A DNA stretch of 64,000 nt, from NCBI GenBank assembly GCA_964057225.1, contig OZ059900.1, positions 26,536,001 to 26,600,000 of the forward strand, written 5' to 3'. Of this stretch, positions 1-64,000 are shown piece after piece. Origin of the DNA: Auanema rhodensis. Taxonomy: Eukaryota; Animalia; Nematoda. Numbering within the stretch: the first letter of the stretch is position 1; every line of letters begins with the position of its first letter. A model generated the notes under the pieces. It was not told where the DNA came from, did not search any database, and saw only the letters and a list, made by a program, of their open reading frames with translations. Position numbers and translations under genes: made by a program.

Positions 1-2372
1 CATGTAGTAAGAGAATATTCGGATCGCGGAAGTCTTTTAAATTTGCCCAGTAATCTATAGTATGATCAGTAATGTTCAAAATATGGACAGCTGACAGCAA
101 AAATTGATGATATCGAGCAATAACAGTCAGGTTCTGATATTCGTTGCTAACTGATTGATAGTGATACCAGTTATGAATATATCGTATGGTATTTCCGCCA
201 GACGTGACAGTATATCTAGCAAACGGTAGATCCAATATTTGAATAGGAGTTAACTTATATTCCATTTCTGAGCGAAATGACGCAATTAAGGATGAATTTG
301 TTGAACGTTTATAGCGTTGGCGTGAAGGATCCATTTGATTATCCAAATAACTTGTTAGATCCAGTAAAGAATATGCATGCGGATAATCAATAAACGAGAC
401 AAGAGTCTCAGTAGTGGATTCGAAAATTGGTGAAGAAAAACAAGATTGAGTTGTAGTAGATGCTGAGGTGTTGGCTAAGACAAGTGCTGTTTCTAGACTT
501 GATATTAGCAGTGTTTGATCTCCAAGTATTCCATACAGAGGTCCAATACGTGTGTATTGGCATGGTGCTCGGGGTGTGGGTGGTTTCCAAACTACTGAAC
601 CATCTCCAAATGTACAGCTTCCCATTTGAGCTTTACAGCCTTCGGCGTTGACAATTAAGTCAGATACAATAGTATTGTCCTTTAAATTTGTAATAACTCC
701 TCGCTCCATCACAAATTGAGTTAAGTTGGCGCATTGAGTAAAACTGAAGAAACGTTCCGGTTCATATACTGGCTTAGGAGCTTCATATGTAAGTGGATTA
801 GCGCTCAACAGTTTTTCATTTTTCCATTTCTTGTCTCGAGCAGCTATACGGCATTCTTCTACAGATACATATCCATTACCAATGATGGTGTCGTTGCTTT
901 CTCGGAACCAAAATTGATCCGTTACACATAATCGATAGATGCGTGTATAACACTTCCACGCTTCCCATGTTACGACGGTTTGTTTAGGAATGAACAATTC
1001 AACGTTAACTTGATGAGCTTGTTGAATTGCTTTCCGTTGGCATCCTGTTATCTCTGGTGGTGTCATCAGAATTCCTCCTTTATAAGCTAAACATAGTTGA
1101 TATGAAGCATTCACAGTGGGAAGCAGAAATGTGCAGATTATTGTTGTGAGCAGGAATGGTAATGCAATAGTATTTATATTGAATCGAGGTTTCCATCGTC
1201 TTTGATTGCCTTGATTCTCTCTTGGATAATTGTCGCGATTATTCCTGGCAAAGTTGTCTCGATTTTCTCTTTGATAATTGTTGCGAGGTTCTCTCGAATG
1301 GTGATTACTCTCCATTGAGTAGTTGTTTCCATAATTTTGTCGAGGGCCAGAGTTCCTGCTGAATTTATTTTTGAAATTCTTCCAAGGGTTTCTTGAATTG
1401 TTGCCATTGTTCCGTTCGAAATCTCGTGGCTGCTGATGGTTCCTTTGGTTCCTATTTTCCTTCATGGTGATCTTCTGAACTGCAGAGATCAACTCTTGCA
1501 TAGTTGAGTTTTCTTCATGCTGTTTTTTTATAGTTAGCACGAATTGCTTCTTCAAAACGTGCTGTCCTTTTTGCTTCCTCATAAGTCTTCGGATCTTTTC
1601 CTTGAACAATTATGCCTAAATCAGCGTTCAATCCATTTAAGAAAGCTGATCTTAATATGAGCTCTCTTTCTCGATCAGTTGGGCTCATAATACTGGAAGC
1701 CATTTCTTCCAAGTATGAGGCAAACTGAGTAACAGTTTTCTCTCCTTGCGTCGAGCGTAGCAACTTCGCGATCGTGAAATTCCTTTCCGTGGCAGGGCAA
1801 AGTAACTCTGCCAATTGTGAAACAAGGTCTTTCCAAGGTCCTCGTTCACGAATTTCGGAAGGAATCGAGTTATATGCAGAGATCGCAGAATCATTCTGCT
1901 GAAGCAGCAGAGGAAGAAGAAAAATTCTTTCAATTACCGAAAGTCCCGCAGCATTCGCGAATCGGTTAAATATATCGATGTACGATCGAAAGCTTCGGCT
2001 ACCATCGTATTTGGGGCAGTGTGGACTGCCTAGAACTTTTGTTAAGTTTTTGGTCAACTCTGGAGATGCCATTAAATTAGGCGTTTCCAGAGTTGAATCT
2101 CTGTTTGATTGCTCATGTGGTCTCATGTTGAGTAGGAGCTTCAGAGGTAGTTTTTCGCGCTGGGGAGTTTTTTCTTTTTTCGGTGTTACAGCCAAGTGTG
2201 TTGGCGTTTTTTCGTCGTCCGATGGACTTAAATCGTTGTCAAACGAGTCGTCACTATCGGGAAAAGGAAATCGAGAAATACGATTTCTCTTGTCTCTTAA
2301 TCTTTGAGAGGTACGGAAAGGCGTATCCGTATAATTATTCTTGGAGGTTGCCGTTTTGGAAAAGGAGGAAAG
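1..2372 (-). pseudogene. gag and env N-terminal region of copy 1, broken by a +1 homopolymer indel
   Basis: ORF 1515..2195 matches the Gag of the 2485-aa ORF but ends NYKKTA*. It has T7 at 1523-1529 versus T6 in copy 2. The frame is open upstream to 2372. The indel could be a sequencing error. Confidence 0.75.
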
Positions 2373-3187
2373 TCAGAACAATCTACAATGTAAAATAGTG
2401 GAATAAGTTAGTAAACAAGATAAGAATATGAATAGTTAATAGTGAATAAATTAGTGAATAACGTGAAAAAAAAAATCGAAGAAAAAAAAAGATATATAAT
2501 AATATGGGTTGAAGATTAATTAATTAATGAACTCATACAAAAACAAACTATAGAGAGGAAAAAAAAAAGATGTGAATATAATTAATTGTTAAGATGATGA
2601 TAGGATATGATTATGTGACAATGTGATTCATAAATTAGAGAAGTGAGTATGGCGGACAAATCAAAATCTCAATTGTTACTGAATAACAATGAATTACCAA
2701 ACGAGGCATCTTTCAAATTCCAAAGTCTTTGTTTCAACTTGAATCAACAATCAAAAAATTATGAGAGGAAGGTTTAAATTCAAATATGACAAATGATACA
2801 GCGGATGTTATTTTCTTACAGTGGCCATTCTGTTAGTACAAACTTGTAATCTTTATCAAAAATATCGCAAATTGACTTTATTAAGGTCCAATTTTGCTTA
2901 TATCAAACAGCTTTTCCATTTCCAAAAAATATATATTTTTCGCCACAATGAAAAATCAAAAGTACAACTGCGCAGAAACAAAAAGAAATCGAAAAGTTGG
3001 CCAATTCAGTATCTCACCCTTGCGCAAAATATCAACCCTGTTTATTAAAAAAAATGAGTGAGACCCTTCGTACTGAATTGGAAAGAGAGGTGGTAGCCCA
3101 GGGAAATAGCTCAAAAAAATAAATTCTCTTTAACTGAATGATAATTCATAATTTAATCGAGTTCGAAAAATCGTAAAAAGATTCTAA

Positions 3188-3200
3188 GGTGGAACCTCCA
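3188..3200 (-). promoter_or_regulatory. Primer-binding site, tRNA-Gln
   Basis: TGGAGGTTCCACC lies directly inside the LTR and is complementary to the eukaryotic tRNA-Gln 3' end (...GGTGGAACCT-CCA). Confidence 0.85.
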
Positions 3201-3601
3201 TGTAATATCCTTATTTTGGATATTAATATTCCATGTTATTGACCCTTAGATTGATGTGTTGTAAAAGAAACAATAAGATTTGAGGAAGAGAGAAAGATTT
3301 ATTATAAATAAAAAACATTTAAACAATAAACAAATAAAGATAAAGATAAGTCCGCCAACTGAAGATTCAGTTGAATGGCAAGCTTATATAGCGAATGTTA
3401 TCAGCATTTTCCACGAAAGGTTATAAGTTGTCAATGACAATTATAACTATCTCAGAAAATGCTGAGGCTGCAAAATATAACTGATAACATAATACACTAA
3501 GACAAGAAACTAGAATTATAAAATATAAAATATAAAACACAGAATAAAGAAATACATAAAAATTATAGAAAGAATAAAGTAAAGAATTATAAAGTATAAC
3601 A
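3201..3601 (-). repeat. 5' LTR of copy 1 (401 bp)
   Basis: TGT...ACA termini. Differs from the LTRs at 37252 and 46233 by a few substitutions and a 2-bp indel. Confidence 0.95.
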
Positions 3602-6600
3602 AATTTTTCATAAAAATCGAACGAAATAGCAAGTTGAGCCGGCCGCAAAACATGATAAATGTGTTTCTGTGCTAACGAATTTTGTTTCATTGTTTTAATT
3701 GGCTACTTCTGAGTTGAATGAAATGTAGCACATTATTCTAGGACCAAAAATGAAAATTTTAGAATATTTAACTTTTCATAAAAATCGAACGAAATAGCAA
3801 GTTGAGCCCGCCGCAAAACATGATAAATGTGTTTCTGTGCTAACGAATTTTGTTTCATTGTTTTAATTGGCTAATTCTGAGTTGAATGAAATGTAGCACA
3901 TTATTCTAGGACCAAAAATGAAAATTTTAGAATATTCAATTTTTCATAAAAATCGAACGAAATAGCAAGTTGAGCCCGCCGCAAAACATGATAAATGTGT
4001 TTCTGTGCTAACGAATTTTGTTTCATTGTTTTAATTGGCTAATTCTGAGTTGAATGAAATGTAGCACATTATTCTAGGACCAAAAATGAAAATTTTAGAA
4101 TATTCAATTTTTCATAAAAATCGAACGAAATAGCAAGTTGAGCCCGCCGCAAAACATGATAAATGTGTTTCTGTGCTAACGAATTTTGTTTCAATTGTTT
4201 TAATTGACTAATTCTGAGTTGAATGAAATGTAGCACATTATTCTAGGACCAAAAATGAAAATTTTAGAATATTTAATTTTTCATAAAAATCGAACGAAAT
4301 AGCAAGTTGAGCCCGCCGCAAAACATGATAAATGTGTTTCTGTGCTAACGAATTTTGTTTCATTGTTTTAATTGACTAATTCTGAGTTGAATGAAATGTA
4401 GCACATTATTCTAGGACCAAAAATGAAAATTTTAGAATATTTAATTTTTCATAAAAATCGAACGAAATAGCAAGTTGAGCCCGCCGCAAAACATGATAAA
4501 TGTGTTTCTGTGCTAACGAATTTTGTTTCATTGTTTTAATTGACTAATTCTGAGTTGAATGAAATGTAGCACATTATTCTAGGACCAAAAATGAAAATTT
4601 TAGAATATTTAATTTTTCATAAAAATCGAACGAAATAGCAAGTTGAGCCCGCCGCAAAACATGATAAATGTGTTTCTGTGCTAACGAATTTTGTTTCATT
4701 GTTTTAATTGGCTAATTCTGAGTTGAATGAAATGTAGCACATTATTCTAGGACCAAAAATGAAAATTTTAGAATATTTAATTTTTCATAAAAATCGAACG
4801 AAATAGCAAGTTGAGCCCGCCGCAAAACATGATAAATGTGTTTCTGTGCTAACGAATTTTGTTTCATTGTTTTAATTGGCTAATTCTGAGTTGAATGAAA
4901 TGTAGCACATTATTCTAGGACCAAAAATGAAAATTTTAGAATATTTAATTTTTCATAAAAATCGAACGAAACAGCAAGTTGAGCCCGCCGCAAAACATGA
5001 TAAATGTGTTTCTGTGCTAACGAATTTTGTTTCAATGGTTTTAATTGACTAATTCTGAGTTGAATGAAATGTAGCACATTATTCTAGGACCAAAAATGAA
5101 AATTTTAGAATATTTAATTTTCATAAAAATCGAACGAAATAGCAAGTTGAGCCCGCCGCAAAACATGGTAAATGTGTTTCTGTGCTAACGAATTTTGTTT
5201 CATTGTTTTAATTGGCTAATTCTGAGTTGAATGAAATGTAGCACATTATTCTAGGACCAAAAATGAAAATTTTAGAATATTCAATTTTTCATAAAAATCG
5301 AACGAAATAGCAAGTTGAGCCCGCCGCAAAACATGATAAATGTGTTTCTATGCTAACGAATTTTGTTTCATTGTTTTAATTGGCTAATTCTGAGTTGAAT
5401 GAAATGTAGCACATTATTCTAGGACCAAAAATGAAAATTTTAGAATATTTAATTTTTCATAATAATCGAACGAAATAGCAAGTTGAGCCGGCCGCAAAAC
5501 ATGATAAATGTGTTTCTGTGCTAACGAATTTTGTTTCATTGTTTTAATTGGCTACTTCTGAGTTGAATGAAATGTAGCACATTTTTCTAGGACCAAAAAT
5601 GAAAATTTTAGAATATTTAATTTTTCATAAAAATCGAACGAAACAGCAAGTTGAGCCCGCCGCAAAACATGATAAATGTGTTTCTGTGCTAACGAATTTT
5701 GTTTCATTGTTTTAATTGGCTAATTCTGAGTTGAATGAAATGTAGCACATTATTCTAGGACCAAAAATGAAAATTTTAGAATATTTAATTTTTCATAAAA
5801 ATCGAACGAAACAGCAAGTTGAGCCCGCCGCAAAACATGATAAATGTGTTTCTGTGCTAACGAATTTTGTTTCATTGTTTTAATTGGCTAATTCTGAGTT
5901 GAATGAAATGTAGCACATTATTCTAGGACCAAAAATAAAAATTTTAGAATATTTAATTTTTCATAAAAATCGAACGAAATAGCAAGTTGAGCCCGCCGCA
6001 AAACATGATAAATGTGTTTCTGTGCTAACGAATTTTGTTTCATTGTTTTAATTGACTAATTCTGAGTTGAATGAAATGTAGCACATTATTCTAGGACCAA
6101 AAATGAAAATTTTAGAATATTTAATTTTTCATAAAAATCGAACGAAATAGCAAGTTGAGCCCGCCGCAAAACATGATAAATGTGTTTCTGTGCTAACGAA
6201 TTTTGTTTCATTGTTTTAATTGACTAATTCTGAGTTGAATGAAATGTAGCACATTATTCTAGGACCAAAAATGAAAATTTTAGAATATTTAATTTTTCAT
6301 AAAAATCGAACGAAATAGCAAGTTGAGCCCGCCGCAAAACATGATAAATGTGTTTCTGTGCTAACGAATTTTGTTTCATTGTTTTAATTGGCTAATTCTG
6401 AGTTGAATGAAATGTAGCACATTATTCTAGGACCAAAAATGAAAATTTTAGAATATTTAATTTTTCATAAAAATCGAACGAAATAGCAAGTTGAGCCCGC
6501 CGCAAAACATGATAAATGTGTTTCTGTGCTAACGAATTTTGTTTCATTGTTTTAATTGGCTAATTCTGAGTTGAATGAAATGTAGCACATTATTCTAGGA

Positions 6601-9600
6601 CCAAAAATGAAAATTTTAGAATATTTAATTTTTCATAAAAATCGAACGAAACAGCAAGTTGAGCCCGCCGCAAAACATGATAAATGTGTTTCTGTGCTAA
6701 CGAATTTTGTTTCAATGGTTTTAATTGACTAATTCTGAGTTGAATGAAATGTAGCACATTATTCTAGGACCAAAAATGAAAATTTTAGAATATTTAATTT
6801 TCATAAAAATCGAACGAAATAGCAAGTTGAGCCCGCCGCAAAACATGGTAAATGTGTTTCTGTGCTAACGAATTTTGTTTCATTGTTTTAATTGGCTAAT
6901 TCTGAGTTGAATGAAATGTAGCACATTATTCTAGGACCAAAAATGAAAATTTTAGAATATTCAATTTTTCATAAAAATCGAACGAAATAGCAAGTTGAGC
7001 CCGCCGCAAAACATGATAAATGTGTTTCTATGCTAACGAATTTTGTTTCATTGTTTTAATTGGCTAATTCTGAGTTGAATGAAATGTAGCACATTATTCT
7101 AGGACCAAAAATGAAAATTTTAGAATATTTAATTTTTCATAATAATCGAACGAAATAGCAAGTTGAGCCGGCCGCAAAACATGATAAATGTGTTTCTGTG
7201 CTAACGAATTTTGTTTCATTGTTTTAATTGGCTACTTCTGAGTTGAATGAAATGTAGCACATTTTTCTAGGACCAAAAATGAAAATTTTAGAATATTTAA
7301 TTTTTCATAAAAATCGAACGAAACAGCAAGTTGAGCCCGCCGCAAAACATGATAAATGTGTTTCTGTGCTAACGAATTTTGTTTCATTGTTTTAATTGGC
7401 TAATTCTGAGTTGAATGAAATGTAGCACATTATTCTAGGACCAAAAATGAAAATTTTAGAATATTTAATTTTTCATAAAAATCGAACGAAACAGCAAGTT
7501 GAGCCCGCCGCAAAACATGATAAATGTGTTTCTGTGCTAACGAATTTTGTTTCATTGTTTTAATTGGCTAATTCTGAGTTGAATGAAATGTAGCACATTA
7601 TTCTAGGACCAAAAATAAAAATTTTAGAATATTTAATTTTTCATAAAAATCGAACGAAACAGCAAGTTGAGCCCGCCGCAAAACATGATAAATGTGTTTC
7701 TGTGCTAACGAATTTTGTTTCATTGTTTTAATTGGCTAATTCTGAGTTGAATGAAATGTAGCACATTATTCTAGGACCAAAAATGAAAATTTTAGAATAT
7801 TTAATTTTTCATAAAAATCGAACGAAACAGCAAGTTGAGCCCGCCGCAAAACATGATAAATGTGTTTCTGTGCTAACGAATTTTGTTTCATTGTTTTAAT
7901 TGACTAATTCTGAGTTGAATGAAATGTAGCACATTATTCTAGGACCAAAAATGAAAATTTTAGAATATTTAATTTTTCATAAAAATCGAACGAAACAGCA
8001 AGTTGAGCCCGCCGCAAAACATGATAAATGTGTTTCTGTGCTAACGATTTTTGTTTCATTGTTTTAATTGGCTAATTCTGAGTTGAATGAAATGTAGCAC
8101 ATTATTCTAGGACCAAAAATAAAAATTTTAGAATATTTAATTTTTCATAAAAATCGAACGAAATAGCAAGTTGAGCCCGCCGCAAAACATGATAAATGTG
8201 TTTCTGTGCTAACGAATTTTGTTTCATTGTTTTAATTGGCTAATTCTGAGTTGAATGAAATGTAGCACATTTTTCTAGGACCAAAAATGAAAATTTTAGA
8301 ATATTTAATTTTTCATAAAAATCGAACGAAACAGCAAGTTGAGCCCGCCGCAAAACATGATAAATGTGTTTCTGTGCTAACGAATTTTGTTTCATTGTTT
8401 TAATTGACTAATTCTGAGTTGAATGAAATGTAGCACATTATTCTAGGACCAAAAATGAAAATTTTAGAATATTTAATTTTTCATAAAAATCGAACGAAAC
8501 AGCAAGTTGAGCCCGCCGCAAAACATGATAAATGTGTTTCTGTGCTAACGAATTTTGTTTCATTGTTTTAATTGGCTAATTCTGAGTTGAATGAAATGTA
8601 GCACATTTTTCTAGGACCAAAAATGAAAATTTTAGAATATTTAATTTTTCATAAAAATCGAACGAAACAGCAAGTTGAGCCCGCCGCAAAACATGATAAA
8701 TGTGTTTCTGTGCTAACGAATTTTGTTTCATTGTTTTAATTGACTAATTCTGAGTTGAATGAAATGTAGCACATTATTCTAGGACCAAAAATGAAAATTT
8801 TAGAATATTTAATTTTTCATAAAAATCGAACGAAACAGCAAGTTGAGCCCGCCGCAAAACATGATAAATGTGTTTCTGTGCTAACGATTTTTGTTTCATT
8901 GTTTTAATTGGCTAATTCTGAGTTGAATGAAATGTAGCACATTATTCTAGGACCAAAAATAAAAATTTTAGAATATTTAATTTTTCATAAAAATCGAACG
9001 AAATAGCAAGTTGAGCCCGCCGCAAAACATGATAAATGTGTTTCTGTGCTAACGAATTTTGTTTCATTGTTTTAATTGGCTAATTCTGAGTTGAATGAAA
9101 TGTAGCACATTATTCTAGGACCAAAAATGAAAATTTTAGAATATTTAATTTTTCATAATAATCGAACGAAACAGCAAGTTGAGCCCGCCGCAAAACATGA
9201 TAAATGTGTTTCTGTGCTAACGAATTTTGTTTCAATGGTTTTAATTGACTAATTCTGAGTTGAATGAAATGTAGCACATTATTCTAGGACCAAAAATGAA
9301 AATTTTAGAATATTTAATTTTCATAAAAATCGAACGAAATAGCAAGTTGAGCCCGCCGCAAAACATGGTAAATGTGTTTCTGTGCTAACGAATTTTGTTT
9401 CATTGTTTTAATTGGCTAATTCTGAGTTGAATGAAATGTAGCACATTATTCTAGGACCAAAAATGAAAATTTTAGAATATTCAATTTTTCATAAAAATCG
9501 AACGAAATAGCAAGTTGAGCCCGCCGCAAAACATGATAAATGTGTTTCTGTGCTAACGAATTTTGTTTCATTGTTTTAATTGACTAATTCTGAGTTGAAT

Positions 9601-12600
9601 GAAATGTAGCACATTATTCTAGGACCAAAAATGAAAATTTTAGAATATTTAATTTTTCATAAAAATCGAACGAAATAGCAAGTTGAGCCCGCCGCAAAAC
9701 ATGATAAATGTGTTTCTGTGCTAACGAATTTTGTTCCATTGTTTAAATTGGCTAATTCTGAGTTGAATGAAATGTAGCACATTATTCTAGGACCAAAAAT
9801 GAAAATTTTAGAATATTTAATTTTTCATAAAAATCGAACGAAATAGCAAGTTGAGCCCGCCGCAAAACATGATAAATGTGTTTCTGTGCTAACGAATTTT
9901 GTTCCATTGTTTAAATTGGCTAATTCTGAGTTGAATGAAATGTAGCACATTATTCTAGGATCAAAAATGAAAATTTTAGAATATTCAATTTTTCATAAAA
10001 ATCGAACGAAATAGCAAGTTGAGCCCGCCGCAAAACATGATAAATGTGTTTCTGTGCTAACGAATTTTGTTTCATTGTTTTAATTGGCTAATTCTGAGTT
10101 GAATGAAATGTAGCACATTTTTCTAGGACCAAAAATGAAAATTTTAGAATATTTAATTTTTCATAAAAATCGAACGAAACAGCAAGTTGAGCCCGCCGCA
10201 AAACATGATAAATGTGTTTCTGTGCTAACGAATTTTGTTTCATTGTTTTAATTGACTAATTCTGAGTTGAATGAAATGTAGCACATTATTCTAGGACCAA
10301 AAATGAAAATTTTAGAATATTTAATTTTTCATAAAAATCGAACGAAACAGCAAGTTGAGCCCGCCGCAAAACATGATAAATGTGTTTCTGTGCTAACGAT
10401 TTTTGTTTCATTGTTTTAATTGGCTAATTCTGAGTTGAATGAAATGTAGCACATTATTCTAGGACCAAAAATAAAAATTTTAGAATATTTAATTTTTCAT
10501 AAAAATCGAACGAAATAGCAAGTTGAGCCCGCCGCAAAACATGATAAATGTGTTTCTGTGCTAACGAATTTTGTTTCATTGTTTTAATTGGCTAATTCTG
10601 AGTTGAATGAAATGTAGCACATTATTCTAGGACCAAAAATGAAAATTTTAGAATATTTAATTTTTCATAATAATCGAACGAAACAGCAAGTTGAGCCCGC
10701 CGCAAAACATGATAAATGTGTTTCTGTGCTAACGAATTTTGTTTCAATGGTTTTAATTGACTAATTCTGAGTTGAATGAAATGTAGCACATTATTCTAGG
10801 ACCAAAAATGAAAATTTTAGAATATTTAATTTTCATAAAAATCGAACGAAATAGCAAGTTGAGCCCGCCGCAAAACATGGTAAATGTGTTTCTGTGCTAA
10901 CGAATTTTGTTTCATTGTTTTAATTGGCTAATTCTGAGTTGAATGAAATGTAGCACATTATTCTAGGACCAAAAATGAAAATTTTAGAATATTCAATTTT
11001 TCATAAAAATCGAACGAAATAGCAAGTTGAGCCCGCCGCAAAACATGATAAATGTGTTTCTGTGCTAACGAATTTTGTTTCATTGTTTTAATTGACTAAT
11101 TCTGAGTTGAATGAAATGTAGCACATTATTCTAGGACCAAAAATGAAAATTTTAGAATATTTAATTTTTCATAAAAATCGAACGAAATAGCAAGTTTAGC
11201 CCGCCGCAAAACATGATAAATGTGTTTCTGTGCTAACGAATTTTGTTTCATTGTTTTAATTGGCTAATTCTGAGTTGAATGAAATGTAGCACATTATTCT
11301 AGGACCAAAAATGAAAATTTTAGAATATTTAATTTTTCATAAAAATCGAACGAAATAGCAAGTTGAGCCCGCCGCAAAACATGATAAATGTGTTTCTGTG
11401 CTAACGAATTTTGTTTCATTGTTTTAATTGGCTAATTCTGAGTTGAATGAAATGTAGCACATTATTCTAGGACCAAAAATGAAAATTTTAGAATATTTAA
11501 TTTTTCATAAAAATCGAACGAAACAGCAAGTTGAGCCCGCCGCAAAACATGATAAATGTGTTTCTGTGCTAACGAATTTTGTTTCAATGGTTTTAATTGA
11601 CTAATTCTGAGTTGAATGAAATGTAGCACATTATTCTAGGACCAAAAATGAAAATTTTAGAATATTTAATTTTCATAAAAATCGAACGAAATAGCAAGTT
11701 GAGCCCGCCGCAAAACATGATAAATGTGTTTCTGTGCTAACGAATTTTGTTTCATTGTTTTAATTGACTAATTCTGAGTTGAATGAAATGTAGCACATTA
11801 TTCTAGGACCAAAAATGAAAATTTTAGAATATTTAATTTTTCATAAAAATCGAACGAAATAGCAAGTTTAGCCCGCCGCAAAACATGATAAATGTGTTTC
11901 TGTGCTAACGAATTTTGTTTCATTGTTTTAATTGGCTAATTCTGAGTTGAATGAAATGTAGCACATTATTCTAGGACCAAAAATGAAAATTTTAGAATAT
12001 TTAATTTTTCATAAAAATCGAACGAAATAGCAAGTTGAGCCCGCCGCAAAACATGATAAATGTGTTTCTGTGCTAACGAATTTTGTTTCATTGTTTTAAT
12101 TGGCTAATTCTGAGTTGAATGAAATGTAGCACATTATTCTAGGACCAAAAATGAAAATTTTAGAATATTTAATTTTTCATAAAAATCGAACGAAACAGCA
12201 AGTTGAGCCCGCCGCAAAACATGATAAATGTGTTTCTGTGCTAACGAATTTTGTTTCAATGGTTTTAATTGACTAATTCTGAGTTGAATGAAATGTAGCA
12301 CATTATTCTAGGACCAAAAATGAAAATTTTAGAATATTTAATTTTCATAAAAATCGAACGAAATAGCAAGTTGAGCCCGCCGCAAAACATGGTAAATGTG
12401 TTTCTGTGCTAACGAATTTTGTTTCATTGTTTTAATTGGCTAATTCTGAGTTGAATGAAATGTAGCACATTATTCTAGGACCAAAAATGAAAATTTTAGA
12501 ATATTCAATTTTTCATAAAAATCGAACGAAATAGCAAGTTGAGCCCGCCGCAAAACATGATAAATGTGTTTCTATGCTAACGAATTTTGTTTCATTGTTT

Positions 12601-15600
12601 TAATTGGCTAATTCTGAGTTGAATGAAATGTAGCACATTATTCTAGGACCAAAAATGAAAATTTTAGAATATTTAATTTTTCATAATAATCGAACGAAAT
12701 AGCAAGTTGAGCCGGCCGCAAAACATGATAAATGTGTTTCTGTGCTAACGAATTTTGTTTCATTGTTTTAATTGGCTACTTCTGAGTTGAATGAAATGTA
12801 GCACATTTTTCTAGGACCAAAAATGAAAATTTTAGAATATTTAATTTTTCATAAAAATCGAACGAAACAGCAAGTTGAGCCCGCCGCAAAACATGATAAA
12901 TGTGTTTCTGTGCTAACGAATTTTGTTTCATTGTTTTAATTGGCTAATTCTGAGTTGAATGAAATGTAGCACATTATTCTAGGACCAAAAATAAAAATTT
13001 TAGAATATTTAATTTTTCATAAAAATCGAACGAAACAGCAAGTTGAGCCCGCCGCAAAACATGATAAATGTGTTTCTGTGCTAACGAATTTTGTTTCAAT
13101 GGTTTTAATTGACTAATTCTGAGTTGAATGAAATGTAGCACATTATTCTAGGACCAAAAATGAAAATTTTAGAATATTTAATTTTCATAAAAATCGAACG
13201 AAATAGCAAGTTGAGCCCGCCGCAAAACATGGTAAATGTGTTTCTGTGCTAACGAATTTTGTTTCATTGTTTTAATTGGCTAATTCTGAGTTGAATGAAA
13301 TGTAGCACATTATTCTAGGACCAAAAATGAAAATTTTAGAATATTCAATTTTTCATAAAAATCGAACGAAATAGCAAGTTGAGCCCGCCGCAAAACATGA
13401 TAAATGTGTTTCTGTGCTAACGAATTTTGTTTCATTGTTTTAATTGACTAATTCTGAGTTGAATGAAATGTAGCACATTATTCTAGGACCAAAAATGAAA
13501 ATTTTAGAATATTTAATTTTTCATAAAAATCGAACGAAATAGCAAGTTTAGCCCGCCGCAAAACATGATAAATGTGTTTCTGTGCTAACGAATTTTGTTT
13601 CATTGTTTTAATTGGCTAATTCTGAGTTGAATGAAATGTAGCACATTATTCTAGGACCAAAAATGAAAATTTTAGAATATTTAATTTTTCATAAAAATCG
13701 AACGAAATAGCAAGTTGAGCCCGCCGCAAAACATGATAAATGTGTTTCTGTGCTAACGAATTTTGTTTCATTGTTTTAATTGGCTAATTCTGAGTTGAAT
13801 GAAATGTAGCACATTATTCTAGGACCAAAAATTGAAAATTTTAGAATATTTAATTTTTCATAAAAATCGAACGAAACAGCAAGTTGAGCCCGCCGCAAAA
13901 CATGATAAATGTGTTTCTGTGCTAACGAATTTTGTTTCAATGGTTTTAATTGACTAATTCTGAGTTGAATGAAATGTAGCACATTATTCTAGGACCAAAA
14001 ATGAAAATTTTAGAATATTTAATTTTCATAAAAATCGAACGAAATAGCAAGTTGAGCCCGCCGCAAAACATGGTAAATGTGTTTCTGTGCTAACGAATTT
14101 TGTTTCATTGTTTTAATTGGCTAATTCTGAGTTGAATGAAATGTAGCACATTATTCTAGGACCAAAAATGAAAATTTTAGAATATTCAATTTTTCATAAA
14201 AATCGAACGAAATAGCAAGTTGAGCCCGCCGCAAAACATGATAAATGTGTTTCTATGCTAACGAATTTTGTTTCATTGTTTTAATTGGCTAATTCTGAGT
14301 TGAATGAAATGTAGCACATTATTCTAGGACCAAAAATGAAAATTTTAGAATATTTAATTTTTCATAATAATCGAACGAAATAGCAAGTTGAGCCGGCCGC
14401 AAAACATGATAAATGTGTTTCTGTGCTAACGAATTTTGTTTCATTGTTTTAATTGGCTACTTCTGAGTTGAATGAAATGTAGCACATTTTTCTAGGACCA
14501 AAAATGAAAATTTTAGAATATTTAATTTTTCATAAAAATCGAACGAAACAGCAAGTTGAGCCCGCCGCAAAACATGATAAATGTGTTTCTGTGCTAACGA
14601 ATTTTGTTTCATTGTTTTAATTGGCTAATTCTGAGTTGAATGAAATGTAGCACATTATTCTAGGACCAAAAATGAAAATTTTAGAATATTTAATTTTTCA
14701 TAAAAATCGAACGAAACAGCAAGTTGAGCCCGCCGCAAAACATGATAAATGTGTTTCTGTGCTAACGAATTTTGTTTCATTGTTTTAATTGGCTAATTCT
14801 GAGTTGAATGAAATGTAGCACATTATTCTAGGACCAAAAATAAAAATTTTAGAATATTTAATTTTTCATAAAAATCGAACGAAACAGCAAGTTGAGCCCG
14901 CCGCAAAACATGATAAATGTGTTTCTGTGCTAACGAATTTTGTTTCATTGTTTTAATTGGCTAATTCTGAGTTGAATGAAATGTAGCACATTTTTCTAGG
15001 ACCAAAAATGAAAATTTTAGAATATTTAATTTTTCATAAAAATCGAACGAAATAGCAAGTTGAGCCCGCCGCAAAACATGATAAATGTGTTTCTGTGCTA
15101 ACGAATTTTGTTCCATTGTTTAAATTGGCTAATTCTGAGTTGAATGAAATGTAGCACATTATTCTAGGATCAAAAATGAAAATTTTAGAATATTCAATTT
15201 TTCATAAAAATCGAACGAAATAGCAAGTTGAGCCCGCCGCAAAACATGATAAATGTGTTTCTGTGCTAACGAATTTTGTTTCATTGTTTTAATTGGCTAA
15301 TTCTGAGTTGAATGAAATGTAGCACATTTTTCTAGGACCAAAAATGAAAATTTTAGAATATTTAATTTTTCATAAAAATCGAACGAAACAGCAAGTTGAG
15401 CCCGCCGCAAAACATGATAAATGTGTTTCTGTGCTAACGAATTTTGTTTCATTGTTTTAATTGACTAATTCTGAGTTGAATGAAATGTAGCACATTATTC
15501 TAGGACCAAAAATGAAAATTTTAGAATATTTAATTTTTCATAAAAATCGAACGAAACAGCAAGTTGAGCCCGCCGCAAAACATGATAAATGTGTTTCTGT

Positions 15601-18600
15601 GCTAACGATTTTTGTTTCATTGTTTTAATTGGCTAATTCTGAGTTGAATGAAATGTAGCACATTATTCTAGGACCAAAAATAAAAATTTTAGAATATTTA
15701 ATTTTTCATAAAAATCGAACGAAATAGCAAGTTGAGCCCGCCGCAAAACATGATAAATGTGTTTCTGTGCTAACGAATTTTGTTTCATTGTTTTAATTGG
15801 CTAATTCTGAGTTGAATGAAATGTAGCACATTATTCTAGGACCAAAAATGAAAATTTTAGAATATTTAATTTTTCATAATAATCGAACGAAACAGCAAGT
15901 TGAGCCCGCCGCAAAACATGATAAATGTGTTTCTGTGCTAACGAATTTTGTTTCAATGGTTTTAATTGACTAATTCTGAGTTGAATGAAATGTAGCACAT
16001 TATTCTAGGACCAAAAATGAAAATTTTAGAATATTTAATTTTCATAAAAATCGAACGAAATAGCAAGTTGAGCCCGCCGCAAAACATGGTAAATGTGTTT
16101 CTGTGCTAACGAATTTTGTTTCATTGTTTTAATTGGCTAATTCTGAGTTGAATGAAATGTAGCACATTATTCTAGGACCAAAAATGAAAATTTTAGAATA
16201 TTTAATTTTTCATAAAAATCGAACGAAATAGCAAGTTGAGCCCGCCGCAAAACATGATAAATGTGTTTCTGTGCTAACGAATTTTGTTCCATTGTTTAAA
16301 TTGGCTAATTCTGAGTTGAATGAAATGTAGCACATTATTCTAGGATCAAAAATGAAAATTTTAGAATATTTAATTTTTCATAAAAATCGAACGAAACAGC
16401 AAGTTGAGCCCGCCGCAAAACATGATAAATGTGTTTCTGTGCTAACGAATTTTGTTTCATTGTTTTAATTGGCTAATTCTGAGTTGAATGAAATGTAGCA
16501 CATTATTCTAGGACCAAAAATGAAAATTTTAGATTATTTAATTTTTCATAAAAATCGAACGAAATAGCAAGTTGAGCCGGCCGCAAAACATGATAAATGT
16601 GTTTCTGTGCTAACGAATTTTGTTTCATTGTTTTAATTGGCTACTTCTGAGTTGAATGAAATGTAGCACATTATTCTAGGACCAAAAATGAAAATTTTAG
16701 AATATTTAATTTTTCATAAAAATCGAACGAAATAGCAAGTTGAGCCCGCCGCAAAACATGATAAATGTGTTTCTGTGCTAACGAATTTTGTTTCATTGTT
16801 TTAATTGGCTAATTCTGAGTTGAATGAAATGTAGCACATTATTCTAGGACCAAAAATGAAAATTTTAGAATATTCAATTTTTCATAAAAATCGAACGAAA
16901 TAGCAAGTTGAGCCCGCCGCAAAACATGATAAATGTGTTTCTGTGCTAACGAATTTTGTTTCATTGTTTTAATTGGCTAATTCTGAGTTGAATGAAATGT
17001 AGCACATTATTCTAGGACCAAAAATGAAAATTTTAGAATATTCAATTTTTCATAAAAATCGAACGAAATAGCAAGTTGAGCCCGCCGCAAAACATGATAA
17101 ATGTGTTTCTGTGCTAACGAATTTTGTTTCAATTGTTTTAATTGACTAATTCTGAGTTGAATGAAATGTAGCACATTATTCTAGGACCAAAAATGAAAAT
17201 TTTAGAATATTTAATTTTTCATAAAAATCGAACGAAATAGCAAGTTGAGCCCGCCGCAAAACATGATAAATGTGTTTCTGTGCTAACGAATTTTGTTTCA
17301 TTGTTTTAATTGGCTAATTCTGAGTTGAATGAAATGTAGCACATTATTCTAGGACCAAAAATGAAAATTTTAGAATATTTAATTTTTCATAAAAATCGAA
17401 CGAAATAGCAAGTTGAGCCCGCCGCAAAACATGATAAATGTGTTTCTGTGCTAACGAATTTTGTTTTATTGTTTTGATTGGCTAATTCTGAGTTGAATGA
17501 AATGTAGCACATTATTCTAGGACCAAAAATGAAAATTTTAGAATATTTAATTTTTCATAAAAATCGAACGAAATAGCAAGTTGAGCCCGCCGCAAAACAT
17601 GATAAATGTGTTTCTGTGCTAACGAATTTTGTTTCATTGTTTTAATTGACTAATTCTGAGTTGAATGAAATGTAGCACATTATTCTAGGACCAAAAATGA
17701 AAATTTTAGAATATTTAATTTTTCATAAAAATCGAACGAAATAGCAAGTTGAGCCCGCCGCAAAACATGATAAATGTGTTTCTGTGCTAACGAATTTTGT
17801 TTCATTGTTTTAATTGACTAATTCTGAGTTGAATGAAATGTAGCACATTATTCTAGGACCAAAAATGAAAATTTTAGAATATTTAATTTTTCATAAAAAT
17901 CGAACGAAATAGCAAGTTGAGCCCGCCGCAAAACATGATAAATGTGTTTCTGTGCTAACGAATTTTGTTTCATTGTTTTAATTGGCTAATTCTGAGTTGA
18001 ATGAAATGTAGCACATTATTCTAGGACCAAAAATGAAAATTTTAGAATATTTAATTTTCATAAAAATCGAACGAAATAGCAAGTTGAGCCCGCCGCAAAA
18101 CATGATAAATGTGTTTCTGTGCTAACGAATTTTGTTTCATTGTTTTAATTGGCTAATTCTGAGTTGAATGAAATGTAGCACATTATTCTAGGACCAAAAA
18201 TGAAAATTTTAGAATATTCAATTTTTCATAAAAATCGAACGAAATAGCAAGTTGAGCCCGCCGCAAAACATGATAAATGTGTTTCTGTGCTAACGAATTT
18301 TGTTTCATTGTTTTAATTGGCTAATTCTGAGTTGAATGAAATGTAGCACATTATTCTAGGACCAAAAATAAAAATTTTAGAATATTTAATTTTTCATAAA
18401 AATCGAACGAAATAGCAAGTTGAGACCGCCGCAAAACATGATAAATGTGTTTCTGTGCTAACGAATTTTGTTTCATTGTTTTAATTGGCTAATTCTGAGT
18501 TGAATGAAATGTAGCACATTATTCTAGGACCAAAAATGAAAATTTTAGAATATTCAATTTTTCATAAAAATCGAACGAAATAGCAAGTTGAGCCCGCCGC

Positions 18601-21600
18601 AAAACATGATAAATGTGTTTCTGTGCTAACGAATTTTGTTTCATTGTTTTAATTGGCTAATTCTGAGTTGAATGAAATGTAGCACATTATTCTAGGACCA
18701 AAAATGAAAATTTTAGAATATTCAATTTTTCATAAAAATCGAACGAAACAGCAAGTTGAGCCCGCCGCAAAACATGATAAATGTGTTTCTGTGCTAACGA
18801 ATTTTGTTTCATTGTTTTAATTGGCTAATTCTGAGTTGAATGAAATGTAGCACATTATTCTAGGACCAAAAATGAAAATTTTAGAATATTTAAATTTTCA
18901 TAAAAATCGAACGAAATAGCAAGTTGAGCCCGCCGCAAAACATGATAAATGTGTTTCTGTGCTAACGAATTTTGTTTCATTGTTTTAATTGACTAATTCT
19001 GAGTTGAATGAAATGTAGCACATTATTCTAGGACCAAAAATGAAAATTTTAGAATATTTAATTTTTCATAAAAATCGAACGAAACAGCAAATTGAGCCCG
19101 CCGCAAAACATGATAAATGTGTTTCTGTGCTAACGAAATTTATTTCATTGTTCTAATTGGCTAATTCTGAGTTGAATGAAATGTAGCACATTATTCTAGG
19201 ACCAAAAATGAAAATTTTAGAATATTTAATTTTTCATAAAAATCGAACGAAATAGCAAGTTGAGCCCGCCGCAAAACATGATAAATGTGTTTCTGTGCTA
19301 ACGAATTTTGTTTCATTGTTTTAATTGGCTAATTCTGAGTTGAATGAAATGTAGCACATTATTCTAGGACCAAAAATGAAAATTTTAGAATATTTAATTT
19401 TTCATAATAATCGAACGAAACAGCAAGTTGAGCCCGCCGCAAAACATGATAAATGTGTTTCTGTGCTAACGAATTTTGTTTCAATGGTTTTAATTGACTA
19501 ATTCTGAGTTGAATGAAATGTAGCACATTATTCTAGGACCAAAAATGAAAATTTTAGAATATTTAATTTTCATAAAAATCGAACGAAATAGCAAGTTGAG
19601 CCCGCCGCAAAACATGGTAAATGTGTTTCTGTGCTAACGAATTTTGTTTCATTGTTTTAATTGGCTAATTCTGAGTTGAATGAAATGTAGCACATTATTC
19701 TAGGACCAAAAATGAAAATTTTAGAATATTTAATTTTTCATAAAAATCGAACGAAATAGCAAGTTGAGCCCGCCGCAAAACATGATAAATGTGTTTCTGT
19801 GCTAACGAATTTTGTTCCATTGTTTAAATTGGCTAATTCTGAGTTGAATGAAATGTAGCACATTATTCTAGGATCAAAAATGAAAATTTTAGAATATTTA
19901 ATTTTTCATAAAAATCGAACGAAACAGCAAGTTGAGCCCGCCGCAAAACATGATAAATGTGTTTCTGTGCTAACGAATTTTGTTTCATTGTTTTAATTGG
20001 CTAATTCTGAGTTGAATGAAATGTAGCACATTATTCTAGGACCAAAAATGAAAATTTTAGATTATTTAATTTTTCATAAAAATCGAACGAAATAGCAAGT
20101 TGAGCCGGCCGCAAAACATGATAAATGTGTTTCTGTGCTAACGAATTTTGTTTCATTGTTTTAATTGGCTACTTCTGAGTTGAATGAAATGTAGCACATT
20201 ATTCTAGGACCAAAAATGAAAATTTTAGAATATTTAATTTTTCATAAAAATCGAACGAAATAGCAAGTTGAGCCCGCCGCAAAACATGATAAATGTGTTT
20301 CTGTGCTAACGAATTTTGTTTCATTGTTTTAATTGGCTAATTCTGAGTTGAATGAAATGTAGCACATTATTCTAGGACCAAAAATGAAAATTTTAGAATA
20401 TTCAATTTTTCATAAAAATCGAACGAAATAGCAAGTTGAGCCCGCCGCAAAACATGATAAATGTGTTTCTGTGCTAACGAATTTTGTTTCATTGTTTTAA
20501 TTGGCTAATTCTGAGTTGAATGAAATGTAGCACATTATTCTAGGACCAAAAATGAAAATTTTAGAATATTCAATTTTTCATAAAAATCGAACGAAATAGC
20601 AAGTTGAGCCCGCCGCAAAACATGATAAATGTGTTTCTGTGCTAACGAATTTTGTTTCATTGTTTTAATTGACTAATTCTGAGTTGAATGAAATGTAGCA
20701 CATTATTCTAGGACCAAAAATGAAAATTTTAGAATATTTAATTTTTCATAAAAATCGAACGAAATAGCAAGTTGAGCCCGCCGCAAAACATGATAAATGT
20801 GTTTCTGTGCTAACGAATTTTGTTTCATTGTTTTAATTGACTAATTCTGAGTTGAATGAAATGTAGCACATTATTCTAGGACCAAAAATGAAAATTTTAG
20901 AATATTTAATTTTTCATAAAAATCGAACGAAATAGCAAGTTGAGCCCGCCGCAAAACATGATAAATGTGTTTCTGTGCTAACGAATTTTGTTTCATTGTT
21001 TTAATTGGCTAATTCTGAGTTGAATGAAATGTAGCACATTATTCTAGGACCAAAAATGAAAATTTTAGAATATTTAATTTTCATAAAAATCGAACGAAAT
21101 AGCAAGTTGAGCCCGCCGCAAAACATGATAAATGTGTTTCTGTGCTAACGAATTTTGTTTCATTGTTTTAATTGGCTAATTCTGAGTTGAATGAAATGTA
21201 GCACATTATTCTAGGACCAAAAATGAAAATTTTAGAATATTCAATTTTTCATAAAAATCGAACGAAATAGCAAGTTGAGCCCGCCGCAAAACATGATAAA
21301 TGTGTTTCTGTGCTAACGAATTTTGTTTCATTGTTTCAATTGGCTAATTCTGAGTTGAATGAAATGTAGCACATTATTCTAGGACCAAAAATGAAAATTT
21401 TAGAATATTTAATTTTTCATAAAAATCGAACGAAACAGCAAGTTGAGCCCGCCGCAAAACATGATAAATGTGTTTCTGTGCTAACGAAATTTATTTCATT
21501 GTTCTAATTGGCTAATTCTGAGTTGAATGAAATGTAGCACATTATTCTAGGATCAAAAATGAAAATTTTAGAATATTTAATTTTTCATAAAAATCGAACG

Positions 21601-24600
21601 AAACAGCAAGTTGAGCCCGCCGCAAAACATGATAAATGTGTTTCTGTGCTAACGAATTTTGTTTCATTGTTTTAATTGGCTAATTCTGAGTTGAATGAAA
21701 TGTAGCACATTATTCTAGGACCAAAAATGAAAATTTTAGATTATTTAATTTTTCATAAAAATCGAACGAAATAGCAAGTTGAGCCGGCCGCAAAACATGA
21801 TAAATGTGTTTCTGTGCTAACGAATTTTGTTTCATTGTTTTAATTGGCTACTTCTGAGTTGAATGAAATGTAGCACATTATTCTAGGACCAAAAATGAAA
21901 ATTTTAGAATATTTAATTTTTCATAAAAATCGAACGAAATAGCAAGTTGAGCCCGCCGCAAAACATGATAAATGTGTTTCTGTGCTAACGAATTTTGTTT
22001 CATTGTTTTAATTGGCTAATTCTGAGTTGAATGAAATGTAGCACATTATTCTAGGACCAAAAATGAAAATTTTAGAATATTCAATTTTTCATAAAAATCG
22101 AACGAAATAGCAAGTTGAGCCCGCCGCAAAACATGATAAATGTGTTTCTGTGCTAACGAATTTTGTTTCATTGTTTTAATTGGCTAATTCTGAGTTGAAT
22201 GAAATGTAGCACATTATTCTAGGACCAAAAATGAAAATTTTAGAATATTCAATTTTTCATAAAAATCGAACGAAATAGCAAGTTGAGCCCGCCGCAAAAC
22301 ATGATAAATGTGTTTCTGTGCTAACGAATTTTGTTTCAATTGTTTTAATTGACTAATTCTGAGTTGAATGAAATGTAGCACATTATTCTAGGACCAAAAA
22401 TGAAAATTTTAGAATATTTAATTTTTCATAAAAATCGAACGAAATAGCAAGTTGAGCCCGCCGCAAAACATGATAAATGTGTTTCTGTGCTAACGAATTT
22501 TGTTTCATTGTTTTAATTGGCTAATTCTGAGTTGAATGAAATGTAGCACATTATTCTAGGACCAAAAATGAAAATTTTAGAATATTTAATTTTTCATAAA
22601 AATCGAACGAAATAGCAAGTTGAGCCCGCCGCAAAACATGATAAATGTGTTTCTGTGCTAACGAATTTTGTTTTATTGTTTTGATTGGCTAATTCTGAGT
22701 TGAATGAAATGTAGCACATTATTCTAGGACCAAAAATGAAAATTTTAGAATATTTAATTTTTCATAAAAATCGAACGAAATAGCAAGTTGAGCCCGCCGC
22801 AAAACATGATAAATGTGTTTCTGTGCTAACGAATTTTGTTTCATTGTTTTAATTGACTAATTCTGAGTTGAATGAAATGTAGCACATTATTCTAGGACCA
22901 AAAATGAAAATTTTAGAATATTTAATTTTTCATAAAAATCGAACGAAATAGCAAGTTGAGCCCGCCGCAAAACATGATAAATGTGTTTCTGTGCTAACGA
23001 ATTTTGTTTCATTGTTTTAATTGACTAATTCTGAGTTGAATGAAATGTAGCACATTATTCTAGGACCAAAAATGAAAATTTTAGAATATTTAATTTTTCA
23101 TAAAAATCGAACGAAACAGCAAGTTGAGCCCGCCGCAAAACATGATAAATGTGTTTCTGTGCTAACGATTTTTGTTTCATTGTTTTAATTGGCTAATTCT
23201 GAGTTGAATGAAATGTAGCACATTATTCTAGGACCAAAAATAAAAATTTTAGAATATTTAATTTTTCATAAAAATCGAACGAAATAGCAAGTTGAGCCCG
23301 CCGCAAAACATGATAAATGTGTTTCTGTGCTAACGAATTTTGTTTCATTGTTTTAATTGACTAATTCTGAGTTGAATGAAATGTAGCACATTATTCTAGG
23401 ACCAAAAATGAAAATTTTAGAATATTTAATTTTTCATAAAAATCGAACGAAATAGCAAGTTGAGCCCGCCGCAAAACATGATAAATGTGTTTCTGTGCTA
23501 ACGAATTTTGTTTCATTGTTTTAATTGACTAATTCTGAGTTGAATGAAATGTAGCACATTATTCTAGGACCAAAAATGAAAATTTTAGAATATTTAATTT
23601 TTCATAAAAATCGAACGAAATAGCAAGTTGAGCCCGCCGCAAAACATGATAAATGTGTTTCTGTGCTAACGAATTTTGTTTCATTGTTTTAATTGGCTAA
23701 TTCTGAGTTGAATGAAATGTAGCACATTATTCTAGGACCAAAAATGAAAATTTTAGAATATTTAATTTTCATAAAAATCGAACGAAATAGCAAGTTGAGC
23801 CCGCCGCAAAACATGATAAATGTGTTTCTGTGCTAACGAATTTTGTTTCATTGTTTTAATTGGCTAATTCTGAGTTGAATGAAATGTAGCACATTATTCT
23901 AGGACCAAAAATGAAAATTTTAGAATATTCAATTTTTCATAAAAATCGAACGAAATAGCAAGTTGAGCCCGCCGCAAAACATGATAAATGTGTTTCTGTG
24001 CTAACGAATTTTGTTTCATTGTTTCAATTGGCTAATTCTGAGTTGAATGAAATGTAGCACATTATTCTAGGACCAAAAATGAAAATTTTAGAATATTTAA
24101 TTTTTCATAAAAATCGAACGAAACAGCAAGTTGAGCCCGCCGCAAAACATGATAAATGTGTTTCTGTGCTAACGAAATTTATTTCATTGTTCTAATTGGC
24201 TAATTCTGAGTTGAATGAAATGTAGCACATTATTCTAGGATCAAAAATGAAAATTTTAGAATATTTAATTTTTCATAAAAATCGAACGAAACAGCAAGTT
24301 GAGCCCGCCGCAAAACATGATAAATGTGTTTCTGTGCTAACGAATTTTGTTTCATTGTTTTAATTGGCTAATTCTGAGTTGAATGAAATGTAGCACATTA
24401 TTCTAGGACCAAAAATGAAAATTTTAGATTATTTAATTTTTCATAAAAATCGAACGAAATAGCAAGTTGAGCCGGCCGCAAAACATGATAAATGTGTTTC
24501 TGTGCTAACGAATTTTGTTTCATTGTTTTAATTGGCTACTTCTGAGTTGAATGAAATGTAGCACATTATTCTAGGACCAAAAATGAAAATTTTAGAATAT

Positions 24601-27600
24601 TTAATTTTTCATAAAAATCGAACGAAATAGCAAGTTGAGCCCGCCGCAAAACATGATAAATGTGTTTCTGTGCTAACGAATTTTGTTTCATTGTTTTAAT
24701 TGGCTAATTCTGAGTTGAATGAAATGTAGCACATTATTCTAGGACCAAAAATGAAAATTTTAGAATATTCAATTTTTCATAAAAATCGAACGAAATAGCA
24801 AGTTGAGCCCGCCGCAAAACATGATAAATGTGTTTCTGTGCTAACGAATTTTGTTTCATTGTTTTAATTGGCTAATTCTGAGTTGAATGAAATGTAGCAC
24901 ATTATTCTAGGACCAAAAATGAAAATTTTAGAATATTCAATTTTTCATAAAAATCGAACGAAATAGCAAGTTGAGCCCGCCGCAAAACATGATAAATGTG
25001 TTTCTGTGCTAACGAATTTTGTTTCAATTGTTTTAATTGACTAATTCTGAGTTGAATGAAATGTAGCACATTATTCTAGGACCAAAAATGAAAATTTTAG
25101 AATATTTAATTTTTCATAAAAATCGAACGAAATAGCAAGTTGAGCCCGCCGCAAAACATGATAAATGTGTTTCTGTGCTAACGAATTTTGTTTCATTGTT
25201 TTAATTGGCTAATTCTGAGTTGAATGAAATGTAGCACATTATTCTAGGACCAAAAATGAAAATTTTAGAATATTTAATTTTTCATAAAAATCGAACGAAA
25301 TAACAAGTTGAGCCCGCCGCAAAACATGATAAATGTGTTTCTGTGCTAACGAATTTTGTTTTATTGTTTTGATTGGCTAATTCTGAGTTGAATGAAATGT
25401 AGCACATTATTCTAGGACCAAAAATGAAAATTTTAGAATATTTAATTTTTCATAAAAATCGAACGAAATAGCAAGTTGAGCCCGCCGCAAAACATGATAA
25501 ATGTGTTTCTGTGCTAACGAATTTTGTTTCATTGTTTTAATTGACTAATTCTGAGTTGAATGAAATGTAGCACATTATTCTAGGACCAAAAATGAAAATT
25601 TTAGAATATTTAATTTTTCATAAAAATCGAACGAAATAGCAAGTTGAGCCCGCCGCAAAACATGATAAATGTGTTTCTGTGCTAACGAATTTTGTTTCAT
25701 TGTTTTAATTGACTAATTCTGAGTTGAATGAAATGTAGCACATTATTCTAGGACCAAAAATGAAAATTTTAGAATATTTAATTTTTCATAAAAATCGAAC
25801 GAAATAGCAAGTTGAGCCCGCCGCAAAACATGATAAATGTGTTTCTGTGCTAACGAATTTTGTTTCATTGTTTTAATTGGCTAATTCTGAGTTGAATGAA
25901 ATGTAGCACATTATTCTAGGACCAAAAATGAAAATTTTAGAATATTTAATTTTCATAAAAATCGAACGAAATAGCAAGTTGAGCCCGCCGCAAAACATGA
26001 TAAATGTGTTTCTGTGCTAACGAATTTTGTTTCATTGTTTTAATTGGCTAATTCTGAGTTGAATGAAATGTAGCACATTATTCTAGGACCAAAAATGAAA
26101 ATTTTAGAATATTCAATTTTTCATAAAAATCGAACGAAATAGCAAGTTGAGCCCGCCGCAAAACATGATAAATGTGTTTCTGTGCTAACGAATTTTGTTT
26201 CATTGTTTCAATTGGCTAATTCTGAGTTGAATGAAATGTAGCACATTATTCTAGGACCAAAAATGAAAATTTTAGAATATTTAATTTTTCATAAAAATCG
26301 AACGAAACAGCAAGTTGAGCCCGCCGCAAAACATGATAAATGTGTTTCTGTGCTAACGAATTTTGTTTCATTGTTTTAATTGGCTAATTCTGAGTTGAAT
26401 GAAATGTAGCACATTATTCTAGGACCAAAAATAAAAATTTTAGAATATTTAATTTTTCATAAAAATCGAACGAAATAGCAAGTTGAGACCGCCGCAAAAC
26501 ATGATAAATGTGTTTCTGTGCTAACGAATTTTGTTTCATTGTTTTAATTGGCTAATTCTGAGTTGAATGAAATGTAGCACATTATTCTAGGACCAAAAAT
26601 GAAAATTTTAGAATATTCAATTTTTCATAAAAATCGAACGAAATAGCAAGTTGAGCCCGCCGCAAAACATGATAAATGTGTTTCTGTGCTAACGAATTTT
26701 GTTTCATTGTTTTAATTGGCTAATTCTGAGTTGAATGAAATGTAGCACATTATTCTAGGACCAAAAATGAAAATTTTAGAATATTCAATTTTTCATAAAA
26801 ATCGAACGAAACAGCAAGTTGAGCCCGCCGCAAAACATGATAAATGTGTTTCTGTGCTAACGAATTTTGTTTCATTGTTTTAATTGGCTAATTCTGAGTT
26901 GAATGAAATGTAGCACATTATTCTAGGACCAAAAATGAAAATTTTAGAATATTTAAATTTTCATAAAAATCGAACGAAATAGCAAGTTGAGCCCGCCGCA
27001 AAACATGATAAATGTGTTTCTGTGCTAACGAATTTTGTTTCATTGTTTTAATTGACTAATTCTGAGTTGAATGAAATGTAGCACATTATTCTAGGACCAA
27101 AAATGAAAATTTTAGAATATTTAATTTTTCATAAAAATCGAACGAAACAGCAAATTGAGCCCGCCGCAAAACATGATAAATGTGTTTCTGTGCTAACGAA
27201 ATTTATTTCATTGTTCTAATTGGCTAATTCTGAGTTGAATGAAATGTAGCACATTATTCTAGGACCAAAAATGAAAATTTTAGAATATTTAATTTTTCAT
27301 AAAAATCGAACGAAATAGCAAGTTGAGCCCGCCGCAAAACATGATAAATGTGTTTCTGTGCTAACGAATTTTGTTTCATTGTTTTAATTGGCTAATTCTG
27401 AGTTGAATGAAATGTAGCACATTATTCTAGGACCAAAAATGAAAATTTTAGAATATTCAATTTTTCATAAAAATCGAACGAAATAGCAAGTTGAGCCCGC
27501 CGCAAAACATGATAAATGTGTTTCTGTGCTAACGAATTTTGTTTCATTGTTTCAATTGGCTAATTCTGAGTTGAATGAAATGTAGCACATTATTCTAGGA

Positions 27601-30600
27601 CCAAAAATGAAAATTTTAGAATATTTAATTTTTCATAAAAATCGAACGAAATAGCAAGTTGAGCCCGCCGCAAAACATGATAAATGTGTTTCTGTGCTAA
27701 CGAATTTTGTTTCATTGTTTCAATTGGCTAATTCTGAGTTGAATGAAATGTAGCACATTATTCTAGGACCAAAAATGAAAATTTTAGAATATTTAATTTT
27801 TCATAAAAATCGAACGAAACAGCAAGTTGAGCCCGCCGCAAAACATGATAAATGTGTTTCTGTGCTAACGAATTTTGTTTCATTGTTTTAATTGGCTAAT
27901 TCTGAGTTGAATGAAATGTAGCACATTATTCTAGGACCAAAAATAAAAATTTTAGAATATTTAATTTTTCATAAAAATCGAACGAAATAGCAAGTTGAGA
28001 CCGCCGCAAAACATGATAAATGTGTTTCTGTGCTAACGAATTTTGTTTCATTGTTTTAATTGGCTAATTCTGAGTTGAATGAAATGTAGCACATTATTCT
28101 AGGACCAAAAATGAAAATTTTAGAATATTCAATTTTTCATAAAAATCGAACGAAATAGCAAGTTGAGCCCGCCGCAAAACATGATAAATGTGTTTCTGTG
28201 CTAACGAATTTTGTTTCATTGTTTTAATTGGCTAATTCTGAGTTGAATGAAATGTAGCACATTATTCTAGGACCAAAAATGAAAATTTTAGAATATTCAA
28301 TTTTTCATAAAAATCGAACGAAACAGCAAGTTGAGCCCGCCGCAAAACATGATAAATGTGTTTCTGTGCTAACGAATTTTGTTTCATTGTTTTAATTGGC
28401 TAATTCTGAGTTGAATGAAATGTAGCACATTATTCTAGGACCAAAAATGAAAATTTTAGAATATTTAAATTTTCATAAAAATCGAACGAAATAGCAAGTT
28501 GAGCCCGCCGCAAAACATGATAAATGTGTTTCTGTGCTAACGAATTTTGTTTCATTGTTTTAATTGACTAATTCTGAGTTGAATGAAATGTAGCACATTA
28601 TTCTAGGACCAAAAATGAAAATTTTAGAATATTTAATTTTTCATAAAAATCGAACGAAACAGCAAATTGAGCCCGCCGCAAAACATGATAAATGTGTTTC
28701 TGTGCTAACGAAATTTATTTCATTGTTCTAATTGGCTAATTCTGAGTTGAATGAAATGTAGCACATTATTCTAGGACCAAAAATGAAAATTTTAGAATAT
28801 TTAATTTTTCATAAAAATCGAACGAAATAGCAAGTTGAGCCCGCCGCAAAACATGATAAATGTGTTTCTGTGCTAACGAATTTTGTTTCATTGTTTTAAT
28901 TGGCTAATTCTGAGTTGAATGAAATGTAGCACATTATTCTAGGACCAAAAATGAAAATTTTAGAATATTCAATTTTTCATAAAAATCGAACGAAATAGCA
29001 AGTTGAGCCCGCCGCAAAACATGATAAATGTGTTTCTGTGCTAACGAATTTTGTTTCATTGTTTCAATTGGCTAATTCTGAGTTGAATGAAATGTAGCAC
29101 ATTATTCTAGGACCAAAAATGAAAATTTTAGAATATTTAATTTTTCATAAAAATCGAACGAAACAGCAAGTTGAGCCCGCCGCAAAACATGATAAATGTG
29201 TTTCTGTGCTAACGAATTTTGTTTCATTGTTTTAATTGGCTAATTCTGAGTTGAATGAAATGTAGCACATTATTCTAGGACCAAAAATAAAAATTTTAGA
29301 ATATTTAATTTTTCATAAAAATCGAACGAAATAGCAAGTTGAGACCGCCGCAAAACATGATAAATGTGTTTCTGTGCTAACGAATTTTGTTTCATTGTTT
29401 TAATTGGCTAATTCTGAGTTGAATGAAATGTAGCACATTATTCTAGGACCAAAAATGAAAATTTTAGAATATTCAATTTTTCATAAAAATCGAACGAAAT
29501 AGCAAGTTGAGCCCGCCGCAAAACATGATAAATGTGTTTCTGTGCTAACGAATTTTGTTTCATTGTTTTAATTGGCTAATTCTGAGTTGAATGAAATGTA
29601 GCACATTATTCTAGGACCAAAAATGAAAATTTTAGAATATTCAATTTTTCATAAAAATCGAACGAAACAGCAAGTTGAGCCCGCCGCAAAACATGATAAA
29701 TGTGTTTCTGTGCTAACGAATTTGTTTCATTGTTTTAATTGGCTAATTCTGAGTTGAATGAAATGTAGCACATTATTCTAGGACCAAAAATGAAAATTTT
29801 AGAATATTTAAATTTTCATAAAAATCGAACGAAATAGCAAGTTGAGCCCGCCGCAAAACATGATAAATGTGTTTCTGTGCTAACGAATTTTGTTTCATTG
29901 TTTTAATTGGCTAATTCTGAGTTGAATGAAATGTAGCACATTATTCTAGGACCAAAAATGAAAATTTTAGAATATTTAATTTTTCATAAAAATCGAACGA
30001 AACAGCAAATTGAGCCCGCCGCAAAACATGATAAATGTGTTTCAGTGTTAACGAATTTTGTTTCATTGTTCTAATTGGCTAATTCTGAGTTGAATGAAAT
30101 GTAGCACATTATTCTAGGACTAAAAATGAAAATTTTAGAATATTTAATTTTTCATAAAAATCGAACGAAGCAGCAAGTTGAGCCCGCCGCAAAACATGAT
30201 AAATGTGTTTCTGTGCTAACGAATTTTGTTTCAATTGTTTTAATTGACTAATTCTGAGTTGAATGAAATGTAGCACATTATTCTAGGACCAAAAATGAAA
30301 ATTTTAGAATATTTAATTTTTCATAAAAATCGAACGAAATAGCAAGTTGAGCCCGCCGCAAAACATGATAAATGTGTTTCTGTGCTAACGAATTTTGTTT
30401 CATTGTTTTAATTGGCTAATTCTGAGTTGAATGAAATGTAGCACATTATTCTAGGACCAAAAATGAAAATTTTAGAATATTCAATTTTTCATAAAAATCG
30501 AACGAAATAGCAAGTTGAGCCCGCCGCAAAACATGATAAATGTGTTTCTGTGCTAACGAATTTTGTTTCATTGTTTTAATTGGCTAATTCTGAGTTGAAT

Positions 30601-33200
30601 GAAATGTAGCACATTATTCTAGGACCAAAAATGAAAATTTTAGAATATTTAATTTTTCATAAAAATCGAACGAAACAGCAAATTGAGCCCGCCGCAAAAC
30701 ATGATAAATGTGTTTCTGTGCTAACGAATTTTGTTTCATTGTTTTAATTGGCTAATTCTGAGTTGAATGAAATGTAGCACATTATTCTAGGACCAAAAAT
30801 GAAAATTTTAGAATATTCAATTTTTCATAAAAATCGAACGAAATAGCAAGTTGAGCCCGCCGCAAAACATGATAAATGTGTTTCTGTGCTAACGAATTTT
30901 GTTTCATTGTTTTAATTGGCTAATTCTGAGTTGAATGAAATGTAGCACATTATTCTAGGACCAAAAATGAAAATTTTAGAATATTTAATTTTTCATAAAA
31001 ATCAAACGAAACAGCAAATTGAGCCCGCCGCAAAACATGATAAATGTGTTTCTGTGTTAACGAATTTTGTTTCATTGTTCTAATTGGCTAATTCTGAGTT
31101 GAATGAAATGTAGCACATTATTCTAGGACTAAAAATGAAAATTTTAGAATATTTAATTTTTCATAAAAATCGAACGAAACAGCAAATTGAGCCCGCCGCA
31201 AAACATGATAAATGTGTTTCTGTGCTAACGAATTTTGTTTCATTGTTTTAATTGGCTAATTCTGAGTTGAATGAAATGTAGCACATTATTCTAGGACTAA
31301 AAATGAAAATTTTAGAATATTTAATTTTTCATAAAAATCGAACGAAGCAGCAAGTTGAGCCCGCCGCAAAACATGATAAATGTGTTTCTGTGCTAACGAA
31401 TTTTGTTTCAATTGTTTTAATTGACTAATTCTGAGTTGAATGAAATGTAGCACATTATTCTAGGACCAAAAATGAAAATTTTAGAATATTCAATTTTTCA
31501 TAAAAATCGAACGAAATAGCAAGTTGAGCCCGCCGCAAAACATGATAAATGTGTTTCTGTGCTAACGAATTTTGTTTCATTGTTTTAATTGGCTAATTCT
31601 GAGTTGAATGAAATGTAGCACATTATTCTAGGACCAAAAATGAAAATTTTAGAATATTCAATTTTTCATAAAAATCGAACGAAATAGCAAGTTGAGCCCG
31701 CCGCAAAACATGATAAATGTGTTTCTGTGCTAACGAATTTTGTTTCAATTGTTTTAATTGACTAATTCTGAGTTGAATGAAATGTAGCACATTATTCTAG
31801 GACCAAAAATGAAAATTTTAGAATATTTAATTTTTCATAAAAATCGAACGAAATAGCAAGTTGAGCCCGCCGCAAAACATGATAAATGTGTTTCTGTGCT
31901 AACGAATTTTGTTTCATTGTTTTAATTGGCTAATTCTGAGTTGAATGAAATGTAGCACATTATTCTAGGACCAAAAATGAAAATTTTAGAATATTCAATT
32001 TTTCATAAAAATCGAACGAAATAGCAAGTTGAGCCCGCCGCAAAACATGATAAATGTGTTTCTGTGCTAACGAATTTTGTTTCATTGTTTTAATTGGCTA
32101 ATTCTGAGTTGAATGAAATGTAGCACATTATTCTAGGACCAAAAATGAAAATTTTAGAATATTTAATTTTTCATAAAAATCGAACGAAACAGCAAATTGA
32201 GCCCGCCGCAAAACATGATAAATGTGTTTCTGTGCTAACGAATTTTGTTTCATTGTTTTAATTGGCTAATTCTGAGTTGAATGAAATGTAGCACATTATT
32301 CTAGGACCAAAAATGAAAATTTTAGAATATTCAATTTTTCATAAAAATCGAACGAAATAGCAAATTGAGCCCGCCGCAAAACATGATAAATGTGTTTCTG
32401 TGTTAACGAATTTTGTTTCATTGTTCTAATTGGCTAATTCTGAGTTGAATGAAATGTAGCACATTATTCTAGGACTAAAAATGAAAATTTTAGAATATTT
32501 AATTTTTCATAAAAATCGAACGAAACAGCAAATTGAGCCCGCCGCAAAACATGATAAATGTGTTTCTGTGCTAACGAATTTTGTTTCATTGTTTTAATTG
32601 GCTAATTCTGAGTTGAATGAAATGTAGCACATTATTCTAGGACTAAAAATGAAAATTTTAGAATATTTAATTTTTCATAAAAATCGAACGAAGCAGCAAG
32701 TTGAGCCCGCCGCAAAACATGATAAATGTGTTTCTGTGCTAACGAATTTTGTTTCAATTGTTTTAATTGACTAATTCTGAGTTGAATGAAATGTAGCACA
32801 TTATTCTAGGACCAAAAATGAAAATTTTAGAATATTCAATTTTTCATAAAAATCGAACGAAATAGCAAGTTGAGCCCGCCGCAAAACATGATAAATGTGT
32901 TTCTGTGCTAACGAATTTTGTTTCATTGTTTTAATTGGCTAATTCTGAGTTGAATGAAATGTAGCACATTATTCTAGGACCAAAAATGAAAATTTTAGAA
33001 TATTCAATTTTTCATAAAAATCGAACGAAATAGCAAGTTGAGCCCGCCGCAAAACATGATAAATGTGTTTCTGTGCTAACGAATTTTGTTTCATTGTTTT
33101 AATTGGCTAATTCTGAGTTGAATGAAATGTAGCACATTATTCTAGGACCAAAAATGAAAATTTTAGAATATTCAATTTTTCTTAAAAATCGAACGAAATA
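3602..33200 (+). repeat. 168-bp tandem satellite array, about 176 monomers, with local higher-order repeats
   Basis: The motif aaaatcgaacgaaa recurs every 168 bp (e.g. 3781, 3949). Monomers differ at only a few positions. Confidence 0.99.
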
Positions 33201-33431
33201 CAAAACAAAAACAAACAATGGAACAAAATTTAAAACAATGGAACAAAATTCGTTAGCACAGAAACACATTTATCATGTTTTGCGGTGTAGAACCATAATT
33301 AAATTGCATAGGACGACCAAATTCATCTAAAATTTCAATACGTATGGTATCGAGTGTTTGTCTAGTGATTGGTACATAACGAATAGGATTAAATGTTTTG
33401 GCAATCATTTTACCAAATTCAGTAGGAGGTG

Positions 33432-33622
33432 AGTAGAGAGCCGTGCAAAATTTACTAACCACGCCCCCAAACAGCTGTCAAAAACATACTTTTGGGGGCG
33501 TCAGCTGCTAAAAACATACTTTTGGGGCGCGTCAGCTGTCAAAAACATATTTTTGAGCGTCAGCTGTTAAAATCATATTTTGGGATCATGGTTCATGGAT
33601 TTTCCTTTTTTAAATATAAAAG
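33432..33622 (+). repeat. Polinton TIR tip (truncated copy)
   Basis: Starts AGTAGAGAG, a Polinton-type AG/AGT terminus, and contains ~30-bp CAGCTG subrepeats. The same sequence ends at 47358, 51863 and 52704 in opposite orientation. Confidence 0.8.
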
Positions 33623-33623
33623 A

Positions 33624-34088
33624 ATGGAACTTTTATGTAACAAATATTGTGGTACATGCAAGGAAATATTTTCTTCAACCAAGCATTTTAGTGATCACGT
33701 TTTGAAAAGACATGCAGGGATTCAACCCGTATGTAACAATTATATCAGCAATGCTGACTTTATTCAAAAATATGGACATTTGGATGGTGTTCGTAGACGT
33801 TTGTGCCCTCATTGTAGTGAAACTTTTGGAACAAGATTCAATTGTGAGCGTCATATTCGGCGTATTCATAATAATAATGGAACGAATGGTGAAGATGGTG
33901 ATGGAAATGATACCAGCAAACCCTTCGAAAAAGCTGAGGAGTTTGTACATTCAACCCAATCAAAAAGATGCCGCAGCAATAGTGACGGAGAACATTCACA
34001 ACACGAGCCGAGCGACAAACAAATTTGCCCTAAACTATCTTTTAAACCTTCGAAAATAAAAATGTGGTATTGTATAACTGTTGAATAA
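33624..34088 (+). CDS. C2H2 zinc-finger protein (154 aa), Polinton accessory gene, copy 1
   Basis: Two fingers: CGTC-x12-HVLKRH and CPHC-x12-HIRRIH. First true ATG is at 33624. Confidence 0.8.
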   Translation: MELLCNKYCGTCKEIFSSTKHFSDHVLKRHAGIQPVCNNYISNADFIQKYGHLDGVRRRLCPHCSETFGTRFNCERHIRRIHNNNGTNGEDGDGNDTSKPFEKAEEFVHSTQSKRCRSNSDGEHSQHEPSDKQICPKLSFKPSKIKMWYCITVE

Positions 34089-34093
34089 AACGT

Positions 34094-34945
34094 TTATATC
34101 ATATTTTTAACATGCAATGTAACAACTGTAGAACCATAATTAAATTGCATAGGACGACCAAATTCATCTAAAATTTCAATACGTATGGTATCGAGTGTTT
34201 GTCTAGTGATTGGTACATAACGAATAGGATTAAATGTTTTGGCAATCATTTTACCAAATTCAGTAGGAGGTGGCACAGGTAAACATGCAAGTAAATTAGC
34301 TTTCACGTTACCAAGAATGGAATATTCTACAATATCACAATATATATACATTGTATTAATGTTATTTGAAAAATCAATGGGACGCCTGGCTGTTATTGTA
34401 TCGTTGATGTTTTTATTCTCAAAACCAAGAAAATATGCAAAATCATCACCAAGTGTTGCATTCATTAATAGTCGCTTGCTTGTTACAAACTCTATGCGCT
34501 GCAATGTTTTGTTAAACTGAAATGTGGCGTCTGCGAGCATTTCCTCCACTAGCTTAGCCTGGCGATTATTATACCATTTTTTTACATCTTCATCTTTATC
34601 TATTAAACTTTTTATACGTGCTTCTTCCTCAGCTCCAAGAGGCTTTGTATTGTTGGCGATAAATGATTCTCTTCCAGCATTGATTCCGCGTATTATTTCA
34701 TCACCATTTGCATAGTTGCCTTTAGGCAAGTGCAGAATAAACTTTCTATTGGAAAAACGTAGTGTATAAGATAAATCTTTTTGAACATTTAATATAGAAC
34801 AAGGAAAAATGATGTCTGTCAGCCCAATGCAATACCTATTATTGCGTAGCCTTAGTGTTTCAGGTAATCTGGTAAGAAACACTGATGATGTATTACTTTT
34901 TTCAGAGTCAACTGATGATGGAAGAGTAATGTAAAAATCATCCAT
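34094..34945 (-). CDS. Polinton minor capsid protein (penton, single jelly-roll)
   Basis: N-terminal FYITLPS..N..S.F.T.LP and C-terminal MYIYCDIVE..LGN..LL / F.P..YVP / I.IEI.D..G..F..G..LH motifs typical of Polinton minor capsid. Intact 283 aa. Confidence 0.85.
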   Translation of the reverse strand: MDDFYITLPSSVDSEKSNTSSVFLTRLPETLRLRNNRYCIGLTDIIFPCSILNVQKDLSYTLRFSNRKFILHLPKGNYANGDEIIRGINAGRESFIANNTKPLGAEEEARIKSLIDKDEDVKKWYNNRQAKLVEEMLADATFQFNKTLQRIEFVTSKRLLMNATLGDDFAYFLGFENKNINDTITARRPIDFSNNINTMYIYCDIVEYSILGNVKANLLACLPVPPPTEFGKMIAKTFNPIRYVPITRQTLDTIRIEILDEFGRPMQFNYGSTVVTLHVKNMI

Positions 34946-35024
34946 GACAAACCACCACTTGATACGTGTACACTATTGCAAATGAAATCATTTGCATTTT
35001 AGGTACATTTACGAGTGGTTGATT

Positions 35025-35663
35025 ATGGTTTTCAGCTTCAAACTACCCAGTCAGACAACTGTGATAGGTGCTACCCAATGCGGTAAAACAACCCTCATAA
35101 AGCACATATGTGAAAATACTGAAAAGTTTTTCAACGTCCCCATTGATAGAATATTCTGGTTCAGTCAATGTGGGTCATCGTCAGGTGTACCAATAAATGA
35201 TGAGCGTTTAATAATTATTCAAGGGCCTCCTGATCCTGATTTGATAAAAGAACAAAAGGGAGTAAATACTATACTAGTGCTGGATGATTTGATGAACTTT
35301 TTTTCATCGAATAAAGCAGCAAAGGAATTACTCAACAACATTTTTACAGTATGGGCTCATGACTGGAATTTGGCAGTGTTTAATCTTGTGCAAGCGGCAT
35401 TTCAACTGGACAGGACCAGTCGAATCAATAGTACATATATAATACTGATGAAAAGTCATTCAGATATATTACAAATACGTAATTGTCTGCAGCAATTATT
35501 TGGGCCACGTTTCAAAAATGCTCTAGAGGCGTATGATGATGCAATCTCTACTCCCTATAGTCATTTACTGATTGACAATCATCCTTTAACGAGTGAGAAG
35601 CAGCGTATACTATCTGATATAACAGCGGAGAACCCTATTGTTTATGTTGCCAAAAATGTGTAA
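35025..35663 (+). CDS. A32/FtsK-like genome packaging ATPase
   Basis: Walker A GATQCGKT, Walker B ILVLDD, then LVQ, SRINSTY and PYSHLLID motifs. ATG at 35025. Confidence 0.92.
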   Translation: MVFSFKLPSQTTVIGATQCGKTTLIKHICENTEKFFNVPIDRIFWFSQCGSSSGVPINDERLIIIQGPPDPDLIKEQKGVNTILVLDDLMNFFSSNKAAKELLNNIFTVWAHDWNLAVFNLVQAAFQLDRTSRINSTYIILMKSHSDILQIRNCLQQLFGPRFKNALEAYDDAISTPYSHLLIDNHPLTSEKQRILSDITAENPIVYVAKNV

Positions 35664-35774
35664 AACGAAAAAAACGCAAGAGCTGGAAAAAAAAATGTTA
35701 CGGCTGAGAATATAAAAATGCCACATAACAAAACAAGAATAAAACGCCAATTGTACTATTTGTGCTTGTTGTAG

Positions 35775-36455
35775 TCAAAATGAAGGATCAAAGCGGATAA
35801 ACATGTTCAGGTTGAGTGCTTCAGGAATTAGTTTAAAGTAGAATACATTCTGCTTATAACCAAAAGTCTTTACAGTAGCCTCATCTGCATATATAACAAT
35901 ATAGCCCATATTGTTCAACAATTGCTTGCACGTCATGGTGTTATAAGAGCGCATCTAAAAAATTATAAAATTGAAAATAAATAAATATGCAAGCTTACAT
36001 TAATAGAAAAGTTTTCGGGCTTATAGTGACGAAACTCCTTCAAAAGACCCAACGCATCATTCCTTCCTCTACACTTTATACAGAGGCTGAAACAGTGATA
36101 CTCGTCTATAACCTGCAATGATTCCCTACAAGTTTTGCAGAGACAAATTGGTCTCATTAATACACTCCTTGGTGGAGTGCTCTCTCTCAGAATCTCCATC
36201 TGCTTTATTGGTGAATCTAAATTAAAGATTTAAAAAAAACAAGTTAAGGTTCATACCAAAACTTGTGAAATTTGGTGCTGGTGTGGGTGGTCGTAGTACT
36301 TCAGGTTCCGCACAACAAGTACAGCACGCTTCATTTCCGCTAAAGATCCAACTTTCTAAAATATAAGGCAAACTTGCAGAGAGGAGCAGTCTATGGCGAT
36401 TGGCAAAGAGTGGCAGAAGATGGTGAAACGTCGGATCCTCGGATAGTTGGCAGAG
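35775..36455 (-). CDS. Spliced Cys-rich protein of unknown function (at least 3 exons: 36455-36257, 36216-35999, 35954-35775; 5' end unresolved)
   Basis: GT-AG introns of 40 and 44 nt with matching phases join three open frames. TTTCAG acceptor at 36456. Motifs CCTCC, CLCKTC and HC..LC..C. Confidence 0.7.
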
Positions 36456-37251
36456 CTGAAATGTAAATGTAGTAAAATTGCCAACCTTTTATACAAAGAT
36501 TTTTGTAAAGTACAACCCATTGTGTTACAATCAAGTTTGCTGATGAAATTCTTTTATTAATTAGATTTTACAGCATATTTATGCAGATATACTCATCTCA
36601 TCGACAGTTGCCAGCAGTTGGCGCACTCTGAACCTGTAAACAATCTGCATATTAATTAGTTTTTACATCTCTTTAAACATTATTGTTTACCGTTTGTGCC
36701 ATAAACAACAGCCATCTCTGTAAAACATTTACGCTTTTTAAACTTTGCTTAATAGCTCATATATTAATCATAGTATACTTTTAAACCCATATTGTACCAC
36801 AAAACATATGACTGCCAACGTTTTATATGTAAAAAATATTTCATTCTTGAATATTTACTAATGATTATATTACGAAACTAAAACTTTTGAAATGTTAAAA
36901 TGATTATACTATATTTAAACCCCTACAGTGCAGTTATTAGTGTTTATTAACCCTCGATATGCGTGGCGTTGAGGTCAGCGCAACTGTTTGTTAATCTTGT
37001 TGTATTTACCTTCAATGTGTGCTCTATTTAGTTATTGTATTGTTATATTAGTAAAATAAAGTTTAAAACTAGTCTTTTCTTTTAATTTGAAACTTTTACT
37101 TGTTAGAATAAATATAATTAATAACAATTTGTAATTTCAAAAATTAATAATTTAATGTCGTTCTTATCGAATTAACTTTCGATATGTGTTCCATTAAATT
37201 TTGGTATTTCATATCGTTCTTATCGAATTAACTTTCGATATGTGTTCCATT

Positions 37252-37650
37252 TGTAATATCCTTAAGTTGGATATTAATATTCCATGATTGACCCTTAGAT
37301 TGATGTGTTGTAAAAGAAACAATAAGATTTGAGGAAGAGAGAAAGATTTATTATAAATAAAAAACATTTAAACAATAAACAAATAAAGATAAAGATAAGT
37401 CCGCCAACTGAAGATTCAGTTGAATGGCAAGCTTATATAGCGAATGTTATCAGCATTTTCCACGAAAGGTTATAAGTTGTCAATGACAATTATAACTATC
37501 TCGGAAAATGCTGAAGCTGCAAAATATAACTGATAACATAATACACTAAGACAAGAAACTAGAATTATAAAATATAAAATATAAAACACAGAATAAAGAA
37601 ATACATAAAAATTATAGAAAGAATAAAGTACATAATTATAAAGTATAACA
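37252..37650 (-). repeat. 3' LTR of copy 2
   Basis: TGT...ACA termini. On the minus strand TATATAA (~37433-37439) precedes AATAAA (~37347-37352). Confidence 0.97.
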
Positions 37651-37707
37651 TGCTACCGCTCTTGAAGTCCTGTGTCCTCACAGGTATGCATAAGGTTTCC
37701 AAAATTT

Positions 37708-40700
37708 TCATAATGTTGCAGCAAGCTTTTTGATGAGATCCTTATGTACTTTTCTCATCTTTCCTTGACTCATTTCCAATTCCACATATGAGTTGTATAC
37801 GCCTGTAATTTTGAACGGTCCATTATAAGTGGGTCGCAATTTGCCGTGAACCGTCATATCCTTCAATAGTACCATTTCACCTATTTCAAATATACGTGAT
37901 GCTATTCGGTTACTATTATTCAGCCGATTTTGTTGTTCAATTGATTTTAATTGAATTTTTTCTTGAATAGAATCCCAGGTATTTTTCCGGTTCTCATTTC
38001 TTTCCAATAATTCGTCATCTTCAGGAGAATTTAGATGAGGTTGTCCTGGTAATTGACGGTCCATAGGTAGGCGTGCGTCTCTTCCAAATAAAGCAATGTA
38101 TGGGCTGATTCCGGTAGTTGTACTTGGGATTGTATTTAACGCGAATGTGATTTTAGGTAATTGTGAGGCCCATTGAGAGACACGGTTTTCAGCACAAGTG
38201 GATAAACATTCCTGGATGGTTCGATGTAGTCGTTCCACTTGACCGTTTGTATTTTTGTGATATGGCAGAGAGAAGGTTTGTACAATTCCAAATTCGTTGC
38301 ACATTAACTTGAATTCTTTAGATATAAAATTTCCTCCATTGTCAGACACGATGCTCACTGGTGGTCCAAAAATGAAGACGAAATTCGTCAGGAACTTTCG
38401 GACTGTTTCTTCGGCATTCTGTGTGCGTAAAGGTATGCTCGTTATCCATTTCGAAAAAGCATCTTGAATAGAAAGAATATATTTAAATCCATTAGTGCTA
38501 GGGGAAAAAGGTCCTGTCACATCCATATGAATCCTATCAAATGGTTTTTGTGGGGTAACAAACTTTCCATATGGTTCTCTCGTTGTATCATGTTGATTTA
38601 TTTTCCTTTTTGCGCATGTCAGGCATTGGCTGACGATCTCTTTCGCATCTTCCATCATATTTGTCCAATGGAATCTTCTTGATAATGCTGCATGTGTTCT
38701 TTTGATTCCTTGATGCGCTCCAATTCTTGCGTCTTCATGAAAAAGTTTCGCAAGTACTTGATTCAATGTCTTTTGTTTTGGAATCATAATCCTTGGAGAA
38801 AGATATTGTTTGTTAGGTCGAGCATGTAAAACTCCGTCGATAACAATATATCTATCGCTATTAATCTGTTTAGGTTGTTCCGTTAACATATCAGCAATAG
38901 TTTCCTTAATCCATGGTGTTCCTTGTTGTAACTGAATTAGTTTGTCGGTATCCAGAGTTTCCACATTGGTTACATTTATGAGATAGTTGATGGTTTCTTG
39001 GATATCCGTTAAACTTGTTGTTGGCGTTGTCTTCTGTAGCTTCGGTTTAGGACCATCGTTAGCTTCGTTGCCTATGTATCTGGATAGTGCATCACATACA
39101 CTATTCATACGTCCTGGACGGTACATAATCACAATATCATATTCCTGGATCATTAACTGATATTTCGCTAGTCTTCCAATAAGATCTCTTCTACTCATTA
39201 GACTGGTTAGTGGTCGATGATCCGTTATTAGCTTAGTTGACGTGCCTAAAACATATGTGCGAAATTGTTGTAATGCGTAGACGAGTGCCAAAGCTTCTAA
39301 TTCGATAGGTGGGTATTTTCTTTCTGTAGGTGAGAGCTTCCTACTTGCGAACGCAACAGGGTGTAATCCATTTCCTGTATCTTGTAGTAAGACTGCTCCA
39401 ATTGCAATAGTACTAGCGTCACTTTCAATAACAAAAGGTGCTCCATTTGTTGGTGGCTTCAGAACTGGTGCTGTGCATAGAGCTTTCTTGAGAGTCTCGA
39501 ATGCTTTTTCACGTTCTTCCGTCCATTCGAAATCTTGATCCTTGTGTGTGAGTTGATACAACGGTTCGGCTATTTTGGCGTAGTCTCTGATGAATCGCCG
39601 AAAATAATTTGTCATTCCAAGGAATGAACGAATAGCGGTGACCGTTTTAGGAGTTGGAAATTTCATAACGGCTGTAATTTTTGATGGATCAGGTTGTATT
39701 CCATCACGACCAATTATAAATCCAAGAAATTTAACTTGTGTAGCTGCAAATTTGCATTTACTTAGTTTTGCTTTCATTCCTAATCCTTGTAAAGCTTGTA
39801 ACACTTCTTCTATATCCTCCAGATGTTGTTCAGCTGTGTTTGATATAATGAGTAGATCATCCAGATAAACAAAAAGTCGACATTTTACTTGATTTTGCAA
39901 ATAGCGAACAGCTGATTGAAATGTATGTGGAGCTCCACAGAGACCCATCGGCATTCTGCAATATTGATAAACTCCTGATGAGGTCACAAATGCAGTGAGG
40001 TGACGGTCTTCTTCACGTAAAGGAATTTGAAAAAATCCCGATACGAGATCGATGTTTGTGAAGTATCGAGCTCCTGCAGTGCTGTCGATTATTTCTGGTA
40101 TATGCGGAATAGAATAAGTCTGTTTCTGTGTGACACTATTGAGTGCACGGAAGTCCGTTACAAAGCGGAATGAGTTGTCTTTCTTCTTGACTAAGACGAC
40201 TGGACTTGTAAAACTTGATGTTGATGTTTCTATTACTCCTTGGTCTAGCATTTCTTTTACTTGACGTTCAACTTCATCCTGTTTACCCAAAGGAACTCGA
40301 TATGATCGAGATTTGGGCAGGTCCATATCGGTTCTCAAAGTGATTGAATGTTCTATTGGTCCTTTGAATAATCCAATGTTCCGATCTTCGTTAAAAAAAG
40401 CATTTTTGAATCTTCTCAACATAGTTTTGAGATTTTGACGTTGATTTTTAGATAGATCCGTTGATTCGAATTTTAAGTTATCGAAAGGATTCTTCTCAAA
40501 AATAGGCAATTTATCTGACCAATCAGCTTCTGGTGGAATATAGTCCGGTATATGTGGGATTCCAATTTCTTCTGCTATTTTTCCTTTTCCAATAATGGTG
40601 TTTCCTGTTAACTTCACCTCATAATTTGCTGTATTGATGGCGAATATTGTGAGTGGTGAAGTCTTGATAGCAGTAGGTGTGAATTGAATAGGTCCATTTC

Positions 40701-43700
40701 CACATCGTATAAGAGCGTATTGTTTTGGTTGTAGTTCTTTTGCCAATTGTAGACGAATCATAGCTTTAGTTCGGGGTGGAATAATAGATTCTCTAATGTT
40801 TATAATTGAAACGGTGTCTGAACTGATGCGAAAGCTCTTCTGGTTAGCGGATAATAATGGTAGAAAATGGTTTCCAACTATTAATTGCTTGCGTAGAGCT
40901 TGTAGAGAAGTTGTTATTCCTTTTTCTTCTAATGCTTTCATGATGTCCAAACCAAGTAACATTTCAGTAGGACAATGTTTATCCTCAGAGATTAAAAATG
41001 TGTGTGAAAGATGGTATCCAGCAATAACAATGTCCAACATTATTGTACCCAGAAAGTTGAATATTGATCCATTTGCTGCGGTGGCAGAGATTTTAGTTGA
41101 GTTGAAATTCTCTTTTCCTAAATAGCGTACTGATGATTCCTTCAAATATGAAACAGATGCTCCGCTATCCCATAAAGCTACGAGTCCTCTGCCTTCTGCT
41201 TCGATTCTTATATATGGGAGTTCTCTTTTGTTTGTTGCACAGCATCCAACAAAAGGTATAATAATAGGAATAAAAGTGATGACAGTAGGAAAATATCTTC
41301 GAATAGTTTCGTCGTCGGCTGGAACATCGATGTCAGCGTTGAGTAGTTCGTGTTGTTCAACTGCATTCACATTTAAGATAGGAACTTTCTCTTTGATATA
41401 AGATACAACAATAATGTATAATGCTGATCCAAAGATTAATATAACTATCATAACACCTGCAGAGATAAACATTCTGTTGAGGGATCCAGCAAAGAAATCA
41501 ACTCCTCGTTCCCATAGTGATGATGCAATATTTTGAGTAGAACTAAAAAGTTCGTTACTTTTTGTAAACCATTCTGATAAGCCTGGCAAATTCGCTTGAT
41601 TCGTGATAACTCGTAGAAAATTTCTATGAGGATTGGTAGCGAAAATGTGTCCATATGTTAAGCTTATTGTTCTAACTAAGTTTTCATCGGTGATATTTTC
41701 ATAAAGATTTCTTTGTGAAAATCGAATGGCTGCTAGATCGGGATACTGATCTGAACCAATGTTTAAAGCAGTTACGTTTGTAACTCCGTTGAGGGATTTC
41801 CATTCTCCATCCTCTTTCCATATATCATTTTCTACTGTTTCACATGGAATTTCAGTTCCATATGCTTCCAAATCTGCTGAATCTTGAGGTGCAAAGTAGA
41901 GGCGGTCATCATCCGTGATGACGGGTGTTTCTAAATAACACTTATCTTTGTATGTGTGGTTGCGATAAATGTGAATTGGTTCTATTGGCTGACAGGTTGA
42001 AACCCGAATAAGATTCCGTCCAATTATTCGAGCCACTACATCATCTCGTTGCATAATAGATCGGATAGCAATCGTAGGATTGATATTAAATATAGCTTGC
42101 CATGTCTTAATAAGTTCAAGTTGAGCATGACATATGCTGTGATGTTGATGATGAAATTCTTCGACCAGTATGGTTCTCATTCGTTCAAATCCATAGTTGA
42201 GTTTGTTGATGGTAGTTAATGCATCTCGATGTCGAAGTATAGTATTCTGGTGATCAGTTAAGTGAGTGCCGAATAATTCTTGAGCTTTCTCTATGCTTCC
42301 AATCATGGGTTGCATTGATGTCATCCCTTGAATAGTACTAATTGTTTGTTTTGTAGTAGATGATGTATTTACAACAGGTTTTGAGGTAGCACTAAGAAAT
42401 CGTGCAGTTGGCGTAGTTTTAGTGGTGATAGAGCGACTGAATACTCTTTTTGTAATCTCTTCAGGTGCTGGTTTTGAAAACCATGACATTAAATCAGTTA
42501 ATTGTTTAGCGTCAATATTGATGTTACGGCTGTAGAGATCTTCTTTATTCGAAGGCATCGGTATTCCAAAATTGGTTTCTCGGTTTCTGAGTGTCCAGTT
42601 ATCCAACAGCTTTAATTTCATTTCATATACTTGATCTTTCACTTGTCGTTGCATAAAATGACTATGAAAGAACAGTTTCATTCGATAATATTCTATCAGT
42701 TGAGGTTGAGAATACTGATAGCGTAGTTCACGAAGTAATTCTTTTGCTTTATATACCACAGAACGTGGATCTCCAAATGTGAAGTTGAGATGGTTTTGAT
42801 ATACTGTGAATATCAAAAATTCGAGTGGTGGCACATATTCTGTTTCGGATAAGATTGCAGGTATTTGTATCAATTCCCATAATTTATCTCTTGCAACCGA
42901 AATTGTAGAATTGCCTGGTTTAACTATTCTTTTTATATAATTGATAGGAAGTCGGTGTGCTAGTTGACCGATGACAAAACTAGGCTCCATTTGTTCGATC
43001 CACATTTTTGTAATCATCTTGCTTTCTTCTCCTCCTAGAGCATGTAGTAAGAGAATATTCGGATCGCGGAAGTCTTTTAAATTTGCCCAGTAATCTATAG
43101 TATGATCAGTAATGTTCAAAATATGGACAGCTGACAGCAAAAATTGATGATATCGAGCAATAACAGTCAGGTTCTGATATTCGTTGCTAACTGATTGATA
43201 GTGATACCAGTTATGAATATATCGTATGGTATTTCCGCCAGACGTGACAGTATATCTAGCAAACGGTAGATCCAATATTTGAATAGGAGTTAACTTATAT
43301 TCCATTTCTGAGCGAAATGACGCAATTAAGGATGAATTTGTTGAACGTTTATAGCGTTGGCGTGAAGGATCCATTTGATTATCCAAATAACTTGTTAGAT
43401 CCAGTAGAGAATATGCATGCGGATAATCAATAAACGAGACAAGAGTCTCAGTAGTGGATTCAAAAATTGGTGAAGAAAAACAAGATTGAGTTGTAGTAGA
43501 TGCTGAGGTGTTGGCTAAGACAAGTGCTGTTTCTAGACTTGATATTAGCAGTGTTTGATCTCCAAGTATTCCATACAGAGGTCCAATACGTGTGTATTGG
43601 CATGGTGCTCGGGGTGTGGGTGGTTTCCAAACTACTGAACCATCTCCAAATGTACAGCTTCCCATTTGAGCTTTACAGCCTTCGGCGTTGACAATTAAGT

Positions 43701-45165
43701 CAGATACAATAGTATTGTCCTTTAAATTTGTAATAACTCCTCGCTCCATCACAAATTGAGTTAAGTTGGCGCATTGAGTAAAACTGAAGAAACGTTCCGG
43801 TTCATATACTGGCTTAGGAGCTTCATATGTAAGTGGATTAGCGCTCAACAGTTTTTCATTTTTCCATTTCTTGTCTCGAGCAGCTATACGGCATTCTTCT
43901 ACAGATACATATCCATTACCAATGATGGTGTCATTGCTTTCTCGGAACCAAAATTGATCCGTTACACATAATCGATAGATGCGTGTATAACATTTCCACG
44001 CTTCCCATGTTACGACGGTTTGTTTAGGAATGAACAATTCAACGTTAACTTGATGAGCTTGTTGAATTGCTTTCCGTTGGCATCCTGTTATCTCTGGTGG
44101 TGTCATCAGAATTCCTCCTTTATGAGCTAAACATAGTTGATATGAAGCATTCACAGTGGGAAGCAGAAATGTGCAGATTATTGTTGTGAGCAGGAATGGT
44201 AATGCAATAGTATTTATATTGAATCGAGGTTTCCATCGTCGTTGATTGCCTTGATTCTCTCTTGGATAATTGTCGCGATTATTCCTGGCAAAGTTGTCTC
44301 GATTTTCTCTTTGATAATTGTTGCGAGGTTCTCTCGAATGGTGATTACTCTCCATTGAGTAGTTGTTTCCATAATTTTGTCGAGGGCCAGAGTTCCTGCT
44401 GAATTTATTTTTGAAATTCTTCCAAGGGTTTCTTGAATTGTTGCCATTGTTCCGTTCGAAATCTCGTGGCTGCTGATGGTTCCTTTGGTTCCTATTTTCC
44501 TTCATGGTGATCTTCTGAACTGCAGAGATCAACTCTTGCATAGTTGAGTTTTCTTCATGCTGTTTTTTATAGTTAGCACGAATTGCTTCTTCAAAACGTG
44601 CTGTCCTTTTTGCTTCCTCATAAGTCTTCGGATCTTTTCCTTGAACAATTATGCCTAAATCAGCGTTCAATCCATTTAAGAAAGCTGATCTTAATATGAG
44701 CTCTCTTTCTCGATCAGTTGGGCTCATAATACTGGAAGCCATTTCTTCCAAGTATGAGGCAAACTGAGTAACAGTTTTCTCTCCTTGCGTCGAGCGTAGC
44801 AACTTCGCGATCGTGAAATTCCTTTCCGTGGCAGGGCAAAGTAACTCTGCCAATTGTGAAACAAGGTCTTTCCAAGGTCCTCGTTCACGAATTTCGGAAG
44901 GAATCGAGTTATATGCAGAGATCGCAGAATCATTCTGCTGAAGCAGCAGAGGAAGAAGAAAAATTCTTTCAATTACAGAAAGTCCCGCAGCATTCGCGAA
45001 TCGGTTAAATATATCGATGTACGATTGAAAGCTTCGGCTACCATCGTATTTGGGGCAGTGTGGACTGTCTAGAACTTTTGTTAAGTTTTTGGTCAACTCT
45101 GGAGATGCCATTAAATTAGGCGTTTCCAGAGTTGAATCTCTGTTTGATTGCTCATGTGGTCTCAC
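37708..45165 (-). CDS. Gag-Env-Pol polyprotein: capsid, class III fusion glycoprotein, aspartic protease, RT, RNase H, integrase
   Basis: Gag motifs PKYDGS and AFLNGL; signal peptide 44211-44146; furin site RYKR; TM 41472-41395; protease LWDSGAS (41161-41169); RT YLDD (39856-39867); RNase H SDAS/ELE/TDH; integrase HHCC, D-D-E and GPF. The codon at 45165 is GTG in this copy, and the first ATG is at 45111. Confidence 0.95.
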   Translation of the reverse strand: MRPHEQSNRDSTLETPNLMASPELTKNLTKVLDSPHCPKYDGSRSFQSYIDIFNRFANAAGLSVIERIFLLPLLLQQNDSAISAYNSIPSEIRERGPWKDLVSQLAELLCPATERNFTIAKLLRSTQGEKTVTQFASYLEEMASSIMSPTDRERELILRSAFLNGLNADLGIIVQGKDPKTYEEAKRTARFEEAIRANYKKQHEENSTMQELISAVQKITMKENRNQRNHQQPRDFERNNGNNSRNPWKNFKNKFSRNSGPRQNYGNNYSMESNHHSREPRNNYQRENRDNFARNNRDNYPRENQGNQRRWKPRFNINTIALPFLLTTIICTFLLPTVNASYQLCLAHKGGILMTPPEITGCQRKAIQQAHQVNVELFIPKQTVVTWEAWKCYTRIYRLCVTDQFWFRESNDTIIGNGYVSVEECRIAARDKKWKNEKLLSANPLTYEAPKPVYEPERFFSFTQCANLTQFVMERGVITNLKDNTIVSDLIVNAEGCKAQMGSCTFGDGSVVWKPPTPRAPCQYTRIGPLYGILGDQTLLISSLETALVLANTSASTTTQSCFSSPIFESTTETLVSFIDYPHAYSLLDLTSYLDNQMDPSRQRYKRSTNSSLIASFRSEMEYKLTPIQILDLPFARYTVTSGGNTIRYIHNWYHYQSVSNEYQNLTVIARYHQFLLSAVHILNITDHTIDYWANLKDFRDPNILLLHALGGEESKMITKMWIEQMEPSFVIGQLAHRLPINYIKRIVKPGNSTISVARDKLWELIQIPAILSETEYVPPLEFLIFTVYQNHLNFTFGDPRSVVYKAKELLRELRYQYSQPQLIEYYRMKLFFHSHFMQRQVKDQVYEMKLKLLDNWTLRNRETNFGIPMPSNKEDLYSRNINIDAKQLTDLMSWFSKPAPEEITKRVFSRSITTKTTPTARFLSATSKPVVNTSSTTKQTISTIQGMTSMQPMIGSIEKAQELFGTHLTDHQNTILRHRDALTTINKLNYGFERMRTILVEEFHHQHHSICHAQLELIKTWQAIFNINPTIAIRSIMQRDDVVARIIGRNLIRVSTCQPIEPIHIYRNHTYKDKCYLETPVITDDDRLYFAPQDSADLEAYGTEIPCETVENDIWKEDGEWKSLNGVTNVTALNIGSDQYPDLAAIRFSQRNLYENITDENLVRTISLTYGHIFATNPHRNFLRVITNQANLPGLSEWFTKSNELFSSTQNIASSLWERGVDFFAGSLNRMFISAGVMIVILIFGSALYIIVVSYIKEKVPILNVNAVEQHELLNADIDVPADDETIRRYFPTVITFIPIIIPFVGCCATNKRELPYIRIEAEGRGLVALWDSGASVSYLKESSVRYLGKENFNSTKISATAANGSIFNFLGTIMLDIVIAGYHLSHTFLISEDKHCPTEMLLGLDIMKALEEKGITTSLQALRKQLIVGNHFLPLLSANQKSFRISSDTVSIINIRESIIPPRTKAMIRLQLAKELQPKQYALIRCGNGPIQFTPTAIKTSPLTIFAINTANYEVKLTGNTIIGKGKIAEEIGIPHIPDYIPPEADWSDKLPIFEKNPFDNLKFESTDLSKNQRQNLKTMLRRFKNAFFNEDRNIGLFKGPIEHSITLRTDMDLPKSRSYRVPLGKQDEVERQVKEMLDQGVIETSTSSFTSPVVLVKKKDNSFRFVTDFRALNSVTQKQTYSIPHIPEIIDSTAGARYFTNIDLVSGFFQIPLREEDRHLTAFVTSSGVYQYCRMPMGLCGAPHTFQSAVRYLQNQVKCRLFVYLDDLLIISNTAEQHLEDIEEVLQALQGLGMKAKLSKCKFAATQVKFLGFIIGRDGIQPDPSKITAVMKFPTPKTVTAIRSFLGMTNYFRRFIRDYAKIAEPLYQLTHKDQDFEWTEEREKAFETLKKALCTAPVLKPPTNGAPFVIESDASTIAIGAVLLQDTGNGLHPVAFASRKLSPTERKYPPIELEALALVYALQQFRTYVLGTSTKLITDHRPLTSLMSRRDLIGRLAKYQLMIQEYDIVIMYRPGRMNSVCDALSRYIGNEANDGPKPKLQKTTPTTSLTDIQETINYLINVTNVETLDTDKLIQLQQGTPWIKETIADMLTEQPKQINSDRYIVIDGVLHARPNKQYLSPRIMIPKQKTLNQVLAKLFHEDARIGAHQGIKRTHAALSRRFHWTNMMEDAKEIVSQCLTCAKRKINQHDTTREPYGKFVTPQKPFDRIHMDVTGPFSPSTNGFKYILSIQDAFSKWITSIPLRTQNAEETVRKFLTNFVFIFGPPVSIVSDNGGNFISKEFKLMCNEFGIVQTFSLPYHKNTNGQVERLHRTIQECLSTCAENRVSQWASQLPKITFALNTIPSTTTGISPYIALFGRDARLPMDRQLPGQPHLNSPEDDELLERNENRKNTWDSIQEKIQLKSIEQQNRLNNSNRIASRIFEIGEMVLLKDMTVHGKLRPTYNGPFKITGVYNSYVELEMSQGKMRKVHKDLIKKLAATL
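41395..44211 (-). other. Env domain within the polyprotein: class III (herpes gB / chuvirus G-like) fusogen, about 940 aa
   Basis: Signal peptide, Cys-rich ectodomain, N-glycosylation sequons, furin site, the pattern C..INPT.AIR....DVVARIIG....VSTC...CY..TPV...GTEIPC resembling gB domains III/IV, and a C-terminal TM. Confidence 0.8.
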
Positions 45166-46219
45166 GTTGAGTAGGAGCTTCAGAGGTAGTTTTTCGCGCT
45201 GGGGAATTTTTTTCTTTTTTCGCTGTTACAGCCAAGTGTGTTGGCGTTTTTTCGTCGTCCGATGGACTTAAATCGTTGTCAAACGAGTCGTCACTATCGG
45301 GAAAAGGAAATCGAGAAATACGATTTCTCTTGTCTCTTAATCTTTGAGAGGTACGGAAAGGCGTATCCGTATAATTATTCTTGGAGGTTGCCGTTTTGGA
45401 AAAGGAGGAAAGTCAGAACAATCTACAATGTAAAATAGTGGAATAAGTTAGTAAACAAGATAAGAATATGAATAGTTAATAGTGAATAAATTAGTGAATA
45501 ACGTGAAAAAAAAATCGAAGAAAAAAAAGATATATAATAATATGGGTTGAAGATTAATTAATTAATGAACTCATACAAAAACAAACTATTGAGAGGAAAA
45601 AAAAAGTGAATATAATTAATTGTTAAGATGATGATAGGATATGATTATGTGACAATGTGATTCATAAATTAGAGAAGTGAGTATGGCGGACAAATCAAAA
45701 TCTCAATTGTTACTGAATAACAATGAATTACCAAACAAGGCATCTTTCAAATTCCAAAGTCTTTGTTTCAACTTGAATCAACAATCAAAAAATTATGAGA
45801 GGAAGGTTTAAATTCAAATATGACAAATGATACAGCGGATGTTATTTTCTTACAGTGGCCATTCTGTTAGTACAAACTTGTAATCTTTATCAAAAATATC
45901 GCAAATTGACTTTATTAAGGTCCAATTTTGCTTATATCAAACAGCTTTTCCATTTCCAAAAAAATATATTTTTCGCCACAATGAAAAATCAAAAGTACAA
46001 CTGCGCAGAAACAAAAAGAAATCGAAAAGTTGGCCAATTCAGTATCTCACCCTTGCGCAAAATATCAACCCTGTTTATTAAAAAAATGAGTGAGACCCTT
46101 CGTACTGAATTGGAAAGAGAGGTGGTAGCCCAGGGAAATAGCTCAAAAAAATAAATTCTCTTTAACTGAATGATAATTCATAATTTAATCGAGTTCGAAA
46201 AATCGTAAAAAGATTCTAA

Positions 46220-46232
46220 GGTGGAACCTCCA
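46220..46232 (-). promoter_or_regulatory. Primer-binding site, tRNA-Gln
   Basis: TGGAGGTTCCACC abutting the 5' LTR. Confidence 0.85.
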
Positions 46233-46631
46233 TGTAATATCCTTAAGTTGGATATTAATATTCCATGATTGACCCTTAGATTGATGTGTTGTAAAAGAAA
46301 CAATAAGATTTGAGGAAGAGAGAAAGATTTATTATAAATAAAAAACATTTAAACAATAAACAAATAAAGATAAAGATAAGTCCGCCAACTGAAGATTCAG
46401 TTGAATGGCAAGCTTATATAGCGAATGTTATCAGCATTTTCCACGAAAGGTTATAAGTTGTCAATGACAATTATAACTATCTCGGAAAATGCTGAAGCTG
46501 CAAAATATAACTGATAACATAATACACTAAGACAAGAAACTAGAATTATAAAATATAAAATATAAAACACAGAATAAAGAAATACATAAAAATTATAGAA
46601 AGAATAAAGTACATAATTATAAAGTATAACA
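46233..46631 (-). repeat. 5' LTR of copy 2
   Basis: No difference from 37252-37650 found by eye. Confidence 0.97.
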
Positions 46632-47358
46632 CATTAAATTTTGTATTTCATATCGTTCTTATCGAATTAACCTTCGATATGTGTTCCATTAAATTTTGGT
46701 ATTTCATATCGTTCTTATCGAATTAACTTTCGATATGTGTTCCATTGAATTACCCATAACAAGTACGGTGAATAAATTTATCTACATGCAAAAATTTTAT
46801 TGATCTTCAAAAATACAAATAAAATAGTACAAACACAATACAATAAAAAATAAACAAAATAAGTAAACAAACATTATTAATAAATATAATAAAGAAATAA
46901 ATAAAATTTAAAAACAAATTTATATATTTAAAATTTAAACATAATTTATATATATAAAATTTGAAGTTAATTTAAATATTTAAAGTTTAAATATAATTTA
47001 TATATATATAATTTAAATATAATTTAAATATTTAAAGTTTAAATATAATTTTAAATTAAGATTTTTATTTTTACTTAATATATTTAAAAATAATTAAAAA
47101 TATATACATACATTTGAAAAAGCATATTTAAATATGATTAAAAAAAAAATCATGCTTTAAATCATGACTTTTATATTTAAAAAAGGAAAATCCATGAACC
47201 ATGATCCCAAAATATGATTTTAACAGCTGACGCTCAAAAATATGTTTTTGACAGCTGACGCGCCCCAAAAGTATGTTTTTAGCAGCTGACGCCCCCAAAA
47301 GTATGTTTTTAGCAACTGTTTGGGGGCGTGGTTAGTAAATTTTGCACGGCTCTCTACT

Positions 47359-47537
47359 CACCTCCTACTGAATTTGGTAAAATGATTGCCAAAACATTTA
47401 ATCCTATTCGTTATGTACCAATCACTAGACAAACACTCGATACCATACGTATTGAAATTTTAGATGAATTTGGTCGTCCTATGCAATTTAATTATGGTTC
47501 TACAGTTGTTACATTGCATGTTAAAAATATGAAATAA
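47359..47537 (+). pseudogene. Minor capsid C-terminal fragment fused to the TIR end
   Basis: Reverse complement of 34094-34272 (PPTEFGK...KNM). Further copies at 51864-52042, 52705-52850 and 33286-33431. Confidence 0.9.
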
Positions 47538-47542
47538 ACGTT

Positions 47543-48007
47543 TTATTCAACAGTTATACAATACCACATTTTTATTTTCGAAGGTTTAAAAGATAGTTTA
47601 GGACAGTTTTGTTTGTCGCTCGGCTCGTGTTGTGAATGTTCTCCGTCACTATTGCTGCGGCATCTTTTTGATTGGGTTGAATGTACAAACTCCTCAGCTT
47701 TTTCAAAGGGTTTGCTGGTATCATTTCCATCACCATCTTCACCATTCGTTCCATTATTATTATGAATACGCCGAATATGACGCTCACAACTGAATCTTGT
47801 TCCAAAAGTTTCACTACAATGAGGGCACAAACGTCTACGAACACCATCCAAATGTCCATATTTTTGAATAAAGTCAGCATTGCTGATATAATTGTTACAT
47901 ACGGGTTGAATCCCTGCATGCCTTTTCAAAACGTGATCACTAAAATGCTTGGTTGAAGAAAATATTTCCTTGCATGTACCACAATATTTGTTACATAAAA
48001 GTTCCAT
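47543..48007 (-). CDS. C2H2 zinc-finger protein, copy 2 (native upstream context)
   Basis: Same protein as 33624-34088. ATG at 48007. Confidence 0.8.
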   Translation of the reverse strand: MELLCNKYCGTCKEIFSSTKHFSDHVLKRHAGIQPVCNNYISNADFIQKYGHLDGVRRRLCPHCSETFGTRFSCERHIRRIHNNNGTNGEDGDGNDTSKPFEKAEEFVHSTQSKRCRSNSDGEHSQHEPSDKQNCPKLSFKPSKIKMWYCITVE

Positions 48008-48048
48008 TAGAGGAAAATGAAAAACGACAACACGCAATCAACCCACTT

Positions 48049-48219
48049 TTATATAATGAGCAATAATATGACTAGTGTTGTACAAAAGCCCAATCCCAAT
48101 GCTATACCTTTAATAAATGGCACTGAAATACATTTCAACATTCTCCTGTATAAAGGCGCTGGTTTAGATTGCTCCAACGTGTATTTGACACATAATTCAC
48201 AGTGACAAGGAATATTCAT
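48049..48219 (-). CDS. Small putative tail-anchored membrane protein (56 aa)
   Basis: MNIPCHCELC... with hydrophobic C-terminus GIALGLGFCTTLVILLLII. Fills the gap between protease and ZnF in the same orientation. Confidence 0.5.
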   Translation of the reverse strand: MNIPCHCELCVKYTLEQSKPAPLYRRMLKCISVPFIKGIALGLGFCTTLVILLLII

Positions 48220-48260
48220 AACTGACCACGTAATGTAGCAGGTTATTAATGACAAATTTC

Positions 48261-48716
48261 TTATATAGTAGCCAATTTATAGTCGAATACTTTATGCATA
48301 AACGCTTTAACAAAGACATCATCATTTTTCAATAGTTTAAAAAATGAACAAATGCTTTCAAATGAATTACCAGCCGACAACATTAGTATTACAAATACCA
48401 CGTAGCCACCACAAGTGTATTCAATTAAACGTTGTGGTTTGCAAGTATTAATTTTTACCTTTTTATATTTAGCCAGATAATTTTGAATGTACTTGTTCAT
48501 TTTATATCCCAAGCTACAGAAAAAATAGGCTTGCTTGTTACGGACAAAGATGACCTGCCAATGTGTGCCTGGCTTATCATGTGTGTCAGTATTTACGACA
48601 AGTGCAAAGTTTTTACGACGCGTTTTGGGTAGAGTATCAGCGCTATATACACCGAGGAATAGTTTCCGAGTGCTGGGGACAGATTGCAATAGTGATACTA
48701 TTTCAGACGAATAGAT
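48261..48716 (-). CDS. Adenain-like (C5/Ulp1 clan) cysteine maturation protease, possibly inactivated
   Basis: FLGVYSAD.LP, VVNTD..DKPGTHW and Q..TCGGY motifs. FCSLG replaces the usual FDSxG. No N-terminal ATG. Confidence 0.88.
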   Translation of the reverse strand: MYSSEIVSLLQSVPSTRKLFLGVYSADTLPKTRRKNFALVVNTDTHDKPGTHWQVIFVRNKQAYFFCSLGYKMNKYIQNYLAKYKKVKINTCKPQRLIEYTCGGYVVFVILMLSAGNSFESICSFFKLLKNDDVFVKAFMHKVFDYKLATI

Positions 48717-48767
48717 TTTAGTAGAATGATCTAGTGTAACTTTTGTATTGCGCGCGTGCGGTTCGAT

Positions 48768-48980
48768 ATGCCGCACCTCCTTTTGGATGTCAACTCTATT
48801 CAATGGACAACACTTTTAAATCAACAAATGGGTGGCGCCCCATTTAGCGGAATGATGTTTCAACGTGGAATGCAGAGAGGTCATGGTTTGGGTGGTATTT
48901 TGGCAACTTTGGCATCATTTCTACCACGCATCATTCAATCACCTATAGCCCAAAATCTCATCAATGCCGGAAGAAACGCA
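48768..48980 (+). pseudogene. Polinton core/membrane-lytic-like virion protein, 3'-truncated
   Basis: QQMGGAPFSG..FQRG.QRGHGLGGILATLASFLPRII, a Gly-rich motif plus amphipathic helix seen in small Polinton virion proteins. Runs into the pPolB fragment. Confidence 0.7.
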
Positions 48981-50756
48981 TTATCATTCTCAACAGAGTT
49001 GAGTAACCAATCAAGGAAACGATCTGTTACAGACCATTCACTATCACCTTGTTGATACCCAAAATGGCCCTCCTTGGTTGTGCATTTTTCGCGTGAATTG
49101 GCATCTATACAACTTTCACAAAATTTGTTATACACAACCATATTGGGCCATTGTTCATCTGCATATTCATGAATATTTGTACCGTTTTTTAACACAACCG
49201 TTTCAAAGTCATAAAATATAATCGAATAATTGATATAATTGAATCCTCCGCTTCTCAATTACATCTTCTGCTGCCTCTTCAACGGCTTTCCACATTCCCA
49301 CAACTGCTGCTCCAGCCAGGCAATGAGTGTCAGTGTTTTCAATTGTGCCAGGTATTTTGAGTTCGGCATCAAAATAGAAACCAACTCTACCTTCACCAGG
49401 CATCAGGCTTGGCTGCACCGGTCTTTCATCAAACACATACATTTCAATATTCATTGCCTGGCTAATTACAGCCTCTCGCTTTGATTGCTGTACCTTGCTG
49501 ATGGCATTCATGATGGCAACGCCATCCAAATGCTCCCTTCTACGGAAATCCATAAATATGGATCCCTTTTCAAAGGATGGGTGCTCTATTGATAAACAAA
49601 ATAGCGCTTTTTGTTTATTTGGCACACCACTTTCAGCAAGGCACCAATCAAGAAACTCATTAAATAGCCGCGGCATGACAACATGCATTGGCTCATTAAT
49701 GGCTTCCAAATGTGGGAACGTGAGCGATCTAACGACCACGTTGGTGAACCGACCAGTTCGTTTTATGCGTCGGTGTGACCACTATAATACACACTTTTTA
49801 TAATGGTTATACGCTATTAATTTAAATATAAATAATTTTTGTTTACAACTTTTAATAAATTTACTTTTCTTTAAATTATTTTTATATTCTTTTATTAAAA
49901 ATAAATGGCATTTGATTTTTAAATATAAAGTTTTTTTTTCAACTTCGAAAAAACTTTTATAAACATTTGTTAATGTTTAAAAATAATTGAGAAGGACAAG
50001 ATTGTGTTTTATTATTTTACTAGTTCAAAATGTTTGAAATATTTATAATTTTTAAGAATTCAAAATTGGTTGAAAGAAAGATATATAGTGAGACGAAATG
50101 TAAAAATTTTAAAATGAATGCTGTTCAAAAGAATGAATATATAAGTTTCAAAATACTTGCAATTTGTTTGATAAAAGATATAGATTGAGATGAAATGTAA
50201 AGATGTGAGAGAGAGAATTTTATGAATGCAATTGAAAAAGAGAAATAAATTTCAAAATGTTTTCAAAATATGCAATTGGAGCAAGAGAAAAGTTCATGTT
50301 TCAAAAGATATATTATGAAATAATATGTAAATAGAAGATCGCACCTCTATTTTACAGACATCGTTGAATGTCGCTCCATATCCGACTTGCCCTCCACTGG
50401 TTGATGGGGTAGCAGGATCCCATTCGCTTAAAAAGAAAAAACTAAATGTTATAATTTTAATATCGCTTACTCATCACTGTCATCCAAGGTTATTACTTCA
50501 ATAACCCTTGATGATGAGGGCCCACTGTTAAAAGTGAGTGATGTGGGCTCACAGAGCTCAATCCCACCAGCCTCGGTAAACTTTATACGTTTACTAAAAA
50601 ACAAAATATATATAAAGATTCAAAATTGTGTTAAATTACCTGAGCTGATTGATTTCTTCATAATCAAATCCTAGCTCTTCACATAAACGTTTATAACTAA
50701 AAAAAGAAAAAGTTTACAAACAAATAATCAAAAAGACACAACCTATTAGCAGCCAT
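48981..50756 (-). pseudogene. Protein-primed DNA polymerase B, spliced 5' part, internally deleted and truncated
   Basis: P.G.GR, DTHCLAGAAVVG and IIFYDFET..H..PN..C..C..FLDWL (Exo I) motifs with a frameshift near 49250. Predicted upstream exons: 50756-50743, 50696-50640, 50593-50471 and 50426-50345. Confidence 0.78.
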
Positions 50757-50916
50757 TGTACCTTGATATAATGAATACATCAGTCTACACATTGCTGTTG
50801 GCATTGTAATTTGTTATGTAACATGGATTTGGGTACAGCTGTCAAAACTAGCAGTTGCCATAAACTTTAAAATAAATAAGCATATTGAATACATCTGTTT
50901 TTATTGTCCCCGTCGG

Positions 50917-51863
50917 ATTCAAAAATTAATAATTTAATGTCATTCATTAATTTAATGGAACACATATCGAATTAACCTTCGATATGTGTTCCATTAAATT
51001 TTGGTATTTCATATCGTTCTTATCGAATTAACCTTCGATATGTGTTCCATTAAATTTTGTATTTCATATCGTTCTTATCGAATTAACCTTCGATATGTGT
51101 TCCATTAAATTTTGTATTTCATATCGTTCTTATCGAATTAACCTTCGATATGTGTTCCATTAAATTTTGTATTTCATATCGTTCTTATCGAATTAACCTT
51201 CGATATGTGTTCCATTAAATTTTGTATTTCATATCGTTCTGATCGAATTAACCTTCGATATGTGTTCCATTGAATTACCCATAACAAGTACGGTGAACAA
51301 AACGATATACATGCAAAAATTTTATTGATCTTCAAAAATACAAATAAAATAGTACAAACACAATACAATAAAAAATAAACAAAATAAGTAAACAAACATT
51401 ATTAATAAATATAATAAAGAAATAAATAAAATTTAAAAACAAATTTATATATTTAAAATTTAAACATAATTTATATATATAAAATTTAAAGTTTAAATAT
51501 AATTTATATATATATAATTTAAATATAATTTAAATATTTAAAGTTTAAATATAATTTAAAATTAAGATTTTTATTTTTACTTAATATATTTAAAAATAAT
51601 TAAAAATATATACATACATTTGAAAAAGCATATTTAAATATGATTAAAAAAAAATCATGCTTTAAATCATGACTTTTATATTTAAAAAAGGAAAATCCAT
51701 GAACCATGATCCCAAAATATGATTTTAACAGCTGACGCTCAAAAATATGTTTTTGACAGCTGACGCGCCCCAAAAGTATGTTTTTAGCAGCTGACGCCCC
51801 CAAAAGTATGTTTTTAGCAACTATTTGGGGGCGTGGTTAGTAAATTTTGCACGGCTCTCTACT
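50917..51863 (-). repeat. Full-length Polinton TIR copy B (~0.95 kb)
   Basis: Matches TIR copy A and ends CTCTCTACT. Confidence 0.82.
50966..51271. repeat. 55/56-bp minisatellite (about 5.5 copies) within the TIR
   Basis: tatcgaattaaccttcgatatgtgttccattaaattttgtatttcatatcgttct repeated. The same array is at 37166-37251 and 46632-46746. Confidence 0.95.
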
Positions 51864-52905
51864 CACCTCCTACTGAATTTGGTAAAATGATTGCCAAAAC
51901 ATTTAATCCTATTCGTTATGTACCAATCACTAGACAAACACTCGATACCATACGTATTGAAATTTTAGATGAATTTGGTCGTCCTATGCAATTTAATTAT
52001 GGTTCTACAGTTGTTACATTGCATGTTAAAAATATGAAATAAACGTTTTATTCAACAGTTATACAATACCACATTTTTATTTTCGAAGGTTTAAAAGATA
52101 GTTTAGGGCAGTTTTGTTTGTCGCTCGGCTCGTGTTGTGAATGTTCTCCGTCATTATTGCTGCGGCATCTTTTTGATTGGGTTGAATGTACAAACTCCTC
52201 AGCTTTTTCAAAGGGTTTGCTGGTATCATTTCCATCACCATCTTCACCATTCGTTCCATTATTATTATGAATACGCCGAATATGACGCTCACAATTGAAT
52301 CTTGTTCCAAAAGTTTCACTACAATGAGGGCACAAACGTCTACGAACACCATCCAAATGTCCATATTTTTGAATAAAGTCAGCATTGCTGATATAATTGT
52401 TACATACGGGTTGAATCCCTGCATGCCTTTTCAAAACGTGATCACTAAAATGCTTGGTTGAAGAAAATATTTCCTTGCATGTACCACAATATTTGTTACA
52501 TAAAAGTTCCATTCTTTTATATTTAAAAAAGGAAAATCCATGAACCATGATCCCAAAATATGATTTTAACAGCTGACGCTCAAAAATATGTTTTTGACAG
52601 CTGACGCGCCCCAAAAGTATGTTTTTAGCAGCTGACGCCCCCAAAAGTATGTTTTTGACAGCTGTTTGGGGGCGTGGTTAGTAAATTTTGCACGGCTCTC
52701 TACTCACCTCCTACTGAATTTGGTAAAATGATTGCCAAAACATTTAATCCTATTCGTTATGTACCAATCACTAGACAAACACTCGATACCATACGTATTG
52801 AAATTTTAGATGAATTTGGTCGTCCTATGCAATTTAATTATGGTTCTACACCGCAAAACATGATAAATGTGTTTCTGTGCTAACGAATTTTGTTCCATTG
52901 TTTTA
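51864..52905. repeat. Right arm of the ~1.04-kb inverted repeat
   Basis: Reverse complement of 33231-34272, including about 55 bp of satellite. Confidence 0.92.
52048..52512 (-). CDS. C2H2 zinc-finger protein, copy 3
   Basis: Same protein. ATG at 52512, directly after the truncated TIR tip at 52514-52704. Confidence 0.78.
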   Translation of the reverse strand: MELLCNKYCGTCKEIFSSTKHFSDHVLKRHAGIQPVCNNYISNADFIQKYGHLDGVRRRLCPHCSETFGTRFNCERHIRRIHNNNGTNGEDGDGNDTSKPFEKAEEFVHSTQSKRCRSNNDGEHSQHEPSDKQNCPKLSFKPSKIKMWYCITVE

Positions 52906-54483
52906 ATTGGCTAATTCTGAGTTAAATGAAATGTAGCACATTATTCTAGGACCAAAAATGAAAATTTTAGAATATTTAATTTTTCATAAAAATCGAACGA
53001 AACAGCAAGTTGAGCCCGCCACAAAACATGATAAATGTGTTTCTATGCTAACGAATTTTGTTTCATTGTTTTAATTGGCTAATTCTGAGTTGAATGAAAT
53101 GTAGCACATTATTCTAGGACCAAAAATAAAAATTTTAGAATATTTAATTTTTCATAAAAATCGAACGAAATAGCAAGTTGAGCCCGCTGCAAAACATGAT
53201 AAATGTGTTTCTGTGCCAACGAATTTTGTTTCATTGTTTTAATTGACTTATTCTGAGTTGAATAAAATGTAGCACATTATTCTAGGACCAAAAATGAAAA
53301 TTTTAGAATATTTAATTTTTCATAAAAATCGAACGAAATAGCAAGTTGAGCCCGCCGCAAAACATGATAAATGTGTTTCTGTGCTAACGAATTTTGTTTC
53401 ATTGTTTTAATTGGCTAATTCTGAGTTGAATGAAATGTAGCACATTATTCTAGGACCAAAAATGAAAATTTTAGAATATTTGAATTTTCATAAAAATCGA
53501 ACGAAACAGCAAGTTGAGCCCGCCGCAAAACATGATAAATGTGTTTCTGTGCTAACGAATTTTGTTTCATTGTTTTAATTGGCTAATTCTGAGTTGAATG
53601 AAATGTAGCACATTATTCTAGGACCAAAAATGAAAATTTTAGAATATTTAATTTTTCATAAAAATCGAACGAAATAGCAAGTTGAGCCCGCCGCAAAACA
53701 TGATAAATGTGTTTCTGTGCTAACGAATTTTGTTTCATTGTTTTAATTGGCTAATTCTGAGTTGAATGAAATGTAGCACACTATTCTAGGACCAAAAATG
53801 AAAATTTTAGAATATTTGAATTTTCATAAAAATCGAACGAAACAGCAAGTTGAGCCCGCCGCAAAACATGATAAATGTGTTTCTGTGCTAACGAATTTTG
53901 TTTCATTGTTTTAATTGGCTAATTCTGAGTTGAATGAAATGTAGCACATTATTCTAGGACCAAAAATGAAAATTTTAGAATATTTAATTTTTCATAAAAA
54001 TCGAACGAAATAGCAAGTTGAGCCCGCCGCAAAACATGATAAATGTGTTTCTGTGCTAACGAATTTTGTTTCATTGTTTTAATTGGCTAATTCTGAGTTG
54101 AATGAAATGTAGCACACTATTCTAGGACCAAAAATGAAAATTTTAGAATATTTAATTTTTCATAAAAATCGAACGAAACAGCAAGTTGAGCCCGCCGCAA
54201 AACATGATAAATGTGTTTCTATGCTAACGAATTTTGTTTCATTGTTTTAATTGGCTAATTCTGAGTTGAATGAAATGTAGCACATTATTCTAGGACCAAA
54301 AATAAAAATTTTAGAATATTTAATTTTTCATAAAAATCGAACGAAATAGCAAGTTGAGCCCGCTGCAAAACATGATAAATGTGTTTCTGTGCCAACGAAT
54401 TTTGTTTCATTGTTTTAATTGGCTAATTCTGAGTTGAATGAAATGTAGCACATTTATCTAGGACCAAAAATGAAAATTTTAGA
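52851..54483 (+). repeat. 168-bp satellite, about 10 monomers
   Basis: Same monomer and orientation as the first array. Confidence 0.99.
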
Positions 54484-54813
54484 TGTAGTAGTATAATGCC
54501 ACATAGCATTCATTATTAAGAAGTAGTAATAAGGGTAAGGTACATACTGTATCCTACATACTACATTCCATATGATCTATTTTTGGATCTATGAAATGTG
54601 ACAAGAAAAAGAAGGGGGTCAGTCCTGTTAGGCTCACTCGCCAGACGAAGTTCTCCTCTTCTTCCGATTGTTTGGAACTATTTTAATTGTTTTATTTTAA
54701 TCTGTGTTACTAACTAATATTAAGACTAGAGAGTCATCTCAGTATAATAAAGTCTTATAACTTTGACCAGATTGTTACTATAATACAAGACACCAGGCTA
54801 CGCAAGCCTTACA
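54484..54813 (+). repeat. 5' LTR (330 bp)
   Basis: TGTAG...TTACA termini, AATAAA at ~54746. Its 3' 200 bp are repeated at 57613-57815. Confidence 0.92.
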
Positions 54814-54825
54814 TGGGGGCCGAAC
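54814..54825 (+). promoter_or_regulatory. Primer-binding site, tRNA-Pro
   Basis: TGGGGGCCGAAC is complementary to ...GTTCGGCCC-CCA, the Caenorhabditis-type tRNA-Pro 3' end as recalled from memory. Confidence 0.8.
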
Positions 54826-54922
54826 TGAAGCTGTAAGGTAAAAAAAGTTGAATCATTCTAGTTAAGTATTCTCGTTACCTTGTCTTTTTGAGCATATAGT
54901 ATTGCATGATAACAAATAGACA

Positions 54923-57688
54923 ATGTCTCTTCATATCACTATTGAGGAAATAGTACGCTCATCATTAGATGGCATTAAGGGAGAGTTCCAGCAATTTTTA
55001 GAAACTAAGGTACAAGAGATCAAGGAGATGAAAGGGAATGTTGCGGCGCTTCGGAAAGCAAGTCATGTCCAGGAAGTAGGAGACAAGGCTATCAGTCTGA
55101 TAAACGAGGCAGTGACAACAGTTAGTTCATCGCTTTTTTCGGAATGTCTTAGTTTAAATTTGGAAGAGAGAGTACCAGAGTTTCTCCAAAACGTTACGTC
55201 TGTTTTAGCTACACATGATGTGGCCGACGAAAACGAGTTGAGCATGTTGTTAGCAACGGTGAAACAGAGAGAGAAGGAGGCGGTGAGAGAAAGTAAGCGC
55301 TTAGAACAGGTGCTTCAGGAGAAAGAGAAGGAGGTATTGGAGAAGAATTTCGAATGTGGGAAAGCTATTTTGATAGTGAAACAAACGGAAACAGCGGTTA
55401 ATCAGTTGAAGGGAGAATTAGATGAGGCAAGAAGGGAGAAAGATCTTTTGATGGAAAAGAACGCAGAGCTGCAGCGCCAAGTGAGAGAGAGATCTGTCGA
55501 TATGGAAAGAGATACAGCCACACCGTCTAGCACAGACCAAGCTACGGTTATTAGCCCGCTTGAGCATGCCTACAGGTTAGAAGCGCTGGTCAAAAGCCTT
55601 CTGCTAAACCAAGAAAAAGTAGCAGCCGAGCAAAGGGTTGAGAAAACTAGACAGAGTGTGGTTCTGACATCTTTTTCTGGAGAGAAGCGTTTTGAGAGTT
55701 TAGCTGATCATATTGAGCTCTTTAAATTTAAGTTTGAGCATCAAAGGCTGGACGACAGAAGCGCATCTTTCCATTTTTCTAGCAGTTTGTCGGGTTTTGC
55801 GTTAGAATCTTTTAAATCAATAGAAAAAACGCTCCCGTTTGAAGAGAAATTGTTAAGGTTGGAAAAATTACTTCAGCATCAATTTGACATGTTTAAGTTA
55901 GAGGACGATAGAAGGTTACGCAGTTTATCACTAAGTTCTTGCCATAATAGTGTAGCTGAGTTTACGAGAGAGTTAGATAGGTTGTATGAGCGCTGTTTTT
56001 CATCTCTTTCTGTAGAAGAAAAGGCAAAGAAAAAAGCCATTCATTTGTATGAAGAAATTAAGAATTGGGAGGGAGCTTTTTCATTTAGTGTTGCACTACA
56101 TGCAAAAAAACAACAGCCGGTATATGCGGCAATGAAAAGTTGGGCTCTCAGCATGGAGAACCAAATCAAGGCGGTGAGAAAGCCGTATGTTAGTAATAGA
56201 AATAATGGGGTAAACAGGGGAATGAGTGAGTTGAATTCAGCAGTTAAGAAAACTGCAGGTTTACAAAAGTTAACCTGTTATAAGTGTGGTGGCGTAGGCC
56301 ACACACAATATGTGTGCAAAGCTACCGAAGTTAATAGGGAAACCTATAATAAGGTAGGGGCTGTAAATAGGAAAGTAGTCTCCGCTAAAAAGCAGAGACC
56401 TAAAGAGAGAGTAGTTGTACAAGGGATAGAGAGTGTGGCGCTGATAGATAGTGGCTCATCAGTTACTCTGATACCTTTCCATTTATTACAAAAAGTGAAG
56501 GATCAGATAACTATAAAAAATACGGATGAAGCGTTTACGGGAGTGAGTGGAGAAGAGTTAGAGATTATGGGTGAAGCTGATGTGGAGATCGAGTTGTGCA
56601 CCACGAAAAACAAAGCAGTTATCACATGTTTTGTTTGGAAAGCAAATAGCTCTGAAATGATCCTAGGCTATAATGCATTTGAACCACTAGGGTTACAGTT
56701 GATTAGAAAACCAAAATTATGTTTTAAGGAAACTAGTATTGGGTCAATTAACATATGCGACGAGATACAAGATTCCAAAGAAGTTAAAATGAATCACTTA
56801 AGTAGAGAAGTGAAAGAAACTTTGGAACAACTTCTCGGGAAGTATGAAAGTGTTTTTGGAGGGGAAAGTGAAAAGTTGGCTGGCATGTTAGTGAAACCAG
56901 CAAAAATTGATACCGGTGAAGCGAAGCCAGTTGCTCAAAAAATTCGTCCTGTACCAGCGAGTCTGCGTACAGAGTTGGGAGAGTTATTGCAAGAGATGGA
57001 GAGAGAAGGAATAACACGGAGATCAAAATCACCGTGGGCGTCCCCAATAGTGTTGGTAAGAAAAAAAGATAAGAGTTTGAGACTATGTATTGATTACAGA
57101 GAGCTCAATAAGGTAATAGTGGGAGATAAGTATCCTTTACCAAATATAGAACTTATCTTACAATGCTTATCTGAAGCTAAATTTTTTTCTTCGGTAGATT
57201 GTTTGCAGGGGTTTTGGCAGTTGCCTTTGGATGAGGCTTCAAAATCAAAAACGGCTTTTATCACACATAAGGGCCAGGAAGTAGGAGACAAGGCTATCAG
57301 TCTGATAAACGTGGCAGTGACAACAGTTAGTTCATCGCTTTTTTCGGAATGTCTTAGTTTAAATTTGGAAGAGAGAGTACCAGAGTTTCTCCAAAACGTT
57401 ACGTCTGTTTTAGCTACACATGATGTGGCCAACGAAAACGAGTTGAGCATGTTGTTAGCAACGGTGAAACAGAGAGAGAAGGAGGCGGTGAGAGAAAGTA
57501 AGCGCTTAGAACAGGTGCTTCAGGAGAAAGAGAAGGAGGTATTGGAGAAGAATTCCGAATGTGGGAAAGCTATTTTGATAGTGAAACAAACGGAAACAGC
57601 GGTTAATCAGTTGAAGGGAGTCAGTCCTGTTAGGCTCACTCGCCAGACGAAGTTCTCCTCTTCTTCCGATTGTTTGGAACTATTTTAA
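54923..57688 (+). CDS. Truncated Gag-Pro-RT polyprotein with long N-terminal coiled coil and a chimeric C-terminus
   Basis: CCHC knuckle CYKCGGVGHTQYVC, protease LIDSGS, RT motifs SPWASP, LCIDYRELN, GFWQ and KTAF. It stops before YxDD, then repeats an N-terminal segment. Confidence 0.9.
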   Translation: MSLHITIEEIVRSSLDGIKGEFQQFLETKVQEIKEMKGNVAALRKASHVQEVGDKAISLINEAVTTVSSSLFSECLSLNLEERVPEFLQNVTSVLATHDVADENELSMLLATVKQREKEAVRESKRLEQVLQEKEKEVLEKNFECGKAILIVKQTETAVNQLKGELDEARREKDLLMEKNAELQRQVRERSVDMERDTATPSSTDQATVISPLEHAYRLEALVKSLLLNQEKVAAEQRVEKTRQSVVLTSFSGEKRFESLADHIELFKFKFEHQRLDDRSASFHFSSSLSGFALESFKSIEKTLPFEEKLLRLEKLLQHQFDMFKLEDDRRLRSLSLSSCHNSVAEFTRELDRLYERCFSSLSVEEKAKKKAIHLYEEIKNWEGAFSFSVALHAKKQQPVYAAMKSWALSMENQIKAVRKPYVSNRNNGVNRGMSELNSAVKKTAGLQKLTCYKCGGVGHTQYVCKATEVNRETYNKVGAVNRKVVSAKKQRPKERVVVQGIESVALIDSGSSVTLIPFHLLQKVKDQITIKNTDEAFTGVSGEELEIMGEADVEIELCTTKNKAVITCFVWKANSSEMILGYNAFEPLGLQLIRKPKLCFKETSIGSINICDEIQDSKEVKMNHLSREVKETLEQLLGKYESVFGGESEKLAGMLVKPAKIDTGEAKPVAQKIRPVPASLRTELGELLQEMEREGITRRSKSPWASPIVLVRKKDKSLRLCIDYRELNKVIVGDKYPLPNIELILQCLSEAKFFSSVDCLQGFWQLPLDEASKSKTAFITHKGQEVGDKAISLINVAVTTVSSSLFSECLSLNLEERVPEFLQNVTSVLATHDVANENELSMLLATVKQREKEAVRESKRLEQVLQEKEKEVLEKNSECGKAILIVKQTETAVNQLKGVSPVRLTRQTKFSSSSDCLELF
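57274..57620 (+). repeat. 347-bp internal duplication of 55069-55415
   Basis: Direct copy with about 3 substitutions. Confidence 0.95.
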
Positions 57689-57815
57689 TTGTTTTATTTT
57701 AATCTGTGTTACTAACTAATATTAAGACTAGAGAGTCATCTCGGTATAATAAAGTCTTATAACTTTGACCAGATTGTTACCATAATACAAGACACCAGGC
57801 TACGCAAGCCTTACA
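57613..57815 (+). repeat. 3' LTR, 5'-truncated
   Basis: Matches 54611-54813. The first ~127 bp and the PPT are missing. Confidence 0.92.
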
Positions 57816-60800
57816 TAGAATATTTAATTTTTCATAAAAATTGAACGAAACAGCAAGTTGAGCCCGCCGCAAAACATGATAAATGTGTTTCTGTGCTAAC
57901 GAATTTTGTTTCATTGTTTTAATTGGCTAATTCTGAGTTGAATGAAATGTAGCACATTATTCTAGGACCAAAAATGAAAATTTTAGAATATTTAATTTTT
58001 CATAAAAATCGAACGAAATAACAAGTTGAGCCTGCCGCAAAACATGATAAATGTGTTTCTGTGCTAACGAATTTTGTTTCATTGTTTTAATTGGCTAATT
58101 CTGAGTTGAATGAAATGTAGCACATTATTCTAGGACCAAAAATGAAAATTTTAGAATATTCAATTTTTCATAAAAATCGAACGAAATAGCAAGTTGAGCC
58201 CGCCGCAAAACATGATAAATGTGTTTCTGTGCCAACGAATTCTGTTTCATTGTTTTAATTGACTTATTCTGAGTTGAATGAAATGTAGCACATTATTCTA
58301 GGACCAAAAATGAAAATTTTAGAATATTTAATTTTTCATAAAAATCGAACGAAATAGCAAGTTGAGCCCGCCGCAAAACATGATAAATGTGTTTCTGTGC
58401 CAACGAATTCTGTTTCATTGTTTTAATTGACTTATTCTGAGTTGAATGAAATGTAGCACATTATTCTAGGACCAAAAATGAAAATTTTAGAATATTTAAT
58501 TTTTCATAAAAATCGAACGAAATAACAAGTTGAGCCTGCCGCAAAACATGATAAATGTGTTTCTGTGCTAACGAATTTTGTTTCATTGTTTCAATTGACT
58601 TATTCTGAGTTGAATGAAATGTACCACATTATTCTAGGACCAAAAATGAAAATTTTAGAATATTTAATTTTTCATAAAAATCGAACGAAATAGCAAGTTG
58701 AGCCCGCCGCAAAACATGATAAACGTGTTTCTGTGCTAACGAATTTTGTTTCATTGTTTTAATTGACTTATTCTGAGTTGAATGAAATGTAGCACATTAT
58801 TCTAGGACCAAAAATGAAAATTTTAGAATATTTAATTTTTCATAAAAATCGAACGAAATAGCAAGTTGAGCCCGCCGCAAAACATGATAAATGTGTTTCT
58901 GTGCCAACGAATTCTGTTTCATTGTTTTAATTGACTTATTCTGAGTTGAATGAAATGTAGCACATTATTCTAGGACCAAAAATGAAAATTTTAGAATATT
59001 TAATTTTTCATAAAAATCGAACGAAATAACAAGTTGAGCCTGCCGCAAAACATGATAAATGTGTTTCTGTGCTAACGAATTTTGTTTCATTGTTTTAATT
59101 GGCTAATTCTGAGTTGAATGAAATGTAGCACATTATTCTAGGACCAAAAATGAAAATTTTAGAATATTTAATTTTTCATAAAAATCGAACGAAATAGCAA
59201 GTTGAGCCCGCCGCAAAACATGATAAATGTGTTTCTGTGCCAACGAATTTTGTTTCATTGTTTTAATTGACTTATTCTGAGTTGAATTAAATGTAGCACA
59301 TTATTCTAGGACCAAAAATGAAAATTTTAGAATATTTAATTTTTCATAAAAATCGAACGAAACAGCAAGTTGAGCCCGCTGCAAAACATGATAAATGTGT
59401 TTCTATGCTAACGAATTTTGTTTCATTGTTTTAATTGGCTAATTCTGAGTTGAATAAAATGTAGCACATTTATCTAGGACCAAAAATAAAAATTTTAGAA
59501 TATTTAATTTTTCATAAAAATCGAAAGAAATAGCAAGTTGAGCCCGCCGCAAAAGATGATAAATGTGTTTCTGTGCTAACGAATTTTGTTTCATTGTTTC
59601 AATTGACTTATTCTGAGTTGAATCAAATGTAGCACATTATTCTAGGACCAAAAATGAAAATTTTAGAATATTTAATTTTTCATAAAAATCGAACGAAACA
59701 GCAAGTTGAGCCCGCCGCAAAATATGATAAATGTGTTTCTGTGCCAACGAATTTTGTTTCATTGTTTTAATTGACTTATTCTGAGTTGAATGAAATGTAG
59801 CACATTATTCTAGGACCAAAAATGAAAATTTTAGAATATTTAATTTTTCATAAAAATCGAACGAAATAGCAAGTTGAGCCCACCGCAAAACATGATAAAT
59901 GTGTTTCTGTGCTAACGAATTCTGTTTCATTGTTTTGATTGGCTAATTCTGAGTTGAATGAAATGTAGCACACTATTCTAGGACCAAAAATGAAAATTTT
60001 AGAATATTTGAATTTTCATAAAAATCGAACGAAATAGCAAGTTGAGCCCGCCGCAAAATATGATAAATGTGTTTCTGTGCCAACGAATTTTGTTTCATTG
60101 TTTTAATTGACTTATTCTGAGTTGAATGAAATGTAGCACATTATTCTAGGACCAAAAATGAAAATTTTAGAATATTTAATTTTTCATAAAAATCGAACGA
60201 AATAGCAAGTTGAGCCCGCCGCAAAATATGATAAATGTGTTTCTGTGCCAACGAATTTTGTTTCATTGTTTTAATTGACTTATTCTGAGTTGAATGAAAT
60301 GTAGCACATTATTCTAGGACCAAAAATGAAAATTTTAGAATATTTAATTTTTCATAAAAATCGAACGAAATAGCAAGTTGAGCCCACCGCAAAACATGAT
60401 AAATGTGTTTCTGTGCTAACGAATTCTGTTTCATTGTTTTGATTGACTTATTCTGAGTTGAATGAAATGTAACACATTATTCTAGGACCAAAAATGAAAA
60501 TTTTAGAATATTTAATTTTTCATAAAAATCGAACGAAATAGCAAGTTGAGCCCGCCGCAAAATATGATAAATGTGTTTCTGTGCCAACGAATTTTGTTTC
60601 ATTGTTTTAATTGACTTATTCTGAGTTAAATGAAATGTAGCACATTATTCTAGGACCAAAAATGAAAATTTTAGAATATTTAATTTTTCATAAAAATCGA
60701 ACGAAATAACAAGTTGAGCCCGCCGCAAAACATGATAAATGTGTTTCTGTGCTAACGAATTTTGTTTCATTGTTTTAATTGGCTAATTCTGAGTTGAATG

Positions 60801-63800
60801 AAATGTAGCACATTATTCTAGGACCAAAAATGAAAAGTTTAGAATATTCAATTTTTCATAAAAATCGAACGAAATAGCAAGTTGAGCCCGCCGCAAAACA
60901 TGATAAACGTGTTTCTGTGCTAACGAATTTTGTTTCATTGTTTTAATTGACTTATTCTGAGTTGAATGAAATGTAGCACATTATTCTAGGACCAAAAATG
61001 AAAATTTTAGAATATTTAATTTTTCATAAAAATCGAAAGAAATAGCAAGTTGAGCCCGCCGCAAAAGATGATAAATGTGTTTCTGTGCTAACGGATTTTG
61101 TTTCATTGTTTCAATTGACTTATTCTGAGTTGAATCAAATGTAGCACATTATTCTAGGACCAAAAATGAAAATTTTAGAATATTTAATTTTTCATAAAAA
61201 TCGAACGAAACAGCAAGTTGAGCCCGCCGCAAAATATGATAAATGTGTTTCTGTGCCAACGAATTTTGTTTCATTGTTTTAATTGACTTATTCTGAGTTG
61301 AATGAAATGTAGCACATTATTCTAGGACCAAAAATGAAAATTTTAGAATATTTAATTTTTCATAAAAATCGAACGAAATAGCAAGTTGAGCCCACCGCAA
61401 AACATGATAAATGTGTTTCTGTGCTAACGAATTCTGTTTCATTGTTTTGATTGGCTAATTCTGAGTTAAATGAAATGTAGCACATTATTCTAGGACCAAA
61501 AATGAAAATTTTAGAATATTTAATTTTTCATAAAAATCGAACGAAATAACAAGTTGAGCCCGCCGCAAAACATGATAAATGTGTTTCTGTGCTAACGAAT
61601 TTTGTTTCATTGTTTTAATTGGCTAATTCTGAGTTGAATGAAATGTAGCACATTATTCTAGGACCAAAAATGAAAATTTTAGAATATTTAATTTTTCATA
61701 AAAATCGAACGAAATAGCAAGTTGAGCCCGCCGCAAAACATGATAAACGTGTTTCTGTGCTAACGAATTTTGTTTCATTGTTTTAATTGACTTATTCTGA
61801 GTTGAATGAAATGTAGCACATTATTCTAGGACCAAAAATGAAAATTTTAGAATATTTAATTTTTCATAAAAATCGAACGAAATAGCAAGTTGAGCCCGCC
61901 GCAAAACATGATAAATGTGTTTCTGTGCTAACGAATTTTGTTTCATTGTTTTAATTGGCTAATTCTGAGTTGAATGAAATGTAGCACATTATTCTAGGAC
62001 CAAAAATGAAAAGTTTAGAATATTCAATTTTTCATAAAAATCGAACGAAATAGCAAGTTGAGCCCGCCGCAAAACATGATAAACGTGTTTCTGTGCTAAC
62101 GAATTTTGTTTCATTGTTTTAATTGACTTATTCTGAGTTGAATGAAATGTAGCACATTATTCTAGGACCAAAAATGAAAATTTTAGAATATTTAATTTTT
62201 CATAAAAATCGAACGAAATAGCAAGTTGAGCCCGCCGCAAAACATGATAAATGTGTTTCTGTGCCAACGAATTTTGTTTCATTGTTTTAATTGACTTATT
62301 CTGAGTTGAATGAAATGTAGCACATTATTCTAGGACCAAAAATGAAAATTTTAGAATATTTAATTTTTCATAAAAATCGAACGAAACAGCAAGTTGAGCC
62401 CGCTGCAAAACATGATAAATGTGTTTCTATGCTAACGAATTTTGTTTCATTGTTTTAATTGGCTAATTCTGAGTTGAATGAAATGTAGCACATTTATCTA
62501 GGACCAAAAATAAAAATTTTAGAATATTTAATTTTTCATAAAAATCGAAAGAAATAGCAAGTTGAGCCCGCCGCAAAAGATGATAAATGTGTTTCTGTGC
62601 TAACGAATTTTGTTTCATTGTTTCAATTGACTTATTCTGAGTTGAATCAAATGTAGCACATTATTCTAGGACCAAAAATGAAAATTTTAGAATATTTAAT
62701 TTTTCATAAAAATCGAACGAAACAGCAAGTTGAGCCCGCCGCAAAATATGATAAATGTGTTTCTGTGCCAACGAATTTTGTTTCATTGTTTTAATTGACT
62801 TATTCTGAGTTGAATGAAATGTAGCACATTATTCTAGGACCAAAAATGAAAATTTTAGAATATTTAATTTTTCATAAAAATCGAACGAAATAGCAAGTTG
62901 AGCCCACCGCAAAACATGATAAATGTGTTTCTGTGCTAACGAATTCTGTTTCATTGTTTTGATTGACTTATTCTGAGTTGAATGAAATGTAGCACATTAT
63001 TCTAGGACCAAAAATGAAAATTTTAGAATATTTAATTTTTCATAAAAATCGAACGAAATAGCAAGTTGAGCCCGCCGCAAAATATGATAAATGTGTTTCT
63101 GTGCCAACGAATTTTGTTTCATTGTTTTAATTGACTTATTCTGAGTTAAATGAAATGTAGCACATTATTCTAGGACCAAAAATGAAAATTTTAGAATATT
63201 TAATTTTTCATAAAAATCGAACGAAATAACAAGTTGAGCCCGCCGCAAAACATGATAAATGTGTTTCTGTGCTAACGAATTTTGTTTCATTGTTTTAATT
63301 GGCTAATTCTGAGTTGAATGAAATGTAGCACATTATTCTAGGACCAAAAATGAAAAGTTTAGAATATTCAATTTTTCATAAAAATCGAACGAAATAGCAA
63401 GTTGAGCCCGCCGCAAAACATGATAAACGTGTTTCTGTGCTAACGAATTTTGTTTCATTGTTTTAATTGACTTATTCTGAGTTGAATGAAATGTAGCACA
63501 TTATTCTAGGACCAAAAATGAAAATTTTAGAATATTTAATTTTTCATAAAAATCGAAAGAAATAGCAAGTTGAGCCCGCCGCAAAAGATGATAAATGTGT
63601 TTCTGTGCTAACGAATTTTGTTTCATTGTTTCAATTGACTTATTCTGAGTTGAATCAAATGTAGCACATTATTCTAGGACCAAAAATGAAAATTTTAGAA
63701 TATTTAATTTTTCATAAAAATCGAACGAAACAGCAAGTTGAGCCCGCCGCAAAATATGATAAATGTGTTTCTGTGCCAACGAATTTTGTTTCATTGTTTT

Positions 63801-64000
63801 AATTGACTTATTCTGAGTTGAATGAAATGTAGCACATTATTCTAGGACCAAAAATGAAAATTTTAGAATATTTAATTTTTCATAAAAATCGAACGAAATA
63901 GCAAGTTGAGCTCACCGCAAAACATGATAAATGTGTTTCTGTGCTAACGAATTCTGTTTCATTGTTTTGATTGGCTAATTCTGAGTTAAATGAAATGTAG
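57816..64000 (+). repeat. 168-bp satellite, about 37 monomers, more divergent subfamily
   Basis: Same monomer with diagnostic variants (gacttatt, gtgccaac, aaatatgat, cgaaagaa). Confidence 0.99.

What the first reader, a model, noticed from the sequence alone, without database searches (positions are those of the whole stretch)
37708..45165. Ty3/Gypsy endogenous virus with a class III fusogen embedded in frame between Gag and Pol (single Gag-Env-Pol ORF)
Seen: one uninterrupted ORF in which ~940 aa lie between a Gag domain and the DSG protease. This stretch has a signal peptide (TIALPFLLTTIICTFLLPTVNA), conserved-looking cysteines, glycosylation sequons, a furin site (RQRYKR, 43345-43362) and a TM anchor. 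Known: env genes of retroviruses, errantiviruses and nematode Cer/Tas-type elements normally lie 3' of pol, and gB-like envs occur in some invertebrate LTR elements. Inferred: the INPT..AR.IG..V..C..CY..PV..IPC pattern makes this a herpes gB/chuvirus G-like class III fusogen, and the gag-env-pol single-polyprotein order defines an unusual enveloped Metaviridae lineage. I cannot verify that it is undescribed.
Basis: partly seen in the sequence, partly recalled or inferred. Interest (0 to 1): 0.93.

Follow-up and report, generated by a model that had tools for sequence, protein, structure and literature searches.

The report
Nematode retroelement with internal envelope gene
This is an intact, recently inserted retrovirus-like mobile element whose viral membrane-fusion (envelope) gene sits between its capsid and polymerase genes in one reading frame; the arrangement is real, but it has already been published for nematode genomes, so this copy is a new member of a known kind.

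Summary
Window 37708-45165 (minus strand) is one uninterrupted 2485-codon ORF inside a 9380-bp LTR element (37252-46631). The element has 399-bp LTRs that are 100% identical, TG..CA ends and a 4-bp target duplication.

The ORF reads:
- Gag, with a capsid fold
- an internal signal-like segment
- an ~890-aa ectodomain
- a TM anchor
- PR-RT-RNaseH-IN

The ectodomain is a class III fusogen. It matches Pfam Monjiviricetes_fusion above the curated cutoff. Foldseek top hits are herpesvirus gB (PDB) and nyami-, chu- and rhabdo-like virus glycoproteins (BFVD).

The architecture is not a one-off. All of the closest Pol relatives (44-55% identity; Caenorhabditis, Diploscapter, Auanema) carry the same env domain between gag and pol. 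In three checked loci gag, env and pol form one contiguous ORF, and in a fourth, partial locus env and pol do. A second 99.1%-identical copy lies at window 1-3601.

The GAG-ENV-POL order with a gB-type env in nematode Ty3/gypsy elements is already published (Sacco et al. 2022; Chary & Hayashi 2023/2026). Two residual points are new here. Translation as one membrane-threaded polyprotein is not discussed in the literature I could read. A 348-aa lineage-specific insert follows a furin-like site whose position is shared with many relatives.

The parts
37252..46631 (-). Whole LTR element, copy 1 (9380 bp), intact
   Evidence: Bounded by identical LTRs and a 4-bp target-site duplication. The one ORF fills 7458 bp of it.
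46233..46631 (-). 5' LTR (399 bp), TG..CA ends
   Evidence: 100% identical to 37252-37650. The sequence was read.
37252..37650 (-). 3' LTR (399 bp)
   Evidence: Only 57 nt separate the ORF stop from this LTR, so there is no room for an env gene 3' of pol.
46632..46635 (-). Target-site duplication AATG, 5' side. Its partner is at 37248-37251.
   Evidence: Read directly. Joining the two flanks gives one unit of the host 55-bp tandem repeat.
46220..46232 (-). Primer-binding-site-like sequence starting TGG, directly after the 5' LTR
   Evidence: Read. The primer tRNA is not identified; there is no tRNA gene in the window.
45166..46219 (-). Long untranslated leader (about 1.05 kb) without a substantial sense ORF
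37708..45165 (-). Single Gag-Env-Pol ORF, 2485 codons (first ATG at 45111)
44212..45111 (-). Gag (aa 19-318): helical two-lobed capsid domain (aa 19 to about 228), then an R/N-rich low-complexity tail with no CCHC knuckle
   Evidence: PF03732 at E 3.4e-6, 27.6 bits against a cutoff of 24.1. The AF2 model has pLDDT above 90 over residues 1-200. All top 50 Foldseek PDB hits are retroviral or dArc1 capsids, with weak E-values (7e-3 and above) but probability near 1.
44146..44211 (-). Internal signal-like hydrophobic segment (aa 319-340) ending V-N-A
   Evidence: Hydropathy peak of 2.14. In the 43-sequence table (window included), 30 of the 36 sequences that extend upstream of Env, the window among them, have a hydrophobic segment at the same place.
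43366..44145 (-). Env ectodomain, N-terminal beta-rich part (aa 341-600; corresponds to class III domains I/II)
   Evidence: AF2 pLDDT is mostly 80-97. Four nearly invariant cysteines lie here.
43345..43362 (-). Furin-like site RQRYKR (aa 602-607)
   Evidence: The position is shared with many relatives.
42301..43344 (-). Lineage-specific insert (aa 608-955): mainly helical, then an S/T-rich stretch
   Evidence: Low pLDDT and no Pfam hit. It is detectably similar only to the Auanema relative P0001. The linker length across the family ranges from none to about 465 aa.
41473..42300 (-). Env ectodomain, C-terminal part (aa 956-1231): long central helix, beta 'crown' domain and membrane-proximal region
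   Evidence: PF24664 matches aa 969-1126 and PF00606 (weak) matches aa 986-1066. AF2 pLDDT is 78-97 for aa 958-1130.
41395..41472 (-). Env transmembrane anchor (aa 1232-1257)
   Evidence: Hydropathy of 2.75. All 43 sequences in the table (window included) have an equivalent segment.
41236..41292 (-). Second, proline-rich hydrophobic segment (aa 1292-1310) in the Env tail just before PR
   Evidence: An equivalent segment just before PR is present in the eight Caenorhabditis relatives of the closest clade listed. Its role is unexplained.
40933..41217 (-). Aspartic protease (DSG)
   Evidence: PF13975 at 28.7 bits against a cutoff of 28.2.
39712..40191 (-). Reverse transcriptase (YLDD)
   Evidence: PF00078 at E 9e-35.
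39139..39525 (-). RNase H
   Evidence: PF17919 and PF17917 at E 1e-33 to 1e-35.
38257..38769 (-). Integrase (H2C2 zinc domain plus catalytic core)
   Evidence: PF17921 and PF00665.
1..3601 (-). Copy 2 of the same element: 5' LTR (3201-3601), leader, gag and the first part of env. It is cut off by the window edge. Its gag is broken by one frameshift. There are no in-frame stops in the env codons checked.
   Evidence: 99.1% nucleotide identity to 43041-46631, with 21 mismatches and 8 indel events. It abuts the 168-bp satellite.

Best explanation
What it is. This is a young, apparently intact copy of a nematode Ty3/gypsy (Metaviridae-type) endogenous retrovirus. It belongs to the already described lineage with gene order gag-env-pol. 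Its env is a class III membrane-fusion glycoprotein, closest to glycoproteins of negative-strand RNA viruses (Monjiviricetes) and more distantly to herpesvirus gB.

Likely mechanism (inferred). The full-length unspliced RNA is translated as one polyprotein that is threaded through the ER membrane, in the manner of a flavivirus polyprotein.
1. Gag is made in the cytosol.
2. The internal hydrophobic segment (aa 319-340) acts as a signal, translocates the Env ectodomain into the lumen and is probably cut after V-N-A by signal peptidase.
3. The TM segment (aa 1232-1257) stops transfer, so the Env tail and PR-RT-RH-IN stay cytosolic. The element's own protease frees them.
4. A furin-type protease cuts Env at RQRYKR, in the domain II/III linker where many herpesvirus gBs are cleaved.
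5. This scheme puts Gag, Env and Pol at the same membrane in equal amounts.

What is shown. The anatomy, the folds, the conservation of the anatomy in relatives, and recent transposition are shown. The processing steps, the topology and any fusion activity are inferred.
For: Identity.
- LTRs, TSD and the PBS-like site.
- pol domains in Ty3/gypsy order.
- Capsid fold in Gag.
- Class III fold: PF24664 above its cutoff, herpesvirus gB as all top 50 PDB hits, and RNA-virus glycoproteins as the best BFVD hits.

Family membership.
- 244 clusters of Env relatives at E <= 1e-3.
- Of the 150 best, 26 also carry PR/RT downstream of Env and 17 carry Gag upstream, including 5 with both.
- The closest Pol relatives all carry the env domain.
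- In an NJ Pol tree the window sits in an all-Env+ clade of 9 tips with 100% bootstrap. That clade lies inside a 19-tip clade that is 18/19 Env+.
- The literature states the GAG-ENV-POL order with gB-type env for nematodes.

Single-polyprotein translation.
- Gene length equals 3 x protein length + 3 in C. auriculariae (L001), a Logan contig (L002) and C. nigoni (L004). The partial Auanema locus is contiguous from Env into Pol.
- The internal signal-like segment and the TM anchor are conserved at matching positions across relatives.
- There is no Met between aa 272 and the start of Env, and none between the TM and PR.
- There are no strong splice-donor or acceptor consensus matches on the sense strand, against 4.3 and 1.4 expected.

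Recent activity and constraint.
- LTRs show 0 differences in 399 bp.
- A second copy is 99.1% identical.
- The two copies differ in env by 4 synonymous and 1 non-synonymous change.
Against: - No expression, processing or particle data exist for this element. The host is not identified and the ORF's product is not on record.
- A second hydrophobic segment (aa 1292-1310) lies between the TM and PR. If it spanned the membrane, Pol would end up on the wrong side. It has three prolines and is conserved only in the closest clade, so I read it as membrane-associated rather than spanning. That reading is untested.
- About a third of the Env model (the insert) has pLDDT below 50. Overall TM-scores to gB are low (0.17-0.28), because only the two confident parts superpose.
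- PF00606 (gB) is below its curated cutoff, and a sequence search of the PDB found nothing.
- The splice-site scan used only strong consensus patterns, so weaker sites are not excluded.
- The synonymous/non-synonymous count rests on five changes.
Confidence: 0.75

Rival explanations
1. Same element, but expression is retrovirus-like. Separate spliced or trans-spliced mRNAs make Env, and a Gag-Pol message has env removed. On this view the continuous frame is incidental.
For: Nematode retroelements do use splicing: Cer1 makes CERV from a spliced mRNA (PMC10309623). The C. remanei gene model for the relative P0161 has predicted introns, because its gene span exceeds 3 x protein length. No transcript data were available here.
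Against: - Gag, env and pol stay in one frame in three relatives checked at the DNA level, and env and pol do in a fourth, partial one; Pol identity to the window across the family ranges from about 25 to 55%. That is not expected if env were removed or translated separately.
- There is no Met near the start of Env or of PR.
- There are no strong donor or acceptor consensus matches in 9380 nt, against 4.3 and 1.4 expected.
Confidence: 0.15
2. The env module no longer serves entry or exit. It is retained only for another role, such as membrane targeting of assembly or cell-to-cell movement within the germline. Alternatively it is a decaying passenger, and the element behaves as an ordinary intracellular retrotransposon.
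For: No evidence of infectivity exists for any member in the literature I could read. Chary & Hayashi state that infectivity of such elements remains unclear. The middle third of Env is a fast-evolving, poorly modelled insert.
Against: - The fusogen core keeps eight conserved cysteines.
- The AF2 core is confident.
- The internal signal and the TM are conserved, and the furin-like site keeps its position in many relatives.
- The reading frame is intact across a Pol clade that is almost entirely Env+.
- Changes between the two copies are mostly synonymous.
Together these argue for continuing selection on a membrane glycoprotein, although not for any particular use of it.
Confidence: 0.1
3. The fusion is an artefact: an assembly chimera, or a one-off capture of a host or viral gene into a single gypsy copy.
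For: None found.
Against: - Identical LTRs with a clean 4-bp TSD restore the host 55-bp repeat.
- An independent second copy in the same window has the same gag-env junction.
- The same architecture occurs in many species.
Confidence: 0.01

Closest known systems
Nematode GAG-ENV-POL Ty3/gypsy elements with HSV/gB-type ENV (Chary & Hayashi, eLife 2026, PMC13524379; 'non-canonical nematode endogenous retroviruses', Sacco et al. 2022, J Gen Virol 103:1739)
   Same: Gene order, Ty3/gypsy pol, class III env flanked by a signal or TM segment and a TM, LTRs and multicopy status. The closest Pol relatives are Caenorhabditis, Diploscapter and Auanema elements with the same domains.
   Different: This copy is only 44-55% (Pol) and about 30% (Env) identical to anything in the protein collections, so it is a new family-level member. 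The text I could read does not discuss the single continuous ORF or how it would be translated. I could not read Sacco et al..
Glycoproteins of Monjiviricetes (nyami-, chu- and rhabdo-like viruses; Pfam PF24664)
   Same: These are the best sequence-profile match and the best predicted-structure matches. This fits the 'RNA virus glycoprotein capture' in the title of Sacco et al.
   Different: Those are stand-alone genes of RNA viruses of about 500-950 aa. Here the protein is embedded in a retroelement polyprotein and carries a 348-aa insert after the furin-like site.
Herpesvirus glycoprotein B
   Same: Class III fold: all 50 top PDB matches have probability 1.0. The furin-type site sits in the linker before the central helix, as in many gBs (established knowledge).
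   Different: PF00606 is below its curated cutoff, a sequence search of the PDB found nothing, and identity is about 10% in structural alignments. It is a distant homologue or analogue, not a gB family member.
BEL/Pao elements with a chuvirus-like glycoprotein (Dezordi et al. 2020, bioRxiv 10.1101/2020.02.15.950899, as cited in PMC13524379)
   Same: They carry a homologous env module. Relatives P0037, P0074 and P0083 are BEL/Pao polyproteins with PF24664.
   Different: They are a different retroelement family (Peptidase_A17, DUF1759). Env is at the C-terminal end, in the order gag-pol-env.
Maverick fusogen MFUS-1 of nematodes (Widen et al., bioRxiv 10.1101/2022.07.12.499685)
   Same: It is a gB-like class III fusogen captured by a mobile element in nematodes, with a signal peptide and a single TM.
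   Different: It is carried by a DNA transposon as a separate gene. Sequence relationship to this Env was not tested.
Drosophila gypsy-type errantiviruses
   Same: Ty3/gypsy backbone plus an acquired viral fusogen.
   Different: Their env is F-type (class I) and lies 3' of pol, expressed from a spliced mRNA. Here env is class III, lies 5' of pol and is in frame.
Flavivirus-type membrane-threaded polyprotein (works-like comparison only)
   Same: A cytosolic capsid protein is followed by an internal signal, lumenal glycoprotein(s), TM anchor(s) and cytosolic enzymes in one ORF (established knowledge).
   Different: There is no homology. The topology here is inferred from hydropathy only.

Membership tests
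Ty3/gypsy (Metaviridae) LTR retroelement | Flanking LTRs with TG..CA ends and a short target-site duplication | tested here: met
   399-bp LTRs at 100% identity and a 4-bp TSD, AATG.
Ty3/gypsy (Metaviridae) LTR retroelement | pol order PR-RT-RNaseH-IN, with integrase after RT | tested here: met
   Pfam domains lie in this order along the ORF.
Ty3/gypsy (Metaviridae) LTR retroelement | Gag with a retroviral-type capsid fold | tested here: met
   PF03732 is above its cutoff. The AF2 model matches MLV, HIV and HTLV CA and dArc1 (E-values are weak).
Ty3/gypsy (Metaviridae) LTR retroelement | tRNA primer-binding site next to the 5' LTR | tested here: inconclusive
   A 13-nt TGG-initiated sequence abuts the LTR. 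No tRNA was available to match it.
Nematode GAG-ENV-POL gB-type elements (Sacco 2022; Chary & Hayashi 2026) | env located between gag and pol | tested here: met
Nematode GAG-ENV-POL gB-type elements (Sacco 2022; Chary & Hayashi 2026) | env of the HSV/gB (class III) type | tested here: met
Nematode GAG-ENV-POL gB-type elements (Sacco 2022; Chary & Hayashi 2026) | Pol groups with other nematode Env-carrying elements | tested here: met
   An NJ tree puts the window in a 9-tip all-Env+ clade (bootstrap 100%) with Caenorhabditis and Diploscapter elements. The published reference sequences themselves were not available.
Nematode GAG-ENV-POL gB-type elements (Sacco 2022; Chary & Hayashi 2026) | Nematode host | tested here: inconclusive
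A nematode host is inferred from the nearest relatives.
Class III viral fusion glycoproteins | Characteristic multi-domain fold: beta-rich fusion and PH-like domains, a long central helix and a crown domain | tested here: met
   The AF2 model has confident parts at aa 341-600 and 958-1130. Foldseek probability is 1.0 to gB and to RNA-virus glycoproteins.
Class III viral fusion glycoproteins | Type I membrane topology: signal, ectodomain, single TM | tested here: met
   Hydropathy analysis. Here the signal is internal to a polyprotein.
Class III viral fusion glycoproteins | Bipartite internal fusion loops; trimer formation | not tested
   Model coordinates were not inspected and only a monomer was modelled.
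Class III viral fusion glycoproteins | Membrane-fusion activity | not testable with these tools
   This needs bench work.
Herpesvirus gB family (Pfam PF00606) | Score above the curated family cutoff | tested here: not met
   21.7 bits against a cutoff of 43. No hit in a sequence search of the PDB.
Monjiviricetes fusion glycoprotein family (Pfam PF24664) | Score above the curated family cutoff | tested here: met
   44.0 bits against a cutoff of 27, E 9.9e-12, but only profile positions 294-445 of 653 are matched.
Errantivirus sensu stricto (Drosophila gypsy type) | env 3' of pol, F-type fusogen | tested here: not met
   Only 57 nt lie between the pol stop and the 3' LTR. The env is class III.

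The most novel reading that the evidence does not exclude
The whole lineage may express Gag, a class III envelope glycoprotein and Pol as one membrane-threaded polyprotein. An internal signal sequence would lead into Env, and the Env TM anchor would double as the membrane tether of Pol. That would be a flavivirus-like expression strategy which, as far as I could read, has not been described for any reverse-transcribing element. In addition, the variable insert after the furin-like site (348 aa here) could be a lineage-specific host-interaction module.
Probability: 0.3. Interest if true: 0.6.

Novelty: new member of a known kind. Interest (0 to 1): 0.35.

Why it matters
The element is a clean, very young example of an enveloped-type retroelement in a nematode genome: its LTRs are identical, it has two copies within 64 kb, and it lies in satellite DNA.

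It backs the published claim that Ty3/gypsy lineages in nematodes carry a class III fusogen between gag and pol. It adds direct DNA-level evidence that gag, env and pol are one continuous frame in several species, which raises a concrete question about how such a polyprotein is made and sorted.

It does not define a new lineage.

Tried and rejected
Searches and look-ups that gave nothing:
- The word-indexed protein search with the Env region found nothing. The exhaustive HMMER search was needed.
- A sequence search of the PDB with the ectodomain gave no hit.
- A 71-sequence alignment that included long polyproteins failed in the tool. I used a 43-sequence set instead.
- The window's own product is not on record, so the host stays unidentified.
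- There is no tRNA in the window with which to name the primer.
- Sacco et al. 2022 is not held, and the eLife supplements are not held. I therefore could not check whether this element, its host, or the single-ORF reading was already listed.

Ideas considered and rejected:
- Cer1 of C. elegans as the same kind. Its extra ORF lies 3' of pol and encodes CERV, not a fusogen.
- An env gene 3' of pol. There is no room for one.
- Chimera or one-off capture.

Not done:
- I ran no further search on naming the host. The Pol search had already shown that no near-identical protein is in the collection.
- I did not model the insert separately, because only one relative shares it.
Full report
OBSERVATION.
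The ORF list shows one ORF at 37708..45165 on the minus strand, 2485 codons long. Its translation has no internal stop. The tool starts it at a GTG. The first ATG is codon 19 (45111).

A self-comparison of 33000-58000 found two 399-bp direct repeats, 37252-37650 and 46233-46631, that are 100% identical. Read on the minus strand, they begin TG and end CA. They are flanked by the same four bases (AATG) on each side. Joining the flanks restores one unit of a host 55-bp tandem repeat.

The element therefore spans 37252-46631 (9380 bp). Its layout on the minus strand is:
- 5' LTR
- a TGG-initiated primer-binding-like 13-mer directly after the LTR
- a ~1.05-kb leader without a sense ORF
- the single ORF
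- 57 nt
- 3' LTR

There is no room for an env gene after pol.

DOMAIN MAP.
Pfam on the whole ORF places aspartic protease, RT, two RNase H models, the integrase zinc domain and the integrase core in the Ty3/gypsy order in the C-terminal half.

Between Gag and PR it reports PF24664 Monjiviricetes_fusion. The match is E 9.9e-12 and 44 bits against a curated cutoff of 27, covering aa 969-1126. It also reports a sub-threshold PF00606 herpesvirus gB match (21.7 bits against a cutoff of 43).

Searched alone, the N-terminal 300 aa match PF03732 Retrotrans_gag above the cutoff.

Hydropathy gives three hydrophobic segments:
- aa 319-340, ending V-N-A, which fits a signal-peptidase site
- aa 1232-1257, strongly hydrophobic
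- aa 1292-1310, proline-rich, just before PR

STRUCTURE.
I modelled Env (aa 341-1260) with AlphaFold2 on a 43-sequence alignment of relatives. The model has three zones:
- a confident beta-rich N-terminal part (aa 341-600)
- a low-confidence, mostly helical stretch (aa 603-955)
- a confident ~70-residue helix followed by a beta domain (aa 958-1130), then the TM helix

Foldseek against the PDB returned herpesvirus gB for all 50 top matches, with best E 9e-11 and probability 1.0. Against predicted viral structures the best matches were glycoproteins of rhabdo-like, nyami-like and chu-like negative-strand RNA viruses (E 4.5e-17 to 1e-11), with herpesvirus gB interleaved. TM-scores are low because only the two confident parts superpose.

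A sequence search of the PDB found nothing.

The Gag model is confident over its first 200 residues and all-helical. Its top 50 PDB matches are all retroviral capsid proteins or Drosophila Arc1 capsid. Their E-values are weak but consistent.

RELATIVES.
An exhaustive HMMER search with the Env stretch found 244 clusters at E <= 1e-3. I mapped the window's own domains onto the best 150:
- 26 also carry PR and/or RT (and often RH and IN) downstream of Env in the same protein
- 17 carry Gag upstream, including 5 that have both
- one has RT upstream of Env

Three of the long proteins with Env at the C-terminal end and no Ty3/gypsy pol match, once checked, are BEL/Pao polyproteins in gag-pol-env order.

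Named sources are nematodes: Auanema sp. JU1783 (best Env match, 30%), Caenorhabditis remanei, C. brenneri, C. nigoni, Acrobeloides nanus and Aphelenchus avenae.

A search with the Pol region gave closest relatives at 44-55% identity. They come from Auanema, C. auriculariae, C. remanei, C. nigoni, C. brenneri, C. japonica and Diploscapter pachys. Every one has PF24664 and/or PF00606 precomputed in the same protein.

I built a neighbour-joining tree of 110 RT-to-IN regions (714 columns). It puts the window in a 9-tip clade with 100% bootstrap (60 replicates) that is entirely Env-positive. That clade sits inside a 19-tip clade (73%) in which 18 tips are Env-positive.

ONE ORF IN RELATIVES TOO.
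The gene span equals three times the protein length plus a stop in three loci:
- C. auriculariae (L001, 7611 bp for 2536 aa)
- a Logan contig (L002, 7461 bp for 2486 aa)
- C. nigoni (L004, 6771 bp for 2256 aa)

The partial Auanema locus is contiguous from Env into Pol. The C. remanei model has predicted introns. L001 also has 100%-identical ~209-bp flanking repeats 9.8 kb apart.

In the 43-sequence table (42 relatives plus the window, each with Env followed by PR or RT), a hydrophobic segment sits just upstream of the projected start of Env in 30 of the 36 sequences that extend that far. A strongly hydrophobic segment follows the Env C-terminal part in all 43. The second, weaker segment before PR is seen in the closest (Caenorhabditis) clade.

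An R-x-K/R-R motif lies in or near the linker in 44 of 104 relatives. Among the 25 longest-linker relatives listed, it falls within a few residues of the projected end of the N-terminal Env part in about a dozen. The linker between the two conserved Env parts varies from none to ~465 aa.

The window's 348-aa insert is detectably similar only to the Auanema protein and has no Pfam match.

SECOND COPY AND AGE.
Window 1-3601 (minus strand) is a second copy, cut off by the window edge. It is 99.1% identical to 43041-46631, with its 5' LTR at 3201-3601 abutting the 168-bp satellite.

Its gag is broken by one frameshift. The env codons visible in it have no stop.

Differences per kb are 15 in the LTR and 4-5 elsewhere. 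In 390 compared env codons there are 4 synonymous differences and 1 non-synonymous difference. These numbers are small, but they go in the direction of purifying selection.

Identical LTRs in copy 1 point to a very recent insertion.

HOW IT LIKELY WORKS (inference).
Four observations point the same way:
- the continuous frame is conserved across distant relatives
- an internal signal-like segment and a stop-transfer anchor are conserved
- there is no Met near the start of Env or of PR
- there is no strong splice consensus on the sense strand (0 donors and 0 acceptors found, against 4.3 and 1.4 expected)

I therefore favour translation of one polyprotein that is threaded through the ER membrane. 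Gag would be cytosolic, Env lumenal, and Pol cytosolic and tethered by the Env anchor until the element's protease releases it.

Furin-type cleavage would split Env in the linker before the central helix, as in many herpesvirus gBs (established knowledge).

The proline-rich second hydrophobic segment is unexplained. If it spanned the membrane, the topology would fail.

COMPARISON WITH THE LITERATURE.
Chary & Hayashi (PMC13524379; preprint 2023) state that Ty3/gypsy elements in Nematoda, Bryozoa and Platyhelminthes carry only HSV/gB-type ENV, arranged GAG-ENV-POL. They say the arrangement was first reported for nematodes by Sacco et al. [quoted passage not shown] I could not read that paper.

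The eLife text mentions ectodomains flanked by a signal peptide and a TM, or by two TMs, and a furin site that is not always conserved. It does not mention a fused ORF or a polyprotein.

Cer1 of C. elegans is a different case. Nematode Mavericks carry a separate gB-like fusogen, MFUS-1.

VERDICT.
The observation and the interpretation are correct, and the kind is already described. This is a new, intact, young member of it. Interest is modest.

1. The tblastn table printed by my script showed match bounds that bracket the frame change in copy 2's gag. I repeated those bounds once in my working notes to myself.
2. The splice-donor pattern used, and the generic furin and sequon patterns, are degenerate consensus motifs from general knowledge, not from a tool. 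The acceptor motif also appears in PMC10309623. The splice result should be treated as a lead.
3. Consensus lines printed by the alignment tool were not used.

Noticed in passing
window 3602-33200, 52851-54483, 57816-64000: Large arrays of a 168-bp satellite with 96-98% unit identity. About 37 kb of the 64-kb window is this one repeat. Every mobile element in the window sits in it or at its edges.
   Followed up: partly
window 33201-52850: Copy 1 is nested in a ~19.7-kb block bounded by ~1-kb inverted repeats (33230-34272 against 52906-51864, 99.4%). The block contains 55-bp and 26-bp tandem repeats and a 1.4-kb internal direct duplication (46632-48008 and 51158-52513). The only protein hints are weak: an adenovirus-type protease (Peptidase_C5) in ORF 48261-48803 and an ATPase in 34992-35663. 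It may be a decayed Maverick/Polinton-like or other TIR element.
   Followed up: partly
window 54484-57815: A second, unrelated retroelement fragment lies inside the satellite. Its ORF 54923-57688 (+, 921 aa) has protease and partial RT matches. The RT is 31% identical to the main element. An internal duplication (55069-55415 and 57274-57620) repeats part of the ORF.
   Followed up: partly
window 41236-41292 (aa 1292-1310 of the ORF): A second hydrophobic, proline-rich segment with a Cys-Cys pair lies between the Env anchor and the protease. An equivalent segment just before PR is present in the closest Caenorhabditis relatives. Its role in topology is unexplained.
   Followed up: partly
proteins P0037, P0074, P0083 (ENA contigs of ~8.4 kb): These are BEL/Pao-type polyproteins of 2577-2713 aa in which a homologous class III env module is fused in frame at the C-terminal end (gag-pol-env). 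In-frame fusion of this env to a retroelement polyprotein therefore occurs in two families and in two orders.
   Followed up: partly
L001:940-3000 (C. auriculariae relative): The relative has a ~1.85-kb stretch between its 5' repeat and the polyprotein ORF, in which two further genes are called (130 and 304 aa, no Pfam hit). The window's element has a ~1.05-kb leader with no such ORF.
   Followed up: no
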